Shown here: positions 1 to 41,377 of the stretch, in pieces
Layout: each line of letters starts with the position of its first letter
How positions within the stretch are numbered: the stretch's first letter is position 1
Source of the DNA: Candidatus Moraniibacteriota bacterium
Lineage (GTDB): Bacteria; Patescibacteriota; Minisyncoccia; Moranbacterales; UBA1568
Reading direction: 5' to 3'
Length of the DNA stretch: 41,377 nt
Assembly (NCBI GenBank): GCA_030648835.1
Contig: JAUSGT010000002.1
Location: 266,081 to 307,457 of the forward strand
Notes under the pieces: generated by a model
Database searches by the model: none
The model's input: only the letters and a program-made list of their open reading frames with translations
Told to the model about the DNA's origin: nothing
Translations under genes and position numbers: made by a program

Positions 1-1401
1 GAACTGGCGAGTATTTTTCATTTTCCGATTTCTACCACGGAGACGCCGAAAATCAAGTGGTTGAAGGCTGGCGCGGCTCCGCCACCGGTGAATGTCCCAC
101 AGGAGGGGATTCTCCTCGGATACAATGATTATCGCGGTGTGAAAACGGATATCCGTATCACCGACAATGATCGGCGGCGCCATATGTATGTCATCGGTCA
201 GACGGGAGTGGGCAAGTCGGTGTATTTGCAGGAGATGGCGAAAAAGGACGCTATTTCAGGCAAGGGTTTCTGTTTTATCGATCCTCACGGTGATGCTATC
301 GAGGATATCTTGGCCGTTATTCCCAAAGAAAGAGCCGAAGACGTGATTTTGTTCGACCCATCGGATACGGAGCGTCCGATCGGACTCAATATGCTTGAGT
401 ACGATCCGGCTCATCCGGAGCAGAAAACTTTCGTCATCAACGAGATGATCGGCATTTTTGATCAATTGTATGATTTGAAAGCGACTGGTGGGCCGATGTT
501 CGAGCAGTATATGCGGAACGCCATGCTCCTCATCATGGAGGATCCGGACAGCGGTTCGACCTTGATGGAAATTTCCAAAGTGCTGGCGGACGAGGATTTT
601 CGGAAGTATAAGCTTTCCAAATGCAAGAATCCGATTGCCTATGATTTCTGGACGAAGGAAGCGGAAAAGGCCGGTGGTGAAGCGGCGTTGGCCAATATGG
701 TACCGTATATTACTTCCAAGCTGACTACCTTCATCTCAAACGATATGATGCGACCGATCATCGCCCAGCAGAAGAGCACGCTCAACTTCCGGGAGATTAT
801 GGACAATAACAAAATTCTTCTGGTGAATTTGGCAAAAGGCAAGATCGGAGAAATCAACGCGCGGCTTCTGGGTATGGTGGTGGTGGGGAAGATTCTCATG
901 GCGGCGCTTTCCCGTGTCGACACGCCGGAGGATGAGCGCAAGGATTTTTATCTCTACATGGACGAATTTCAGAATGTTACCACCAACTCCATCGCGCAAA
1001 TTCTTTCGGAAGCCCGCAAATATCGTCTCATTCTCATCATCGCGCATCAGTTCATCGCCCAGCTGAAGGAAGAGATTTCCAAAGCGGTCTTCGGCAACGT
1101 CGGTTCGCTGGTGTCGTTTCGGGTCGGGTCGGAAGACGCGGAATTTTTGGAAAAGCAGTTTCAACCGGTGTTTACGGCGCGCGATCTTATCAATGTGGAC
1201 AATCGCAATTGTTTTGTGCGGCTTCTCATGAACAATGAGCTGACCAAGCCATTCAATATGAAACCGTACGCGCCGACGCATGGCGATCAGGAGGTCGCCA
1301 ATGCCTTGAAGGAACTTTCTCGTCTGCGTTATGGTCGTGATGCCACCATTGTCAACCGCGAAATCATGAGTCGGATAAAGCTGGCGGAAAAACCGGCATA
1401 G
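1..1401 (+). CDS. TraG/TraD/VirD4-like (HerA/FtsK superfamily) P-loop ATPase, 5'-truncated by the window edge
   Basis: Frame is open from base 1. Walker A GQTGVGKS, IDPHGD motif, Walker B LYMDEFQ and SEARKY motif are typical of coupling-protein-like ATPases. Confidence 0.85.
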   Translation, partial: ELASIFHFPISTTETPKIKWLKAGAAPPPVNVPQEGILLGYNDYRGVKTDIRITDNDRRRHMYVIGQTGVGKSVYLQEMAKKDAISGKGFCFIDPHGDAIEDILAVIPKERAEDVILFDPSDTERPIGLNMLEYDPAHPEQKTFVINEMIGIFDQLYDLKATGGPMFEQYMRNAMLLIMEDPDSGSTLMEISKVLADEDFRKYKLSKCKNPIAYDFWTKEAEKAGGEAALANMVPYITSKLTTFISNDMMRPIIAQQKSTLNFREIMDNNKILLVNLAKGKIGEINARLLGMVVVGKILMAALSRVDTPEDERKDFYLYMDEFQNVTTNSIAQILSEARKYRLILIIAHQFIAQLKEEISKAVFGNVGSLVSFRVGSEDAEFLEKQFQPVFTARDLINVDNRNCFVRLLMNNELTKPFNMKPYAPTHGDQEVANALKELSRLRYGRDATIVNREIMSRIKLAEKPA

Positions 1402-1495
1402 AAGAAGCCCCTGTCGGGTGGGTAGGTAAGTAGGCATTTAGAATGAGGAATTATAAAAAAAAAGGCTTGAAAAAGCCTCTTTTTGTATTGTATCA

Positions 1496-1524
1496 TTGAC
1501 AAAACCATGCAAAAGGAGTATAAT
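1496..1524 (+). promoter_or_regulatory. sigma70 promoter
   Basis: TTGACA-17 bp-TATAAT, exact consensus. Confidence 0.8.
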
Positions 1525-1597
1525 GTCTGGTTAAGAGTTTTAAAAAGCTCAAAACCGCCGTTTTCTCTTGCGCAATGGGAAAAGTCCTTTGAGGGAG

Positions 1598-1828
1598 ATG
1601 AAAGTGAAGAAAGTTATTGTGCCGTTATATTGTGCCATCTTCTTTTTGTTGGCACTCGGCGGGTGCGGAGGGGATGTGTCAGTGTCAGCCGAGCGTTCGC
1701 TTATCGAAAAAAATCAGGGACGGTCATGGGACAATTTGCCTGGCCGTCAGAAGATTTCTTCCAATGTGAGCGAACAAATAAAGTCGGCGGTAGCCAAGAA
1801 AGAAGCAGAAGTGTGGAATCGGCGCTGA
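1598..1828 (+). CDS. small putative lipoprotein
   Basis: GAGGGAG RBS before the ATG at 1598. Basic N-terminus, hydrophobic stretch and LGGC lipobox. Own promoter and terminator. Confidence 0.6.
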   Translation: MKVKKVIVPLYCAIFFLLALGGCGGDVSVSAERSLIEKNQGRSWDNLPGRQKISSNVSEQIKSAVAKKEAEVWNRR

Positions 1829-1844
1829 CAGAGTCAGTCGCCGC

Positions 1845-1877
1845 AGCAGGAGTCTCCCCGGACCCTGCTTTTTTTTG
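1845..1877 (+). terminator. intrinsic terminator
   Basis: agcaggagtc/gaccctgct hairpin followed by a T tract. Confidence 0.6.
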
Positions 1878-1884
1878 AAAAAAT

Positions 1885-4353
1885 CTATTCCTTTTTATCT
1901 ATTTTGAAAGAAAGGAGCGCGTTGGAAGTCGTGACAAGAATTTCACCGCTTGTTTCGTTGACGGTGATAGTTTTCGTGGTAGCCAGTTGTTCGGAAAAGT
2001 ATTGCGTGAGAAGTGTGCCATCTTGGTTCCAGACGAGGACACGTTTGTTTGTCGCGTCGAGAGCGTAAACATTGGCCAATCCAGGATGGGTGAAGAGAGC
2101 GGTTACGGAAAGAGCGTTATGTGGAGTCTCGAGATTCTTTGCAAGATGTCCGCGAGAAAAAGCTTGGACGGATGTGTTGTCCGGTGTCAGGAAAATAGTA
2201 TCGCTGACAGCCATTTTGGGGGAGTTTTTAAATACGATGTTGTCTTTTATCCAGGGGCTACCTTGGCCAAAACCGCCCTCGGCACGAGGGAAGCGATAGA
2301 TTTGATTGGTAGTGGCGTCCAGGACATAGAGGTAGGTGAGATAGGCGCCAATGTCTTTGACGACAGCCCCCGTGGGGAGGGTGAGAGTATTTTTGACAAA
2401 CGTTCGACTGATAGGGCTCCAGGCGAAGAGCTCATCGCTCGAGGCATAGATGAAAATGAGACTCAAGTGATCCATTGTGGCAGCCAGTCGCGCGGAACCG
2501 CTTCCCGGCAACGTGTATTGCTTCTTGTCGTTCAGACTGATAATACTCTTCTCAGTGATGAGGTAGGTAACATTATCGAGAACGACGGAAGCAACGAGGG
2601 GATTTTTTTGAGTAGTAAATACCGTCGGTGATGCGAGGAGGTGGGCATTTTTTTCGGTATTGGGAGGGAATACCGGTGTCGCGGGTTGTTGTTTTGGCGC
2701 TTCCGCTACCGGGATGGAATTATTTGAAGACGGGCGTGTCAAGAACCAGATACCGGTAACGAGAAGGACAATGCCGGTGATGCCCCCTATGAGAAGAATT
2801 TGTCGTCTTTGTGGCGATAGGTTTTTTAAGAGGAAAGATACGCGTCTAAAGAGAGCCTGTGTCACCAGGATCCCCCGTTTCCAAAGTAAAGAGAGAAAAT
2901 CAAAACTTTGCCGGGAAATTTTCCGAATGAAAGAAAATATCGTATCGGTGGCATGTATGAAATTTTGAGGAGGAAATTTTTCTGGCGGAACGAATGGCCT
3001 CGGAACGCCATTTTTTCGGTAAAAAGCGTTCAGTTTTTCTTTCATAAAAAGCGGAATATCCGTGTCCGGGAGCGTTTCGGCGGGGAGTGGCGCCTCTGTC
3101 TTTCTTTCTGCCGGGACTGACTCGGATTGCGTCAAAAGTTTGGGAGCCTCTGGTCTCTCATGGAAAATGGGAGTTTCCTCTTTTGTCTGTTGAATTGGCG
3201 TTTCTCGCGGGAATGGCGAAAATTTTCGAAAAGATTTTTTTTGCCACTGTTTGCGCAGAAAGCGAACGGTTTTGCGGGTAGCGGTGCCACCTGCTCTTAC
3301 CAATTCGGCGAAAAAGAGAGAGCCGGATTTTTTCCCTTTACGCAGGAGCTTTCTTTGAGAGGCAAGAAACGAACTCAATCCGTGGAGCATGTTCTGAAGC
3401 GAAAGCTTGATACGCTCGAGACTCTGACTCGTTTCTGTTTTTCCAAGCGTGTCTCCTTGAACATAGATGTGGCCTGTTTTGGAATCGACATACTCTTCCG
3501 GAGCGGACAATCCCCCCTGATTTTCTTTTTGGGGAGAGTCGGTCTTTGAGACTTTCGTTTTCGAGGTAAAGGTTTCTTGACTGAAGACATTTTGGGTAGT
3601 TTCTGAAGATTCTTCTTCCTGTTTTTGTGGTGGTGGCAGGGGCTTGCCTTCTTGGAAATCGATAACGATGGTACCGGCCATATCAAGTTCATTGATGAGT
3701 ACGGTGCGTAAAAATTGTTCGAAGTGGTCTCCATCCATCCGTAAAGCGTTTTTTTTGAGATCTTCTACGGGGAGAAGCTCCAGGAGCTCCGGTGAGGTAA
3801 AAATGATTTTGTCCTGAGGCATGAGGTGTCCGCTCGAGACCTCGACAAATGTTTTGATGGGGTGAGTGTGGGATTCTTCGGAAGCCAAACCGAGGCTTAT
3901 CTCTGTGAGATTGTCATTGCGCAGTAAAAGAATCTCCGCAGAACCTGTGACGGAAAAGTGAAGATTGTTTTTTTCCACTATGCCGAGAGCGCCGTGATAT
4001 TTTCCCAACCAGGCGATATTACCGTCTTTCACAAGTTCGGCCAATGCAAGGTTGACTCTGTGGAGAGCCGCCTCGAAACTTTCGATAGCGTTGCGTCGCG
4101 GATTATTGAAGTATTCTTTTTTGGCGACGGAGGCAAGGAAATTGACGATATACGCCGAGTCTTCGCTCCGCTCGGCAATCTCAAACACGCCTATCAGGGT
4201 GCCGAGCTGGCTTTTGGTGACATTTTCGCCACTGTAGGTGAACACCTTGATGAAAGGCTCGATAGAACGTCCATTTGCCACGAGAATCTCCGCTACGGTT
4301 TTCTCGAGTGGAATAAGTGTCTTGATTTTATCCTGGCGTTTTTTCTCCAACAT
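1885..4353 (-). CDS. large bitopic membrane protein (PP2C-like N-terminal fold, low-complexity linker, TM helix, beta-propeller-like C-terminus)
   Basis: Long ORF, ATG at 4353. TM segment ILLIGGITGIVLLVTGIWFL. Repeated YVLD/YALD blades at the C-terminus. The PP2C-like fold is an inference. Confidence 0.65.
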   Translation of the reverse strand: MLEKKRQDKIKTLIPLEKTVAEILVANGRSIEPFIKVFTYSGENVTKSQLGTLIGVFEIAERSEDSAYIVNFLASVAKKEYFNNPRRNAIESFEAALHRVNLALAELVKDGNIAWLGKYHGALGIVEKNNLHFSVTGSAEILLLRNDNLTEISLGLASEESHTHPIKTFVEVSSGHLMPQDKIIFTSPELLELLPVEDLKKNALRMDGDHFEQFLRTVLINELDMAGTIVIDFQEGKPLPPPQKQEEESSETTQNVFSQETFTSKTKVSKTDSPQKENQGGLSAPEEYVDSKTGHIYVQGDTLGKTETSQSLERIKLSLQNMLHGLSSFLASQRKLLRKGKKSGSLFFAELVRAGGTATRKTVRFLRKQWQKKSFRKFSPFPRETPIQQTKEETPIFHERPEAPKLLTQSESVPAERKTEAPLPAETLPDTDIPLFMKEKLNAFYRKNGVPRPFVPPEKFPPQNFIHATDTIFSFIRKISRQSFDFLSLLWKRGILVTQALFRRVSFLLKNLSPQRRQILLIGGITGIVLLVTGIWFLTRPSSNNSIPVAEAPKQQPATPVFPPNTEKNAHLLASPTVFTTQKNPLVASVVLDNVTYLITEKSIISLNDKKQYTLPGSGSARLAATMDHLSLIFIYASSDELFAWSPISRTFVKNTLTLPTGAVVKDIGAYLTYLYVLDATTNQIYRFPRAEGGFGQGSPWIKDNIVFKNSPKMAVSDTIFLTPDNTSVQAFSRGHLAKNLETPHNALSVTALFTHPGLANVYALDATNKRVLVWNQDGTLLTQYFSEQLATTKTITVNETSGEILVTTSNALLSFKIDKKE

Positions 4354-4519
4354 ACATTTCCAGTATACCACAAAAAAGCTCTTGGGAGAGAGCTTTTTTT
4401 GGCTTTCCGTGAGAGGAGAGTGTCACCAAAAGCCTTTTTGACTTTTTTCACCCTTTTTCGTATACTGCGGGAGGAAAGTATCTCATTTTTGTCTATTCTT
4501 GTAACGCCTGAAAACCCCT

Positions 4520-5125
4520 ATGTCGCTCGTTCTCTTTGATGCGCTGTTTGGATCGAAAGCTCGTGCCCGCCTTATTCGTTTTTTTCTTCTCAACCCGGGG
4601 GCAGAATTCAAAGCCAACGAAGTTTCCGAAAAGACGCTTATTTCAAAGAGAGAAACATCTCGCGAACTCTCCCGCTTGCTCAAAATGAAGATGATCATTT
4701 TACGTACCCGCAAAGGGCGCCGGCATTTTATTGTCAACGAAAGTTTTCCTTTTTACACCGAATTGAAGAGTCTCGTCTCAAAGTTGAATATCCATGCCCA
4801 ATCGCAGGTATTTCGAAAATTGAAAATAGTGGGCGAGGTAAAATTGATTCTCATCAGCGGACTTTTTCTCAATTATCCCAAGAGCAAAGTAGACATGATT
4901 CTTGTGGTGAACAATGTCAATCGAGCGAAACTTCGGCATGCCATAGCTCATCTGGAAGCGGAAGTCGGCAAAGAAATCCGTTTTGTGCTCATGAATAGCG
5001 AGGAGTTGCACTATCGGTTGAATATGCTTGATCGTTTTTTCATTGAATTCCTCGAGGCGCCCTATGAAGAGGCAACCAACAAAATTCCCGAACTGAAACG
5101 TTTTATCGCCGGCCTGAAGAAGTAG
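4520..5125 (+). CDS. winged-helix protein with degenerate nucleotidyltransferase-like C-terminal domain
   Basis: LFGSKARARLIRFF...RELSRL wHTH pattern; ISG...VDMILV resembles a minimal NTase fold. Confidence 0.65.
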   Translation: MSLVLFDALFGSKARARLIRFFLLNPGAEFKANEVSEKTLISKRETSRELSRLLKMKMIILRTRKGRRHFIVNESFPFYTELKSLVSKLNIHAQSQVFRKLKIVGEVKLILISGLFLNYPKSKVDMILVVNNVNRAKLRHAIAHLEAEVGKEIRFVLMNSEELHYRLNMLDRFFIEFLEAPYEEATNKIPELKRFIAGLKK

Positions 5126-5263
5126 TGTTAGAACTTACGCGTTTGGCACATTTCTTTGTTGCGGTCTCCAGTACTCACCGCTGTACCGGGGCGTACAGCT
5201 TGTTTCGTTCTTCGACCGCGTCTCGAACTGTACCCAAACGCGTAAGCTCTAAAAAAAAAGTGT

Positions 5264-6367
5264 ATGGTTTCGTGGATAACAGTCATTCTTTTGTTTATGG
5301 TGGCCGGTCTTGTCTTGTGGCTGGCCTTTTTTTTGCGTGCGGAACGGTCATCCGTGAAGAACACGGAAGGAGAGATGGAAACTATGAGTCGGCGTTTTGA
5401 TGAACAACTACACTCGGTTGCCAATGCTTTCAATCAGCAGCTGACGAATTTTCAGCATACGCTTGATAATCGTTTGGCAGACAACGGAAAACGTCTCGAT
5501 GAGCGTCTTGACGGCGCGGCGCGTTCGTATGCCGATGTGCAGAAAAGTCTCGAGCAAATGCGTCAATCAAGTGACAAGATTCTGGAAGTTGGGAAAGAAG
5601 TGGCATCGCTTCAGGAGATCCTGAAGGCCCCGAAGATCCGCGGTGGTTTTGGAGAGTTGATGCTTCAGGACATTCTTTCACAAATGCTCCCCAAAGAAAA
5701 TTTTGTTTTGCAGTATGCGTTCAAGAGTGGCGAAGTGGTGGATGCCATCATCAAGTTGAAAGGCGGGATGGTGAGTGTCGACTCCAAATTTCCGCTGGAA
5801 AATTTTAAGAGGATTATTGTGGCGAAGACTGATGAAGAAAAGAAGGTGGCGCGCAAGCAATTTTATACCGATGTGAAGAAACACGTGGATGCGATCGCGG
5901 GCAAGTATATCGTTCCGAATGAAGGGACGCTTGATTTCGCGCTGATGTATATTCCGGCGGAGAACGTCTATTACGAGATTATTATCAAGGACGATGACGA
6001 ACAGGGGTTGCTCGACTATTTGACCCGTAAGCGCATTATGCCGGTTTCTCCCAATTCTTTTTATGCCTATATGCGGACGATTCTGTTCGGGTTGCAAGGC
6101 TTACAGATCGAGAAACGCGCCAAAGAGATCATGGGGCAACTGGAGACACTGGCGCGCGAGCATGAAAAATTCGAACGGGAGTTCGACGTTCTTGGCAATC
6201 ACATCGGCAACGCGCAGAAGAAATATGATGATGCCGAGAAACGTCTGTACAAAGTCACTGATCAGCTTGAACACGCGCGTATGGGACTGGGGCAAGGCAG
6301 CACCGAATCCTTGCCGGCTCCCGAAGAAGAACATTCGCCTGTTACGACAACCTATGATTCAAAGTGA
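5264..6367 (+). CDS. rmuC: DNA recombination protein RmuC
   Basis: N-terminal TM helix, coiled coil, [22 protein letters not shown] and VSP motifs. Confidence 0.92.
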
Positions 6368-6761
6368 AAAGAGAGATGGAAGCGGTTGGGATATTGATAT
6401 TGTGGAGTCGGGAGAAGGCGTCTCTTTCTTCAGGAATACGATTGTTCGAATACTTCTCTTGGTTAATGTTCTTTTTCTTTGTGCCGGTTTTTTGGTGCTT
6501 GGGTATTTTATCCGACCGTCTGAAAATCTTTTTATACTTCATTATAACGTGTACTTTGGCGTAGAAATCCAGGGTGCCTGGTGGCAGGTATTCATTCTCC
6601 CGTTGGCTGGTGTGCTGTTTTTTTTCAGTCATCTCTTTTTTGCCTGGCGCTTTTATAAGAAATCCGAACGCATCGCCAGCTATCTTATGCTTTTTGGATC
6701 GTGGCTCATCAGTGTCGGTATAGTGGTCGCCAGCGTCGGTATCGCATTTATCAACTACTGA
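6354..6761 (+). CDS. hypothetical membrane protein (LHYNVYFG motif, 3 TM)
   Basis: ATG at 6354 overlaps the end of rmuC; three hydrophobic segments. Confidence 0.7.
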
Positions 6762-6791
6762 TTTTTCTTAAATTTTTTGATTGAAGGGGAT

Positions 6792-7820
6792 ATGGTGACT
6801 TCACTTTTTCTGACGCCGTTTCTTACCGCGTTTACTCTGACAGCGGGGTTCATCCTCCTGTTTCTTCTCACCCCGCTTTTTCGGCGCGCTCTGTGGCGTT
6901 CCGAAAAGCGGCATGGTTATAAAAAGAACATTTCCCGTTTGGGAGGTGTCGCGATGCTTGGCGCGTTTGTCTTTTCCGTTTTTTTTGATCCGCATCTTGT
7001 TTTAACGCGGGAATTTTATGGTCTGTTGTTTGGGGGAGGATTGATTCTTATTTTCGGTTTGTGGGATGACGTGAGCGAGCTCGGATGGAAAATCCAAGTT
7101 TTTTTTCAAGTAGCGCTTACGGCGCTTATTTTCATCTTTGGAATGCGGATCACAACCATCTCCAATCCCTTCGGAGGCGTATGGCTCCTCCCTTACAGCA
7201 ATTTCGTTATTCCGGGTTTTTGCATTCTTCTCGTATGGGTTTTTTTGGTTATGAATGCGATGAATTGGTTGGATGGTGTCGATGGACTGTGCGGAGGGGT
7301 AACACTCATTACTCTCGTGGCTATCTTTTTTTTAAGTCTCAAACCGGAAGTTTTTCAGCCACCGATTGCGATTCTCTCCGTAATTGGAATAGGCGCTACT
7401 GTTGGGTTCCTCCTTTTCAACATGTACCCGGCGCGTATTTTGGCGGGGACGGTGGGCTCGATGTTTCTGGGGTTTCTTGTCGCGACACTGGCAGTTATTG
7501 CCGGGACGAAGATCGCGACAGCCTTGCTTGTTTTGTCGCTTCCTATCGCGGACGCTCTTTTTGTTGTTTGGCAGCGCCTGCGTGAGGGGGCCTCTATTTT
7601 TCGGCCCGACAGGCGTCATCTACATTACAAACTTTTGGAGCTTGGCTGGTCTGAACGCCGGATTGCCTGGTTTTTCTTTTGCATAACGACTCTTATCGCT
7701 CTGGTTGCCCTGAATACGCAGGCTCTGGGGAAATTCTTTGCTCTTCTCCTCGTACTGGGAATATTGTTTTCTCTCTTGTTTTTTGTAGACTATAAGACAC
7801 GAACAAGGGAAAAAATATGA
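6792..7820 (+). CDS. MraY/WecA-family (glycosyltransferase family 4) polyprenyl-phosphate N-acetylhexosamine-1-phosphate transferase
   Basis: RLGG, GLWDD, NAMNWLDGVDGL, FNMYPARI.G..GS and DRRHLHYKL motifs; multi-TM. Confidence 0.9.
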   Translation: MVTSLFLTPFLTAFTLTAGFILLFLLTPLFRRALWRSEKRHGYKKNISRLGGVAMLGAFVFSVFFDPHLVLTREFYGLLFGGGLILIFGLWDDVSELGWKIQVFFQVALTALIFIFGMRITTISNPFGGVWLLPYSNFVIPGFCILLVWVFLVMNAMNWLDGVDGLCGGVTLITLVAIFFLSLKPEVFQPPIAILSVIGIGATVGFLLFNMYPARILAGTVGSMFLGFLVATLAVIAGTKIATALLVLSLPIADALFVVWQRLREGASIFRPDRRHLHYKLLELGWSERRIAWFFFCITTLIALVALNTQALGKFFALLLVLGILFSLLFFVDYKTRTREKI

Positions 7821-8281
7821 TTCTTTTTTCCGAGCGCAAGGCGTTTCTTGGCAAGCTTGCGGTGGGACTCACAGTAGCTTTTATTTTCAGTAGTATTCTT
7901 TGGAAGTTGGTACCTTCTTTCAAATATGGTGCTATCCCGGCGTCTCTGGAGCTCCGCGGAGACCGTTTTACGCTGGAAGTTGCGGTGACAGAAAAGGAGC
8001 GGGAAAAAGGTTTAGGTGGCAGAGAGAGTCTTTGTACCTCATGCGCGATGTTGTTCGTATTTGAAAAACCCGGGAGATACGCATTTTGGATGAAGGATAT
8101 GCGTTTCCCCATCGACATCGTTTGGCTTTTGAAAGACAGGGTGGTTTTCGTCGCAGGGGAGGTCAGCCCTGATTTTTCCGGTCTTCTCGATCCGGTAGTT
8201 GCCGCCGATCAGGTGGTTGAGCTCAATGCGGGTGTGGCCAAGAATATAAACGTGGGGGAGAAAATACGATTTTTCAAATAG
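7817..8281 (+). CDS. DUF192 domain protein
   Basis: REKGL...MLFVF...FWMKDMRFPIDIVW...VVELNAG. Confidence 0.88.
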   Translation: MILFSERKAFLGKLAVGLTVAFIFSSILWKLVPSFKYGAIPASLELRGDRFTLEVAVTEKEREKGLGGRESLCTSCAMLFVFEKPGRYAFWMKDMRFPIDIVWLLKDRVVFVAGEVSPDFSGLLDPVVAADQVVELNAGVAKNINVGEKIRFFK

Positions 8282-8371
8282 GCTCTGAAAACGATAAAAC
8301 CCCGCCGTTGCGGGGTCTTATTATATATTTTAGTAAAGAAAGAACGGTTCTTCTGTGTTTCGGTTTGGCGT

Positions 8372-8965
8372 CTAGCGATAAGCGCTTACGCGGGCAGAAT
8401 ACTTCTTCAAATTCTGCAATTGTCTGTCATTCAATGTCTTGGATTTTTCGATGCCTTGTTTGATAAGATCTTTGGAAAATTCGATCGATGTTTTACTCGT
8501 TACGGCGCCTCGGAAACTGACATTTTTGCGGAGGTAATCCTCGATGTAAACTTTTTGCTCGGCGGACAAAGACGAGTCGAGATTCTTTTCGAGGTAGTGA
8601 GCGAGTGCGCGGCGCGCCAAGTGCGTTGAACCATTTCCACGTTCAGCTTGCTCGATAAAGGATGTTTCGGTTTCTCGGCTGAGTTCTGGAGTAACTGTAG
8701 TTTCAGCTTTCACCTCTGCCTTCACAACACTTTGCACTGGCTGATTGTTTCCGGTTTGATTTGCGCCGTTGTCATTTCCTTTTGTCTCGAGAAGGGTGTT
8801 TGCACCATCATCAGAGATAGTTTGCGAACGCTGCGAGTATGAGTAAATACCCAGGGCAATCGCGGCGACAATGAACACGCTAACAATGATACGGAGATTT
8901 TCCTGGATCCAGGCCTTTGCTTGATCGGCAGAAGATTCTTCGAAAATAGGGTCTTGCTGTTCCAT
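8372..8965 (-). CDS. hypothetical single-TM protein
   Basis: 197-aa ORF with an AGAGGTGA RBS and an N-terminal TM helix. Confidence 0.75.
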   Translation of the reverse strand: MEQQDPIFEESSADQAKAWIQENLRIIVSVFIVAAIALGIYSYSQRSQTISDDGANTLLETKGNDNGANQTGNNQPVQSVVKAEVKAETTVTPELSRETETSFIEQAERGNGSTHLARRALAHYLEKNLDSSLSAEQKVYIEDYLRKNVSFRGAVTSKTSIEFSKDLIKQGIEKSKTLNDRQLQNLKKYSARVSAYR

Positions 8966-9167
8966 ATGTTCACCTCTCTTTCTAGCTTCGGTTAATTTTG
9001 AAAGTACCGCTTGCGTTGAAGCTCGTCTTGGCTTATCAGGCTATCTTTTTCTGCCACTCATAAGCCATATCGACCCCCTATCTTTTTATACTACGTCTTT
9101 GAAAAATGGCTGTCAACTGGACAAAAGTGGCGATTTTTGGCGTAGTAAAGGGAAATTCTTTGTAAAA

Positions 9168-9332
9168 GAATCAGGAATCGAGAATCAGGAATCAAGAGCA
9201 TCAGAAGATATTTTTTTGTATTTCATTTACTCGAAAATACAAATGAACACTTTTTTCAAATGCAATGGGGGAGAAGCTTTGATAATCTAATGAATTTTTA
9301 TTTATGATTCTCAATTCACAATTCTTGATTCA
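9168..9332. repeat. heptamer (GAATCAG-like) tandem repeats forming an imperfect inverted pair
   Basis: gaatcaggaatcgagaatcaggaatcaaga at about 9168 and tgattctcaattcacaattcttgattc at about 9305. Confidence 0.55.
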
Positions 9333-9377
9333 TAAAAAATAGTTCGCAATTATTTTTTATAGAATTGGTGGAGGGTT

Positions 9378-9492
9378 GACCCTGTCACCTATTTTTGCAG
9401 AAATGTGTGTAAGTTGGACGCGCAAGCCGCAAGGCGACTTCGTCTTACGATTTACAATGACAATTACTTTTACTTGAATAGGTGACGGGGTT
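9378..9492 (+). ncRNA. candidate structured RNA or inverted-repeat element
   Basis: 16-bp closing stem (9378-9393/9477-9492) with G-U pairs on the + strand; internal gtaag/cttac stem and a gcc-GCAA-ggc hairpin. Confidence 0.35.
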
Positions 9493-9510
9493 GACAAATA
9501 TTTTTTCTCC

Positions 9511-9539
9511 TTGGCATTTTACAAAAAAAAGAGTATACT
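9511..9539 (+). promoter_or_regulatory. sigma70 promoter upstream of the small basic peptide
   Basis: TTGGCA-17 bp-TATACT. Confidence 0.55.
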
Positions 9540-9694
9540 GAAAGTGTACAGGAAATTTTTTCTGTATCACGCACAAAGAAAACAAATATTTGTCGTGTGA
9601 AACAAAAAAAATAATCCGCTTCTCTTACTTTCTATTCCATAAACTTATGGAACATGAGAAAAATGAGAAGTAGGTGTAGAAGGAGGTGAATATT

Positions 9695-9775
9695 ATGGCA
9701 GCTAAGAAAAGAAAGGTGGCTAAGAGAAAGAAGGCAGCCCCGAAGAGAAAGAAAGCTACGAAGAAACGAAAGTAG
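9695..9775 (+). CDS. 26-aa Lys/Arg-rich peptide MAAKKRKVAKRKKAAPKRKKATKKRK
   Basis: AAGGAGGTGA SD at 9680-9689, 5 nt before the ATG. Terminator downstream. Not in the ORF track because of its size. Confidence 0.8.
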   Translation: MAAKKRKVAKRKKAAPKRKKATKKRK

Positions 9776-9802
9776 TTTTGCTTTCTTCGGTTCTTTTAGT
9801 TC

Positions 9803-9844
9803 AATAAAACAAAAAATCCCCGTAAATCGGGGTTTTTTGTTTAT
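9803..9844 (+). terminator. intrinsic (bidirectional-looking) terminator
   Basis: aaaaaatccccg-taaat-cggggtttttt hairpin. Confidence 0.75.
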
Positions 9845-9985
9845 CCAGCACCTTCTAGAACATCTCATGGTCTTGCTCGCCTAGACGTCGAGGCTGGCTA
9901 CGGGGATGAATGGAAATATAAATCCGTCCCACAGGGTTTAATACCCTGTGGTGAAGGTGCTGGATTTATGGACAATTCCTCGTTG

Positions 9986-10894
9986 CTACCGTATGTGGAT
10001 TCCTACGGCGCGGTTTTTCCCCGCAAGATCCTTATGTATTCTCATTTCTTCCTTCGGGAAAAGAGACGTGGCAAAATTCTGTAGGAGAAACCCTTGCTCA
10101 GGGCTTATTTCCAGAAAGAGGCTTATAGATTGTTTTTTTTCGTGAAGACTTTTTACGCTTTTGAGCAAGCGGTAATAGTGACCGAGCCCTTCTTGATCGC
10201 TGACGAGGGCGCTTCGCGGCTCGAATTTTTTCACTCCGTCGTCGGAAGTCCGGTAGATTTCTTCCGAAAGATAGGGGAGGTTGGCTGTGATGATAATTTC
10301 ATCCGCTGAAAAGATTTTTTTTTCGAGTTGGCCGAGAAGATTGCCTTTATGAAATTTAATGAGATTATCGACACAATACTGTTTCGCATTCTGTTTCGCG
10401 ACCGAAAGTGCTGCTGCAGAGATATCTGTAGCGAAGAAATTGATTTTAGATTTTAGATTTTTGATTTTAGGAAGGAGAGACTTCACGAGACTTATGACAA
10501 TATTCCCACTCCCCGTGCCGACGTCGACAAGGGTGACGGTATTTTTTTCTTGAGCCGAGATTCCAGATTCAAAATTCAAGATTCTATCAAGAGCGAGTTC
10601 TACGAGTAATTCCGTTTCCGGGCGAGGGATAAGCGTGTCTCTGGTAACTCGGAAAGTATACCCGTAGAATTCTTTGTGGCCGACAATAGAGGCTACCGAT
10701 TCATGCTTGAGACGACGGCGAAAGAAATCTCTGACCAAGGTTTCGTCTTTTGCGTCCAAGCTGTATTCCGAGTGAGCCAAAAGGAAAATTTTTTCTTTTT
10801 GTGTCGCATGGGACAGAAGAATGAAAAAGTCTTCCGGCGCAATATGTTTTTCGTTTGAGGTAAGAAATTCTTGTTGTAGTTCTGCAATAGTCAT
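9986..10894 (-). CDS. prmC: release factor glutamine methyltransferase
   Basis: LIPRPETE, DVGTGSG, ANLPY and EP..AL motifs; downstream of prfA; likely start MTIAEL at 10894. Confidence 0.92.
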   Translation of the reverse strand: MTIAELQQEFLTSNEKHIAPEDFFILLSHATQKEKIFLLAHSEYSLDAKDETLVRDFFRRRLKHESVASIVGHKEFYGYTFRVTRDTLIPRPETELLVELALDRILNFESGISAQEKNTVTLVDVGTGSGNIVISLVKSLLPKIKNLKSKINFFATDISAAALSVAKQNAKQYCVDNLIKFHKGNLLGQLEKKIFSADEIIITANLPYLSEEIYRTSDDGVKKFEPRSALVSDQEGLGHYYRLLKSVKSLHEKKQSISLFLEISPEQGFLLQNFATSLFPKEEMRIHKDLAGKNRAVGIHIR

Positions 10895-10902
10895 ATAATA
10901 TG

Positions 10903-11045
10903 TGTCTTTCACAAGCAACCTCCCCGGAGGTCGTTCGTCCACCCAGCGGCGGACTTCTCTTATGAGATTTTTTTGATCCGCCGAAAACGGCGGCACCATG
11001 CTCAAAAAAAGCTCAACTCCTCCGGCAAGATTCTTGTAAAAGACA
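10903..11045 (-). other. branched stem-loop element in the prfA-prmC spacer
   Basis: About 27-bp imperfect terminal inverted repeat with G-U pairs on the minus strand, enclosing two GC-rich hairpins. Confidence 0.5.
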
Positions 11046-11071
11046 TCCCTAAAAAATTTTCTAAGGATCGT

Positions 11072-12154
11072 TTATTGTCCTTGTTTTTCCAATTTGCGGT
11101 GAATGTCTTCTTCTTCAAGTGCGGCAATGATCGGTTCGAGGGAGCCGCCCAGGATTTGCAGGATATTGCTCCAGGACATCTTGATTCGGTGGTCAGTGAT
11201 ACGATCTTGGGGATAATTGTAGGTGCGGATTTTCTCACTGCGGTCACCGGTACCGATCTGGCTACGGCGGGCATCACCTTGTTCTTTGGCGCGTTTTTCT
11301 TCTCCCAACTGGAAGAGGCGTGAACGGAGCACCTTCAGGGCTTTCTCTTTGTTTTTGATCTGAGACTTTTCGTCTTGGCAGCTGACGACGAGACCGCTCG
11401 GCATATGTGTGATACGGACCGCGCTGTAGGTGGTGTTGACGGATTGCCCGCCGGGGCCGGAAGAGCAGAAAGTGTCGATACGCAAATCAGTCGGATTGAT
11501 AGTCACTTCCACATCTTCGACTTGTGGTAAGACGGCTACAGTGGCGGTAGAGGTGTGAATGCGACCGGATTTTTCGGTCTCCGGAACACGTTGGACACGA
11601 TGGACACCGGATTCATATTTCATTTTTTGGTAGACAGGCAATGGACTCCTGCCGCGGTTCATTTCAAAAACTGCTTCTTTGAAACCGCCGACTTCCGTCT
11701 GGTTCGAATGAAGCATGACGATGTGCCAACCTTGTTTTTCGGCGTAGTGCGAGTACATGCGGAATAACTCCGTAGCAAAGAGACTGGATTCATCGCCTCC
11801 GGCACCACCGCGGATCTCGACGATGACATCTTTCACGTCGGAAGGATCTTTGGGCAAGAGAAGCTGTTTGAGTTTCTCTTCAAGTTGGGTTTTTTCCGAA
11901 GCCAAAGCAAGATTTTCCTCCATTGCCATATTTTTCAATTCCCCGCTCTCTTCGTTTTGGGTCAGTTCGGCGTTGTCGCGCATGCTTTTTTCGACAGCCT
12001 TCAACCGCTCGATGTATTCCATAGTGGAATCAAGCTCATTTTTTCGTTTGCCCAGGGTGGCTAATTTTTTGGAATCGCGCGCGGTTTCGGGAAGGCTCAA
12101 GAGCGCCGTGATTTCTTGGTGTTCGCGTTCGATTTCTTCGAGAAGATTTTGCAT
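11072..12154 (-). CDS. prfA: peptide chain release factor 1
   Basis: GGQ motif (GPGGQSVN), [10 protein letters not shown] (PxT), RTYNYPQ; start MQNLL. Confidence 0.97.
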
Positions 12155-12302
12155 AGCAGGTACATTCAAAGGCTTACAGTTAAAGGATCCTTGCGTACAG
12201 TATATCACTGTAAAACAAAAATCCCGGTCAAAGTGACGGGATTGCGGATTCTTTGCAGAAAGGGAACTCTCAAAAGGATCAAAGAAAACGCTTTGAACAA
12301 AG

Positions 12303-12605
12303 CTAAGCTACCGGTTTGGTTGTTTTCTTTCCTTTCGTGACTGCCGGTGTTTCGACTGCGACTTTGGCTTTGGTAGCTTTGAGGCGGGCCGCTTGTTTGG
12401 CTTCGGATTTGAGGGAGAGTTTTTTGAAACGATCCACTCGGCCGGTAGCATCGATGAATTTCTTCTTGCCGGTATAGAATGGATGGCACTGGGAACAGAT
12501 TTCCGTCTTCATCGTTTCAACGGTTGAGCCAGCATGAAGTACGGCACCGCAAGCGCAGGTGATAGTGGCTTCTTTAAAATAGGTTGGGTGAATGCCTGGT
12601 TTCAT
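12303..12605 (-). CDS. rpmE: 50S ribosomal protein L31 (Zn-binding type) with basic C-terminal tail
   Basis: [27 protein letters not shown]. Confidence 0.96.
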
Positions 12606-12935
12606 AGCGTTTTGACAGGAATTACGATAAAAATACGCATAAGAAACTTTAGCATAGCTTTCCAAAATTGACAACCCCCGCCCGTATCAAAATAGAGGCT
12701 TGCCAGATTGTATATGTTCTGCTACGCTTATGACTGTATTTTCCTGGCCATCTCTTCTTGTGAGAAATGGCAGAAGATCAGACATACTTTCCCGATGGGT
12801 CCGTTCCTGGCCTGCGCTTGCAGTGCTTTCAGGGCTCGTATAAGGGGAGGTAGGTGGCCCTCTATGGGCAAGTTTGCCAGAGGCGGGTGAAAACCCTCCG
12901 AAGGCGGGCAAGTAATTCAATAAGGAAGTAACAAT

Positions 12936-13799
12936 ATGTCGGAAACGACTGTGACTATCGACGTCGCCGAAGCCAAACCATTGGTTCTGGTCACGGAAAC
13001 GGGCGAAAACTTTTTTGCTACGTTTGATTTTGCGAAACTTGATATCAGTCTCGAGGGGTTGCTCAAAGCGGGCGTCCATTTTGGGCACTTGAAATCTCGG
13101 CGTCATCCGAAGATGGATGAGTATATCTATACGACTCGCAAAAATATCAATATCGTGGATTTGCAGAAGACATCGGAGAAGTTGGCGGTTGCCGCGAAGT
13201 TTCTCTCCGAAGTAATCAGGAGCGGCAAGCCGGTTCTTTTTGTCGGTATGAAAAAACAGACGCAGGATACGGTGAAGTCGCTGGCGCTTCGTTTGGGCGA
13301 ATCGTATGTGATTGATCGCTGGCTTGGCGGGACACTTACGAACTTTTCTTGTATCCGTTCTCGAGCGAAGTATTTGAATGAAACGCATGAAAAGATCGAG
13401 CAGGGAGAATTCAAAAAATATACCAAATTTGAACAAGCCAAGAAGAGCGAAGAGGTAGAGAAGTTGGAGAGAAAAGTGGGTGGCATCAAACATATGGAAC
13501 AACTGCCCGGTGCTATCGTCATCGCGGATGTCAAAGAGGCCGGACTGGTTACCAGTGAAGCGAGAAAAATGCATATTCCGATCATCGGCATCACGGATAC
13601 GAACACCGACCCGAGTTTCGTCGATTATCCGGTGCCGGGAAACGATGATGCGCTGTCATCTTTGCGGCTCCTTCTGGGGGCTCTCGGAAAAACGATTCTT
13701 GAAACAAAAGAGAAAGTGGTAGCCGATAAAGCTGCCGCCAAAGAAGCGATCAAAGAAGTCCCGAAGGAAACAGCAAAAGAGACACCACAAACCGTCTAA
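12936..13799 (+). CDS. rpsB: 30S ribosomal protein S2
   Basis: AGVHFGH, RWLGGTLTNF, DTNTDP, PGNDD. Confidence 0.97.
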   Translation: MSETTVTIDVAEAKPLVLVTETGENFFATFDFAKLDISLEGLLKAGVHFGHLKSRRHPKMDEYIYTTRKNINIVDLQKTSEKLAVAAKFLSEVIRSGKPVLFVGMKKQTQDTVKSLALRLGESYVIDRWLGGTLTNFSCIRSRAKYLNETHEKIEQGEFKKYTKFEQAKKSEEVEKLERKVGGIKHMEQLPGAIVIADVKEAGLVTSEARKMHIPIIGITDTNTDPSFVDYPVPGNDDALSSLRLLLGALGKTILETKEKVVADKAAAKEAIKEVPKETAKETPQTV

Positions 13800-13941
13800 G
13801 AAAAGAAAAATATGCCCAGCAGTAGAACTTCGACCGGCATTAAGAGAATTTTGATAAGTTGGCAAAATGTAAATAAAAAATATTAATTTGAATCTTCTGC
13901 AGTTGGAATAAAGGAAAACTGTCGAAGTTTCACTACCGGGT

Positions 13942-14526
13942 ATGAGTTCAATGGAACAAGTCAAGGCACTCAGGGAAAAAAGCGGTGCCGGTATCGTCGA
14001 CGTGAAGAAAGCGCTCGATGAAGCAGGGGGAGATGAGGTCAAGGCGATGGAGATTCTTCGCAAACGTGGACAGGACAAGGCAAAAAAGAGGAGTGAGCGC
14101 GAGGCGCATGAGGGTATCGTGGCTGTCTACGTGCATTCCAACAATCATATCGGCGTTTTGGTAAAGCTTTTCTGTGAGACGGATTTTGTGGCTCGCAATG
14201 AAGAATTCCGTGAACTTGGCCGCGATATCGCGATGCACATTGCCGCGTCCCAACCGCTCTATATGAAACCCGAAGAGGTGCCGGAGGAATTAGTGGAAAA
14301 AGAAAAAGAAATTTGGCACGCGCAGCTTGCCAAGGAGAATAAGTCGAAAGAAATAATGGAAAGAATTATTGCGGGTAAAGAGGAAAAATTCCGCAATGAA
14401 AATTCCCTTCTTACGCAAGTTTTTGTCAAAGACCCCAGCAAGACCGTCGGGGAACTGTTGACGGAAAAAATCCATAAGATTGGAGAAAATATTCAAGTGG
14501 GTGGTTTTGTCCGTTACGAAATGTAG
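13942..14526 (+). CDS. tsf: elongation factor Ts (short form)
   Basis: VKALREKSGAG, CETDFVA, AMHIAA; follows rpsB. Confidence 0.96.
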   Translation: MSSMEQVKALREKSGAGIVDVKKALDEAGGDEVKAMEILRKRGQDKAKKRSEREAHEGIVAVYVHSNNHIGVLVKLFCETDFVARNEEFRELGRDIAMHIAASQPLYMKPEEVPEELVEKEKEIWHAQLAKENKSKEIMERIIAGKEEKFRNENSLLTQVFVKDPSKTVGELLTEKIHKIGENIQVGGFVRYEM

Positions 14527-14579
14527 AGAAAAACTTCTTCTCGTCTTCTGTAAGTATTGAACTTTCCTCTCGATAGTAT

Positions 14580-15413
14580 ATGTGGTATCTCATTATTCCG
14601 CCGATTATCGTTGTTGTCAGTCTGTCATTTGTCTTATGGTACCTGTCGCGAAGAGGATCTGACCCACTTATTGCCGAGAAGGCTTCCCGGTTGATAGGAG
14701 AAGCACAGGAACAAATATCTTTTTTGCGTACCAAAAACTTTTTTCTCCGCATTCTCGAAAAAACGGCCTATCGTTTCAAAGTGGTATCGCTTCGGATACA
14801 CAACGGTTTCAGTGATTTGACACAGACGCTCAAAGCCCGGCGCCGGCGTTTTCAGGATAGGGTGATCGAGAAAGAAGCTTTAAAGGAACCAAAAGCACCG
14901 AAGCAGGAGAAGTCTCTTTCACGCGAAAGCTTCATTAATCGTTTTTCGAAGCGGATTGAACACGCGGTGGGTATCGGGAAACCGGAAAGTAAGCTCCCGG
15001 ACCCAGAGCGGTCTGCCCCGGCGGAGGCTGTTTCGGAAAATGTCGTTTTTTATCAACCGGATCCGGTGGAAACTCTTGAGAGAGATCAGCCTCCTCGCGT
15101 TTCTTATGAACCGGTTGTTGTACCGCCTCTCCCTTCTATCCGTCCGATGGTAAGCGAGACGATAGTTCGCCCGGAAGTTGTCCACGAAAGAACACCGGCG
15201 GACATTTCTCGTGAAGAAGACCTGATCGCGCGTATCGCTTTCAACCCCAAAGACTTCGTAGCGTATGAAGGATTGGGGGATTACTATCTCGAAATCGGCA
15301 ATGTCAAAGATGCCAAAGAATGCTATCGTCAGGTACTCAAACTGAGTCCGGTACACCGGATAGTGAGAATCAAAATCCGCCGTCTGGAAAAAATTCTTTC
15401 CGAAAAAGCGTAG
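14580..15413 (+). CDS. membrane-anchored protein with C-terminal TPR
   Basis: N-terminal TM helix; AYEGLGDYYLEIGNVKDAKECYRQVLKLSP is a TPR. Confidence 0.75.
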   Translation: MWYLIIPPIIVVVSLSFVLWYLSRRGSDPLIAEKASRLIGEAQEQISFLRTKNFFLRILEKTAYRFKVVSLRIHNGFSDLTQTLKARRRRFQDRVIEKEALKEPKAPKQEKSLSRESFINRFSKRIEHAVGIGKPESKLPDPERSAPAEAVSENVVFYQPDPVETLERDQPPRVSYEPVVVPPLPSIRPMVSETIVRPEVVHERTPADISREEDLIARIAFNPKDFVAYEGLGDYYLEIGNVKDAKECYRQVLKLSPVHRIVRIKIRRLEKILSEKA

Positions 15414-15428
15414 TGCCTTGAGAGCGTT

Positions 15429-15479
15429 GCCATCTTAGCTTCCGCCCAAGGCGGACCAGCCTTGGGCTGGCAGTTGGTA
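15429..15479 (+). pseudogene. 5' fragment of tRNA-Thr(TGT) interrupted by a 30-bp palindromic insertion
   Basis: gccatcttagct + [30 nt] + cagttggta equals the first 21 nt of the tRNA at 15529. Confidence 0.75.
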
Positions 15480-15528
15480 AGGAGGGAGGGCTTGGCTATT
15501 AAAAACAAAAGAAGTAAAGTGGGGGAAA

Positions 15529-15601
15529 GCCATCTTAGCTCAGTTGGTAGAGCAACGGTTTTGTAAACCGTGGGTCGTCGGTTCGAGTCCGACAGATGGC
15601 T
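15529..15601 (+). tRNA. tRNA-Thr(TGT)
   Basis: Cloverleaf: gccatct/agatggc acceptor, acggt-tTGTaa anticodon arm, GTTCGAGTC T arm. Confidence 0.96.
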
Positions 15602-15661
15602 CAAGTTTGTACTTTGATAAGTTATATAGTATAATACAAGTGACTATACGCCACTAGTATT

Positions 15662-16270
15662 ATGCCACGTAAAAAAATCACTTCTGGAGAAGAGCGTCTC
15701 GTAAGAGATCTTTATTTGAAAGACTTTACTGGACAGGAAGTTGCTACACAACTCAAGGTTTCTCTGAAACAAGTATACGATTCGTTACGTCGCCAAAATA
15801 TCCCTCGGAAAAGTCTACTTGAGCAAAACAGGTTACGGTTTCAAAAAAAGCCTCTCTCTTTTGTGTTTAGTGAAAAATTGTCATCAAAAGATAGAGAGTT
15901 GCTTGTAGCTGGGCTTATGCTCTATTATGGTGATGGGGCAAAGACAGGGAATACTGTTGACTTTGCCAACTCCGATCCAATGCTTCTTAAATTATTTCTC
16001 AAGTTTCTGAAAAATATTTGCGGTATTGATAATGAGAAGCTGCGGTTTTATCTATACTGCTTCTCTGATCAAAATAGTAATTCACTTATTCGTTATTGGT
16101 GCTCTCATTTGAGCGTTAAGCCGGGGCAATTCACAAAGCCCTATGTCCGCTTGACTCTCAATAAGGGTAAACGAACAATGACAAACGGAGTATTACATAT
16201 TCGTTATAGTGATAAGCGTTTGCTTGAAAAGATATTATTGCTCGGTCGTGAGTGGGCGAGTACTTTGTAA
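15662..16270 (+). CDS. free-standing HTH + LAGLIDADG-like endonuclease
   Basis: N-terminal HTH (GQEVATQLKVSLKQVYDSL), LAGLIDADG-like helix AGLMLYYGDG, FANSD..LLKLFLKFL; AT-richer than the flanks. Confidence 0.65.
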   Translation: MPRKKITSGEERLVRDLYLKDFTGQEVATQLKVSLKQVYDSLRRQNIPRKSLLEQNRLRFQKKPLSFVFSEKLSSKDRELLVAGLMLYYGDGAKTGNTVDFANSDPMLLKLFLKFLKNICGIDNEKLRFYLYCFSDQNSNSLIRYWCSHLSVKPGQFTKPYVRLTLNKGKRTMTNGVLHIRYSDKRLLEKILLLGREWASTL

Positions 16271-16274
16271 ATAT

Positions 16275-16558
16275 GGGTAGGTGGCGGAGTGGTCAATCGC
16301 AGCAGACTGTAAGATATTGCAGCTCTGAAAGGGGACTTTCAGATGAACTTTCTGGGATAACGGTGGAGGCTACGTTCTTATAAAAAAAGAATATGCGAAT
16401 ACCGTGGGAACCTCGATATCGTGTCGGGGAGCGCCGTAGAGACTAGATACCAGAGCACCTAGAACAGGTGAAGATATAGTCCATGCCGAAGAGAAATCCT
16501 CGGGTTATATGAAATCTGTCGCCTTCGGGCTTCGGGGGTTCGAATCCCTCCCTACCCA
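16275..16558 (+). tRNA. tRNA-Tyr(GTA), exons 16275-16310 and 16512-16558
   Basis: Joined exons give gggtagg/cctaccc acceptor, gcaga-ctGTAaa-tctgt anticodon arm, long variable arm and GGTTCGAATCC. Confidence 0.93.
16311..16511 (+). mobile_element. group I intron (201 nt, ORF-less) in the tRNA-Tyr anticodon
   Basis: 5' exon ends in U, which pairs with G in P1 (ctgtaa/ttgcag). Terminal G. R element agagacta and S element aagatatagtcc form P7. Confidence 0.93.
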
Positions 16559-16734
16559 CTAAATCAATAAAACGGGTCTTTATGGTCCGTTTTATTTATT
16601 TTGGTAGAGTAAGGATAGGGATTCGAAGGGTATTCTAAAAAGCAAACTGCTTTGCTTTTTAGAAACCCAGGCTCTGGAGGAGTCGCGGAGCCTCCGGCGA
16701 AGCGATGGGGGAGGAGGAATCCCTCCCTACCCAC
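16542..16734. repeat. 18-bp direct repeat of the tRNA-Tyr 3' end with an internal inverted copy
   Basis: gaatccctccctacccac at 16542 and 16717; agggattcgaa at 16617-16627 is inverted. Confidence 0.8.
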
Positions 16735-16784
16735 ATAATCTAAAACAACTCCCAACATAGGAGTTGTTTTAGTTTCTATAGACG

Positions 16785-16856
16785 TAGCCCCAAGGGGAAT
16801 CGGACCCCTGTTACCAGGATGAGAACCTGGTGTCCTAACCATTAGACGATGGGGCC
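16785..16856 (-). tRNA. tRNA-Glu(CTC)
   Basis: ggcccca/tggggct acceptor, ccagg-ttCTCat-cctgg anticodon arm; T-loop reads TCCGATT. Confidence 0.9.
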
Positions 16857-16862
16857 CTTCAG

Positions 16863-16933
16863 CAGGGGCGGTAGGAATCGAACCTACACAAACGGTTTTG
16901 GAGACCGTTGTACTACCACTATACGACGCCCCC
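16863..16933 (-). tRNA. tRNA-Trp(CCA)
   Basis: acggt-ctCCAaa-accgt anticodon arm; GGTTCGATTCC. Confidence 0.95.
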
Positions 16934-16998
16934 ATCTATCTCTCTAGTATATAATATTGTATCAAGTAAACCAAAACCCGCCAGTTGGCGGGAAGGAT

Positions 16999-17160
16999 CT
17001 ACTTGCTCTCGGTATGGGTCGCGTTCTTCTTGCAGAAGCGACAGTATTTACTCAGCGCAAGCTTCTCTTTCACCTTTTTCTTGTTACGCTTCGTGTAATG
17101 TGTGATACGGCTACACAGAGAACATTTCAGTTTTACCATGGTATCTTTAATTTGTCCCAT
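16999..17160 (-). CDS. rpmG: 50S ribosomal protein L33
   Basis: Manual translation MGQIKDTMVKLKCSLCSRITHYTKRNKKKVKEKLALSKYCRFCKKNATHTESK; two CxxC; not in the ORF track. Confidence 0.93.
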   Translation of the reverse strand: MGQIKDTMVKLKCSLCSRITHYTKRNKKKVKEKLALSKYCRFCKKNATHTESK

Positions 17161-17265
17161 ATCATTTTCAATAATTCATCCGTTTAAAAAGCTTTTTTAC
17201 TCTACTGGAAAATATCCCGAACGTCAACCCTCCCCCATCAAAGCTTCGAATAGTCGGACATCCTG

Positions 17266-17338
<73 letters not shown>

Positions 17339-17581
17339 TTGTCTCAAAAATATAGACCTCAACTATTTGCTGAGGCTCTTCTCATTCTAACGGTTTTTCA
17401 GAAAAAGTCCAGAAAGTATGAGCACTATTTCCATTGAGGTCGGTTTTTGACAAGGAACTTCGTTTTTTGCTATCTTGCCTAGTCAAGCCAATGAGAAAAA
17501 ATGTGGCTTGTAGGTTTTATTGGGTTTTTTAATAACTTGCTGCGAAGGAGATATATCTTGCGTAAAGATCCGGAAAAGAAT

Positions 17582-18919
17582 GTGTCTGGGAAGAAAAAGC
17601 TGAAAAAGAAAAAAAAGCTGCGGCTTCTGGTTTTCGGCAGCGGCGGACGGGAACATGCGCTGGCGTGGAAGCTGGCGAAGAGTCCGCGGGTTGAAATCGT
17701 ATTTGTCGCGCCCGGTAACGCCGCCACGGCGCATGGGTCGAAGATGCAAAACGTGCCCTTGACCGACATCGCTGCTCTGGAGGAGTTCGCGGTGCACGAG
17801 AAAATTGATTTCACCGTGATAGGCCCTGAGGGACCGCTGGCCGCTGGTGCTGTGGACGCTTTTCATGCACGTGGGCTTAAGATCCTCGGCCCGACGCAGA
17901 GGGCGGCGCAACTCGAGAGCTCGAAGGATTTCGCCAAAGAGTTCATGAGGCGGCATGGCATTCCGACATCTCCTCATAAGACGTTCAGCGATCCTGCTCT
18001 AGCGCATGCCTATGTGGAGGAGCACGGCGTGCCTATCGTCATCAAAGCAGATGGACTGGCTGCCGGCAAAGGGGTGGAAGTTGCCACCAACTTGGCTCAG
18101 GCACACGCGGCGGTCGACACGATTCTGGTCAAGAAGAAATTCGAAGGTGCCTGTGACAAAGTCGTTATCGAGGACTTTGCCGACGGTGAGGAAGCCAGTT
18201 TCATTGTCGTAGCGGATGGCAAACATGTCTTACCGCTGGCTACTAGTCAGGATCACAAGAGGCGTGGCGATGGCGATACGGGTCCGAACACCGGTGGTGC
18301 AGGGGTGTACTCTCCGGCGTATCTCGTTACGCCAGAGCTCCATGAGTGCCTCATGGACATTGCCAAGAAGACGATCGACGGGATGGCCGAGGAAGGTATG
18401 CCGTTCGTGGGTTTTCTGTACATCGGAGTGATGATCAGGCCCGATGGCAGCATAGCCGTGCTTGAGTTCAATGTCCGTCTCGGCGATCCCGAAACACAGC
18501 CAATCATGATGCGGCTTCTGACCGATCTTGTCGAAATCTCAGAGCACGCACTTGCTGGCACCCTCGATAAGGTGGAAGCACAATGGGATTCGCGAGCCGC
18601 TATCGGCGTGGTGTTGATGGATGAAGGCTATCCGGAGAATCCGAAGAAGGGCGCTGTGATCACGGGATTGCCGGAAGAAACCGATGATTGTGTAGTCTTT
18701 CAAGCCGGTACGCTCGAGGTGCCGCGTGACTCGGGGGGCTCCGAAATTGTCGTTCATGGCGGGCGAGTGCTTTGCGTCACCACGCTTGGCAAATCGCTTC
18801 GGTCAGCACAACAGCGTGCGTACAAAGTCGCAGACGATATCCAATTTGAGCGTAAATACATGCGCCGTGATATCGGCTACAGGGCTTTGGCACGGATGGA
18901 AACAGCGGTCGTTCCCTGA
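17582..18919 (+). CDS. purD: phosphoribosylamine--glycine ligase
   Basis: GSGGREHALAW, GPE.PL, LESSK, KADGLAAGKGV, QDHKR, GPNTGG.G, RLGDPETQ. Start uncertain (GTG 17582 or ATG 17501). Confidence 0.95.
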   Translation: MSGKKKLKKKKKLRLLVFGSGGREHALAWKLAKSPRVEIVFVAPGNAATAHGSKMQNVPLTDIAALEEFAVHEKIDFTVIGPEGPLAAGAVDAFHARGLKILGPTQRAAQLESSKDFAKEFMRRHGIPTSPHKTFSDPALAHAYVEEHGVPIVIKADGLAAGKGVEVATNLAQAHAAVDTILVKKKFEGACDKVVIEDFADGEEASFIVVADGKHVLPLATSQDHKRRGDGDTGPNTGGAGVYSPAYLVTPELHECLMDIAKKTIDGMAEEGMPFVGFLYIGVMIRPDGSIAVLEFNVRLGDPETQPIMMRLLTDLVEISEHALAGTLDKVEAQWDSRAAIGVVLMDEGYPENPKKGAVITGLPEETDDCVVFQAGTLEVPRDSGGSEIVVHGGRVLCVTTLGKSLRSAQQRAYKVADDIQFERKYMRRDIGYRALARMETAVVP

Positions 18920-19057
18920 GACCGCGGCAAGAAGCAACCGAAGTACGGGCAAGAGGTGGTAACTATACATCTCTTCGCCCGATTTTTTTATCCAAAAATT
19001 TTTAGCGTTTGTGTTATACTGGTTTCAAGGATACATGATAAATATTTTTATAAACTC

Positions 19058-19408
19058 ATGGATTTGGCAAATAAAAAATGTGTACCGTGTGAGGGTGGGA
19101 CGAAACCACTGACAGGGGAACAGATTGCCGAGTACTTTCAAGTGCTTACTGGTTGGCAAGTGGTAAAAGAGAAAGAGATTATCAAGCAGTATCAATGCAA
19201 AGATTTTGCTGAAGCGCTGGCTTTTGTGAACGCTATCGGAGCGATAGCCGAAGTGGAAGGCCATCACCCGGATATCAATCTCTTTAGCTGGAGCAAGGTG
19301 GCGCTAACGCTTTCCACCCATGCTATTGGCGGGCTTTCCATCAATGATTTCATTCTGGCCGCCAAGATAGACACTCTGAAAAAAGAAAAGTTCCCGGCGA
19401 TTACGTAA
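19058..19408 (+). CDS. phhB: pterin-4-alpha-carbinolamine dehydratase
   Basis: CVPC, HHPD and THAIGGLS.NDFILAAKID. Confidence 0.9.
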   Translation: MDLANKKCVPCEGGTKPLTGEQIAEYFQVLTGWQVVKEKEIIKQYQCKDFAEALAFVNAIGAIAEVEGHHPDINLFSWSKVALTLSTHAIGGLSINDFILAAKIDTLKKEKFPAIT

Positions 19409-19507
19409 ATGGTTACGTAATCAGTTATCTATCTGATTTTTTTACAAAGTTTAATATCGAGAATTTCTTTCAGTAGAGATCAAAGATAGCTTTTTCTATT
19501 AGTATGC

Positions 19508-19543
19508 CACTGACTTTTACCGCAATTGCGGTAAAAGTCAGTG
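19508..19543. repeat. perfect 36-bp palindrome
   Basis: cactgacttttaccgcaa-ttgcggtaaaagtcagtg. Confidence 0.9.
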
Positions 19544-19724
19544 CAAGTGCTTCTTTAAGGATTTAGGAATTATTTGTTGGTTTCATTTTAGTGTTGGAGA
19601 CTTATTTTTTTTGACAAAGGGGACTCTTTCTTGGTATCTTGCTGAGTCGGACCGATTCCAAGCAATACGGTCTGAAAAGCGTAGTTCCTGAACAACTGAA
19701 TATTTTTGGAGGTTCAAAAAAATC

Positions 19725-20681
19725 ATGGAAACCTTTGTTGACAAGCTCCAGCTTGCGATGCAAATGAAGAAAAGTGTGCTTTGCGTTGGACTTGACCCGC
19801 AGCTTAAATTTATGCCGCCCCATCTTATTGCTGAAATGCGGGCGGTCTACGGTGACACGGAAGAAGCGATCGGTGAGCTTTACTACGCATTCAACCGTGC
19901 AATCATCGATGCGGTCGAGCCGTCCGCTGGCGTTGTGAAGCCCCAGGCCGCGTTCTATACAAGGAGTGCACATACTTGGCATGCGCTCGAAAAGACGCAG
20001 GCGTACGCAAAGTACAAGGGACTTTTGCGGATCAAAGACGCCAAATGCAAAGACGGCGGCGATACTGCCCAAGCTTATGCAGAAGCTCATATCGGCGAAG
20101 TGCCGTTTTTCGATGGAGATCGAGCAGTCGCTCCTATCCGCGGAGATGCCGTTACGATTGATGGTTACATCGGCGAGAATTGTGTTGGCTATTTCGCACA
20201 GGAAGTCCGGCTACACGGTACTTGTGCTTTCGTGGTTGACAAGACATCCTTTGAACCGAATTCGGCCATCGAACAGTTGGTTACCGATAACGGTCTGACG
20301 GTTTGGGAGCGTTTGGCACATTACGTGAGCGTGTGGGGCGAAGGTACCGAAGGAAAAAATGGCTATCGCAATGTTGGTGTTGTTATGGGGGCAACTTTCC
20401 CCGAAGACGCGCCCAAAATGCGAAAAATTCTTCCCAAGGCGCTCATGCTGGTTCCGGGTTACGGCGCGCAAGGCGGAGGGGCCGAAGGTGCGGTCGTGCC
20501 ATTCAATGAAGATGGATTCGGCGCCGTGGTAAACTCTTCACGGGGGATTATTGCAGCATGGCAGAAGGGGCCATTTGCGTGTGATCCGAAGGATTTCGCG
20601 CAAGCGGCGGCACTGGCGGCATCAGCTGCTCGTCATGATCTGAACGTGGCCCTCATGAAGGCCAACAAATTTCCATTCTGA
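19725..20681 (+). CDS. pyrF: orotidine-5'-phosphate decarboxylase
   Basis: LCVGLDP, KPQAAFY, DAK..D, GAT.P, LVPGYGAQGG, NSSRGII. Confidence 0.92.
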   Translation: METFVDKLQLAMQMKKSVLCVGLDPQLKFMPPHLIAEMRAVYGDTEEAIGELYYAFNRAIIDAVEPSAGVVKPQAAFYTRSAHTWHALEKTQAYAKYKGLLRIKDAKCKDGGDTAQAYAEAHIGEVPFFDGDRAVAPIRGDAVTIDGYIGENCVGYFAQEVRLHGTCAFVVDKTSFEPNSAIEQLVTDNGLTVWERLAHYVSVWGEGTEGKNGYRNVGVVMGATFPEDAPKMRKILPKALMLVPGYGAQGGGAEGAVVPFNEDGFGAVVNSSRGIIAAWQKGPFACDPKDFAQAAALAASAARHDLNVALMKANKFPF

Positions 20682-20712
20682 ATTTCAACGCAACGCAACC
20701 AGGAGAAAAACC

Positions 20713-21399
20713 ATGCAACTTCCAGAACCGAGAACACCGGCAGAGGAATTCTTTGCTTTCGCGTTTGAAAGACAGGCGTTGTTGTTTGGCAGCTACCGGA
20801 CGAAAGCTGGCCGAGACTCGCCATACTTTCTCGACGCCGGGTTGTTCAGCGATGGACAGTCCATGGCAAAGCTCGGCGAACTGTACGCCAAGACGATCTT
20901 CCGTAATAACTTTCTATCTGACTTTGACTCTTTGTTTGGTCCGGCGTACAAGGGTATACCGCTGGTTACCGCTACGGCGATAGCGCTGGCGCAATTTGGC
21001 AAGAATTGCCGGTTTGCGTATAACCGCAAGGAGCCCAAGGACCATGGTGAAGGCGGAACAGTAATTGGCGGTCCGCTTCATGGACGGGTTGCGGTTATCG
21101 ACGATGTGATTAGCGCCGGCACATCGGTGCGTCAATCAGTGGAAGTCATTCATACTTCCGGAACTCAGTTTGCCGGCGTCGTCGTTTTAATGGATAGACA
21201 GGAAAAAGGCGCTGGCGAACTTTCCGCTATTCAGGAAGTGAAACACAATTACGGCGTTCCCGTGCTCGCGGTTGCCACGCTTGCGGATTTGGTGCATTAT
21301 CTCGAGCGCGCCTGTTTCGAGGAACCAGATCGCAGTGTTAGTCGTATCATTGAAAACATCAACGCTTATCGCAAGCAGTACGGCGCCAAAGCGGCCTGA
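20713..21399 (+). CDS. pyrE: orotate phosphoribosyltransferase
   Basis: K.GR.SPYF, FGPAYKGIPL, NRKE.KDHGEGG, IDDVISAGTS. Confidence 0.96.
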   Translation: MQLPEPRTPAEEFFAFAFERQALLFGSYRTKAGRDSPYFLDAGLFSDGQSMAKLGELYAKTIFRNNFLSDFDSLFGPAYKGIPLVTATAIALAQFGKNCRFAYNRKEPKDHGEGGTVIGGPLHGRVAVIDDVISAGTSVRQSVEVIHTSGTQFAGVVVLMDRQEKGAGELSAIQEVKHNYGVPVLAVATLADLVHYLERACFEEPDRSVSRIIENINAYRKQYGAKAA

Positions 21400-21547
21400 A
21401 CAGGCCTGGTGAAATCCAAGGGGTACCGAGTGTGAGTTGCTATCACGTAGCACACACCACGGGCCCTTTTTTCTTTTGCCTTGTTTTTGGGTTTTTTTCT
21501 TGATATACTCTCCATTGTGTTGGAATATTTTCAAATAATGGCTTGTT

Positions 21548-22624
21548 ATGCGGATTGAAACCGAATTGAAGGTTTTTAAAGAGCGTCTCGACCCAAAAAT
21601 CGGGGCGTATTTTGATAAAGCCATAGAGGAGGCGAACAAAGAAGATGCTTTCGTCACGGACGCGCTCCGCTACGGGAAAACACTGATGCTTGCCGGCGGA
21701 AAACGTTTGCGGGCGGCTTTTATGTACTATGGTTACTTGGGAGCCGGAGGGACGGAAGAAGAGAAGCTTCTTTCTGCATCCATGAGCATCGAATTCATCC
21801 ACGCGTTTCTTCTTGTCCACGATGATATTATTGATCAGGATGATATGCGCCACGGCGTGGCGACGTTCCATCGGCACTATGCCGATATTGGAGAAAAATT
21901 GTTTCCGGGGAAGGATAAAGAGCATTTCGGGGATGCTATCGCCATCATTATGGGGGATATGTTGGGGGCTTTTGGGAATGACATTATTTTTTCTTCCGAC
22001 TTCCCGCTGGAGCGGAAGTTTCAGGCGCTCACGAAATTGCAGAAGATCGTTTCTTACACAGTCATCGGCCAGGCGCGCGACATATATATGGAGTTCAAGG
22101 GTGAGGCGAGCGAAGAGGAGATTCTTTCGATGTACAGAAACAAGACCGCCCGTTATACGGTTGAGGGACCACTGCACTTGGGGGCGATATTGGCCGGAGC
22201 TTCGCAGGAAATTCTCGACGGATTGTCGGCGTATGCTATTCCGCTCGGCATCGCGTTTCAGATCCAAGATGATATTCTCGGCATTTATGGCACTGCCAAA
22301 CGTTTGGGGAAACCGATCGGTTCCGATATTGAAGAAGGAAAGATCACACTTCTCGTTTCCCGAGCATTGCGGGATGGTAGCGTAGAGCAGAAAAAACGGC
22401 TTACAGAAATTCTTTCTTTGGGAGAAAAGCTGACAGAAAAAGATATCGAAGAATTTCGCGAACTGATAAAAATGACCGGGGCATATGACGGCACCAAAGC
22501 GCTGGCTCTGGGGTATATTGAAGAGGGGAAGCAAGCGCTCAAAGCGCTCGAGGGCAAATTGCAGCCACGCGCCTATGACTTTCTTTTTTCTGTGGCGGAG
22601 TATATGATGGGGCGTGAATATTGA
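21548..22624 (+). CDS. polyprenyl diphosphate synthase (IspA/GGPPS family)
   Basis: GGKRLR, LVHDDIID.D..R (first Asp-rich motif), KTA.Y, FQIQDD (second Asp-rich motif). Confidence 0.93.
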   Translation: MRIETELKVFKERLDPKIGAYFDKAIEEANKEDAFVTDALRYGKTLMLAGGKRLRAAFMYYGYLGAGGTEEEKLLSASMSIEFIHAFLLVHDDIIDQDDMRHGVATFHRHYADIGEKLFPGKDKEHFGDAIAIIMGDMLGAFGNDIIFSSDFPLERKFQALTKLQKIVSYTVIGQARDIYMEFKGEASEEEILSMYRNKTARYTVEGPLHLGAILAGASQEILDGLSAYAIPLGIAFQIQDDILGIYGTAKRLGKPIGSDIEEGKITLLVSRALRDGSVEQKKRLTEILSLGEKLTEKDIEEFRELIKMTGAYDGTKALALGYIEEGKQALKALEGKLQPRAYDFLFSVAEYMMGREY

Positions 22625-22676
22625 AATCAGTTGGCAAACAATAGTTAACAGTGAGTGAGAGACGAGCGTGAAAATT

Positions 22677-23411
22677 ATGGATCTGGAACAAGAAATACCG
22701 ACAATCGAAAAGGAGTCTCTCCCGCGTCATGTGGTCATCATACCGGATGGCAATCGGCGTTGGGCCGTCAAACGTGGGCTGAAGCATTGGGAAGGGCACG
22801 AAGCCGGCGCGGAAAACACGGAGAATCTGGTTCGCGAAGCGCAACGTCTCGGCATTCGGGAAATTTCTTTCTGGGGGTCGTCTCTGGAGAATCTTGTCAA
22901 ACGGCCGGTCATCGAGAGTCAGGCCTTGCTCGGTATCTATGAAACCTATTTCAAGAAGCTTCTGGAGAGCCAGGATATTCATAAAGATGAGGTCCATATC
23001 CGTTTTATCGGGCATTGGGAAGAACAGTTTCCGGAATCACTCAAAAAAGTGATGTATGCGTGTCTTGAAGCGACGAAAGGGTACAGCAAACATTATTTGA
23101 ATTTTCTTTTGGCATATAGCGGTGATGACGATATGCGCAGCGCTTTTCAGAAAGTGGCTGGTACGCTCAAGCCGGGGGAGGCGGTGACCGATACGCTTAT
23201 CAAAGAAAATCTTATGACTCGTGAATTGGCACCGGTCGAATTTCTTATCCGGACGGGCGGAGAGCCACATCTCTCGGCTGGCTTTATGATGTGGGATATC
23301 GCCAATGCTCAGCTCTATTTTTCGGACAAGTACTACCCGGATTTTGATGAGAAAGCCTTTCAGGAGGCGCTTCTTGATTACGCCGCTCGGGAGCGCCGTC
23401 TTGGCCGCTAG
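22677..23411 (+). CDS. uppS: undecaprenyl diphosphate synthase (cis-prenyltransferase)
   Basis: P.HV.IIPDGNRRWA, S.EN..R, IRTGGE..LS; ATG at 22677, alternative GTG at 22668. Confidence 0.93.
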   Translation: MDLEQEIPTIEKESLPRHVVIIPDGNRRWAVKRGLKHWEGHEAGAENTENLVREAQRLGIREISFWGSSLENLVKRPVIESQALLGIYETYFKKLLESQDIHKDEVHIRFIGHWEEQFPESLKKVMYACLEATKGYSKHYLNFLLAYSGDDDMRSAFQKVAGTLKPGEAVTDTLIKENLMTRELAPVEFLIRTGGEPHLSAGFMMWDIANAQLYFSDKYYPDFDEKAFQEALLDYAARERRLGR

Positions 23412-23478
23412 TTCTTTGTGGATTATGGGTCGAGTACTTGCCTTGTCAGAGTGAGAATGAAGCTGGTCTCTAATGGGG

Positions 23479-23507
23479 TTGACAATAATCCTAAGCTCCA
23501 CTACAAT
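23479..23507 (+). promoter_or_regulatory. sigma70 promoter for the infA-rpsI cluster
   Basis: TTGACA-17 bp-TACAAT. Confidence 0.7.
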
Positions 23508-23758
23508 AAGACTACGTTTTGTCATCGACTCTGAGGGACGAGCCTTCAGGCTCAGACTCGAACGAGAAAAATTGTAGAGAAAGTATCAAAGAGGGTTGGG
23601 CTACCGCTGAACTACACGATTTAGGACTGATTGCTCCCATTAACTCCTGCCTCTCTTTTTGCATTGTAGTTAAACTAAGACCAACATTGGAAAAATCGAA
23701 TGGGAAGGGATAATAAGAGTCACTTTTTAGTCTCTATATTAAGTCCCTAAAGTGAGCT

Positions 23759-23980
23759 ATGGCCAACAACAAAGAATTGATCCGTGTTGACGGGGAAGTC
23801 CTGGAAACACTGCCGAGTACTACCTTTCGCGTCCGTCTCGATAATGGACACGAAGTGTTGGCTCATATTTCCGGTCGGATGCGCGTTCATTATATCCGTC
23901 TTTTGCCCGGAGATCGCGTGACGCTTGAGATGAGCCCGTATGATCTCTCCAAGGGTCGGATCGTGCAGCGATTGAAGTAG
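23759..23980 (+). CDS. infA: translation initiation factor IF-1
   Basis: [16 protein letters not shown].....PYDL.KGRI. Confidence 0.97.
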
Positions 23981-24007
23981 ATCTCATTGTTTTTGAAAGT
24001 TGAAATT

Positions 24008-24121
24008 ATGAAAGTCCGAGCTTCCGTCAAAAAAATCTGCGTACACTGTAAAATCGTCAAGCGCCGTGGTACGGTGTTTGTCATTTGTTCGACTCCAAAA
24101 CACAAACAGCGCCAGGGCTAA
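24008..24121 (+). CDS. rpmJ: 50S ribosomal protein L36
   Basis: Manual translation [37 protein letters not shown]. Confidence 0.97.
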
Positions 24122-24140
24122 TACAACACGAAGTGAAATT

Positions 24141-24530
24141 ATGGTAAGAATTGCCGGAATCAATATTCCAGATAACAAAAGAATCGAAGTCGCTCTGACA
24201 TATATCTATGGCATTGGTCTGTCGACGAGCCAAAAGATTTTGAAGGAACTTTCGATCGATGTGGACACACGAGCCAAAGATTTGACGGCTGAAGATGCCA
24301 ATCACTTGCGCGAGGCGATTGAGAAGAAATACCGCGTGGAAGGGGAGCTTCGTCACGTGGTCAAACAAAATATCAAGCGTTTGAAGGAAATCGGTTGTTA
24401 CCGGGGCACGCGTCATCAAAAAGGTCTCCCGTCACGTGGGCAGCGCACCAAAACCAACACACGTACCGTTCGTGGCAATGTCAGAAAGACAATGGGTAGT
24501 GGTCGTAAGAAATCATCCGACAAGACATAG
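24141..24530 (+). CDS. rpsM: 30S ribosomal protein S13
   Basis: [25 protein letters not shown]. Confidence 0.97.
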
Positions 24531-24533
24531 TCT

Positions 24534-25016
24534 ATGGAAGAAGAAGAAGTAAAGAAAACTTCCGCCCAAGGCGGATCCGCCTTGGGCGGAGAAGGAGAAA
24601 ATGCTACTACTGCCAAAGTAGGGGCGAACGATGCTGCTCTGGTAAAGAAAGCCAAAAAATCAAAACGTCAGGTTTTGAAAGGCCGGGCGAATATTCAGTG
24701 TACGTATAACAATACGATTATTACCCTGACCGATTTGAACGGAGCGGTTCTTGGGTGGTCAAGTTCCGGGCATTTGAGTTTCAAGGGTGCCAAGAAATCC
24801 ACTCCCTATGCCGCTACGCAGGTGGTCGCCGATGTTTCCGAAAAAGTGAAGAAGTACGGTCTCCAAGAATTGGAAGTATTTGTAAAAGGTGTCGGCTCGG
24901 GTCGCGAAGCTTCGATTCGCGCCCTGTCCAACAATGGTTTCAATCTGACCAGTATCAAAGATATTACTCCGATTCCACACAATGGTTGTCGTCCCCGTCG
25001 CCCCCGTCGTATCTAA
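24534..25016 (+). CDS. rpsK: 30S ribosomal protein S11 with N-terminal extension
   Basis: NNTI, KKSTPYAA, G.GSGRE, TPIPHNGCRP. Confidence 0.97.
   Translation: MEEEEVKKTSAQGGSALGGEGENATTAKVGANDAALVKKAKKSKRQVLKGRANIQCTYNNTIITLTDLNGAVLGWSSSGHLSFKGAKKSTPYAATQVVADVSEKVKKYGLQELEVFVKGVGSGREASIRALSNNGFNLTSIKDITPIPHNGCRPRRPRRI
24561..24590. repeat. perfect 30-bp palindrome inserted in frame in rpsK
   Basis: tccgcccaaggcgga-tccgccttgggcgga encodes SAQGGSALGG; the first half is identical to 15441-15455. Confidence 0.88.
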
Positions 25017-25025
25017 ATTTCAACT

Positions 25026-25655
25026 ATGGCTACTATCGATTCCAAATGCAAACTTTGCCGGAGGGCCGGTGAAAAACTCTTTCTCAAAGGAGATCGCTGT
25101 TTGTCGCCGAAATGCGCTATGGTGCGCCGTCCATACGCTCCCGGTATTCATGGACACAATCCATCCCGAGGCGGCAGCGAATTCGGACGTCAGCTCGCGA
25201 TGAAACAAAAAATCAAGCGTCTGTATGGCGTGATGGAACGCCAGTTCCGGCATCATTTCGATGAGGTGCGCAAAAGCCGAGGTGTTACCGGTGACCAGCT
25301 CATTTCCCGTTTGGAACGCCGTTTGGACAATGTTATTTATCGTCTCGGGTTTGCCGTTTCGCGCTCTCAGGCCAAGCAGCTCGTCAGTCACAAAATGTTC
25401 GAAGTGAACGGCAAGCGCGTGAATATCCCTTCTTTTGAAGTGCGTGTGAACGATATGATCGTCCTGAAGCGGAACAAAAAAGACAAGCAGTTTTTCAAGA
25501 ATCAGGAAGAAATTTTGAAAAACAAGAAAGATGTGCCGCATTGGCTCTCGCTTGATGCCGATAAGCAGACCGGCAAGGTGCTCTCACTACCGGCTCGTGA
25601 AGATGTCGGAGTACGGGTTGACGCGCAAATGGTCGTTGAATATTACTCCAAATAA
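25026..25655 (+). CDS. rpsD: 30S ribosomal protein S4 (Zn-binding type)
   Basis: CKLCRR..L.LKG.RC...KC, LERRLDNV, VVEYYS. Confidence 0.97.
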   Translation: MATIDSKCKLCRRAGEKLFLKGDRCLSPKCAMVRRPYAPGIHGHNPSRGGSEFGRQLAMKQKIKRLYGVMERQFRHHFDEVRKSRGVTGDQLISRLERRLDNVIYRLGFAVSRSQAKQLVSHKMFEVNGKRVNIPSFEVRVNDMIVLKRNKKDKQFFKNQEEILKNKKDVPHWLSLDADKQTGKVLSLPAREDVGVRVDAQMVVEYYSK

Positions 25656-25746
25656 TTTTTCATAATTAACTAATACCTAACAGCGTTTCCGGTGATCGGT
25701 CAATACTCAATAGGTCCGACAGTTCATCCGAAACCACATGTCTCGT

Positions 25747-26550
25747 ATGCAGATAATCACTTCCCCGCAAAAGCCGAAGTATGTGGCCCTTGGGGAGAAT
25801 CATGGCAAGTTCGAAATCCTCGGGTGTTACCCGGGATATGGTACGACGCTCGGCAATGCGCTGCGGCGTGTACTCCTCTCGTCTCTCGATGGGGCGGCTG
25901 CCAAATCGGTAAAGATCAAGGGTGTTTCTCATGAGTTTTCCACGATTTCGGGCGTGATGGAAGATGTGGTGCAGATTATCCTCAATTTGAAGCAGGTTCG
26001 TTTCAAACTGCATGGGGAAGAATCAGTCAAGGTTACCCTGAAGAGCAAAGGCGAGGGTGTTGTGACAGCGGCCGCTATCAAGGTCCCGTCCAGCGTGGAG
26101 ATCGTCAACCCGGATCATATTATCGCCACTATCACCGACAAAAAGACGGAGTTTGAGATGGAGATAGAAATCGACAAGGGAGTCGGCTATGTTCCGGTGG
26201 AAAGCCGCGAAAAAGAAGATCGCGACATTAGTGTCATCGCTATCGACGCTATCTACACGCCGGTGAAGCGCGTGAATTACGAAATTGAAAACATGCGTGT
26301 CGGCAAGCGGACCGATTACGACAAAATTACTTTGGAAGTAGTGACTGATGGAAGCATATCTCCAACCGAAGCTTTTGAGAAAAGTGTCGCTATCCTCGTT
26401 TCCCAATTTTCTTCTCTGACAGGGGTTGAGGGAGACGCATCCGCAGTGAAAGAAGAAGTGAAAGAAGAAGTGAAAGCGGAAGAAGAGGTTGCGGAGGTGA
26501 GAGAAAAAAAGCCGAAGAAAGTTTCCAAGAAGAAAAAGAGCGAAGAGTAA
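25747..26550 (+). CDS. rpoA: RNA polymerase alpha subunit (no recognisable alpha-CTD)
   Basis: GYGTTLGNALRRVLLSS, HEF..I.GV.ED, IDA.Y.PV..V; ends in an acidic then basic tail. Start at 25738 or 25747. Confidence 0.96.
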   Translation: MQIITSPQKPKYVALGENHGKFEILGCYPGYGTTLGNALRRVLLSSLDGAAAKSVKIKGVSHEFSTISGVMEDVVQIILNLKQVRFKLHGEESVKVTLKSKGEGVVTAAAIKVPSSVEIVNPDHIIATITDKKTEFEMEIEIDKGVGYVPVESREKEDRDISVIAIDAIYTPVKRVNYEIENMRVGKRTDYDKITLEVVTDGSISPTEAFEKSVAILVSQFSSLTGVEGDASAVKEEVKEEVKAEEEVAEVREKKPKKVSKKKKSEE

Positions 26551-26608
26551 ACAACCGAATTGGTTTTTTTGTCGTAAGTTATAAGTCGCGTGTTGTAAGT
26601 CAGCAAGT

Positions 26609-26974
26609 ATGAAACACAGACATTCAGGCCGCGTTTTGAGCCGCGGAAGAAATCAGCGCCGAGCCCTTATCAAGACCCTTTTGGGGAGTCTCATTTTACA
26701 TGAACGCATTACAACGACGGAAGCCAAAGCCAAAGAAATCAAGAATTTCATTGATCAAATCATCAACAAGGCGAAAGTCGGGAGGAATGATGCATTGCGT
26801 CGCGTGGCGATTATTCGTGAATTGCAGGGGATGATACCGGAGGTGGCTTCCAAAAAACTCTTGAGTGATTTCAGCGCTCGTTTTGAGAGCCGAAAGAGTG
26901 GATATACCAGAGTTGTAAAACTCGATCAGCGCAAGAGTGACGCCGCCCATATGGCAATTATTGAATTTGTATAA
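26609..26974 (+). CDS. rplQ: 50S ribosomal protein L17
   Basis: MKHR, I.TT.AKAKE, GYTR, R..D.A.MA.IE. Confidence 0.96.
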   Translation: MKHRHSGRVLSRGRNQRRALIKTLLGSLILHERITTTEAKAKEIKNFIDQIINKAKVGRNDALRRVAIIRELQGMIPEVASKKLLSDFSARFESRKSGYTRVVKLDQRKSDAAHMAIIEFV

Positions 26975-26978
26975 ACGT

Positions 26979-27395
26979 ATGGCACAGAATAAGAAAACAA
27001 TGATTGACCGGAAGTACCACTTGTTCGACGCGCAGGGAAAGGTGCTTGGCCGTTTGGCGACACAACTGGCCACTATCCTTATCGGCAAAGACAAGGTTGC
27101 TTACGCTCCGCATATCGATGGTGGTGATTTTGTCGTGATTATCAACTCCGACAAGGTGGAAGTGACCGGCAACAAGGGGAAGAAAAAAATGTATCATCGT
27201 TTCAGCGGGTATCCGGGCGGTATTTCTTCCATCAATTTTGAGGACCAAATAAAAAAAGATTCCCGCAAAGTGATTTGGCAGGCCGTGTACAATATGCTCC
27301 CGAAGAACAAGTTACGGGGAAGAATGCTCCGGCGCCTCCTCATCAACAAGGGATCAGAGCATGAACAGAAAATTATTCACGTAACCCACCAGTAA
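26979..27395 (+). CDS. rplM: 50S ribosomal protein L13
   Basis: DA....LGRLA, GK.K..Y.PH.D.GD.V, SGYPGG, MLPKN. Confidence 0.96.
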   Translation: MAQNKKTMIDRKYHLFDAQGKVLGRLATQLATILIGKDKVAYAPHIDGGDFVVIINSDKVEVTGNKGKKKMYHRFSGYPGGISSINFEDQIKKDSRKVIWQAVYNMLPKNKLRGRMLRRLLINKGSEHEQKIIHVTHQ

Positions 27396-27401
27396 AGCGA
27401 T

Positions 27402-27935
27402 ATGCCAACCAAGAAAGTTACAACCAAGAAAGCGGCTATTAAGAAAGAAGCAACTCCTAAGACAGTCAAAAAGACAGTGACGAAAAGAAAGGCTGTTGCT
27501 GTTTCTGATGCCCCAGCAGTCATTCCTGCAACTATTGTTGCGGAACGCTATGTCTATGCTGTGGGTCGTCGTAAGACGGCTGTTGCCCAGGTGCGCTTGT
27601 ATCCGAGTACGGCAGCGGAAGTAGCAGTCGTGAACAAAAAGCCCATTCGTGAATATTTCGGTACGGCAGCGTTGGAAGCGCAGGCTCTCCTTCCACTTAA
27701 GACGTCTGGCTTGGAAGCGGCGTTTCGGGTAACAGTCTTGGTACGGGGTGGAGGTCTCCACGGTCAAGCCGATGCTATCAAGTTGGGGATTGCACGCTGT
27801 CTTATCAAACATGATCCGCTCCTGCGAGCCACGCTCAAAGCGCTTGGACTTTTGACACGCGATTCTCGAGCAGTCGAACGCAAGAAACCAGGTCTCAAGA
27901 AAGCCAGACGCGCCCCACAATGGGCAAAACGTTAG
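27402..27935 (+). CDS. rpsI: 30S ribosomal protein S9 with Lys-rich N-terminal extension
   Basis: GRRKTAVA, GGG..GQA.A, ERKKPGLKKARRAPQW.KR. Confidence 0.97.
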   Translation: MPTKKVTTKKAAIKKEATPKTVKKTVTKRKAVAVSDAPAVIPATIVAERYVYAVGRRKTAVAQVRLYPSTAAEVAVVNKKPIREYFGTAALEAQALLPLKTSGLEAAFRVTVLVRGGGLHGQADAIKLGIARCLIKHDPLLRATLKALGLLTRDSRAVERKKPGLKKARRAPQWAKR

Positions 27936-28062
27936 TTTTGCACATTGGGGAGGGAAAGGGGTCGGGAAAACGGGAGTTTTCCTGTTGCGGAGAGCAGGAC
28001 GAAGTCCGCTGAGAACGGAGGAGTTCTCAGAGAGCGAAGCGATGCAATGGGCAAAACGGTAA
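27918..28062. repeat. inverted and direct duplication of the rpsI 3' end flanking a hairpin-rich element
   Basis: caatgggcaaaacg at 27918 and 28045; inverted copy gttttgcacattg at 27935-27947. Confidence 0.75.
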
Positions 28063-28137
28063 TTGAATCTCGAATCTTGAATATAGAATTTTGGAGCCCC
28101 GGGAAACCGGGTTTTTTACTTTTTTGAAAGGGATTTT

Positions 28138-29613
28138 CTAGAAGCCGAAAAATGTGGAAGGTTCGGAAAAACGGATACGACTGACAGCGTCGGTCTCCTC
28201 GTTTTGGGATGATACGAAGTAAACATAATTTTCATCGAAGCGCGTGAGAATCTGGAGAAGAGGCGAAGAAAGTGTCGCGAGGTCGGCCATATTTCTCTGG
28301 TCGCGGTTATCAATCTCGATTATCTTGGCACTGTCACCCAGGGAGAAAAGAATATGTTCATAGTCTTCTGTCCACACGACATTTTTTATTGTATTTGAAA
28401 AACGCGCTATCTGGATATTTGTGTTGTGCTCTCGTATCGGCTGGGCTTCCCAATCGCGTACGAAGTATACGGAAATCTCACTATTGGTGAAGAAGAGAAG
28501 TTTTTTCCCGTCGTCAGAAAACTGGACGCCCCTCACCCCTCTGTCGGCGATTTCTTTGAGGATGATTTCAGAAGAGGAGATTTTGTTGTAGACCCAGAGT
28601 TTTCCCGTTTTTTGTTCCCGTACGGTCAGTCGGGCGTCATCGTAGAGAATCAGCGAATACAGGCTGTCAGAAAGCATATCAATGGGGATGGTAGTGATTT
28701 GGGTCGGTTCGGTTCCCACGTTTCTTGCGGGGATCCGATAAATAATACCGTTGTCTTGGCTTAAATAGTAGATATCTTGTCCGGAGAAATTGTAATCACG
28801 GACATTTTCTTTGACAAAAAGTGGCGCGGCATCCGTCGCTTCCGTATCAATACGCCAGAGAGTACCCTCTTCCAAGTACAGCAGGACATTTCGATTGGCC
28901 GGGTCCCAACGGGGGTTTCGAATGGTATCTGTTTTTTTATTTTGAGAAAGTTCGTAGAGAGAAGTTACTTGTTTGGTCGCAATATCGACAACAAAATAAA
29001 TGTGTGCCCCGGCGCGTTCCAGGGGGATCAGTATTTTACGGTTATCCGGTGACCATTCGATATTTTCTTCACCATCTTTCGGAAGAGAAACGTCAGAAAG
29101 TGAGAATACCTGTTCCGTTGTTTCGGTGCTCGTATTGAGGATGTCTACCGTCAGTATGTCTCCCTTCTTTTTGGCAACGGCCAAGAGCCCTTGTTTCCGG
29201 GCCTGAAAGATCTTTACGGCGCCGGCGGTTTCAGGGATAGTTTCCGGAGAATTGTTTTCTTTGACAAGAAAAACATTCCAGAATTCCGTGGAGAGCCCGC
29301 TTTGGACGGTGGTCTTCTTGGCCCATGGTAGATAGCCTGGGGCCGTCACTTCGATGAAATGTTCTCCGGGAGCGAGACCGCCGATGTGAATGGAATTGTT
29401 GAGAATACCGAGTTTGGTATGGGGGATGAGCTCACCATCAATGCGGATGTCGACTGTTTCGGGACTCGATTTGATGGAGACGGACCCCGTGTAGACGAAG
29501 ATACCGCGTTCGAAGTTGAAGCGGTAGCCGAAGGTATAAAAAAGGACCGAGGAGGCGGTAATGAGAAATATGCCTGTGAAGGTCCAGAATAAAAGGGGGC
29601 GGATACGTTGCAT
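28138..29613 (-). CDS. PEGA-domain membrane protein with C-terminal beta-propeller (TolB-like)
   Basis: N-terminal TM helix, GYRF, TG...I.S.P....I.IDG...L.PG.H...V...GY..W.K; WSPD/FSDD repeats. Confidence 0.8.
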   Translation of the reverse strand: MQRIRPLLFWTFTGIFLITASSVLFYTFGYRFNFERGIFVYTGSVSIKSSPETVDIRIDGELIPHTKLGILNNSIHIGGLAPGEHFIEVTAPGYLPWAKKTTVQSGLSTEFWNVFLVKENNSPETIPETAGAVKIFQARKQGLLAVAKKKGDILTVDILNTSTETTEQVFSLSDVSLPKDGEENIEWSPDNRKILIPLERAGAHIYFVVDIATKQVTSLYELSQNKKTDTIRNPRWDPANRNVLLYLEEGTLWRIDTEATDAAPLFVKENVRDYNFSGQDIYYLSQDNGIIYRIPARNVGTEPTQITTIPIDMLSDSLYSLILYDDARLTVREQKTGKLWVYNKISSSEIILKEIADRGVRGVQFSDDGKKLLFFTNSEISVYFVRDWEAQPIREHNTNIQIARFSNTIKNVVWTEDYEHILFSLGDSAKIIEIDNRDQRNMADLATLSSPLLQILTRFDENYVYFVSSQNEETDAVSRIRFSEPSTFFGF

Positions 29614-29731
29614 AGGAATGATAAATAAGTGCTTTTTTAGTATACCTTCAAAAGGGAACTTTTGGGAAGTTTAATGGGTGAAATGTCTTTTGACAGAGGC
29701 ATTCTTTAGAGTGTAGACTGGTGTCATCTCT

Positions 29732-30235
29732 ATGCCACAACTCTTTGATTCCCTTACTGCTCTACATTTGCCGAAAAACCTGGCGGGAGACATGTCGCTC
29801 CTGCTCCTTTTTGTCGGGATGAGTCTCGTGTTCGGCTTCGTATTTGGTCGTTGGAAGCTCATCAATATTCTCATCAACGTTTACATTTCCCTGGCCTTTA
29901 TCGGTGTCTTACCGCAAAAGTTTTTGGATTCTTCCCTGTACGCCAAAAGTGGAACATTTCTTGCCTTTCTCATAATTTTGACGGCTATCGATGACCGTCT
30001 TTTTGATTTGCATATTACCAGCGCGGGGACAGATTTTTTTTGGCGTCTTTTTGTTACCAGTTTTCTCGTAACCGGGATGATCGTGAGTGTCCTACTCTCC
30101 TTCCTGCCGAAAGCCACGGCGCTCGGCTATATTTCTCCCGTCGCCTACGGCTACTTCGCATCGCCATTGGCACTCATTTTTTGGATGGTCATGCCGCTTG
30201 TCTTGTTGCTCTTCATCAACAACCGGCTGAAATAG
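29732..30235 (+). CDS. hypothetical multi-TM protein
   Basis: Hydrophobic 167-aa ORF preceded by TTGACA-18-TAGACT. Confidence 0.7.
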   Translation: MPQLFDSLTALHLPKNLAGDMSLLLLFVGMSLVFGFVFGRWKLINILINVYISLAFIGVLPQKFLDSSLYAKSGTFLAFLIILTAIDDRLFDLHITSAGTDFFWRLFVTSFLVTGMIVSVLLSFLPKATALGYISPVAYGYFASPLALIFWMVMPLVLLLFINNRLK

Positions 30236-30315
30236 ATTTTTAAGGAATTGAAAACCGCGCTGGAATTGTTATTCTTGTGCGCGGTTCTCTATTTTCACGG
30301 TAAAACCTGTGTTTC

Positions 30316-30741
30316 TCAGTCACCTGATTTTATTGGGTGGCGTTGGTAATGGCGGATTATTATGACATGGTACCATGCGAGCGATGCAATCATGATGAGG
30401 AGAATCAGACCAAGTAAGGGATGGAAATTTCCACCAATGGAGAAAATCATTATTGGCATTGCCACGCACAGTAAAAAATAATTTTTCCAATTCGATTTTC
30501 GCGCCCGTATCATGTAGCTCATCAGAACACAGAGAGTAAATTGATAGATGATATAACTTATCCACAGGACATCATTCAAAGCCGTAGCTATCGTTTTGGT
30601 GTAATCGGATTCGGTTATGACGTAAAAAATGATACCTACCAAGGCCGAACCAATGACAATGAGGGTCCCTCCAAGCAATCCGAGCAGTGCGAAAACCGAA
30701 AAGAAAAAATAATTAAAACCTGATTTAGATTTTGTGGACAT
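30316..30741 (-). CDS. hypothetical 4-TM protein (AT-rich)
   Basis: AAGGA RBS; four hydrophobic segments. Confidence 0.6.
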   Translation of the reverse strand: MSTKSKSGFNYFFFSVFALLGLLGGTLIVIGSALVGIIFYVITESDYTKTIATALNDVLWISYIIYQFTLCVLMSYMIRARKSNWKNYFLLCVAMPIMIFSIGGNFHPLLGLILLIMIASLAWYHVIIIRHYQRHPIKSGD

Positions 30742-30908
30742 TCTTTATGATCCTTTTGGTGGCGGTTTTTAAGATAACAATAAAGGGTATTATAACCACA
30801 AAAGAGCAGAGGAGTCAATAGCTTATTTTAGGCTTGAATGCAGGGTAGAGGAGCTTAATTAAGTGTTTATATTACTTTCAGTTTTTGAAAATTGTAGAGT
30901 TTAACGGG

Positions 30909-30944
30909 CCCGCCCGCATCGCTTTGCGTAGCGATGCGGGCGGG
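30909..30944. repeat. GC-rich palindrome abutting the rRNA promoter
   Basis: cccgcccgcatcgct-ttgcgt-agcgatgcgggcggg; degenerate relative at 35529-35564. Confidence 0.85.
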
Positions 30945-30945
30945 G

Positions 30946-30974
30946 TTGACAGGGTTTTGATACTTGTCTATACT
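30946..30974 (+). promoter_or_regulatory. rRNA sigma70 promoter
   Basis: TTGACA-17 bp-TATACT about 300 nt upstream of the 16S. Confidence 0.8.
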
Positions 30975-31282
30975 GGTTAAGCAATCTATGAGCCTCCAGG
31001 CTCGAGTTTGCTTTTGTTTCTTTTTGTTTTAATTAGGGTGAAGCTTCAAAAAGTCTTCGGGCTTTTTTGTTCGCTCTAAAAGTCATTTAACAATTGAGCC
31101 AAATAACAACAATAAAATAATCACAATTTTTTGTGGTTAGTCCTTGTTTTCTTTTTGTCTTCGGATGAAGGGAAAACAATTGTAACTTAGGTTACACGGA
31201 AGAATCTCTATTCGGTAGCAGTGATGCTACCAACTAAATTTAATCTTTTTGCCTTCGGGTAGACAGATTGAGTTTTCTTATT

Positions 31283-31322
<40 letters not shown>

Positions 31323-32263
31323 GATAAGGCATGCAAGTCGAGTGGGTTTAGACCCACGGCAAACGGGTTCGGATAACATAGGAATCTTCCCTAAAGTCGT
31401 GAATAATCCAGAGAAATTTGGAATAATGCGCGATATGCTCTACGGAGTAAAGATTTATCGCTTTAGGAGGAGCCTGTGTCCTATCAGCTAGTTGGTGAGG
31501 TAATAGCTCACCAAGGCTATGACGGGTAGGGGGTGTGAGAGCACGGCCCCCAACATTGGAACTGAGACACTGTCCAAACACCTACGGGTGGCTGCAGTCG
31601 AGAATATTCCACAATGGGCGAAAGCCTGATGGAGCGACGCCGCGTGCGGGATGAAGGTTTTCGAATTGTAAACCGCTTTTTTCAGGGAAGAACTACGGTG
31701 ACTGTACCTGAAGAATAAGAGGTTACTAACTCTGTGCCAGCAGTAGCGGTAATACAGAGACCTCAAGCGTTATCCGGATTTATTGGGCGTAAAGGGCAGG
31801 TAGGCGGATATGTTAGTCGGATGTTAAATCTCGGGGCTCAACCCCGAACAGGCATTCGAAACGGCATGTCTAGAGGATGTGAGAGATCAGTGGAATTTAT
31901 GGTGTAGTAGTGAAATGCGTTGATATCATAAAGAACACCCAAGGCGAAGGCAACTGATTGGCACATATCTGACGCTGAGCTGCGAAAGCGTGGGGAGCGA
32001 ATAGGATTAGATACCCTAGTAGTCCACGCCCTAAACGATGCATACTAGGTGCAGGGAGAATCGACCCTTTCTGTGCCGGAGCTAACGCGTTAAGTATGCC
32101 GCCTGGGAAGTACGAGCGCAAGCTTAAAACTCAAAGGAATAGACGGGGATCCGCACAAGTGGTGGAGCATGTGGTTTAATTCGACAGTAAGCGAGGCACC
32201 TCACCAAGGTTTGAAATCTAGCTGCAGAGCCCAGAAATGGGATGTCCTTCGAGGGTGCTAGAC

Positions 32264-32297
<34 letters not shown>

Positions 32298-32365
32298 AAG
32301 ATGTTCCGTTCAGTCGGGAAACGAGCGCAACCCCTGTGAAGTGTTATATATGTCACTTCAGACTG

Positions 32366-32496
32366 CCCTCTCATTTGCGCACGAAGCGCGCAAATGGAGT
32401 GAGTAGTTTGTAGATGGTAGTTGGTAGAGAATTTTTCTACTTACTATTCACTACGTACTACAAACTGTATTCGCGTTTCGCGAATAAGTGAGAGGG
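32366..32496 (+). other. about 130-nt hairpin expansion / IVS-like insertion in 16S helix 40
   Basis: Lies between gactgcc and ggaggaagg; closed by ccctctca/tgagaggg; three internal hairpins. Confidence 0.85.
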
Positions 32497-32723
32497 AGGA
32501 AGGCGGGGATGACGTCAAATCAGCATGGCCCTTTGACACCTTGGGCGACACACGTGCTACAATGGCCGGAATAAAGGGTCGCCAAATCGCAAGATGGAGC
32601 TAATCCCAAAAATTCGGTCTCAGTTCGGATTGAAGGCTGCAACTCGCCTTCATGAAGCTGGAATCACTAGTAATCGTTGATCAGCCACGCAACGGTGAAT
32701 GCGTTCTCGGATCTTGTACTCAC

Positions 32724-33676
32724 AATAAAAGCGCCGGGCAGTTTATCCCGCACTTTGTTCTCTTACAAAAGAGGATGGAGTCGGAATAAGTCTCGTTCTT
32801 GTTTCTTTGCGAAACAAAGTGCGGGATTTATCAATCTAAGGAGTTCAAATCTCCTCCTCCGTTTCCCAAACGGAGCGTAGTTGAAAGGTAGTCGCGTATC
32901 GCGAGGTACGCGGTGAAGGACCTGGAAACGAATGGTAGTCCAACTAAGAAAGAATCGTATCGACTTCTGAACCAAGGCGGTGAGCAGAAGGAAGATATAA
33001 TAGAGCGATTCGTTGGAATGTCAGGAACAGAATGATAGATAACCCCGGGAGATCTTGCGCTGTTTCAATGTCGTGTTACAATGATATTGAATAATGAAAC
33101 TTACGCAGCGTAAGAAGTCAGCTGAGCTATAGTAACTCTCGATTTATCGAGATGAAGGGCTCACTCAGATGCATATGGAAAAAATAACTCCAGATTACAT
33201 CGTTGGTCTTGTGGACGGAGAGGGAAGTTTCACAGTCTATGTGAAAAATCCTGATTCAGATAAGCAAGTCATACGACGAACAAAAGTAGAGCCACGGTTT
33301 TTTCTGAAACTTATCGAGAAAGATAAAAAAATTCTCGACGAACTCAAGAAATTCTTTGGGTGCGGGAACGTGTATTTTCAAAAAGATACTCGTCCCAATC
33401 ATCAAAATTGTTATCGTTATGAAGTAGCCAATAGAAAACATCTGGAAACCATTATTATTCCATTCTTCAAAAGTAATTCTTTGAGGTTACGTTCAAAGAA
33501 AAGTGACTTTGAAATGTTTTGCAGGATTTTCAAAATGATTATGAAGAATGATCATTTCAAAGATTCGGGATTGCGTAGGATATACGCTCTCAAGCAGACA
33601 ATGCATTAGAGCTCGTCGTGTGCGGGAAATCCGCAGGCACGATGGGAACATCAATTCGTAGTTTTACGAAGATAAT
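32724..33676 (+). mobile_element. group II intron at 16S C1399/C1400 (E. coli numbering) carrying a LAGLIDADG ORF
   Basis: Splits gtactcac|cgcccgtc. Domain V at 33612-33646, domain III agta...gaaggg motif, 3' terminal AT, EBS loop ggcggtgag complementary to the exon junction. Confidence 0.9.
33175..33609 (+). CDS. single-motif LAGLIDADG homing endonuclease (intron domain IV)
   Basis: YIVGLVDGEGSF, L..L..FFGCG.V, IIPFF...L...K..DF..F. Start at 33169 or 33175. Confidence 0.93.
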   Translation: MEKITPDYIVGLVDGEGSFTVYVKNPDSDKQVIRRTKVEPRFFLKLIEKDKKILDELKKFFGCGNVYFQKDTRPNHQNCYRYEVANRKHLETIIIPFFKSNSLRLRSKKSDFEMFCRIFKMIMKNDHFKDSGLRRIYALKQTMH

Positions 33677-33956
33677 CGCCCGTCACACCAAGAGAGCCGG
33701 CAATACCAGAAGGCCCCGGGTTAAATCGGGGACGACGGTAGGGTTGGTGATAAGGGTGAAGTCGTAACAAGGCATCCGTAGCGGAAGCTGTGGATGAATC
33801 ACCTCCTTTCTAGGGAGATAAAGGTGTAGAGATGATGATCTATGATCAGAATCACAACCATTATGGTCGTTCATTCGCTTACGTATAGTTTTCTAACGCT
33901 TCGGCGAAAGGAGATTTACCTGTCTATGGCAGGCGTAGTAATGAAACATAATAAAC

Positions 33957-34040
33957 TAGAGACTTTCCGTAAAAAGTTCGTCGTGGTGGAAACATCGTGG
34001 CGAACATAGGACTAACCGCAAAAGGTTTTGATTATTGTTT
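33957..34040 (+). other. 3' strands of the pre-16S processing stems
   Basis: aggactaaccgcaaaa...tgattat pairs with leader ataatca...ttttgtggttagtcct (about 31117-31144); tagagactttccgtaa pairs with leader cggaagaatctcta (about 31197-31210). Confidence 0.7.
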
Positions 34041-34169
34041 AAATGCAAATTATCTGATGGAGCGCTCTTCAATGAGCAATTCCTTGCGAAGGGAATTTCA
34101 TCAGGTAAGAATCAAGTACTTTACGCACAGTATTCCAAGATAAAGGAATTTCTTCGTTTACTGCTGTAA

Positions 34170-34206
34170 GACACGGAAACTCGTCGCAAGACGGGTTTTC
34201 TTGTTT
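34170..34206 (+). terminator. terminator hairpin, repeat A copy 1 (ends the 16S unit)
   Basis: gacacggaaactcgtc-GCAA-gacgggttttcttgttt. Confidence 0.85.
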
Positions 34207-34353
34207 TTAAGTTATCAGAACTAGCTTATATGGGCTAGTTTTTGCTTTATTCCAGGCGTTTGAAAAGTATTGACAAAAATGGAAAAATAACACAGACACT
34301 TTTTTAGATATATGCTATATTTTTGGTAAAGAAATAGATGTTGTTCTAGCCAT

Positions 34354-35505
34354 ATGAAAAAGACTAGGAATAACCGAGACCAAGACCTCATTGAGAGGAC
34401 TGCCAGTATATATCACTCTATTGCTCATGATTCGATGGACGGGTTTTTGATTTTAGATATGCATGGTCAGTTTCTGGATGTGAATGATGTGTATTGTCGC
34501 ATGATAGGATATAGTCGCGGGGAACTTTTGAAAATGAACTTGGTAGATGTCGAGGCAGCGGAAAAACCGCAGAATGTTGTCAAATTCATGAGACATATAA
34601 AGAGGCTAGGAAAAACCCGCGTCTTTACGCAACACCGAAAAAAGAATGGTACTATTGTGGAGGTTGAAATCAGTGTCAATTATACCAATTATCTAGGAGG
34701 ACTCGTATTTGCTACTTTACGCGATATTACCGGAATCAAAAAAACAGAAAACGACCAGTTTAGAAATCGAGCAGAGTCAAGAAAAAAAATGGAAGGAAAA
34801 CTAGCCGATTCATACAGACACTCTGAAAATCAGGATCAATCAAGAAAGGTAGTAGAGGGACAGCTAGCCGATTCATACAAACATTCTAAAGAAGAGGCAG
34901 AGTCAAGAAAGGTGATAGATGGTCAGCTGGCCGATTCATACAGACACTCTGAAAATCAGGATCAATCAAGAAAGATAGTAGAGGGACAGCTAGCTGATTC
35001 GTACAAATATTTGGGGACCATCAATAGAAAAATTACTCTTCTTCTGGACATAGAAAAACTCCCGAGGTCAAAAAGTCACCGCAAGGAAACCATAGACTAT
35101 ATTTTGAGTTTGGCTATGAGTATTGTGAATGCTCCTATGGGGTATCTCTATAGTTCGAAAGGGAGAGGGACGTTTAGTCTATTATCCTATAAAGGAGTAG
35201 AGGCGGGGCAAGAAGAAAAAATCAAAGTGATTACCTCCCGTAAGGTCGGACTTTTGAAACATCTGCTCCGAGAAAAAAGTCTTATTAGCGGGGATATAAA
35301 GCGTTACGAAGCGGAGCTTTTGGCATCAGACAATAAGCTGGAATATTTTGTTACTCTACCTCTCTCGAAAGGAACAGCTTTGGGAGGGTTTATTTTTTTG
35401 GGTTTTAATAAAAAACATACCGTAGCCACGCAAGATTTGGAATTTCTTGACGTTTTTGCCATGCATGCTTCCAAGGCCCTTATGGAAGCTGGTGTTTTGG
35501 AATAG
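34354..35505 (+). CDS. PAS - repeat coiled coil - GAF-like sensor protein with no output domain
   Basis: PAS (DG...LD..G....VN...CRMIGYS..EL; HRKKNG...VEIS; RDIT), four LADSY repeats, GAF-like end (LPL.....LGGFI......DLEFL..FA..A). Confidence 0.82.
   Translation: MKKTRNNRDQDLIERTASIYHSIAHDSMDGFLILDMHGQFLDVNDVYCRMIGYSRGELLKMNLVDVEAAEKPQNVVKFMRHIKRLGKTRVFTQHRKKNGTIVEVEISVNYTNYLGGLVFATLRDITGIKKTENDQFRNRAESRKKMEGKLADSYRHSENQDQSRKVVEGQLADSYKHSKEEAESRKVIDGQLADSYRHSENQDQSRKIVEGQLADSYKYLGTINRKITLLLDIEKLPRSKSHRKETIDYILSLAMSIVNAPMGYLYSSKGRGTFSLLSYKGVEAGQEEKIKVITSRKVGLLKHLLREKSLISGDIKRYEAELLASDNKLEYFVTLPLSKGTALGGFIFLGFNKKHTVATQDLEFLDVFAMHASKALMEAGVLE
34768..35006 (+). repeat. 63-nt (21-aa) intragenic tandem repeat, about 4 units
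   Basis: ctagccgattcatac-like motif at 34801, 34864, 34927 and 34990. Confidence 0.9.
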
Positions 35506-35563
35506 ACACACATATACCCAAGATAAAGCCTGCCCGCCTCACTACGCATAGTGTTGTGGGAGG

Positions 35564-35600
35564 GACACGGGAACTCGTCGCAAGACGGGTTTTCTTGTTT
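35564..35600 (+). repeat. repeat A copy 2
   Basis: 36/37 identical to copy 1. Confidence 0.92.
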
Positions 35601-35690
35601 TTCTAAGGCTATACTCTACTGTTTAGAGGGCGCCCAAACGGGTGTTTTGTGTATGCTATACTATAGCCATAATGTAACTAACATAAAACT

Positions 35691-36338
35691 ATGAAAAAGA
35701 ATATCTTTTTCCCGGTTGTTGGGCTCGCGGTTTTTTCTTTTTTGGCATTGCCTGTTTCCGCGCAGAAACCGGAAAGTGTAGGTACGCCAGCAGAAAAGTC
35801 ATTGCAGGCACAAACCGCACAGGCGAATCTGAATGCCAGTAAAGGTCAGGTGAATGCTCCTACGAATGATGCTACGGAGACCACTCAACCAACGACAGAA
35901 AAAAATGCCAAAGGTCAAACAACTGCCGAATCACATCGCAGTGTGGTGGCTACCTTTGTGCAAAGTCTCTTGGCGGTAGCTGACAGAGAAGGTGGCATTG
36001 GAGCGCAAGTGAAAGTAGTCGCAGAGCAACAAAATGATACTAAGGATAGGGCCGCTGACTTGATATATGCTGTTGAGAATAGAAATAAAATAAAAACATT
36101 TTTTATAGGTACAAGTTATAAAAATCTTGGAGAATTACGAAGCCAAATGGTTCAAACAAGAAATCAGATTGACCAACTTAGGAGGTTAGCGGCTAAAGCT
36201 GAGAACCCAGAGGATAAAGTAGCGCTTGAAACTCAGATTCAGTCTCTCGAACAAGAAGCACAGAAAATTGATACTTTCATCACCGATAATGAAAGCCAAT
36301 TCAGTTTGTTTGGCTGGGCAGTAAAACTCTTCCAGTAA
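35691..36338 (+). CDS. secreted coiled-coil protein
   Basis: Signal peptide MKK...PVSA, low-complexity linker, helical C-terminus ending FSLFGW. Confidence 0.75.
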   Translation: MKKNIFFPVVGLAVFSFLALPVSAQKPESVGTPAEKSLQAQTAQANLNASKGQVNAPTNDATETTQPTTEKNAKGQTTAESHRSVVATFVQSLLAVADREGGIGAQVKVVAEQQNDTKDRAADLIYAVENRNKIKTFFIGTSYKNLGELRSQMVQTRNQIDQLRRLAAKAENPEDKVALETQIQSLEQEAQKIDTFITDNESQFSLFGWAVKLFQ

Positions 36339-36347
36339 AGAGTGGGG

Positions 36348-36384
36348 GACACGGGGACTCGTCGCAAGACGGGTTTTCTTGTTT
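36348..36384 (+). repeat. repeat A copy 3
   Basis: 35/37 identical to copy 1. Confidence 0.92.
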
Positions 36385-36390
36385 GATGTT

Positions 36391-36434
36391 CGCTTTTCGG
36401 AAAGGATGACCACAACCGGCATCCTTTTTGATTT
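36391..36434 (+). repeat. repeat B copy 1 (terminator-like hairpin)
   Basis: cgcttttcggaaaggatgaccacaaccggcatcctttttgattt. Confidence 0.85.
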
Positions 36435-36528
36435 TCTCCCCATTGACTTTGTTCAAAGAAGACGTATAATATCTTCTTGTACCTTTTTATTTGATGTATT
36501 CACCGCACGCTCACTTGGGGGAATAATC

Positions 36529-36909
36529 ATGCCGAAAGAAAAATGGAATCCCGAGAAATACCCACCAGCGTTGCTGGAGGCGGCGGCATTGCAATCGTTA
36601 TTGAATGCCATCGGCTATGATCTGCAGACAGAAATATTTTTGGGGATCGGTGATGAGTGTTTGTATGTCACTCTGCGGATTGCCGACCATGGGGATGTCC
36701 ATTTCCCTGTAGGCACCTTTGAACAATCGCCACAAGAAATATATGAACTGGCGGTGGAGGCGTTTCGCGATTGGAATACACTGACTACGAACTCCGAAAG
36801 AGAGAGCATCGTCAATGCTTCTCGGGCGAGGCATAATATGCCGAAAATCATCTTCGCGTTGATGTTGCTCGGACTTTGCGGGCCACGTTCGAAGCCGACG
36901 TTACACTAG
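36529..36909 (+). CDS. hypothetical protein
   Basis: TTGACT-16-TATAAT promoter at 36443-36470, GGGGGA RBS, ATG at 36529. Confidence 0.65.
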   Translation: MPKEKWNPEKYPPALLEAAALQSLLNAIGYDLQTEIFLGIGDECLYVTLRIADHGDVHFPVGTFEQSPQEIYELAVEAFRDWNTLTTNSERESIVNASRARHNMPKIIFALMLLGLCGPRSKPTLH

Positions 36910-36943
36910 CCCTCGACGTTATTGAAAAAACACAGGAGAACAA

Positions 36944-36987
36944 CGCTTTCTCGAAAAGGATGACCACACCGGCATCCTTTTTGATTT
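36944..36987 (+). repeat. repeat B copy 2
   Basis: cgctttctcgaaaaggatgaccacaccggcatcctttttgattt. Confidence 0.85.
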
Positions 36988-37009
36988 GTATACATTTTTA
37001 ACTTTTCAA

Positions 37010-37450
37010 CTATCGCTCGTGATCGACTTTGCCGTTGTTGATTATGCCTACGGCGCGTGAGAGATAACGGTACCGTATCTGTAGGGGATGCGTTTTGTTT
37101 TGTGGTGCGTACGCTGTTAGTAGAGCCACGATCGGGATAAGATCTCGACGGGCAGGTTCTCTTATTGGATGGTGCGGAGCGGCTGCAGGAGCAAGGTCTG
37201 TGATAGCATAGAGTGTTTTTATTGGGTAGTGGGCCTCAAAGGCATTCATTAAACTTACGAGTTCTTGAATTTTTTGTTCACACTCCTCAGGGCTTGGCTG
37301 GGTAATCTCTGGTTCATTGGCATATTTTACTAGCCATTCAGGTGCTTGTTCCGTATGCGCCGGACTAAGTTCAGCCACGTTGGTTCTGGCATGGGCTTTT
37401 GGCTCCTGCTCCGGTGTCGGGATGGGTTTGGGAAATTCGTTTTCGTTCAT
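37010..37450 (-). CDS. hypothetical protein
   Basis: ATG at 37450; C-terminal LSRAVGIINNGKVDH. Confidence 0.6.
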   Translation of the reverse strand: MNENEFPKPIPTPEQEPKAHARTNVAELSPAHTEQAPEWLVKYANEPEITQPSPEECEQKIQELVSLMNAFEAHYPIKTLYAITDLAPAAAPHHPIREPARRDLIPIVALLTAYAPQNKTHPLQIRYRYLSRAVGIINNGKVDHER

Positions 37451-37612
37451 ATGAATAAGTGTATCATTTACCACCAAATTGAACCACCGGGAAATCCAGT
37501 CCATAGGAAGGCTCTCCCTCAGGGCGATCGAGATCTCTTGTAATTCTGATGTACTTCAAATTTTTCCGAAAAGTGGTATAATAATGATGGAGTCTTGGTA
37601 AAAACAAAAAAT

Positions 37613-38044
37613 ATGTTTAACATAAAAAAAGGTACCGCCTTGATCGCGGTGGTGGTGTTGGTGAGCGTTTTCGTTTACTATCGCTACGCGGTAAAGATAC
37701 TGCAGGTGAACAAGGGTGAGAATACGACGCCGGTGACGGATATGCTTCCGGTCGGAGCGAAGAAAGTGAGTGCGGTCGTCAAATATATGGCGACTGAGGA
37801 CAAGGAGGACGAATTACGATTTGTCCTGACCGTCGACAAGAGCGGAATAATTACCGAGTTGGCTACCCTGGACGCCAAGACGAATGAAGTACCGGAAAAG
37901 AAAAAAGATTTCAACCGGCAGGTCTCGGTGATGATTGTCGGAAAGAAGTTGAGCGAGCTGACAGCTATCGATAATGTTGCCAAATCAACACTTACTACAA
38001 AAGCTTTCAATAGTGTGGTTGATCAGCTGAAAGCCCAATTGTAA
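37613..38044 (+). CDS. membrane-anchored FMN-binding-domain-like protein
   Basis: N-terminal TM helix, LTVD..G.IT, C-terminal IDNVAKSTLTTKAF resembling the flavinylation motif; directly upstream of apbE. Confidence 0.7.
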   Translation: MFNIKKGTALIAVVVLVSVFVYYRYAVKILQVNKGENTTPVTDMLPVGAKKVSAVVKYMATEDKEDELRFVLTVDKSGIITELATLDAKTNEVPEKKKDFNRQVSVMIVGKKLSELTAIDNVAKSTLTTKAFNSVVDQLKAQL

Positions 38045-38047
38045 GCG

Positions 38048-38908
38048 ATGGAAGAATTTACTTTTACCGGACTGGGGACGGAGTGGTCGCTTGCAGTCGA
38101 CGGTAAACAGCTTGAGGACCAGGTACGGAAAGACGTAGTTCAATATGTTCAGGATTTCGAAAACCGCTTCTCGCGGTTTTTGCCGTTATCAGAGGTGAAT
38201 GCTTTCCGCACATCACCAGCCGGCGATTATATTCTTTCTCAAGAATTTTCACTTTTGCTGGCTCGGGCGGACCGACTTAGAATTTTAACCAATAGTGCCT
38301 ATGATCCGGCGGTGGCCAGTATCTTGGAAGATGCCGGGTATGGTGCAAAGAGCGGTATGGAAAAAATCAAACAGCCTCACATTCCGAAGTGGGCTCTTGT
38401 TGGTAATAAGCTAACCATCGACAGTCCGATTGCGTTTGATCTCGGCGGTATTGGCAAGGGATACTGTATCGATCAGGTAGCCGATGTACTCAAACATTTC
38501 GGTTACGATTATTATCTGGTTGACGGTGGAGGAGATATGGCGGGAACTACGAAAGCGGATGGGAGCGCGTGGCGGGTAGCGGTCGAGTATCCGGGAAAAC
38601 CGGACACAGCCGCGAGCATTGTGCATCTGAAGCATCAGGGAATCGCTGTGTCCGATAGTTTCCGCCGCCGCTTCGGGAAGTGGCATCACCTGATTGATAT
38701 GCAGGAAAAAAAGCCGGTGGAAAAAGTCATCGGTTGTGCGGCGGTGGCGCAGGATGCTTGGGCAGCCGACTGTATGACCTCCGGACTTTTCTTCGCGCCG
38801 CCGGAGAATTATCCCGCATTGGCAGAGGAATTTGAGGCTACCTATATCGTTTTTCAGAGCGATGGGACGACCACAGTGAACTCCGATTGGCAGGGGGAAT
38901 TGTTATAA
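38048..38908 (+). CDS. apbE: FAD:protein FMN transferase
   Basis: SRF...SE, YDPAV, DLGGIGKGY..D, VDGGGD, W.VAV..P, HHLID, ADC..S. Confidence 0.92.
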   Translation: MEEFTFTGLGTEWSLAVDGKQLEDQVRKDVVQYVQDFENRFSRFLPLSEVNAFRTSPAGDYILSQEFSLLLARADRLRILTNSAYDPAVASILEDAGYGAKSGMEKIKQPHIPKWALVGNKLTIDSPIAFDLGGIGKGYCIDQVADVLKHFGYDYYLVDGGGDMAGTTKADGSAWRVAVEYPGKPDTAASIVHLKHQGIAVSDSFRRRFGKWHHLIDMQEKKPVEKVIGCAAVAQDAWAADCMTSGLFFAPPENYPALAEEFEATYIVFQSDGTTTVNSDWQGELL

Positions 38909-39026
38909 ATAGGGTTTGACTTTCTATCGCTTTTTTGGGATACTCGGGTGAAGTTCGTTAAGAATTTTTGTTTTCCAAATGGCTTAAGAAAGCCGTTTTT
39001 CGTTCACACACTGCGAGGGCTGAATC

Positions 39027-40472
39027 ATGAAGAATGGACATGAAAATACTGCGCTGGCTACTGCAATATCGATGCTTTCAAACGTATCGAATGGGCAAAA
39101 TCGGATGTTACAGATGCCGGGGGATGGACGTTATCAACCCAAAGAGCTCAAGGCTTACTTGGGCTACGATCAATGGGTCGGCTGGCTCATCATCGTGGAG
39201 TGGTTTTGGATGAGGACCTTGGCACAGATGAAAGTAATGCCGGAAGAAGATGCCGCGTTACTTACTGAAGAAAGATTATCTGTTTTGCTTCTTGAGATAA
39301 CGACAACGAGGCAGGATGCCAAGGAAAAGGCATCGGGAGGACACGATATATTGGCGTTGCTTGCGCTTATGCGTGAGCATCTGCCTAAAGAGCTCCATCG
39401 CTGGCTGCATTTCTGCGCAACATCGTACGATATTATCAACACGGCGTATGCGCTCCAACTCAAAGCGACTTTCGAACAAGTGTTTGTGCCCAAGCTACAA
39501 GACTTGGATGCATTGTGGCGCGGCAAGACTGCCGATAACGCGATGGTGTTGCAGTCTGGAAGGACTCACCTGCAAACAGCCTTACCGGTAACGGTTGGTT
39601 TCTGGTTGGCAAACCTCCACAACCGTTTTGTGAATTCTGCCCGCAAGGCGCTTCAGCTGTCGAAAGAGGTCCCCGGAAAGTTTAGTGGGGCTGTCGGTAC
39701 TTCCGCTTCTCAAAGGGGGCTTGTTGATTCCAGAGGAGGAGAGCGTTGGCTTATGCAAATGCTTGGTCTCCCGGTAGCTGAAGTGAGCACGCAAATCACC
39801 CCGCCCGAAGGGATGGCCAGGTTTTACCATGAGCTCGTACTCCTTTCGGGAGCGCTTGCCAATCTTGGCGAGGATACACGCATACTGCAAAGTTCGCAGT
39901 TTGGTGAAATCGTGAGCGTCAGCTCAACGTCGTCGGCCATGTCGCACAAGATGGCCAATCCGATTGCGGCGGAAAATGTTGCCGGTATGCATGTGACGGT
40001 TATCGCCGAGTTTATGAAAATATTAATGACTCTCGTGAGTGATCTTCAGCGCGATTTGCGCGGGTCAAGCGTCATGAGAAGCTACTCGGCTGTAGCGGTC
40101 TATGTCTATCAGCAAATCCTGACTGCTGAGCGGTTACTCAAAAGCCTTATGGTGGATAAAGCTCGGTGTCGGGAAAACTTCCATACGCAGGAGCGATTGG
40201 TGGTGGCTGAACTGCTCCATCTTTTTCTCCAACGTGAAGGTTTGCCGGAGGCACATCATTTTGTGAACACGAAAGTTATCCCGCAGGCCATAGCGTCCGA
40301 TATGAATCTTTACCAGGTGATGCAAGGTTTGGTCAGTGACAGTGGGCCGATTACCGTGGAAATCTGGCGTCATTTACAGGACAGCAACATCGTTTCCTAC
40401 CTAACGTCGCCGGAGAAGTATATTGGTGACGCAGTGGAAATCGCTTACCATGAAGCCGAGAATAAGTTTTAA
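39027..40472 (+). CDS. purB: adenylosuccinate lyase-like (fumarase/aspartase superfamily)
   Basis: DGRY, HD, H...TS.DI..TA, GRTHLQ.A.P, K.SGAVG, SSAMSHK.NP..AEN, QRDL..S...R. Confidence 0.75.
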   Translation: MKNGHENTALATAISMLSNVSNGQNRMLQMPGDGRYQPKELKAYLGYDQWVGWLIIVEWFWMRTLAQMKVMPEEDAALLTEERLSVLLLEITTTRQDAKEKASGGHDILALLALMREHLPKELHRWLHFCATSYDIINTAYALQLKATFEQVFVPKLQDLDALWRGKTADNAMVLQSGRTHLQTALPVTVGFWLANLHNRFVNSARKALQLSKEVPGKFSGAVGTSASQRGLVDSRGGERWLMQMLGLPVAEVSTQITPPEGMARFYHELVLLSGALANLGEDTRILQSSQFGEIVSVSSTSSAMSHKMANPIAAENVAGMHVTVIAEFMKILMTLVSDLQRDLRGSSVMRSYSAVAVYVYQQILTAERLLKSLMVDKARCRENFHTQERLVVAELLHLFLQREGLPEAHHFVNTKVIPQAIASDMNLYQVMQGLVSDSGPITVEIWRHLQDSNIVSYLTSPEKYIGDAVEIAYHEAENKF

Positions 40473-40764
40473 GCTCGCGCACCGCGTGTGACGCAAACAC
40501 CCTGACCTCCGTTACGATAGTCCTACAAGGATACTATCGGAAGCGGGGGCAGGGATTTTTATTTGACTTTTTTTTCAAGGTTGGGTATTCTTTTCGTATA
40601 GAAGTATTTATCAAGTACGGATGTATGCACGGTAATAGAGTTTTCATTATTAAGGCAAAGACAAGCTCATTTTTGAGGGCTGGTTTTTGACTTTCTTCCG
40701 ACTTACAGGAAATTTCAAACGAGCTCTCAAAAGGAGCTCGTTTTCTTTTTCCTGGGAGGTATAC

Positions 40765-41061
40765 ATGAATGATATGCGGATCTTTAACAATCAGGCGCTT
40801 CAGAGGGACGAAGAAGTTGAACGCTTTCATAATGCTTTTGAGGAGATCAAGGAGGCTATGCTGGATAAAGAAGGACGCTATCCAGTCGGCACCGTCATTC
40901 GGACGCATGGCTACGTTTTCCAACGTATCAGGTTCGAATGGATCCTACGGCCGCATGATTATCTTTCTCATAGGGAAGTGATGGATCGGTATCCGACAGA
41001 AGAAGAGCGTAAGTCTTACTATGTTTGGTACAATTCCAAAATACGCACTCCTTCATTCTGA
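40765..41061 (+). CDS. small hypothetical protein
   Basis: GGAGGT RBS before the ATG at 40765; hairpin with T tract downstream. Confidence 0.6.
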   Translation: MNDMRIFNNQALQRDEEVERFHNAFEEIKEAMLDKEGRYPVGTVIRTHGYVFQRIRFEWILRPHDYLSHREVMDRYPTEEERKSYYVWYNSKIRTPSF

Positions 41062-41112
41062 TGAAGCGCCAAATCAACTCTCCCGGGGCAGAGCCTTGTT
41101 CCGGGGTTTCTT

Positions 41113-41170
41113 TTTACCCAGTGAAATTCCGCCTGAAGCGGACTGGTCGCGCCGGATTTCACGGGGTGAA
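41113..41170. repeat. small inverted-repeat element containing a tccgc..gcgga mini-hairpin
   Basis: tttacccagtgaaat ... atttcacggggtgaa enclosing two hairpins. Confidence 0.6.
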
Positions 41171-41377
41171 CCTTTTTAGTAGTCGGGGTTGCCTTTCCTT
41201 AGCTCTTTTGTTAAGCTATGGCCATAGGAGGCCAGACTTAAATGTTTGGCTTTTCGTTGCTTAACATGTACTTTCGCGAAGGAGCGAAAATGAACCAAGA
41301 CAACAATCAAAGCAAACGCAGAATCGCCATTCTTCACGGCTCTGACAGTGATAAGTCTCAAATGACTCTGGGGGTAG

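Follow-up and report, generated by a model that had tools for sequence, protein, structure and literature searches.

The 202-aa ORF located between tRNA-Thr(TGT) and an intron-split tRNA-Tyr in the window (the whole 41,377-nt stretch of a Candidatus Moraniibacteriota genome that was analysed) was predicted to encode an N-terminal helix-turn-helix (HTH) domain and one divergent LAGLIDADG domain, and its sequence placed it in a large family in which each branch appears to be tied to one particular tRNA gene. It is read here, with moderate confidence, as a free-standing gene of the homing-endonuclease type specialised for the tRNA-Tyr locus; the ORF-less group I intron of that tRNA would be co-mobilised with it as a linked partner.

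Organization of the tRNA-Thr/tRNA-Tyr locus

The features of the locus, in window coordinates, were as follows.

15529..15602, + strand: tRNA-Thr(TGT), upstream neighbour of the 202-aa gene (ARAGORN; Rfam tRNA, 72.8 bits)
15607..15635, + strand: promoter-like TTGTAC, 17 nt, TATAAT (from reading the sequence)
15639..15655, no strand assigned: imperfect palindrome of 17 nt, located 3' of the -10-like box and 5' of the ATG, reported as a hairpin
15662..16270, + strand: 202-aa HTH + LAGLIDADG-like ORF (tRNA-Tyr subfamily, intron-linked clade)
15662..15802, + strand: N-terminal three-helix HTH domain, residues 1-47 (VIA-align, weak HTH profile matches)
15854..16267, + strand: LAGLIDADG-like domain, residues 65-202 (domain-only model, VIA-align)
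15899..15943, + strand: LAGLIDADG-type helix and motif, residues 80-94, ending in MLYYGDGAK (alignment)
15932-15934, + strand: codon of the putative catalytic Asp91 (alignment column 91)
16275..16310, + strand: tRNA-Tyr(GTA) 5' exon, last base U35
16311..16511, + strand: ORF-less group I intron, 201 nt (Rfam, homologous introns, predicted pairs)
16512..16558, + strand: tRNA-Tyr 3' exon, discriminator A included
16566..16596, + strand: terminator-like hairpin 3' of tRNA-Tyr

The layout agreed with the original prediction, which had placed an AT-rich gene between two tRNA genes that are normally adjacent. The stop codon of the ORF ended at 16270 and tRNA-Tyr started at 16275, leaving a gap of 4 nt; the gene was free-standing, lying outside the intron at a distance of 40 nt from it, with both at one tRNA gene; and its GC content was 0.39-0.40, versus 0.45-0.55 in the flanks. 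In genomes G376, G298 and G077, tRNA-Thr(TGT) and an uninterrupted tRNA-Tyr were about 60-150 nt apart with nothing between. ARAGORN in its default mode did not call tRNA-Tyr at the locus because the gene is split by the intron. This was the only tRNA-Tyr gene in the 99.84%-complete genome, so the sequence implies that the intron must splice; among the sequencing runs listed, no RNA run contained the locus.

Of 19 clade-A upstream regions compared, 14 had an exact match to the -10-like GTATAAT and the other five a near variant of it. Because a consensus scan called no promoter upstream of the ORF, the TTGTAC/TATAAT pair is a putative promoter. A similar palindromic stretch, as judged by eye, occupied the equivalent position in many relatives, and that at 15639..15655 may serve the HTH protein as an operator or form a hairpin in the 5'-UTR. 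Downstream, a second, 18-nt copy of the 3' end of tRNA-Tyr (16717-16734) was considered as a homing scar and rejected, since the same element of about 100 nt follows tRNA-Glu(TTC) in G298, where it ends in a copy of the 3' end of that tRNA; it is thus a separate element.

Predicted fold and dimer of the 202-aa protein

The HTH and LAGLIDADG-like fold proposed from the sequence was supported by VIA-align on predicted models, together with conservation of the acidic residue of the motif. The best match of residues 65-202 was the TliVMA intein endonuclease (rmsd 2.8 A, 89 residues), with Z 9.1 for the whole model, the highest value and only modestly higher than the stated VIA-align background of Z 7-8, and Z 8.8 for the domain-only model; I-DmoI (Z 7.2 whole model, 7.3 domain-only) and E-DreI (Z 6.7) were also matched. 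The domain-only model, covering residues 65-202 with a pLDDT of 93.8, had LAGLIDADG proteins as nine of its nine top matches (Z 8.8-5.3), and WhiA structures were among the fold matches as well (Z 6.6-5.7). Residues 1-47 matched the DNA-binding domain of GcrA (Z 6.8) and Tc3 transposase (Z 6.0). Relative to the canonical fold, the modelled LAGLIDADG-like domain possessed one extra helix.

Foldseek against the PDB gave zero matches at E <= 0.001 for the whole and the domain-only model alike, and its top rows, OmpA-like domains with TM of about 0.3, were dismissed as meaningless; Pfam gave zero LAGLIDADG family matches and only weak HTH matches (E 0.057-0.11), NCBIfam and PHROGs likewise gave weak HTH matches only, and a sequence profile against the PDB matched HTH repeats only. 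In the family alignment, column 91, which ends the motif helix, was E or D in 115/115 non-gap sequences (Asp in the 202-aa protein), G92 was invariant (115/115), and K94 was nearly so (111/116).

A homodimer was predicted with a score of 0.76 versus 0.02 for the best control, a mark also reached by 20 of 30 proteins with structures solved as pairs and by 1 of 23 with structures solved as single chains; since homodimeric LAGLIDADG structures have already been solved, this pass may stem from likeness to them. Contact agreement between runs was at least 94% and the partner pLDDT at least 88, with the predicted interface formed by residues 75-91, the LAGLIDADG helix. On these models the protein is probably homodimeric.

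The group I intron in tRNA-Tyr

That tRNA-Tyr carries a group I intron without an ORF was likewise upheld; it is 201 nt long and inserted after U35. The Rfam Intron_gpI model (RF00028) matched 16300-16503 with 32.7 bits (E 5e-6), under its gathering score of 50, while the homologous tRNA-Tyr introns of loci L076 and L089 scored 60.7 and 55.1 bits; our own intron model R1 gave 198.7 bits for the 201-nt intron. Thirty-three homologous introns shared the identical insertion site in tRNA-Tyr, and 30 of the 46 predicted pairs of the secondary structure had compensatory changes on both sides. All 31 complete introns were preceded by CTGT and had a terminal G before AAA(T/C)C; a GCAG conserved near the 5' end is, from reading the alignment, able to pair with CUGU, and the core reads as IC3-like. 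Contigs in sequencing runs X2 and X21 skip exactly 16311-16511.

Rfam confirmed group I introns at E <= 0.01 in 5 of 19 loci submitted, with the tRNA-Thr(GGT) introns unrecognised at this threshold. Exon reading identified the split tRNA as tRNA-Thr(GGT) in 10 loci and tRNA-Phe in one; the identities given by the ARAGORN intron mode for split tRNAs (Ser, Asp, His, Arg) were wrong and the exons were re-read by eye, those of tRNA-Tyr from the alignment. A literature search found no paper on a tRNA-Tyr intron of Patescibacteria; the supplementary intron lists of PMC8450103 and PMC8172020 could bear on priority.

A tRNA-linked family in Patescibacteria

Of 401 Patescibacteria genomes sampled, 89 (about 22%) carried family members, up to seven in one genome, and a literature search found no published description of the family. 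The reading frame ended between -90 and +45 nt from the start of a same-strand tRNA in 111 of 117 distinct loci, and the stop codon was inside the tRNA in 49 of 114 loci with a tRNA call. In the host genome, both of the two family members abut a tRNA; its 47 tRNA genes and about 1,070 genes, the latter a rough estimate from genome length, would lead one to expect about 4% of genes to do so by chance. With 2/2 host members and 111/117 family loci, the adjacency is therefore far beyond chance. Paralogues in one genome each lay at a different tRNA, and most adjoined intron-less tRNAs.

On the protein tree, the label of the adjacent tRNA required 18 changes (minimum 17; shuffled mean 41.4, 0/200 shuffles as low), and one clade held 32 of the 34 intron-linked proteins, with two state changes versus a shuffled mean of 26.3 (0/500 as low), both tests overstating significance because kin are not independent. 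The tRNA-Tyr clade had an SH-aLRT support of 99, and the tRNA-Tyr and tRNA-Thr(GGT) subfamilies differed by 10 fixed differences, five of them in predicted beta strands. The intron-linked clade mixed hosts labelled Moranbacteria, Magasanikbacteria, Peregrinibacteria, Gracilibacteria, Saccharibacteria and Doudnabacteria, and Moranbacteria also had the intron-free protein type, a conflict between tree and host that is only indicative because host labels on metagenome bins are unreliable.

Allele states at the tRNA-Tyr locus

Four allele states occur at the tRNA-Tyr locus, i.e., gene and intron, gene only, intron only, and neither. Both were present in G389 of the same family and G018 of another family; neither was present at the tRNA-Thr/tRNA-Tyr locus of the congeners G376 and G298 or of G077 of the same order. 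The congener G524 likewise yielded no tRNA-Tyr-type gene; none was found in any of the three other genomes of the genus, G524 included. Of 58 tRNA-Tyr-type loci, 33 had the intron and 25 had the gene adjoining an uninterrupted tRNA-Tyr; conversely, G241 and G455 possess an intron-split tRNA-Tyr without the gene. Among 151 genomes sampled from the class, 2 of 5 with the gene had a high-scoring match to the tRNA-Tyr intron, versus at least 2 of 146 without it, and a family ORF occurred at none of 20 loci with high-scoring related-intron matches outside G000 and G389, within 1.5 kb on each side or less at contig ends. Gene and intron are thus enriched together yet can be separated: the two are jointly present or absent in close relatives and one protein subclade is tied to the intron, but each also occurs alone.

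Contigs of the probable source sample and of three others included no gene-less bridging contig of the same strain. Contig joints with skips of 201 and 650 nt had short sides at 85% likeness, and related organisms are their probable source.

Proposed mechanism and alternative readings

The fold, motif conservation, tRNA linkage, presence/absence polymorphism and intron structure, all shown in the analysis, are consistent with homing. The protein would recognise a sequence within the tRNA-Tyr gene or at its edge on chromosomes lacking the ORF and, given the presumed nuclease activity and target site, make a double-strand break in such a chromosome; repair off the gene-bearing chromosome, the presumed direction of transfer, would then insert a segment of about 650 bp, and the last four codons and stop of the ORF would be old spacer sequence. 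Since just 36 nt of tRNA precede the intron, it could be carried by co-conversion, and within one protein clade gene and intron would therefore act as a linked element of two parts. The HTH may provide additional DNA contacts or repress the promoter of its own gene via the conserved palindrome. Break-repair scars, sought as additional copies of the initial 14 nt of the neighbouring tRNA, were found in 0/114 cases versus 6/134 for other tRNAs in the loci. Against homing, the strong purifying selection across the phylum could also fit a useful host function, and gene-bearing chromosomes with an uninterrupted tRNA-Tyr would need some way of escaping self-cleavage. A wider proposal, which we advance tentatively and regard as somewhat doubtful, is that of a phylum-wide radiation of tRNA-gene-specific LAGLIDADG endonucleases, lying flush with the tRNA 5' end, often using its U8-A9-G10 as stop, and repeatedly pairing with ORF-less group I introns of the same tRNA.

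The original prediction saw a possible collaborative homing unit. In the strict form of this model, the endonuclease would cut the uninterrupted anticodon loop of intron-less tRNA-Tyr genes while the intron splits the site and protects the host copy, as with F-CphI and the psbA intron. The fold, the free-standing gene and its linkage with the intron stood. In favour of the strict form, gene and ORF-less intron share one tRNA gene, they come and go together in near relatives, a protein clade exists whose members are always linked to the intron, the anticodon stem-loop reads as an inverted repeat centred on the intron insertion, an arrangement that would suit a homodimer, and PMC6083498 offers a published precedent. 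The protective role of the intron fared worse, with an uninterrupted tRNA-Tyr beside 25/58 tRNA-Tyr-type genes, intron-less tRNAs beside most paralogues, and the intron without the gene in G241 and G455. Moreover, the intron-linked and intron-free tRNA-Tyr clades differed at a single position fixed at >= 80% (F134/Y134) and were identical at 35 conserved positions, beta-sheet residues included; hence nothing points to a different target, and the one fixed difference argues against a cut site that the intron alone could shield. Strict shielding of the cut site is possible, but weakened, and we consider it unlikely.

Still less probable is a domesticated, non-cutting DNA-binding protein resembling WhiA, which would regulate the tRNA operon or itself and be kept as useful. 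The WhiA structures among the fold matches, the HTH domain together with the conserved palindrome that follows the -10-like box and precedes the ATG, and the strong sequence conservation would all suit such a regulator; however, the spread is patchy (89/401 genomes, with the tRNA-Tyr-type gene in 0/3 other genomes of the genus), the up to seven paralogues of a genome each sit at a different tRNA, and the acidic residue is invariant in the family, whereas the WhiA motifs are not known to contain it. Maturases occur among LAGLIDADG proteins, strict linkage to the intron is seen in one protein clade, and splicing would be essential with the intron in the only tRNA-Tyr gene, but an RNA-level helper, be it a maturase for folding or splicing of the tRNA-Tyr intron, as was also suggested originally, or a pre-tRNA-binding factor, is very improbable, and unlikely as the primary function, as gene-only and intron-only alleles exist (the same subfamily at intron-less tRNA-Tyr genes; the intron retained in G241 and G455, where the gene is missing), no family ORF lies within 1.5 kb (less at contig ends) on either side of any of the 20 other related-intron loci, and the gene is not intron-encoded.

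If the wider proposal of a phylum-wide radiation is true, the four-state tRNA-Tyr locus would be a living series showing how a passive ribozyme and a free-standing endonuclease come together as a mobile intron. The combination of endonuclease gene and intron has so far come from a few phage cases, and here it is found at tRNA genes on bacterial chromosomes, where the family offers many tRNA-specific branches and all intermediate allele states for comparison, a natural test bed for collaborative homing versus hitchhiking, and possibly a source of new sequence-specific nucleases. As a warning for annotation, standard tRNA finders miss tRNA-Tyr and other tRNAs in such genomes.

Comparison with known systems

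The cyanophage S-PM2 combination of F-CphI and the psbA intron, the case termed 'collaborative homing' (PMC6083498, PMC3984707), resembles the present locus in having a gene and an intron able to move as a pair. F-CphI is, however, an Endo VII-type enzyme of a phage with a protein-coding target, whereas an HTH-LAGLIDADG type at a tRNA gene of a bacterial chromosome is seen here; in addition, gene-only and intron-only alleles exist here, and protection by the intron is indirectly disfavoured.

SegB of phage T4 is the product of a free-standing gene for a homing endonuclease inside a cluster of tRNA genes, has a recognition site that includes conserved tRNA sequence, and drives the inheritance of itself and neighbouring tRNA genes (PMC2330249). 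It is thus similar in being a free-standing gene among tRNA genes, but it is a phage-borne, single GIY-YIG gene, unlike the present LAGLIDADG-type family, which is chromosomal and whose subfamilies each belong to one tRNA gene and lie flush with its 5' end. The mobE gene of T4 provides trans-homing of the I-TevIII intron, which cannot move by itself (PMC2790892); by analogy, a free-standing endonuclease mobilising a neighbouring intron would correspond to the hitchhiking version favoured here, although mobE encodes an HNH enzyme acting at a phage ribonucleotide reductase gene.

Among LAGLIDADG enzymes, the homodimeric I-CreI, I-CeuI and I-MsoI have one LAGLIDADG domain per chain, as in the 202-aa protein, and these as well as the single-chain I-DmoI share the motif helix at the two-fold interface (predicted here) and the conserved acidic residue. 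All four are intron-encoded and without an N-terminal HTH, and the 202-aa protein differs from them in having no Pfam match, an extra helix, and Z of only 4.5-7.3.

Group I introns in cyanobacterial and proteobacterial tRNAs, namely tRNA-Leu, tRNA-fMet, tRNA-Ile and tRNA-Arg (PMC3984707), are likewise small, ORF-less and inserted in the anticodon loop after a U, but the intron described here is in tRNA-Tyr, after U35, and in Patescibacteria, for which the available text of Lui et al. 2021 (PMC8172020) remarks only on the presence of group I introns in some CPR tRNAs.

Organization of the tRNA-Tyr locus

The ORF lay between tRNA-Thr(TGT) and a split tRNA-Tyr(GTA), its stop ending at nt 16270 and the tRNA beginning at nt 16275, and its GC content was 0.39-0.40 versus 0.45-0.55 in the surroundings. 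The features of the locus were as follows.

15529-15602, plus strand: tRNA-Thr(TGT), upstream of the ORF (ARAGORN, Rfam)
15662-16270, plus strand: family ORF, 202 aa (ORF call)
16275-16310, plus strand: 5' exon of tRNA-Tyr(GTA) (exon/intron alignment)
16311-16511, plus strand: intron of tRNA-Tyr, 201 nt, no ORF (exon/intron alignment)
16512-16558, plus strand: 3' exon of tRNA-Tyr (exon/intron alignment)

The source genome (1.01 Mb, 4 contigs, completeness 99.84%) carried 46 uninterrupted tRNA genes, none of them tRNA-Tyr. The split gene, overlooked by ARAGORN in default mode because of its interruption, was the only tRNA-Tyr, and intron removal is therefore needed for the cell to live. A -10-like GTATAAT was located 5' of the ATG; of 19 clade-A relatives, 14 had the exact sequence and 5 a near variant. 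A consensus promoter scan gave no call for this site. Downstream of it, an imperfect palindrome (nt 15639-15655) could be a candidate operator for the helix-turn-helix (HTH) domain of the protein.

Several tRNA-derived or rearranged stretches were also observed. At nt 15429-15479, 100 nt ahead of tRNA-Thr(TGT) itself, part of its 5'-end was repeated as 12 nt, a 30-nt hairpin-rich insert and 9 further nt; L001 and L007, two related loci, had an additional tRNA-Thr 5'-end copy upstream as well. Behind tRNA-Tyr was a conserved element about 100 nt long (nt 16600-16737), ending in an 18-nt copy of the tRNA-Tyr 3'-end (nt 16717-16734); in the congener G298 the same element (L068, nt 1620-1750; 80% identical over 99 nt) followed tRNA-Glu(TTC) and ended in a copy of the 3'-end of that tRNA instead, so that it looks like a small element targeting tRNA 3'-ends. 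The block tRNA-Thr(GGT), rpmG, tRNA-Trp, tRNA-Glu(CTC) at nt 16784-17338 was inverted relative to the congener G376, in which all four are on the tRNA-Tyr strand; the locus L002 had the inverted order of the window.

The predicted protein possesses a divergent LAGLIDADG domain

Similarity searches were of limited yield: Pfam gave weak N-terminal HTH matches alone (E 0.057-0.11), NCBIfam a YlxM match of 19.9 bits (cut-off 80), and PHROGs a "DNA binding protein" match (8e-5), while no PDB sequence matched the protein. In a collection of 5.8 billion proteins, 397 relatives were found at E <= 0.001, nearly all about 202 aa long, from Patescibacteria bins, and unnamed or "hypothetical". Mean column identity in an alignment of 30 relatives was 62%, and a stretch ...MLYxGEGAK was invariant.

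AlphaFold2 models were confident, with a pLDDT of 90.5 (whole protein) and 93.8 (residues 63-202). Foldseek returned no match at E <= 0.001 for either the whole or the domain-only model. In an exhaustive VIA-align search with the domain-only model, all of the top nine rows were LAGLIDADG proteins, namely two intein endonucleases (Z 8.8, rmsd 2.8 A over 89 residues; Z 5.6), I-DmoI (Z 7.3), E-DreI (Z 6.7), WhiA (Z 6.4, 5.8 and 5.7), I-Tsp061I (Z 5.7), and I-Vdi141I (Z 5.3), and the whole model behaved similarly. Since these Z values exceed the stated background of the tool by a modest margin and the modelled domain has one extra helix, we call it a divergent LAGLIDADG domain; in this form the fold proposed in the original prediction was upheld. 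Residues 1-47 matched three-helix HTH domains (GcrA DNA-binding domain, Z 6.8; Tc3 transposase, Z 6.0; VIA-align).

The residue ending the motif helix was acidic (E or D) in all 115 family sequences with a residue there, Asp being found in the window protein and one other and Glu in the rest. A two-copy prediction of residues 60-202 passed with a score of 0.76 versus 0.02 for the best control; among proteins of solved structure, 20 of 30 pairs and 1 of 23 single chains reached that mark. Runs agreed in at least 94% of contacts, the partner pLDDT was at least 88, and the motif helix (residues 75-91) made up the predicted interface. Because homodimeric LAGLIDADG structures have already been solved, this result shows likeness of the model to them and is not independent proof.

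The tRNA-Tyr intron

The Rfam group I intron model (RF00028) matched nt 16300-16503 with 32.7 bits (E 5e-6), below the gathering score of 50. All 31 complete intron copies were preceded by ...CTGT, corresponding to U35 of the GUA anticodon, and the intron ended in G before AAA(T/C)C. In an alignment of 30 introns, 30 of 46 predicted pairs had compensatory changes on both sides, and by eye the invariant core appears to resemble small IC3-type tRNA introns. Contigs of two other metagenome runs omitted exactly nt 16311-16511, which is the appearance of intron-less tRNA-Tyr from related organisms and fixes the intron boundaries. The only other RF00028 match in the source genome (G000:C3:217-509, 34.4 bits) looks like it sits in a 23S rRNA gene at the contig start.

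A full-text literature search, covering the main text of articles, turned up no account of either the protein family or a group I intron in the tRNA-Tyr of Patescibacteria. The accessible part of Lui et al. 2021 (PMC8172020) remarks only that group I introns occur in some CPR tRNAs, and that of the tRNAscan-SE 2.0 paper (PMC8450103) mentions them for tRNA-fMet and tRNA-Ile2.

Members of the family adjoin different tRNA genes

When 401 genomes spanning the phylum were searched with a profile, 89 of them (82 of the 339 of high quality) proved to encode the family, in up to 7 copies each. The 60 best-scoring places, 59 loci of a species-representative collection and 2 copies of the source genome gave 121 loci, 117 of them distinct (L060 is the window itself; L074, L075 and L076 share their protein sequences with L011, L003 and L024 and were taken as the same places). 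The reading frame ended -90 to +45 nt from the start of the nearest same-strand tRNA in 111 of the 117; three were cut by a contig end, with a partial intron-tRNA-Tyr seen by nhmmer, one (L017) had a split tRNA-Tyr overlooked by ARAGORN and recovered by nhmmer, and two had gaps of 105 or 137 nt. The stop codon fell inside the tRNA in 49 of 114 loci with a tRNA call, exactly at T8-A9-G10 of the tRNA in 21 loci.

Partner tRNAs were Tyr, Thr(GGT), Thr(CGT), Thr(TGT), Ile(TAT), Ile(GAT), Gly(GCC), Trp, Phe, Ser, Leu, Val, Lys, Ala, Pro, and Arg. A second, distant member of the source genome (207 aa; G000:C4:11951-12319; L061, nt 1432-2055, minus strand) lay between tRNA-Ala(GGC) and tRNA-Arg(CCT), beside rbfA, ending 11 nt before the intron-less tRNA-Arg(CCT). 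In a 62-protein tree of the family, the adjacent-tRNA label required 18 changes (minimum possible 17; mean of shuffles 41.4, none of 200 as low) and the tRNA-Tyr proteins formed one clade (SH-aLRT 99), on which grounds every branch of the family is judged to be tied to one tRNA gene. Ten positions (fixed at 80% or more) differed between the tRNA-Tyr and tRNA-Thr(GGT) branches; five were in predicted beta strands (100, 102, 132, 179 and 181), and 104 and 184 flanked strands. The beta sheet of LAGLIDADG enzymes is the surface reading nucleic acid.

Introns also occurred at other family loci: in ten at tRNA-Thr(GGT), one of about 190-245 nt followed U36 (by eye; not recognized by Rfam), and Rfam confirmed introns in L119 (67.2 bits) and L110 (81.1 bits), among loci at tRNA-Phe and tRNA-Thr(TGT). 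L092 (G298:C19:1-1628) contained a paralogue 5 nt upstream of a tRNA-Thr(GGT) into which an intron of about 211 nt was inserted after U36, and tRNA-Thr(GGT) of the window (nt 17265-17338) was uninterrupted and without a family gene. The occupied tRNA genes differ between species of one genus. Two further arrangements were seen. In L104 (G284:C3), the stretch from the family gene to the real, intron-split tRNA contained a tandem array of three partial tRNA-Thr(GGT) 5'-end copies, each of 37 nt. In L123 (G334:C9), the gene adjoined tRNA-Pro(TGG) and a strong RF00028 intron (93.7 bits) was in the tRNA just upstream; therefore, the intron-bearing partner can be the upstream neighbour.

Gene and intron are linked in one clade and separable elsewhere

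In two genomes of the same genus (G376 and G298) and one of the same order (G077), an uninterrupted tRNA-Tyr followed tRNA-Thr(TGT) by about 60-150 nt, with neither gene nor intron at this locus; the fourth genome of the genus, G524, had no tRNA-Tyr-type gene and no intron match. Both were present in G389 (same family) and G018 (different family). The spacer right before tRNA-Tyr in G298 was similar to the last codons and stop of the window ORF, and a contig of metagenome run X21 joined nt 15607 to 16258 (short side, weak evidence); taken together, these observations point to insertion of a segment of some 650 bp.

Among 59 loci of a species-representative collection, the same intron-split tRNA-Tyr was found directly 3' of the gene in 33 (nhmmer) and an uninterrupted tRNA-Tyr beside it in 25; in the remaining one (L049), tRNA-Tyr was upstream and tRNA-Thr(GGT) downstream. 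A search with R1, the covariance model built from tRNA-Tyr introns, revealed an intron-split tRNA-Tyr without the gene in G241 and G455, where tRNA-Thr(TGT) and tRNA-Tyr were 25-32 nt apart and tblastn found no gene remnant. Therefore, all four allele states exist: gene plus intron, gene only, intron only, and empty. The tRNA-Tyr-type gene was present in 5 of 151 genomes sampled from the class, with the intron in G000 (the source genome) and G389, and as a more distant type in G445, G478 and G480.

On an 81-protein tree, from which partial matches were omitted, 32 of 34 intron-linked tRNA-Tyr proteins fell in one clade (SH-aLRT 86), and intron state changed twice (shuffled mean 26.3; none of 500 shuffles as low). 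By deposited names, to which reliability is limited, its hosts were Moranbacteria, Magasanikbacteria, Yanofskybacteria, Peregrinibacteria, Gracilibacteria, Saccharibacteria, and Doudnabacteria; the intron-free type was present in Moranbacteria bins too. This pattern is consistent with a gene-plus-intron unit that arose one or two times and later moved between hosts.

Strict collaborative homing, in which the intron shields the cut site, is unlikely. Against a cut site that nothing but the intron could shield, the intron-linked (28 sequences) and intron-free (26) clades had 35 conserved positions (80% or more) in common and differed at one, F134/Y134. Furthermore, outside G000 and G389, 20 loci with high-scoring R1 matches were fetched, and none had a family ORF within 1.5 kb on each side (less at contig ends); R1-type introns occurred in 80 of the 151 class genomes. 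The introns therefore spread or persist largely without the family gene. The matches at the 20 loci lay in tRNA-Tyr (2), tRNA-Asn(GTT) (3 by ARAGORN, more by eye), tRNA-Asp (1), and 23S rRNA. Among the class relatives L135-L151, introns closely similar to that of tRNA-Tyr occupied the equivalent site of tRNA-Asn(GTT) in L141, L143 and L149 (ARAGORN) and of tRNA-Asp(GTC) in L139, with no family gene near any of them. With regard to the two-part unit of the original prediction, gene and intron went together in the intron-linked clade and were separable at other loci.

Proposed mode of spread and comparison with known systems

The most economical account is a general homing one, by which the ORF is probably a selfish, free-standing gene of homing-endonuclease type. 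The tRNA-Tyr gene would be its homing locus, and the intron, 36 nt inside the tRNA, would be a linked partner carried by co-conversion. That the protein is instead a domesticated regulator seems rather improbable, and a role as an RNA-level helper is very improbable.

Homing with co-conversion matches trans-homing of T4 mobE as described (PMC2790892). T4 SegB is a precedent for a free-standing endonuclease that resides within a tRNA cluster and recognizes tRNA sequence (PMC2330249), and F-CphI/psbA is the model for protection given by an intron (PMC6083498, PMC3984707).

What the first reader, a model, noticed from the sequence alone, without database searches (positions are those of the whole stretch)
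32724..33676. RT-less group II intron with a LAGLIDADG endonuclease at 16S C1400, with non-canonical 5' end, triad and branch site
Seen: all six domains can be traced: DI (ccggg 32734 / cccgg to 33048), DII (33053-33115), DIII (33122-33168), DIV closed by atgcat/atgcat holding only the LAGLIDADG ORF, DV (33612-33646) and a short DVI ending in AT. Oddities: the 5' end is aataa-aagcg instead of GUGYG, the DV triad is CGU with the G-U pair kept, the bulge is AG, and DVI has no obvious bulged A. Known: LAGLIDADG-encoding group II introns exist in fungal mitochondrial rRNA and giant sulfur bacteria 16S, and some mitochondrial rRNA ones gained 5' nucleotides, lost the branch point and splice by hydrolysis. 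Inference: a bacterial lineage of linear-splicing, DNA-homing group II ribozymes that must splice for a functional P site.
Basis: partly seen in the sequence, partly recalled or inferred. Interest (0 to 1): 0.88.

Follow-up and report, generated by a model that had tools for sequence, protein, structure and literature searches.

The report
Homing-endonuclease group II intron in 16S
The only 16S rRNA gene of this tiny-genome bacterium is split at its decoding centre by a self-splicing-type (group II) intron that carries a DNA-cutting homing enzyme instead of a reverse transcriptase; this kind of element is already on record for such bacteria, so it is a well-preserved member of a known family rather than a new kind of thing.

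Summary
A 953-nt insert (32724-33676) splits the genome's only 16S gene between E. coli positions C1399 and C1400. It folds as a six-domain group II-type ribozyme. A 146-aa single-motif LAGLIDADG endonuclease lies in domain IV, and there is no reverse transcriptase. The 5' end has a 5-nt spacer before AAGCG. The domain V triad is CGU, the bulge is AG, and domain VI has no bulged A on its 3' strand.

I collected 55 distinct complete relatives, and 71 distinct DV-DVI ends from 85 loci. They show helix covariation and an exon-binding loop retargeted to three adjacent 16S sites (after 1398, 1399, 1402/3). Complementarity runs 2-7 nt on into the 3' exon. Loss of the branch adenosine is confined to one sub-lineage, within which the CGU/AG domain V arose.

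Sister genomes have the empty site, so the element is, or recently was, mobile. Hydrolytic (linear) splicing is inferred, not shown. The RNA-library contigs that join the exons match an intron-less relative.

Group II-like LAGLIDADG insertions at 16S position 1400 of CPR bacteria are published (Tsurumaki 2024). The spacer/no-branch syndrome is also known. Verdict: a new member of a known kind, of moderate interest.

The parts
32719..32723 (+). IBS1: the last five nucleotides of the 5' exon (CUCAC, E. coli 1395-1399)
   Evidence: Complementary to EBS1 GUGAG. The empty site in relatives fixes the junction.
32724..33676 (+). Whole intron, 953 nt
   Evidence: Break in the Rfam 16S alignment, junction reconstruction, empty sites.
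32724..32728 (+). 5' spacer AAUAA between the splice site and the GUGYG-equivalent
   Evidence: All 55 distinct relatives have an A-rich spacer before NNGCG. It is usually 5-8 nt and up to about 30 nt.
32729..32733 (+). AAGCG, which stands where GUGYG stands, directly before the D1 closing helix
   Evidence: The GCG is invariant in 53 of 53 aligned relatives. The two bases before it vary (AA, AU, CU, AC, AG).
32734..33048 (+). Domain I (closing helix 32734-32738 / 33044-33048)
   Evidence: Consensus fold with covariation: for example, the third pair of the closing helix is CG 21, GC 15, UA 14.
32745..32827 (+). Lineage-specific stable hairpin inserted in D1
   Evidence: Present only in the window and the near-identical L065 among the 53 aligned. 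Folds at -37.3 kcal/mol, z -6.25. Not repeated elsewhere in the genome.
32964..32990 (+). EBS1 hairpin. Stem 32964-32969 / 32985-32990. 15-nt loop with EBS1 GUGAG at 32980-32984 and, directly 5' of it, GGCG at 32976-32979, complementary to the first four 3'-exon bases.
   Evidence: The stem covaries.
33053..33115 (+). Domain II
   Evidence: 10-bp closing helix with covariation. Part of the sub-threshold RF01998 match.
33116..33162 (+). J2/3 (33116-33123) and domain III (33124-33162)
   Evidence: RF01998 group-II-D1D4-1 scores 26.6 bits here (cut-off 35). The same model scores 35 or more in 5 of 22 relatives' loci. Covariation.
33164..33611 (+). Domain IV. Its stem is 33164-33174 / 33601-33611, 11 positions with one A.A mismatch.
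   Evidence: Read from the sequence. ORF-less relatives have a short hairpin here.
33169..33609 (+). Single-motif LAGLIDADG homing endonuclease ORF, 146 aa. The start and stop codons lie in the DIV stem.
   Evidence: PF00961, E 6.6e-18. Best solved relatives are I-SmaMI, I-PanMI and the I-OnuI family, E about 1e-25, with D.EGSF conserved. 1789 relatives of similar length; the best 120 are 73-97% identical.
33612..33646 (+). Domain V: triad position CGU 33614-33616, AG bulge 33635-33636, GAAAU loop 33626-33630
   Evidence: The RF00029 alignment of relative L006 maps consensus AGC to CGC and the consensus bulge AC to UC.
33647..33676 (+). J5/6 AAC, domain VI (33650-33673) and the 3' tail AAU
   Evidence: The fold has a 3-bp basal helix, an AA bulge on the 5' strand, a 6-bp helix and no bulge on the 3' strand. 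The inner helix covaries among relatives.
33677..33680 (+). First four nucleotides of the 3' exon (CGCC, E. coli 1400-1403), complementary to GGCG in the EBS1 loop
   Evidence: In relative L004 the 16S has U at 1400 and the loop has the matching A.

Best explanation
This is a mobile group II-type ribozyme intron of the family already recorded at position 1400 of CPR/Patescibacteria 16S genes. It has no reverse transcriptase. A single-motif LAGLIDADG homing endonuclease sits in domain IV.

Shown here:
- It interrupts the genome's sole 16S gene between C1399 and C1400.
- It has the six-domain architecture, and its helices covary across 53 relatives.
- The D1 hairpin loop carries a 5-nt EBS1 matching the last five exon bases. 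Directly 5' of EBS1 are four bases matching the first four bases of the 3' exon.
- The same loop is retargeted in relatives inserted after 1398 or after 1402/1403.
- Close relatives of the host carry the uninterrupted site.

Inferred:
- The transcript folds, and the EBS1-IBS1 pairing sets the 5' splice site 5 nt upstream of the GUGYG-equivalent, the spacer looping out.
- Because DVI offers no bulged adenosine, water rather than a 2'-OH most likely makes the first cut. The intron would then leave as a linear molecule (my odds about 0.6).
- The exons are ligated with the help of the IIA-like multi-base pairing to the 3' exon, restoring the decoding-centre strand.
- The endonuclease, as a homodimer, cuts intron-less 16S alleles, and the intron is copied in by repair.
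For: Identity as a group II-type intron:
- The window scores 26.6 bits on RF01998 (cut-off 35) and has no group I match at E up to 10.
- RF01998 scores 35 or more in 5 of 22 relatives' loci scanned. RF00029 scores 34.9 (cut-off 40) in L006.
- The consensus fold of 53 introns shows several standard pair types at most pairs.

Exon binding:
- The EBS1 loop follows the insertion site: GUGAG for CUCAC, UGAGU for ACUCA, UGUGU for ACACA, GCGGU for ACCGC.
- 48 of 53 introns have a 5-bp EBS1. In 49 of 53 the complementarity continues 2-7 nt into the 3' exon.
- The mean continuation is 4.2 nt, against 2.3 (maximum 2.9) in 200 shuffles of the exon letters.
- L004 has U1400 in its 16S and a compensating A in the loop.

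DVI and DV:
- The window's DVI has no bulge on the 3' strand. 25 of 71 distinct relatives show a 4-bp helix plus an A at -8.
- The triad's third base is U paired with A in 14 of 71 and C paired with G in 57 of 71, a two-sided change.

Need to splice: there is one 16S gene in a 99.84% complete genome.

Mobility:
- The LAGLIDADG ORF is intact.
- G376, G298 and G389 have empty sites.
- 13 of 55 relatives are ORF-less, at 391-486 nt.

Literature (passages read):
- Natural introns without a canonical branchpoint were excised only as linear molecules when tested (PMC4748821).
- C.te.I1, and the mitochondrial rRNA introns described in the same paper, combine a spacer, loss of EBS2, loss of the branch A and hydrolysis. 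For C.te.I1 the paper also reports a IIA-like 3'-exon pairing of up to 4 bp (PMC4024640).
Against: - No splicing product of this intron was observed.
- The RNA-library contigs that join the exons carry the one base difference (G33749A) that an intron-less relative, G389, has. They therefore say nothing about splicing.
- The window fails the curated cut-offs of both Rfam group II models.
- CGU at the triad, an AG bulge and a 5-nt DV loop all depart from the consensus (AGC or CGC; AY bulge: PMC4424553). A crippled ribozyme that needs host help is therefore possible.
- All family members have the spacer, including those with a textbook branch site. The spacer alone therefore does not predict hydrolysis.
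- The pairing statistics count related sequences that are not independent.
Confidence: 0.75

Rival explanations
1. The intron still splices by branching and leaves as a lariat. The nucleophile would be an adenosine that the minimum-energy fold does not show as bulged, for example one of the two unpaired A on the 5' strand of DVI or an A of the 3' strand in an alternative pairing. A host protein might help.
For: - 25 of 71 distinct relatives keep a canonical branch site together with the same 5' spacer, so spacer and branching may coexist in this family.
- The review passage in PMC13190283 says that degenerate DVI features do not necessarily preclude branching.
Against: - No alternative register places an A as a single bulge on the 3' strand 7-8 nt from the splice site.
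- The basal helix has 3 bp, not the 4 bp reported as optimal for branching (PMC4748821).
- Tested natural introns without a canonical branchpoint gave only linear products (same paper).
Confidence: 0.17
2. The RNA is no longer an autonomous ribozyme. Host nucleases would excise the insert, with or without religation (giving a fragmented 16S), or the insert would depend wholly on trans-acting factors.
For: - The DV triad, bulge and loop are non-canonical, and the Rfam scores are below the cut-offs.
- The genome encodes two RVT_1 proteins elsewhere.
Against: - The ribozyme helices, EBS1 and the 3'-exon guide are conserved and covary, including in the 13 ORF-less copies. That argues for selection on RNA-guided splicing and ligation.
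- The triad change is compensated on the other strand.
- The two RT proteins match only RVT_1 in Pfam, with no maturase domain, and no group II RNA lies beside them.
Confidence: 0.07
3. It is a group I intron, the usual carrier of LAGLIDADG genes in rRNA.
For: LAGLIDADG ORFs are typical of group I introns. Relatives' 16S genes do carry group I introns, but at other positions.
Against: - No RF00028 match at E up to 10 anywhere in 32600-33800.
- A DV-like hairpin with a 2-nt bulge, DVI with a bulged A at -8 in relatives, a 3' AU end, and EBS1-IBS1 covariation.
Confidence: 0.01

Closest known systems
CPR 16S rRNA 'group II intron-like insertion sequences' at position 1400 (site 16IS9) of Tsurumaki et al. 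2024, J Bacteriol (PMC11270868; abstract and passages read)
   Same: - Same site: 16S position 1400.
- Same host group. Sources name the close endonuclease relatives Moranbacteria and Parcubacteria, and the genome is 1.01 Mb.
- LAGLIDADG_1 ORF and no RT. The paper counts 53 such insertions, 39 with an endonuclease ORF and 14 ORF-less.
   Different: Nothing in kind: the window is a further member. In the passages I read, the paper classifies these insertions with Rfam models only. I saw no secondary structure, exon-binding sites, spacer, triad or branch-site analysis for them. The enzyme it characterised (I-ShaI) comes from a 23S group I intron.
Mitochondrial rRNA group II introns with 5'-terminal insertions and no branchpoint (Li et al. 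2011; not held, known to me through PMC4424553, PMC4024640 and PMC4748821)
   Same: They lie in rRNA genes and have no RT, and some carry LAGLIDADG ORFs. There are 1-33 extra nucleotides before GUGYG, an altered IBS1-EBS1 pairing and no branch A. The one tested spliced by hydrolysis.
   Different: Those are fungal mitochondrial introns called IIB1. The CPR family has CGC or CGU at the triad and is only 391-486 nt without an ORF. Every member has the spacer, yet many keep a canonical branch site.
C.te.I1 of Clostridium tetani (McNeil and Zimmerly 2014, PMC4024640; passages read)
   Same: A required spacer (8 nt) between IBS1 and GUGYG, an enlarged EBS1 loop, no EBS2, a 3'-exon pairing next to EBS1 of up to 4 bp, a disrupted branch site, and hydrolytic self-splicing.
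   Different: C.te.I1 lies in a protein-coding gene, splices alternatively, and has neither an ORF nor mobility. The element here lies in rRNA and carries a homing endonuclease.
rns-1396 family of Thiotrichaceae (Salman et al. 2012, not held; Liu et al. 2026, PMC13190283, Results read)
   Same: A bacterial 16S intron with a single-motif LAGLIDADG ORF in DIV, a 5' terminal linker in all members, no EBS2, and a small IIC-like backbone.
   Different: The site number given is 1396, against 1398, 1399 and 1402/3 here, and the host phylum differs. Homology was not tested, because I had no such sequence. Liu et al. report no bacterial family other than rns-1396, and their text does not contain 'CPR', 'Patescibacteria' or 'Tsurumaki'.

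Membership tests
Group II intron ribozyme | Six helical domains around a central wheel (D1-DVI) | tested here: met
   All six were traced at the coordinates. D1, DII and DIII helices covary in 53 relatives. DV and DVI helices vary with pairing kept.
Group II intron ribozyme | DV hairpin of about 34 nt with a 2-nt bulge and a G.U pair at the middle of the triad | tested here: met
   33612-33646: 10-bp lower helix, 2-nt bulge, 4-bp upper helix. The RF00029 alignment of L006 confirms the register. The loop is 5 nt (GAAAU) rather than a GNRA tetraloop.
Group II intron ribozyme | Catalytic triad AGC or CGC (PMC4424553) | tested here: not met
   The window has CGU, with the partner changed from G to A. 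57 of 71 distinct relatives have CGC and 14 of 71 have CGU.
Group II intron ribozyme | 5' terminal GUGYG directly after the 5' exon | tested here: not met
   AAUAA followed by AAGCG. Only the GCG is conserved in the family.
Group II intron ribozyme | 3' terminal AY | tested here: met
   Ends in AAU. All 55 distinct relatives end in AAU or AUU.
Group II intron ribozyme | Bulged branch adenosine on the 3' strand of DVI, 7-8 nt from the 3' splice site | tested here: not met
   None in the window. Present in 25 of 71 distinct relatives and absent in the window-type DVI of 31 of 71.
Group II intron ribozyme | EBS1-IBS1 pairing that covaries with the target | tested here: met
   5-bp pairing in 48 of 53 introns. 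The loop sequence follows three insertion sites and two exon variants.
Group II intron ribozyme | EBS2-IBS2 pairing (IIA and IIB) | tested here: inconclusive
   The only shared 5-nt complements to the 7 nt upstream of IBS1 fall in conserved core helices. No convincing candidate was found.
Group II intron ribozyme | Score at or above the curated cut-off of an Rfam group II model | tested here: not met
   Window: RF01998 26.6 against 35, and no RF00029 match. Relatives: RF01998 at 35 or more in 5 of 22 loci.
Group II intron ribozyme | Self-splicing activity | not testable with these tools
   Needs a bench assay. The RNA contigs were uninformative.
LAGLIDADG homing endonuclease (PF00961) | Domain match above the curated cut-off, with the acidic residue of the motif present | tested here: met
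   65.9 bits against a cut-off of 23.1. D.EGSF aligns with that of I-SmaMI.
LAGLIDADG homing endonuclease (PF00961) | Cleaves the intron-less target | not testable with these tools
   Empty sites exist in G376, G298 and G389 for such a test.
CPR 16IS9 group II-like insertions (Tsurumaki 2024) | Insertion at 16S position 1400, group II-like RNA, LAGLIDADG_1 ORF or none, no RT, CPR host | tested here: met
   The host assignment rests on genome size and on the names sources give to close endonuclease relatives.
Group II introns with a shifted 5' splice site (Li 2011 set; C.te.I1) | Spacer before GUGYG, plus multi-base 3'-exon pairing next to EBS1, plus no branch A | tested here: met
   Hydrolysis itself was not tested.
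rns-1396 family (Thiotrichaceae) | Sequence homology of ribozyme and endonuclease; same insertion site | not tested
   No Thiotrichaceae sequence was reachable.
Group I intron | Match to RF00028, or a P3-P9 core | tested here: not met
   No match at E up to 10 in 32600-33800.

The most novel reading that the evidence does not exclude
The CPR 16S introns may be a large, actively homing bacterial radiation of group II ribozymes that all use a displaced 5' splice site and a continuous guide. The guide is 5 nt for the 5' exon plus 2-7 nt for the 3' exon, and it has slid between three neighbouring decoding-centre sites.

Inside this radiation, one clade, which includes this window, first lost the branch adenosine. 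It then changed the catalytic triad (CGC to CGU, with the partner changing G to A) and the DV bulge (to AG).

If that order is real, it is a natural experiment. It would show that constraints on the DV metal-binding core relax or shift once branching is abandoned for obligate hydrolysis. It would do so in an intron whose accurate splicing is essential, because it sits in a single-copy 16S gene.
Probability: 0.4. Interest if true: 0.55.

Novelty: new member of a known kind. Interest (0 to 1): 0.35.

Why it matters
The element itself is a further copy of a published class, so its presence is not news. What the comparison adds is a structural account that I did not find in print for the CPR copies. 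The papers were read only as passages or sections, and supplements were closed.

- Every member splices upstream of the GUGYG-equivalent.
- The exon-binding loop reads across the splice junction, as in C.te.I1.
- The family occupies three adjacent sites with matching loops.
- The branch site has been lost in one clade, and the DV triad and bulge changed within that clade.

Because ORF-less copies of about 400 nt exist beside canonical and branchless relatives, the family offers small, closely related ribozymes for testing three things: what commits a group II intron to hydrolysis, how far the triad tolerates change, and how 3'-exon selection can move from the IIB/IIC mode to the IIA-like mode. 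For genome annotation, it explains why 16S genes of these bacteria are missed or truncated at position 1400.

Tried and rejected
1. Genome-contig scan. My pattern had nine instead of eight free positions in the DV 3' strand. The 42 hits are nearly all in unrelated phyla, at about the number chance would give, and I did not use them. That spent the only scan, so organism names and any Thiotrichaceae relative could not be obtained.

2. RNA evidence.
- Shares of words were at most 0.23.
- In two metatranscriptome runs of one study (X2, X3), one contig each joins 32723 to 33677, skipping 953 nt (shorter side 22 nt, depth 102.7 and 89.1). Two further contigs per run end at 32723 and go on with the first 8 bases of the 3' exon.
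- These contigs carry G33749A. The intron-less 16S of G389 has exactly that sequence, so they may come from an intron-less relative. I do not count them as evidence of splicing.
- The near-absence of cover over the intron in these runs is likewise no evidence.

3. EBS2 search. It found only matches inside conserved helices and is inconclusive.

4. Cross-class control of the guide. It is uninformative, because all sites lie on one short 16S stretch.

5. Trans maturase. There are two RVT_1 ORFs in the genome. They match only RVT_1 in Pfam, and there is no group II RNA beside them.

6. D1 insertion as a repeat element. There is no second copy in the genome.

7. Group I reading. Rejected.

8. Tree. 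It is a FastTree topology on the RNA core, rooted at the midpoint. I did not inspect support values. L095 and L100 (CGU) fall outside the main CGU clade, so either one or two origins of CGU is possible.

9. Rows dropped.
- 28 of 86 loci lacked a findable 5' exon or gave a poor junction.
- L070 and L116 lacked the exact J2/3 word used to cut the 5' parts.
- L088's DVI was mis-parsed.
- L127's junction (4 mismatches) was left out.

Salman 2012, Li 2011 and Mullineux 2010 are not held. What I say of them comes from other papers' passages or from recall. My recollection that a 2015 CPR paper showed insertions to be absent from rRNA transcripts was not checked.
Full report
**Observation.** The window holds one bacterial 16S gene from 31277. 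In a local scan the 16S model stops at 32719 (model position 1386) and resumes at 33675 (model position 1389). Reading the flanks against the conserved decoding-centre string leaves one solution: the 5' exon ends at 32723, the 3' exon starts at 33677, and the insert is 953 nt, between E. coli C1399 and C1400. Two species of the same genus (G376, G298) and one of the same family (G389) have exactly the uninterrupted string. Two minor refinements apply. DIII is better placed at 33124-33162. The DIV stem extends beyond the two AUGCAU hexamers to 33164-33174 / 33601-33611. The only ORF of note is 33169-33609, a 146-aa LAGLIDADG_1 protein. There is no reverse transcriptase in the insert.

**Is it a group II intron?** By itself the window fails Rfam's curated cut-offs. 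RF01998 (group-II-D1D4-1) gives 26.6 bits against 35 over DII-DIII. RF00029 gives nothing, and neither does the group I model at E up to 10. The case rests on relatives.
- A BLAST of the intron against 401 genomes of the phylum, the window's own included, found matches in 10. Six of these match in ribozyme parts.
In 85 of the 86 loci examined (these 80 plus 6 from genomes), the conserved start of the 16S 3' exon lay within about 110 nt downstream of DV.
- From these loci I obtained 58 complete introns, 55 of them distinct, and 71 distinct DV-DVI ends.
- RF01998 reaches its cut-off in 5 of 22 loci scanned. RF00029 gives 34.9 bits (cut-off 40) in L006, and that alignment fixes the register of triad, bulge and branch adenosine.
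- A consensus fold of 53 aligned 5' parts shows two or more standard pair types at most pairs of the D1 closing helix, the D1 sub-helices, the EBS1 hairpin, DII and DIII.

The sequences are kin, so this is not a formal test. Even so, the pattern is that of a conserved structured RNA.

**Exon recognition.** The terminal loop of the D1 hairpin at 32964-32990 ends in GUGAG, complementary to the last five exon bases.
- Among the 55 distinct relatives, 32 sit after 1399, 19 after 1398 and 4 after 1402/1403. The loop follows the site and the exon variant: UGAGU for ACUCA, UGUGU for ACACA, GCGGU for ACCGC.
- 48 of 53 have a 5-bp EBS1. In 49 of 53 the complementarity runs on for 2-7 nt into the 3' exon; the window has four, GGCG against CGCC. 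The mean is 4.2 nt, against 2.3 (maximum 2.9) in 200 shuffles of the exon letters.
- In L004 the 16S has U at 1400 and the loop has the matching A.
- This is the arrangement described for C.te.I1: a IIA-like 3'-exon pairing next to EBS1 of up to 4 bp (PMC4024640).
- I found no convincing EBS2.

**The 5' end.** The five bases before the D1 closing helix, where GUGYG stands in canonical introns, read AAGCG here. In relatives they read AUGCG, CUGCG, ACGCG or AGGCG. Only the GCG is fixed. All 55 distinct relatives have an A-rich spacer before it. The spacer is usually 5-8 nt and reaches about 30 nt, with its own hairpin, in some. The splice site is therefore set by EBS1-IBS1, not by the GUGYG-equivalent. 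This matches the fungal mitochondrial rRNA introns and C.te.I1 (PMC4424553, PMC4024640).

**DV and DVI.** DV (33612-33646) has the usual layout, but with CGU where AGC or CGC stands, an AG bulge and a 5-nt loop.
- Across 71 distinct ends the triad is CGC with partner G in 57 and CGU with partner A in 14. This is a two-sided change. All 14 CGU copies have the AG bulge.
- Bulges overall are UC 38, AG 14, UU 7, AU 6, AC 5 and CU 1. Only 11 of 71 fit the 'AY' consensus (consensus from PMC4424553).
- 25 of 71 have a 4-bp basal helix, a single bulged A at -8 and a 3-nt tail, the textbook branch site. These include 16 of 18 of the site-1398 ends.
- 31 of 71, all at site 1399 and including the window, have a 3-bp basal helix with two unpaired A on the 5' strand and no bulge on the 3' strand.
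- The remaining 15 of 71 are intermediate or unclear.
- On a quick tree of the RNA core, the branchless form is one clade. The CGU/AG form is nested in it, apart from L095 and L100 (support values not inspected).

Tested natural introns without a canonical branchpoint gave only linear products (PMC4748821).

**Need and mobility.** The genome (1.01 Mb, 4 contigs, 99.84% complete) has a single 16S gene. The insert lies in the decoding centre, so removal with ligation is required for a normal small subunit.
- The ORF is intact. Its best solved relatives are the I-SmaMI, I-PanMI and I-OnuI group (E about 1e-25).
- It has 1789 relatives of similar length. The best 120 are 73-97% identical, and sources name some of them Moranbacteria or Parcubacteria.
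- Empty sites in sister genomes and 13 ORF-less copies among the 55 fit the usual cycle of a homing element: gain, decay of the ORF, and loss.
- The genome's two RVT_1 proteins lack a maturase domain, and no intron RNA lies beside them.

**RNA libraries.** Two metatranscriptome runs hold contigs that join 32723 to 33677. These contigs carry the one base by which the intron-less G389 differs from the window, so they cannot be assigned to spliced RNA of this organism.

**Comparison with print.**
- Tsurumaki et al. 2024 report 53 group II-like insertions at position 1400 of CPR 16S genes. 39 carry LAGLIDADG ORFs and none carries an RT. DNA homing is proposed. The window is one more of these.
- Liu et al. 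2026 survey 753 LAGLIDADG group II introns. They list only the Thiotrichaceae rns-1396 family for bacteria and do not mention CPR.
- The spacer, no-EBS2, extended 3'-exon pairing, no-branch and hydrolysis syndrome is described for mitochondrial rRNA introns and C.te.I1.

I therefore file the element as a new member of a known kind. Several things seem unreported for the CPR copies, within the limits and the closed supplements:
- the family-wide spacer
- the sliding guide over three sites
- the co-existence of canonical and branchless DVI
- the CGU/AG domain V nested in the branchless clade

**Limits.**
- No bench data.
- The relatives were collected with a DV word that fixes part of DV, so DV variation outside the free positions is unsampled.
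- Kinship inflates the counts.
- Homology with rns-1396 is untested because the genome-contig scan was lost to a typing error.

Noticed in passing
window 32363-32495: A roughly 130-nt expansion inside the 16S, well upstream of the intron, built of long inverted repeats. RNA-library contigs of relatives skip 84 nt (32392 to 32477, shorter side 42 nt, runs X2 and X3). A contig of another run replaces 111 nt with 29 other letters. This is either length variation among relatives or processing.
   Followed up: no
window 32745-32827: An 83-nt stable hairpin inserted in domain I of the intron (-37.3 kcal/mol, z -6.25). It is shared only with the near-identical metagenome copy L065 and is not repeated elsewhere in the genome.
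   Followed up: partly
L004 (G241), about 2300-2410: This relative has an insertion of roughly 46 nt in the 3' strand of DV, right beside the triad's partner bases. Its 16S reads U at position 1400, with a matching A in the intron's exon-binding loop.
   Followed up: partly
L094, L104, L124 (site 1398); L098, L099 (site 1402/3): The 5' spacer is expanded to about 27-30 nt. In the first three it contains its own hairpin, which covaries between copies.
   Followed up: no
L176 (G000:C1:242907-243521) and L177 (G000:C2:9248-9961): Two reverse-transcriptase ORFs (318 and 418 aa; RVT_1 is their only Pfam match) lie elsewhere in the genome. A weak match to the RT-7 RNA family (33.2 bits, cut-off 116.8) lies just upstream of the second. 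These are probably not intron-related.
   Followed up: partly
L007, L006, L125, L072, L080 and others: The same 16S genes of relatives carry group I introns at other positions. RF00028 scores 51-58 bits in L007, L125 and L072 and below its cut-off of 50 in the others. Multiple intron types pile up in CPR 16S genes.
   Followed up: no
L127: The 16S string breaks already after GTAC, and the distance from the 5' flank to DV is 1282 nt. This suggests a second insertion or another site, and the junction was not resolved.
   Followed up: no
L075, L113: A further structured insertion of about 110 nt lies near the 5' part of domain I of these site-1398 copies.
   Followed up: no

Follow-up and report, generated by a model that had tools for sequence, protein, structure and literature searches.

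The stretch directly behind the 16S rRNA gene of this Candidatus Moraniibacteriota genome is, judged by sequence comparison, a gene-insertion hot spot in its genus. The stop signal of the 16S gene, a terminator-like hairpin termed T1, is repeated after each gene, and relatives carry different genes at the same place; the locus thus looks like a site of foreign-gene accumulation. We put the probability at roughly one half that units made of 16S flank and gene accumulate through recombination with the conserved 16S flank as anchor, T1-T1 recombination being the way in which they are lost.

The window, i.e. the whole stretch of DNA analysed here, has a length of 41,377 nucleotides and corresponds to C1:266081-307457 of the genome under study (G000). 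This genome is that of a tiny groundwater bacterium. Each species is represented by a single genome, and all of the genomes are metagenome assemblies. The 16S gene and its flank comprise the following features.

31277..33812, + strand: 16S rRNA gene (Rfam RF00177, 1270 bits from 31277)
34008..34036, + strand: 3' arm of a long-range stem that brackets the 16S gene (partner 31116-31144; inverted repeat I1, 29 nt, 86% complementary)
34135..34169, + strand: conserved 16S trailer, CCAAGATAAAG and then GAATTTCTTC...GTAA, kept in the primary copies of relatives
34170-34208, + strand: T1 copy 1, primary terminator-like hairpin closing the 16S transcription unit (repeat finder, fold, terminator scan, trailer comparison)
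34217..34246, + strand: T1', a second terminator-like hairpin just past T1 (terminator scan), conserved in G024 and G020

The 16S gene is interrupted twice, by an insertion of ~110 nt (about 32378-32487) and by an intervening sequence of ~950 nt (about 32724-33676) that contains a LAGLIDADG ORF at 33169-33609 (LAGLIDADG_1, E 6.6e-18); with relatives that lack the intervening sequence, 32488-32723 aligned straight onto 33677-33875. The motif at the 3' end of the gene, ...gaatcacctcctttct, was read directly at about 33797-33812. The long-range stem is probably a precursor-processing stem, a role suggested by its position. In 19 of 23 same-genus genomes the match to the trailer ends at 34204-34209, at most 4 nt from the last base of T1 copy 1. 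This bears out the original prediction that the repeated hairpin is a copy of the 16S terminator, and by this comparison the trailer has T1 copy 1 as its terminator-like end. In genus members with a short trailer, the 16S flank closes with a hairpin of the T1' type (by-eye comparison of the G013, G014 and G023 trailers). In this assembly protein-coding genes and no 23S gene come after the 16S gene; a 23S gene, sought for flank comparison, was not found with RF02541.

Beyond T1' the locus continues as follows.

34354..35505, + strand: gene A, PAS + GAF protein of 383 aa (Pfam PAS_9 2.5e-10, GAF_2 1.8e-8)
35517..35563, + strand: partial trailer copy, CCCAAGATAAAG and then a 35-nt mini-hairpin insert, H2 (35529-35563), read directly
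35564-35602, + strand: T1 copy 2 (repeat finder, shuffle test, fold, terminator scan)
35691..36338, + strand: gene B, 215 aa, no Pfam family above cut-off; hydrophobic N-terminus, by eye a signal peptide
36348-36386 (feature 36342-36386), + strand: T1 copy 3, preceded only by GGGGG, which resembles the 3' half of a mini-hairpin
36394..36434, + strand: T2 copy 1, repeated terminator-like hairpin that follows T1 copy 3 immediately (repeat families D4, D5; fold -17.7 kcal/mol)
36443..36470, + strand: promoter-like site ahead of gene C (TTGACT, 16 nt, TATAAT; 11/12 consensus matches, pattern match only)
36529..36909, + strand: gene C, ORFan, 126 aa
36948..36987, + strand: T2 copy 2, between the convergent genes C and D (repeat finder, fold)
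37010..37504, - strand: gene D, 164 aa, no family; homologue in the post-16S region of G061
37595..38908, + strand: conserved right flank of the variable region, with a weak FMN_bind-like gene (37595-38044) and ApbE (38048-38908) (Pfam)

T1 is a 39-nt unit consisting of a GCAA-loop hairpin and a T-run. The original prediction had placed the hairpin at 34170, 35564 and 36348, and the repeat finder returned these three copies in the window, with identities to copy 1 of 100, 97 and 90% and a spacing of 1394 and 784 nt. Its 28-nt core occurs three times in the window at up to 3 mismatches, the number expected from 100 dinucleotide-preserving shuffles being 0. Two A/G positions in the 5' arm vary among the copies (GGAAAC, GGGAAC, GGGGAC), and in copy 3 the last two bases of the unit are also different. 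Since one and the same fold, a stem of 11 pairs capped by a GCAA loop, is adopted by all three copies, the A-to-G changes convert A-U to G-U pairs, and pairing is kept as had been claimed. In 56-nt windows the folding energies of copies 1 to 3 are -23.7, -24.8 and -19.9 kcal/mol (z-scores -5.5, -4.9 and -3.0), and a terminator scan detects each of them (11 pairs, 4-nt loop, T-run). The copies have the sequence make-up of intrinsic terminators, namely a stable stem-loop containing G+C with a T-run behind it, downstream of a gene and on its coding strand, and lie 3-60 nt past a + strand stop codon or past the 16S trailer.

Counted over the 1.01-Mb genome, three of three T1 copies are at this locus, all on the + strand, with none on the reverse strand and none for a control pattern. 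T1 is therefore not a dispersed terminator, the case against which the original prediction had warned. REP/BIME-type repeats are likewise short hairpin repeats after genes; unlike them, the T1 copies are confined to one 2.2-kb stretch and point in the same direction. The genome has 21 local pairs of short same-strand repeats, of which only T1, with 3 pairs, and T2, with 1, form strong terminator-sized hairpins; as both are at this locus, terminator duplication was dismissed as a genome-wide habit. The T1 variants of the genus, folded singly, all form a 10-11-pair stem followed by a T-run, and some changes preserve pairing (G-C to A-U in G027 and in copy 2 of G033; C-G to U-A in G070). A single consensus structure for all hairpin variants failed because they pair in shifted registers. 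An Rfam search of 33800-37100 gave no match at E <= 1.

As predicted, the two T1 intervals (1394 and 784 nt) each hold one + strand ORF (34354-35505 and 35691-36338), and the upstream motif ccaagataaag is common to copies 1 and 2 (34135 and 35518). The mini-hairpin H2 is unique in this genome and was ruled out as a dispersed element. Gene A contains three 63-nt tandem repeats (34771-35011; repeat family D1) and has homologues behind the 16S gene in G064, G071 and G016. The nearest relatives of gene B, at 55-66% amino acid identity, are found in other families of the order, which points to a foreign origin of the cargo. In the same genus 9 of 10 sampled genomes gave a match, albeit a weak one, with 22-37% identity among the matches listed. 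Likeness between gene B and its homologue in G145 stops at the stop codon (by eye). Gene C has no match to a Pfam, NCBIfam, PHROG or PADLOC family and no homologue in any of 150 other genomes of the order. T2-like hairpins are present in three copies in G061. Across the units the cargo includes a PemK toxin, Bro-N proteins, GNAT, a Zeta-like kinase and many ORFans and looks accessory; PADLOC, run on 10 proteins, returned no defence-system match.

Comparison of the post-16S locus among relatives revealed different genes between constant repeats, as the original prediction had anticipated. Between T1 and the conserved FMN_bind gene, which comes after the variable region in most relatives, the number of genes ranges from 0 to about 10 across the genomes compared, and most of these genes are unrelated. 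Of about 30 genomes of the genus that were examined, 8 have the 16S flank more than once on a single contig, with a hairpin variant particular to each. T1 copies per contig number 3 in G000 and in G033, 4 plus one variant in G019, and 2 each in G016, G009, G026 and G071; in G005 a spacer piece is duplicated together with T1', and 5 copies are found on the metagenome contig L087. Genes located between copies all lie on the + strand. An empty site is present in G069, where block D (starting with TACCACG) stands directly after T1; an Rfam search of this locus found nothing besides 16S. In G009 and G026, inserts that differ from each other are followed by a second T1 and then by block D.

The left end of the repeated segment is variable. 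At least six kinds of left end were read, from ~10 nt to >200 nt before T1, and the longest downstream repeats reach the full trailer and pieces of the spacer flanking the 16S gene. Full-length trailer copies are copy 2 of G033 and copy 2 of G071, and the genes behind them adjoin the primary T1 elsewhere, the PemK unit (c19) in G016 and gene A in G000 and G064, respectively. In contig L087, positions 3262-3424 match the primary trailer of G020 (84%, with a mini-palindrome at the same spot by eye), 4376-4728 the primary T1 and first gene of G025 (77%), and 2142-3259 the T1' unit of G005 (82%); the contig also carries a short-type flank (stem arm and T1'-type hairpin) as in G013, G014 and G023 (by eye). 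Several downstream copies thus appear to travel with the next gene and look like former primary flanks of other lineages. Hairpin-directed integration, one of two routes offered by the original prediction, finds no support in left ends that range from ~10 nt to the full trailer with pieces of spacer, nor in copies that travel with the next gene and match the primary 16S flanks of other lineages; given the latter, stacking of 16S flanks fits better than a hairpin-specific recombinase.

The PemK unit has an identical gene-to-trailer junction in G016, G033 and G019, and the DNA behind T1 differs. Its DNA identity (75-81%) corresponds to that of the spacer (74-77%), so that the unit looks old, and a recent transfer was rejected on these grounds. 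Yet in G016 and G033 its T1 is the one typical of the host genome, and a subsequent exchange or gene conversion is needed to account for this.

How the units of G000 are ordered is taken from the assembly alone. Of the sequencing runs, only the probable source run contains the locus, and no RNA run does. An artefact by which distinct strains were joined at a common hairpin is extremely improbable. It would account for the contigs of the source run breaking at a 31-nt exact repeat as long as the assembler word; there is, however, no alternative joint at this point in those contigs, and some single contigs hold gene A with T1 sequence at both ends. Three separate strains would each show a fraction of the trailer depth, so the even depth of 31-41 over the trailer, gene A, gene B and beyond argues against the artefact, as does the recurrence of the layout in 8 genus assemblies including G000 and in one unrelated metagenome contig. 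A weak joint from 34167 to 35526 in another groundwater run (side 23 nt, depth 4.35) was rejected as a sign of excision; it fits a relative with the mini-hairpin in its primary trailer.

In the reading that we prefer, T1 would be an intrinsic-terminator-like hairpin closing the 16S rRNA transcription unit, and the array would be a stack of units, each with a piece of the 16S 3' flank ending in T1, a promoter-like site and one or two genes on the 16S strand. A unit would be gained when DNA of a relative, carrying its own 16S flank and first gene, pairs via the highly conserved 16S gene and trailer and undergoes homologous, or homology-facilitated illegitimate, recombination. The far end of the incoming DNA would join illegitimately within the resident flank, and the latter, shortened on its left side, would be displaced downstream together with its gene. 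This would leave one complete primary copy and partial downstream copies, with a shared right edge at the conserved end of the flank and ragged left edges. Loss and shuffling, for which recombination at the repeats is a plausible route, would occur when T1-T1 recombination deletes or exchanges units, and the same process would keep the copies alike within one genome. From its structure, each T1 copy may stop transcription of the preceding gene and shield the next unit.

Homology-facilitated illegitimate recombination is reportedly known from natural transformation of Acinetobacter and Streptococcus pneumoniae; we know of no demonstration in these bacteria. The locus would share with it one conserved anchor (here the 16S gene and trailer), an illegitimate far joint and the capture of foreign genes beside the anchor. 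Its usual product, however, is said to have lost recipient DNA and to contain no duplicated anchor end, whereas the anchor end is duplicated here; by analogy, this product would be atypical and may count against anchored recombination. RecA, DprA and ComEC are encoded in the genome; as the majority of the control genomes share them, the support from this is weak. Other observations, too, sit uneasily with our reading. Random joints predict no tight junctions between gene and flank unless selection is strong; in G000, genes stop 3-15 nt ahead of the flank fragment, and in copy 3 of G019 the stop codon apparently lies inside the motif, with a similar case in G021b. Relative to G025, contig L087 has T1 copy 5 and ~1.4 kb extra inside the array, which argues against gain at the front only. 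The mini-hairpin that stands just ahead of GACAC in nearly all downstream copies has no explanation in anchored recombination, and the PemK unit, old-looking but with a host-type T1, counts against it as well.

The array shares with integrons and CALINs a one-way layout of mostly single-gene units, hairpin-forming repeats, a fixed chromosomal site, content that varies among relatives, and a cargo of ORFans, toxin and acetyltransferase. It is, however, not an integron, as it has neither an integron integrase nor attC boxes. No tyrosine or serine recombinase match was found inside the window, in line with the lack of an integrase noted in the original prediction, and none to PF00589; about 48 kb separate the nearest match from the window. 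Five recombinases are encoded in the genome, 2 of them Xer-like tyrosine and 3 large serine enzymes, and both tyrosine recombinases remain below the cut-off for integron integrases (125.5 and 64.3 bits on TIGR02249; cut-off 265). Neither integrase nor resolvase turned up with Pfam and/or PHROGs in 10 array units and some adjacent genes, an IS30-like transposase in the units of G019 being the sole exception among the units scanned. The hairpin of an attC site is imperfect: it contains bulged bases as well as the boxes RYYYAAC and GTTRRRY. By contrast, T1 read directly has a stem of 11 uninterrupted pairs without bulged bases, and the predicted lack of GTT/AAC boxes applies to its 3' side (CTTGTTTTT), which has no GTT followed by three purines, and to its 5' side, which has no AAC box. 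Also unlike integrons and CALINs, the repeats are near-identical within the genome, terminator-like on the coding strand and copies of the end of the neighbouring rRNA gene; instead of sharing one common promoter, the units are parted by terminator-like hairpins and have promoter-like sites of their own (e.g. 36443-36470, a pattern match). The claim that genes are gained and lost as terminator-bounded cassettes is partly supported, by the local layout, the variable content, the empty site and the accessory cargo.

An unlikely alternative is that T1, perhaps with the mini-hairpin, is a true recombination site at which a recombinase encoded elsewhere inserts and excises circular units, a process whose products would resemble integron cassettes or tandem islands at tRNA genes. 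All downstream copies have a constant core (GACAC, hairpin, T-run) and a sharp right edge; the arrays are one-way with one or two genes per unit and a cassette-typical cargo; the PemK unit changes rank among three genomes, L087 has one insertion inside the array, and the genome does encode tyrosine and serine recombinases. Integrase-made islands at tRNA genes contain one complete copy and partial direct repeats of the 3' end of the RNA gene, a pattern that recurs here. The window and the units scanned are nevertheless free of a recombinase, the tyrosine recombinases score below the integron-integrase cut-off, and T1 lacks attC-type boxes and bulged bases. Long direct repeats are, to our knowledge, not left by large serine recombinases. 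Moreover, the repeats often include long, variable 16S flank remote from the hairpin, which a hairpin-specific enzyme neither needs nor predicts, and for some units the match is to primary flanks of other lineages. The bolder version, an integron-like capture system in which promoter-gene-terminator units are inserted and excised at the 16S terminator hairpin itself by a recombinase encoded elsewhere in the genome, we regard as quite improbable.

It is very unlikely that the array arose by replication, with forks stalling at the hairpin and the nascent strand switching template, copying a gene and returning via microhomology upstream in the trailer, whereupon the trailer end and T1 would be copied again. 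Such a process would match the sharp right edge at the end of the hairpin or T-run, the ragged left edges, the confinement of terminator duplication to this locus and the similar behaviour of the second hairpin family, T2, in the same region. It leaves unexplained, however, both the match of units to primary flanks of other lineages and the fact that other strong hairpins of the genome are not duplicated. We give about as little credence to the notion that the genes are old residents, free of any gene traffic, among which one local terminator duplication was maintained by gene conversion and by selection for insulation near a very active rRNA promoter. The PemK unit, as divergent as the spacer, does look vertically inherited, copies are nearly identical within a genome and variant between genomes, and the substitutions in G000 preserve pairing. 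Against this, gene content is almost wholly different among species and an empty site exists; gene B has its nearest relatives in other families and gene C is an ORFan; L087 carries flank types of several lineages; and gain and loss of units, as well as donor-type flanks inside arrays, are already partly seen.

The locus comes close to the integrase-made tandem islands at tRNA and tmRNA genes, which likewise have one complete stable-RNA 3' end with partial direct repeats downstream, unit-specific left edges, tandem units, accessory cargo and an empty site in relatives. In the present case the direct repeats are of the 16S 3' flank: the target is the 16S trailer and terminator without a tRNA body, the units measure 0.55-3.7 kb and none of those scanned contains an integrase, and several look like former primary flanks of other lineages. 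The locus would add a further form to the insertion hot spots already described for RNA genes. In another comparable case, cfr(C) units of Campylobacter coli bracketed by pcp or IS form circles via direct repeats, as shown by PCR (PMC10770853). There, too, same-direction repeats bracket a gene set that can loop out and re-insert at homologous copies without a dedicated integrase; the repeats described are whole genes or IS of hundreds of bases (PMC10770853). Here they measure 39 to ~110 nt, and no circle came to light. No description of terminator-bounded arrays behind rRNA genes turned up in a literature search at the level of result lists and abstract openings.

Gene uptake by very small, host-dependent bacteria is poorly known, and the locus points to a simple, testable route. 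If recombination is anchored as we propose, the 16S gene with its flank, the most conserved stretch of the genome, would be a landing strip common to species, and as each arrival would leave a datable scar in the form of a shortened flank copy, arrays would be readable as a record of gene gain. A variable stack of genes with exact repeats at its bounds also helps to explain why contigs break behind the 16S gene, and genes at this position are unsafe as stable markers. That terminators can give rise to the recombination sites of cassettes was proposed long ago. Should a recombinase act on the hairpin, the locus would represent a terminator-based cassette system of a new kind, and integron-like capture with terminators taken from an rRNA gene would be a living example of terminator-derived cassette sites.

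The repeat behind the 16S rRNA gene of G000 is a 39-nt unit, T1, of which a repeat finder located three copies in the window (34170, 35564 and 36348; 100, 97 and 90% identity to copy 1) at spacings of 1394 and 784 nt. Folding and a terminator scan assigned the same structure to all three, a stem of 11 pairs capped by a GCAA loop with a T-run behind it; at the two positions where the copies differ by A or G, G-U pairing replaces A-U. The original prediction was accurate on these copies and their pairing-compatible differences, on the single same-strand gene in either interval and on the shared ccaagataaag. Allowing up to three mismatches, the window contains three matches to the 28-nt T1 core (expected by shuffling: 0; 100 shuffles). 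A common dispersed terminator, which would have spoken against cassettes, is not what was found: in the whole G000 assembly (1,014,601 bases, 4 contigs, 99.84% complete) a pattern search detected T1 only as these three copies, all on the + strand, and a backwards control pattern gave no match. The features around the repeat are as follows.

33169-33609: LAGLIDADG endonuclease ORF inside the ~950-nt intervening sequence of the 16S gene
34217-34246: T1', a second hairpin directly behind T1 copy 1 (terminator scan)
34354-35505, + strand: gene A, PAS and GAF protein
35691-36338, + strand: gene B, 215-aa protein without family
36394 and 36948: copies of a second hairpin family, T2, flanking gene C

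The 16S gene starts at 31277, and its 3' end was read at about 33812. It contains insertions of ~110 nt (32378-32487) and ~950 nt (32724-33676), both of which are absent at these places in the genus members G025 and G033, while G020 seems to have the longer one in common with G000. No Rfam match to a group I intron reached the gathering score in the window. A 29-nt stem found by the repeat finder pairs 31116-31144 with 34008-34036, a layout as expected for a precursor-processing stem, and T1 copy 1 sits 130 nt beyond its 3' arm. The trailer, i.e. the 16S 3' flank up to T1, was matched by DNA search in 23 of 50 genus genomes. Because the match stops within 4 nt of the last base of T1 in 19 of these 23 (it extends past T1 in G024, G020, G001 and G064), T1 copy 1 is the conserved 3' end of the 16S unit, where likeness between species breaks off. 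As to other RNA genes, four tRNA genes lie at 15529-17338 (one +, three -), and no 23S rRNA gene was found in the assembly with RF02541 despite the 99.84% completeness rating; it may lie in an assembly gap or be heavily interrupted.

What follows T1 is variable. When the genes at 25 oriented loci were mapped, the order was 16S, T1, 0 to ~10 mostly unrelated genes and a conserved FMN_bind-like gene, so that invariant gene content, the other outcome raised against the original prediction, does not apply. The site is nearly empty in G003 and G069, and the corresponding loci of G025, G033 and G020 hold no homologues of the four genes (A-D) behind the 16S of G000. Genes lying between T1 copies are on the + strand without exception. 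The closest relatives of gene B occur in other families of the order (55-66% identity); within the genus, nine of ten sampled genomes gave weak matches only, those listed being 22-37% identical. By eye, its likeness to the homologue in G145 extends as far as the stop codon, and that homologue is not followed by T1. Gene C was found in none of 150 other genomes. Named cargo of the arrays comprises PAS-GAF, a PemK toxin, two Bro-N proteins, GNAT, a Zeta-like kinase, an amino-acid kinase with PUA, a SecDF-head/transglutaminase-like protein and, in G019, a single IS30-like transposase. Over a dozen further proteins have no family match, and a defence-system scan of 10 proteins gave no hit. Between the PAS and GAF domains of gene A lie three in-frame 63-nt tandem repeats (34771-35011; 75-88% alike).

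The G000-type hairpin pattern was present in 4 of 36 genus genomes (two matches in G033) versus none of 24 from other families, and every match lies behind 16S. A second T1 variant occurs in 13 of 49 genus genomes, with four copies in G019, two each in G009, G016, G021, G026 and G036, and one in seven others. Its copies share one strand within any one genome and are clustered on one contig in G019, G009, G016 and G026; the two copies each of G021 and G036 lie on separate contigs. Reading of the loci added a third copy in G033, whose stem and loop are altered and whose trailer is full-length, a variant fifth copy in G019, a complete copy of the trailer in G071, its hairpin decayed, and, in G005, a duplication of a 112-nt spacer piece plus T1'. 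At least two flank copies on a single contig were seen in 8 of ~30 genus genomes examined, and such repeats are absent from six genus genomes with short, differing trailers. A metagenome contig scan with the exact T1 core matched six contigs, and the contig L087 contains a 16S end and five T1 copies within 3.7 kb. Every T1 variant folds well, several of the changes preserving pairing. T2-like copies were found in G061, where three surround unrelated genes. Genome-wide there are 21 local same-strand repeat pairs, and only T1 and T2 among them form strong hairpins as large as a terminator; terminator duplication is therefore a trait of this locus, not of the G000 genome.

Downstream copies have a sharp right edge, the end of the T-run, and a ragged left edge. 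The latter includes ~10 nt only (G000 copy 3, G021a), begins at a CCCAAGATAAAG motif (G000 copy 2, G019 copy 4) or at the second trailer segment (G009, G033 copy 3), spans the whole trailer (G033 copy 2, G071 copy 2) or reaches into spacer pieces (G005, L087). Nearly all of them carry a mini-hairpin, YYTRCCCGCC...GGGNGG, just 5' of GACAC, which most copies directly behind 16S (primaries) lack, G026 and G020 being the exceptions; the model proposed below cannot explain it. Several T1 copies go together with the gene 3' of them and look like former primaries. A DNA block, TACCACG...GGTGGTTGACT..., immediately follows the primary T1 of G069; it follows a second, displaced T1 in G009 and G026, behind a 156-aa gene and two genes (204 and 525 aa), respectively. 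Similarly, L087 matches the primary T1 plus first gene of G025 (4376-4728; 77%), the primary trailer of G020 (3262-3424; 84%; on reading, with the mini-palindrome of G020 in the same position) and the T1' unit of G005 (2142-3259; 82%), and by eye it also has the short-type flank of G013, G014 and G023. In G000 and G064 it is the primary T1 that precedes gene A, in G071 a full trailer copy. The PemK-toxin unit c19 is found behind the primary T1 in G016, behind a full trailer copy in G033 and last in the G019 array. At its 3' end it joins a trailer fragment in the same way in these three genomes, but the DNA past the next T1 differs, so T1 has also been a site of exchange or loss. Recent transfer of c19 was rejected because its DNA (75-81% identity) is as diverged as the spacer (74-77%), making it an old unit.

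Other short modules occur at these loci. Two L087 units (1119-1250, 3338-3465) have trailer, T1, promoter, leader and the first five codons (MSFEM) in common. Beyond these their ORFs are unrelated (BLASTP E 24), which looks like an exchange of gene bodies behind a fixed start module. A promoter-leader, TTGACTTCC...GATACT...GGAAGTTCTTTGGTGG, belongs to the TACCACG block (L056 of G069, 1702-2900; copies in L048 of G009); it occurs three times in G009 and also in G016, G018, G011 and G021, and behind it lies only a small ORF of ~87 aa. A ~53-nt promoter-plus-leader module (TTGACA, 17 nt, GTATTAT, then TATATGTAAGTAnnGTAAACA) precedes unrelated genes at several post-16S loci (L042 of G064, oriented 1800-1853 and 2580-2632; L044, L009, L049, L011) and at two or three places in G000, among them C2:10703 and C1:316123; its role may be that of a shared operator or of a portable expression module. 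A ~20-nt palindrome family (CCTGCCTRCCGGYAGGCAGG) is scattered over G000, often within longer repeats (e.g. C1:58882, 105576, 150772, 202743, 477226), is inserted just behind ...AAG in the primary trailers of G020 and G026, and looks like a tiny mobile palindrome.

G000 encodes two Xer-like tyrosine recombinases, three large serine recombinases, a weak Y1-transposase-like ORF and two reverse transcriptases, and no rve or TnpB-type match was obtained in its genome. None of these recombinase, transposase or reverse transcriptase matches lies in the window, in line with the lack of an integrase already noted there. RecA, DprA and ComEC are also encoded in G000. Elsewhere, C1:380269-387538 may be an integrated element, with a Xer-like recombinase gene followed by 137-nt direct repeats (381960, 383375; partial third at 387444). 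At C1:241725-243521 a reverse transcriptase ORF (362 aa) adjoins two pairs of 22-nt repeats with a spacing of 462 nt, an arrangement like that of diversity-generating retroelements. On contig C2 (23.9 kb) a 37-nt hairpin repeat (10623, 11761) flanks one gene with the ~53-nt promoter module, near a Y1-transposase-like ORF (12054-12275) and a reverse transcriptase (9248-9961) with repeat pairs close by (7967, 8871); C2 7967-12275 may represent a retroelement and a second small cassette-like unit.

In the way it works, the T1 locus comes closest to the tandem islands known at tRNA genes, and it looks like an integron. Unlike either, the units scanned have no integrase inside or adjoining, and unlike integrons they lack attC boxes, so it fails the defining tests of both. 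Of the original prediction, the integron-like layout and the absence of attC boxes hold. Full-text literature searches turned up no account of arrays that lie behind rRNA genes and are bounded by terminators.

That the array is an assembly artefact is unlikely, given an even sequencing depth (31-41) and the recurrence of the pattern in many assemblies. A site-specific system acting on T1 would fit the constant core of its copies, the one internal insertion in L087 and the changing neighbours of the PemK unit, yet we consider it rather improbable. We favour, at a probability of about one half and from comparison of the loci, a hot spot that would gain genes by stacking units of 16S flank plus gene and lose them by recombination between flank copies. 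The conserved 16S and trailer would supply long cross-species homology, T1 being where this homology ends, and the joint would fall within the resident flank, which would explain why left edges are ragged and why units resemble former primaries.
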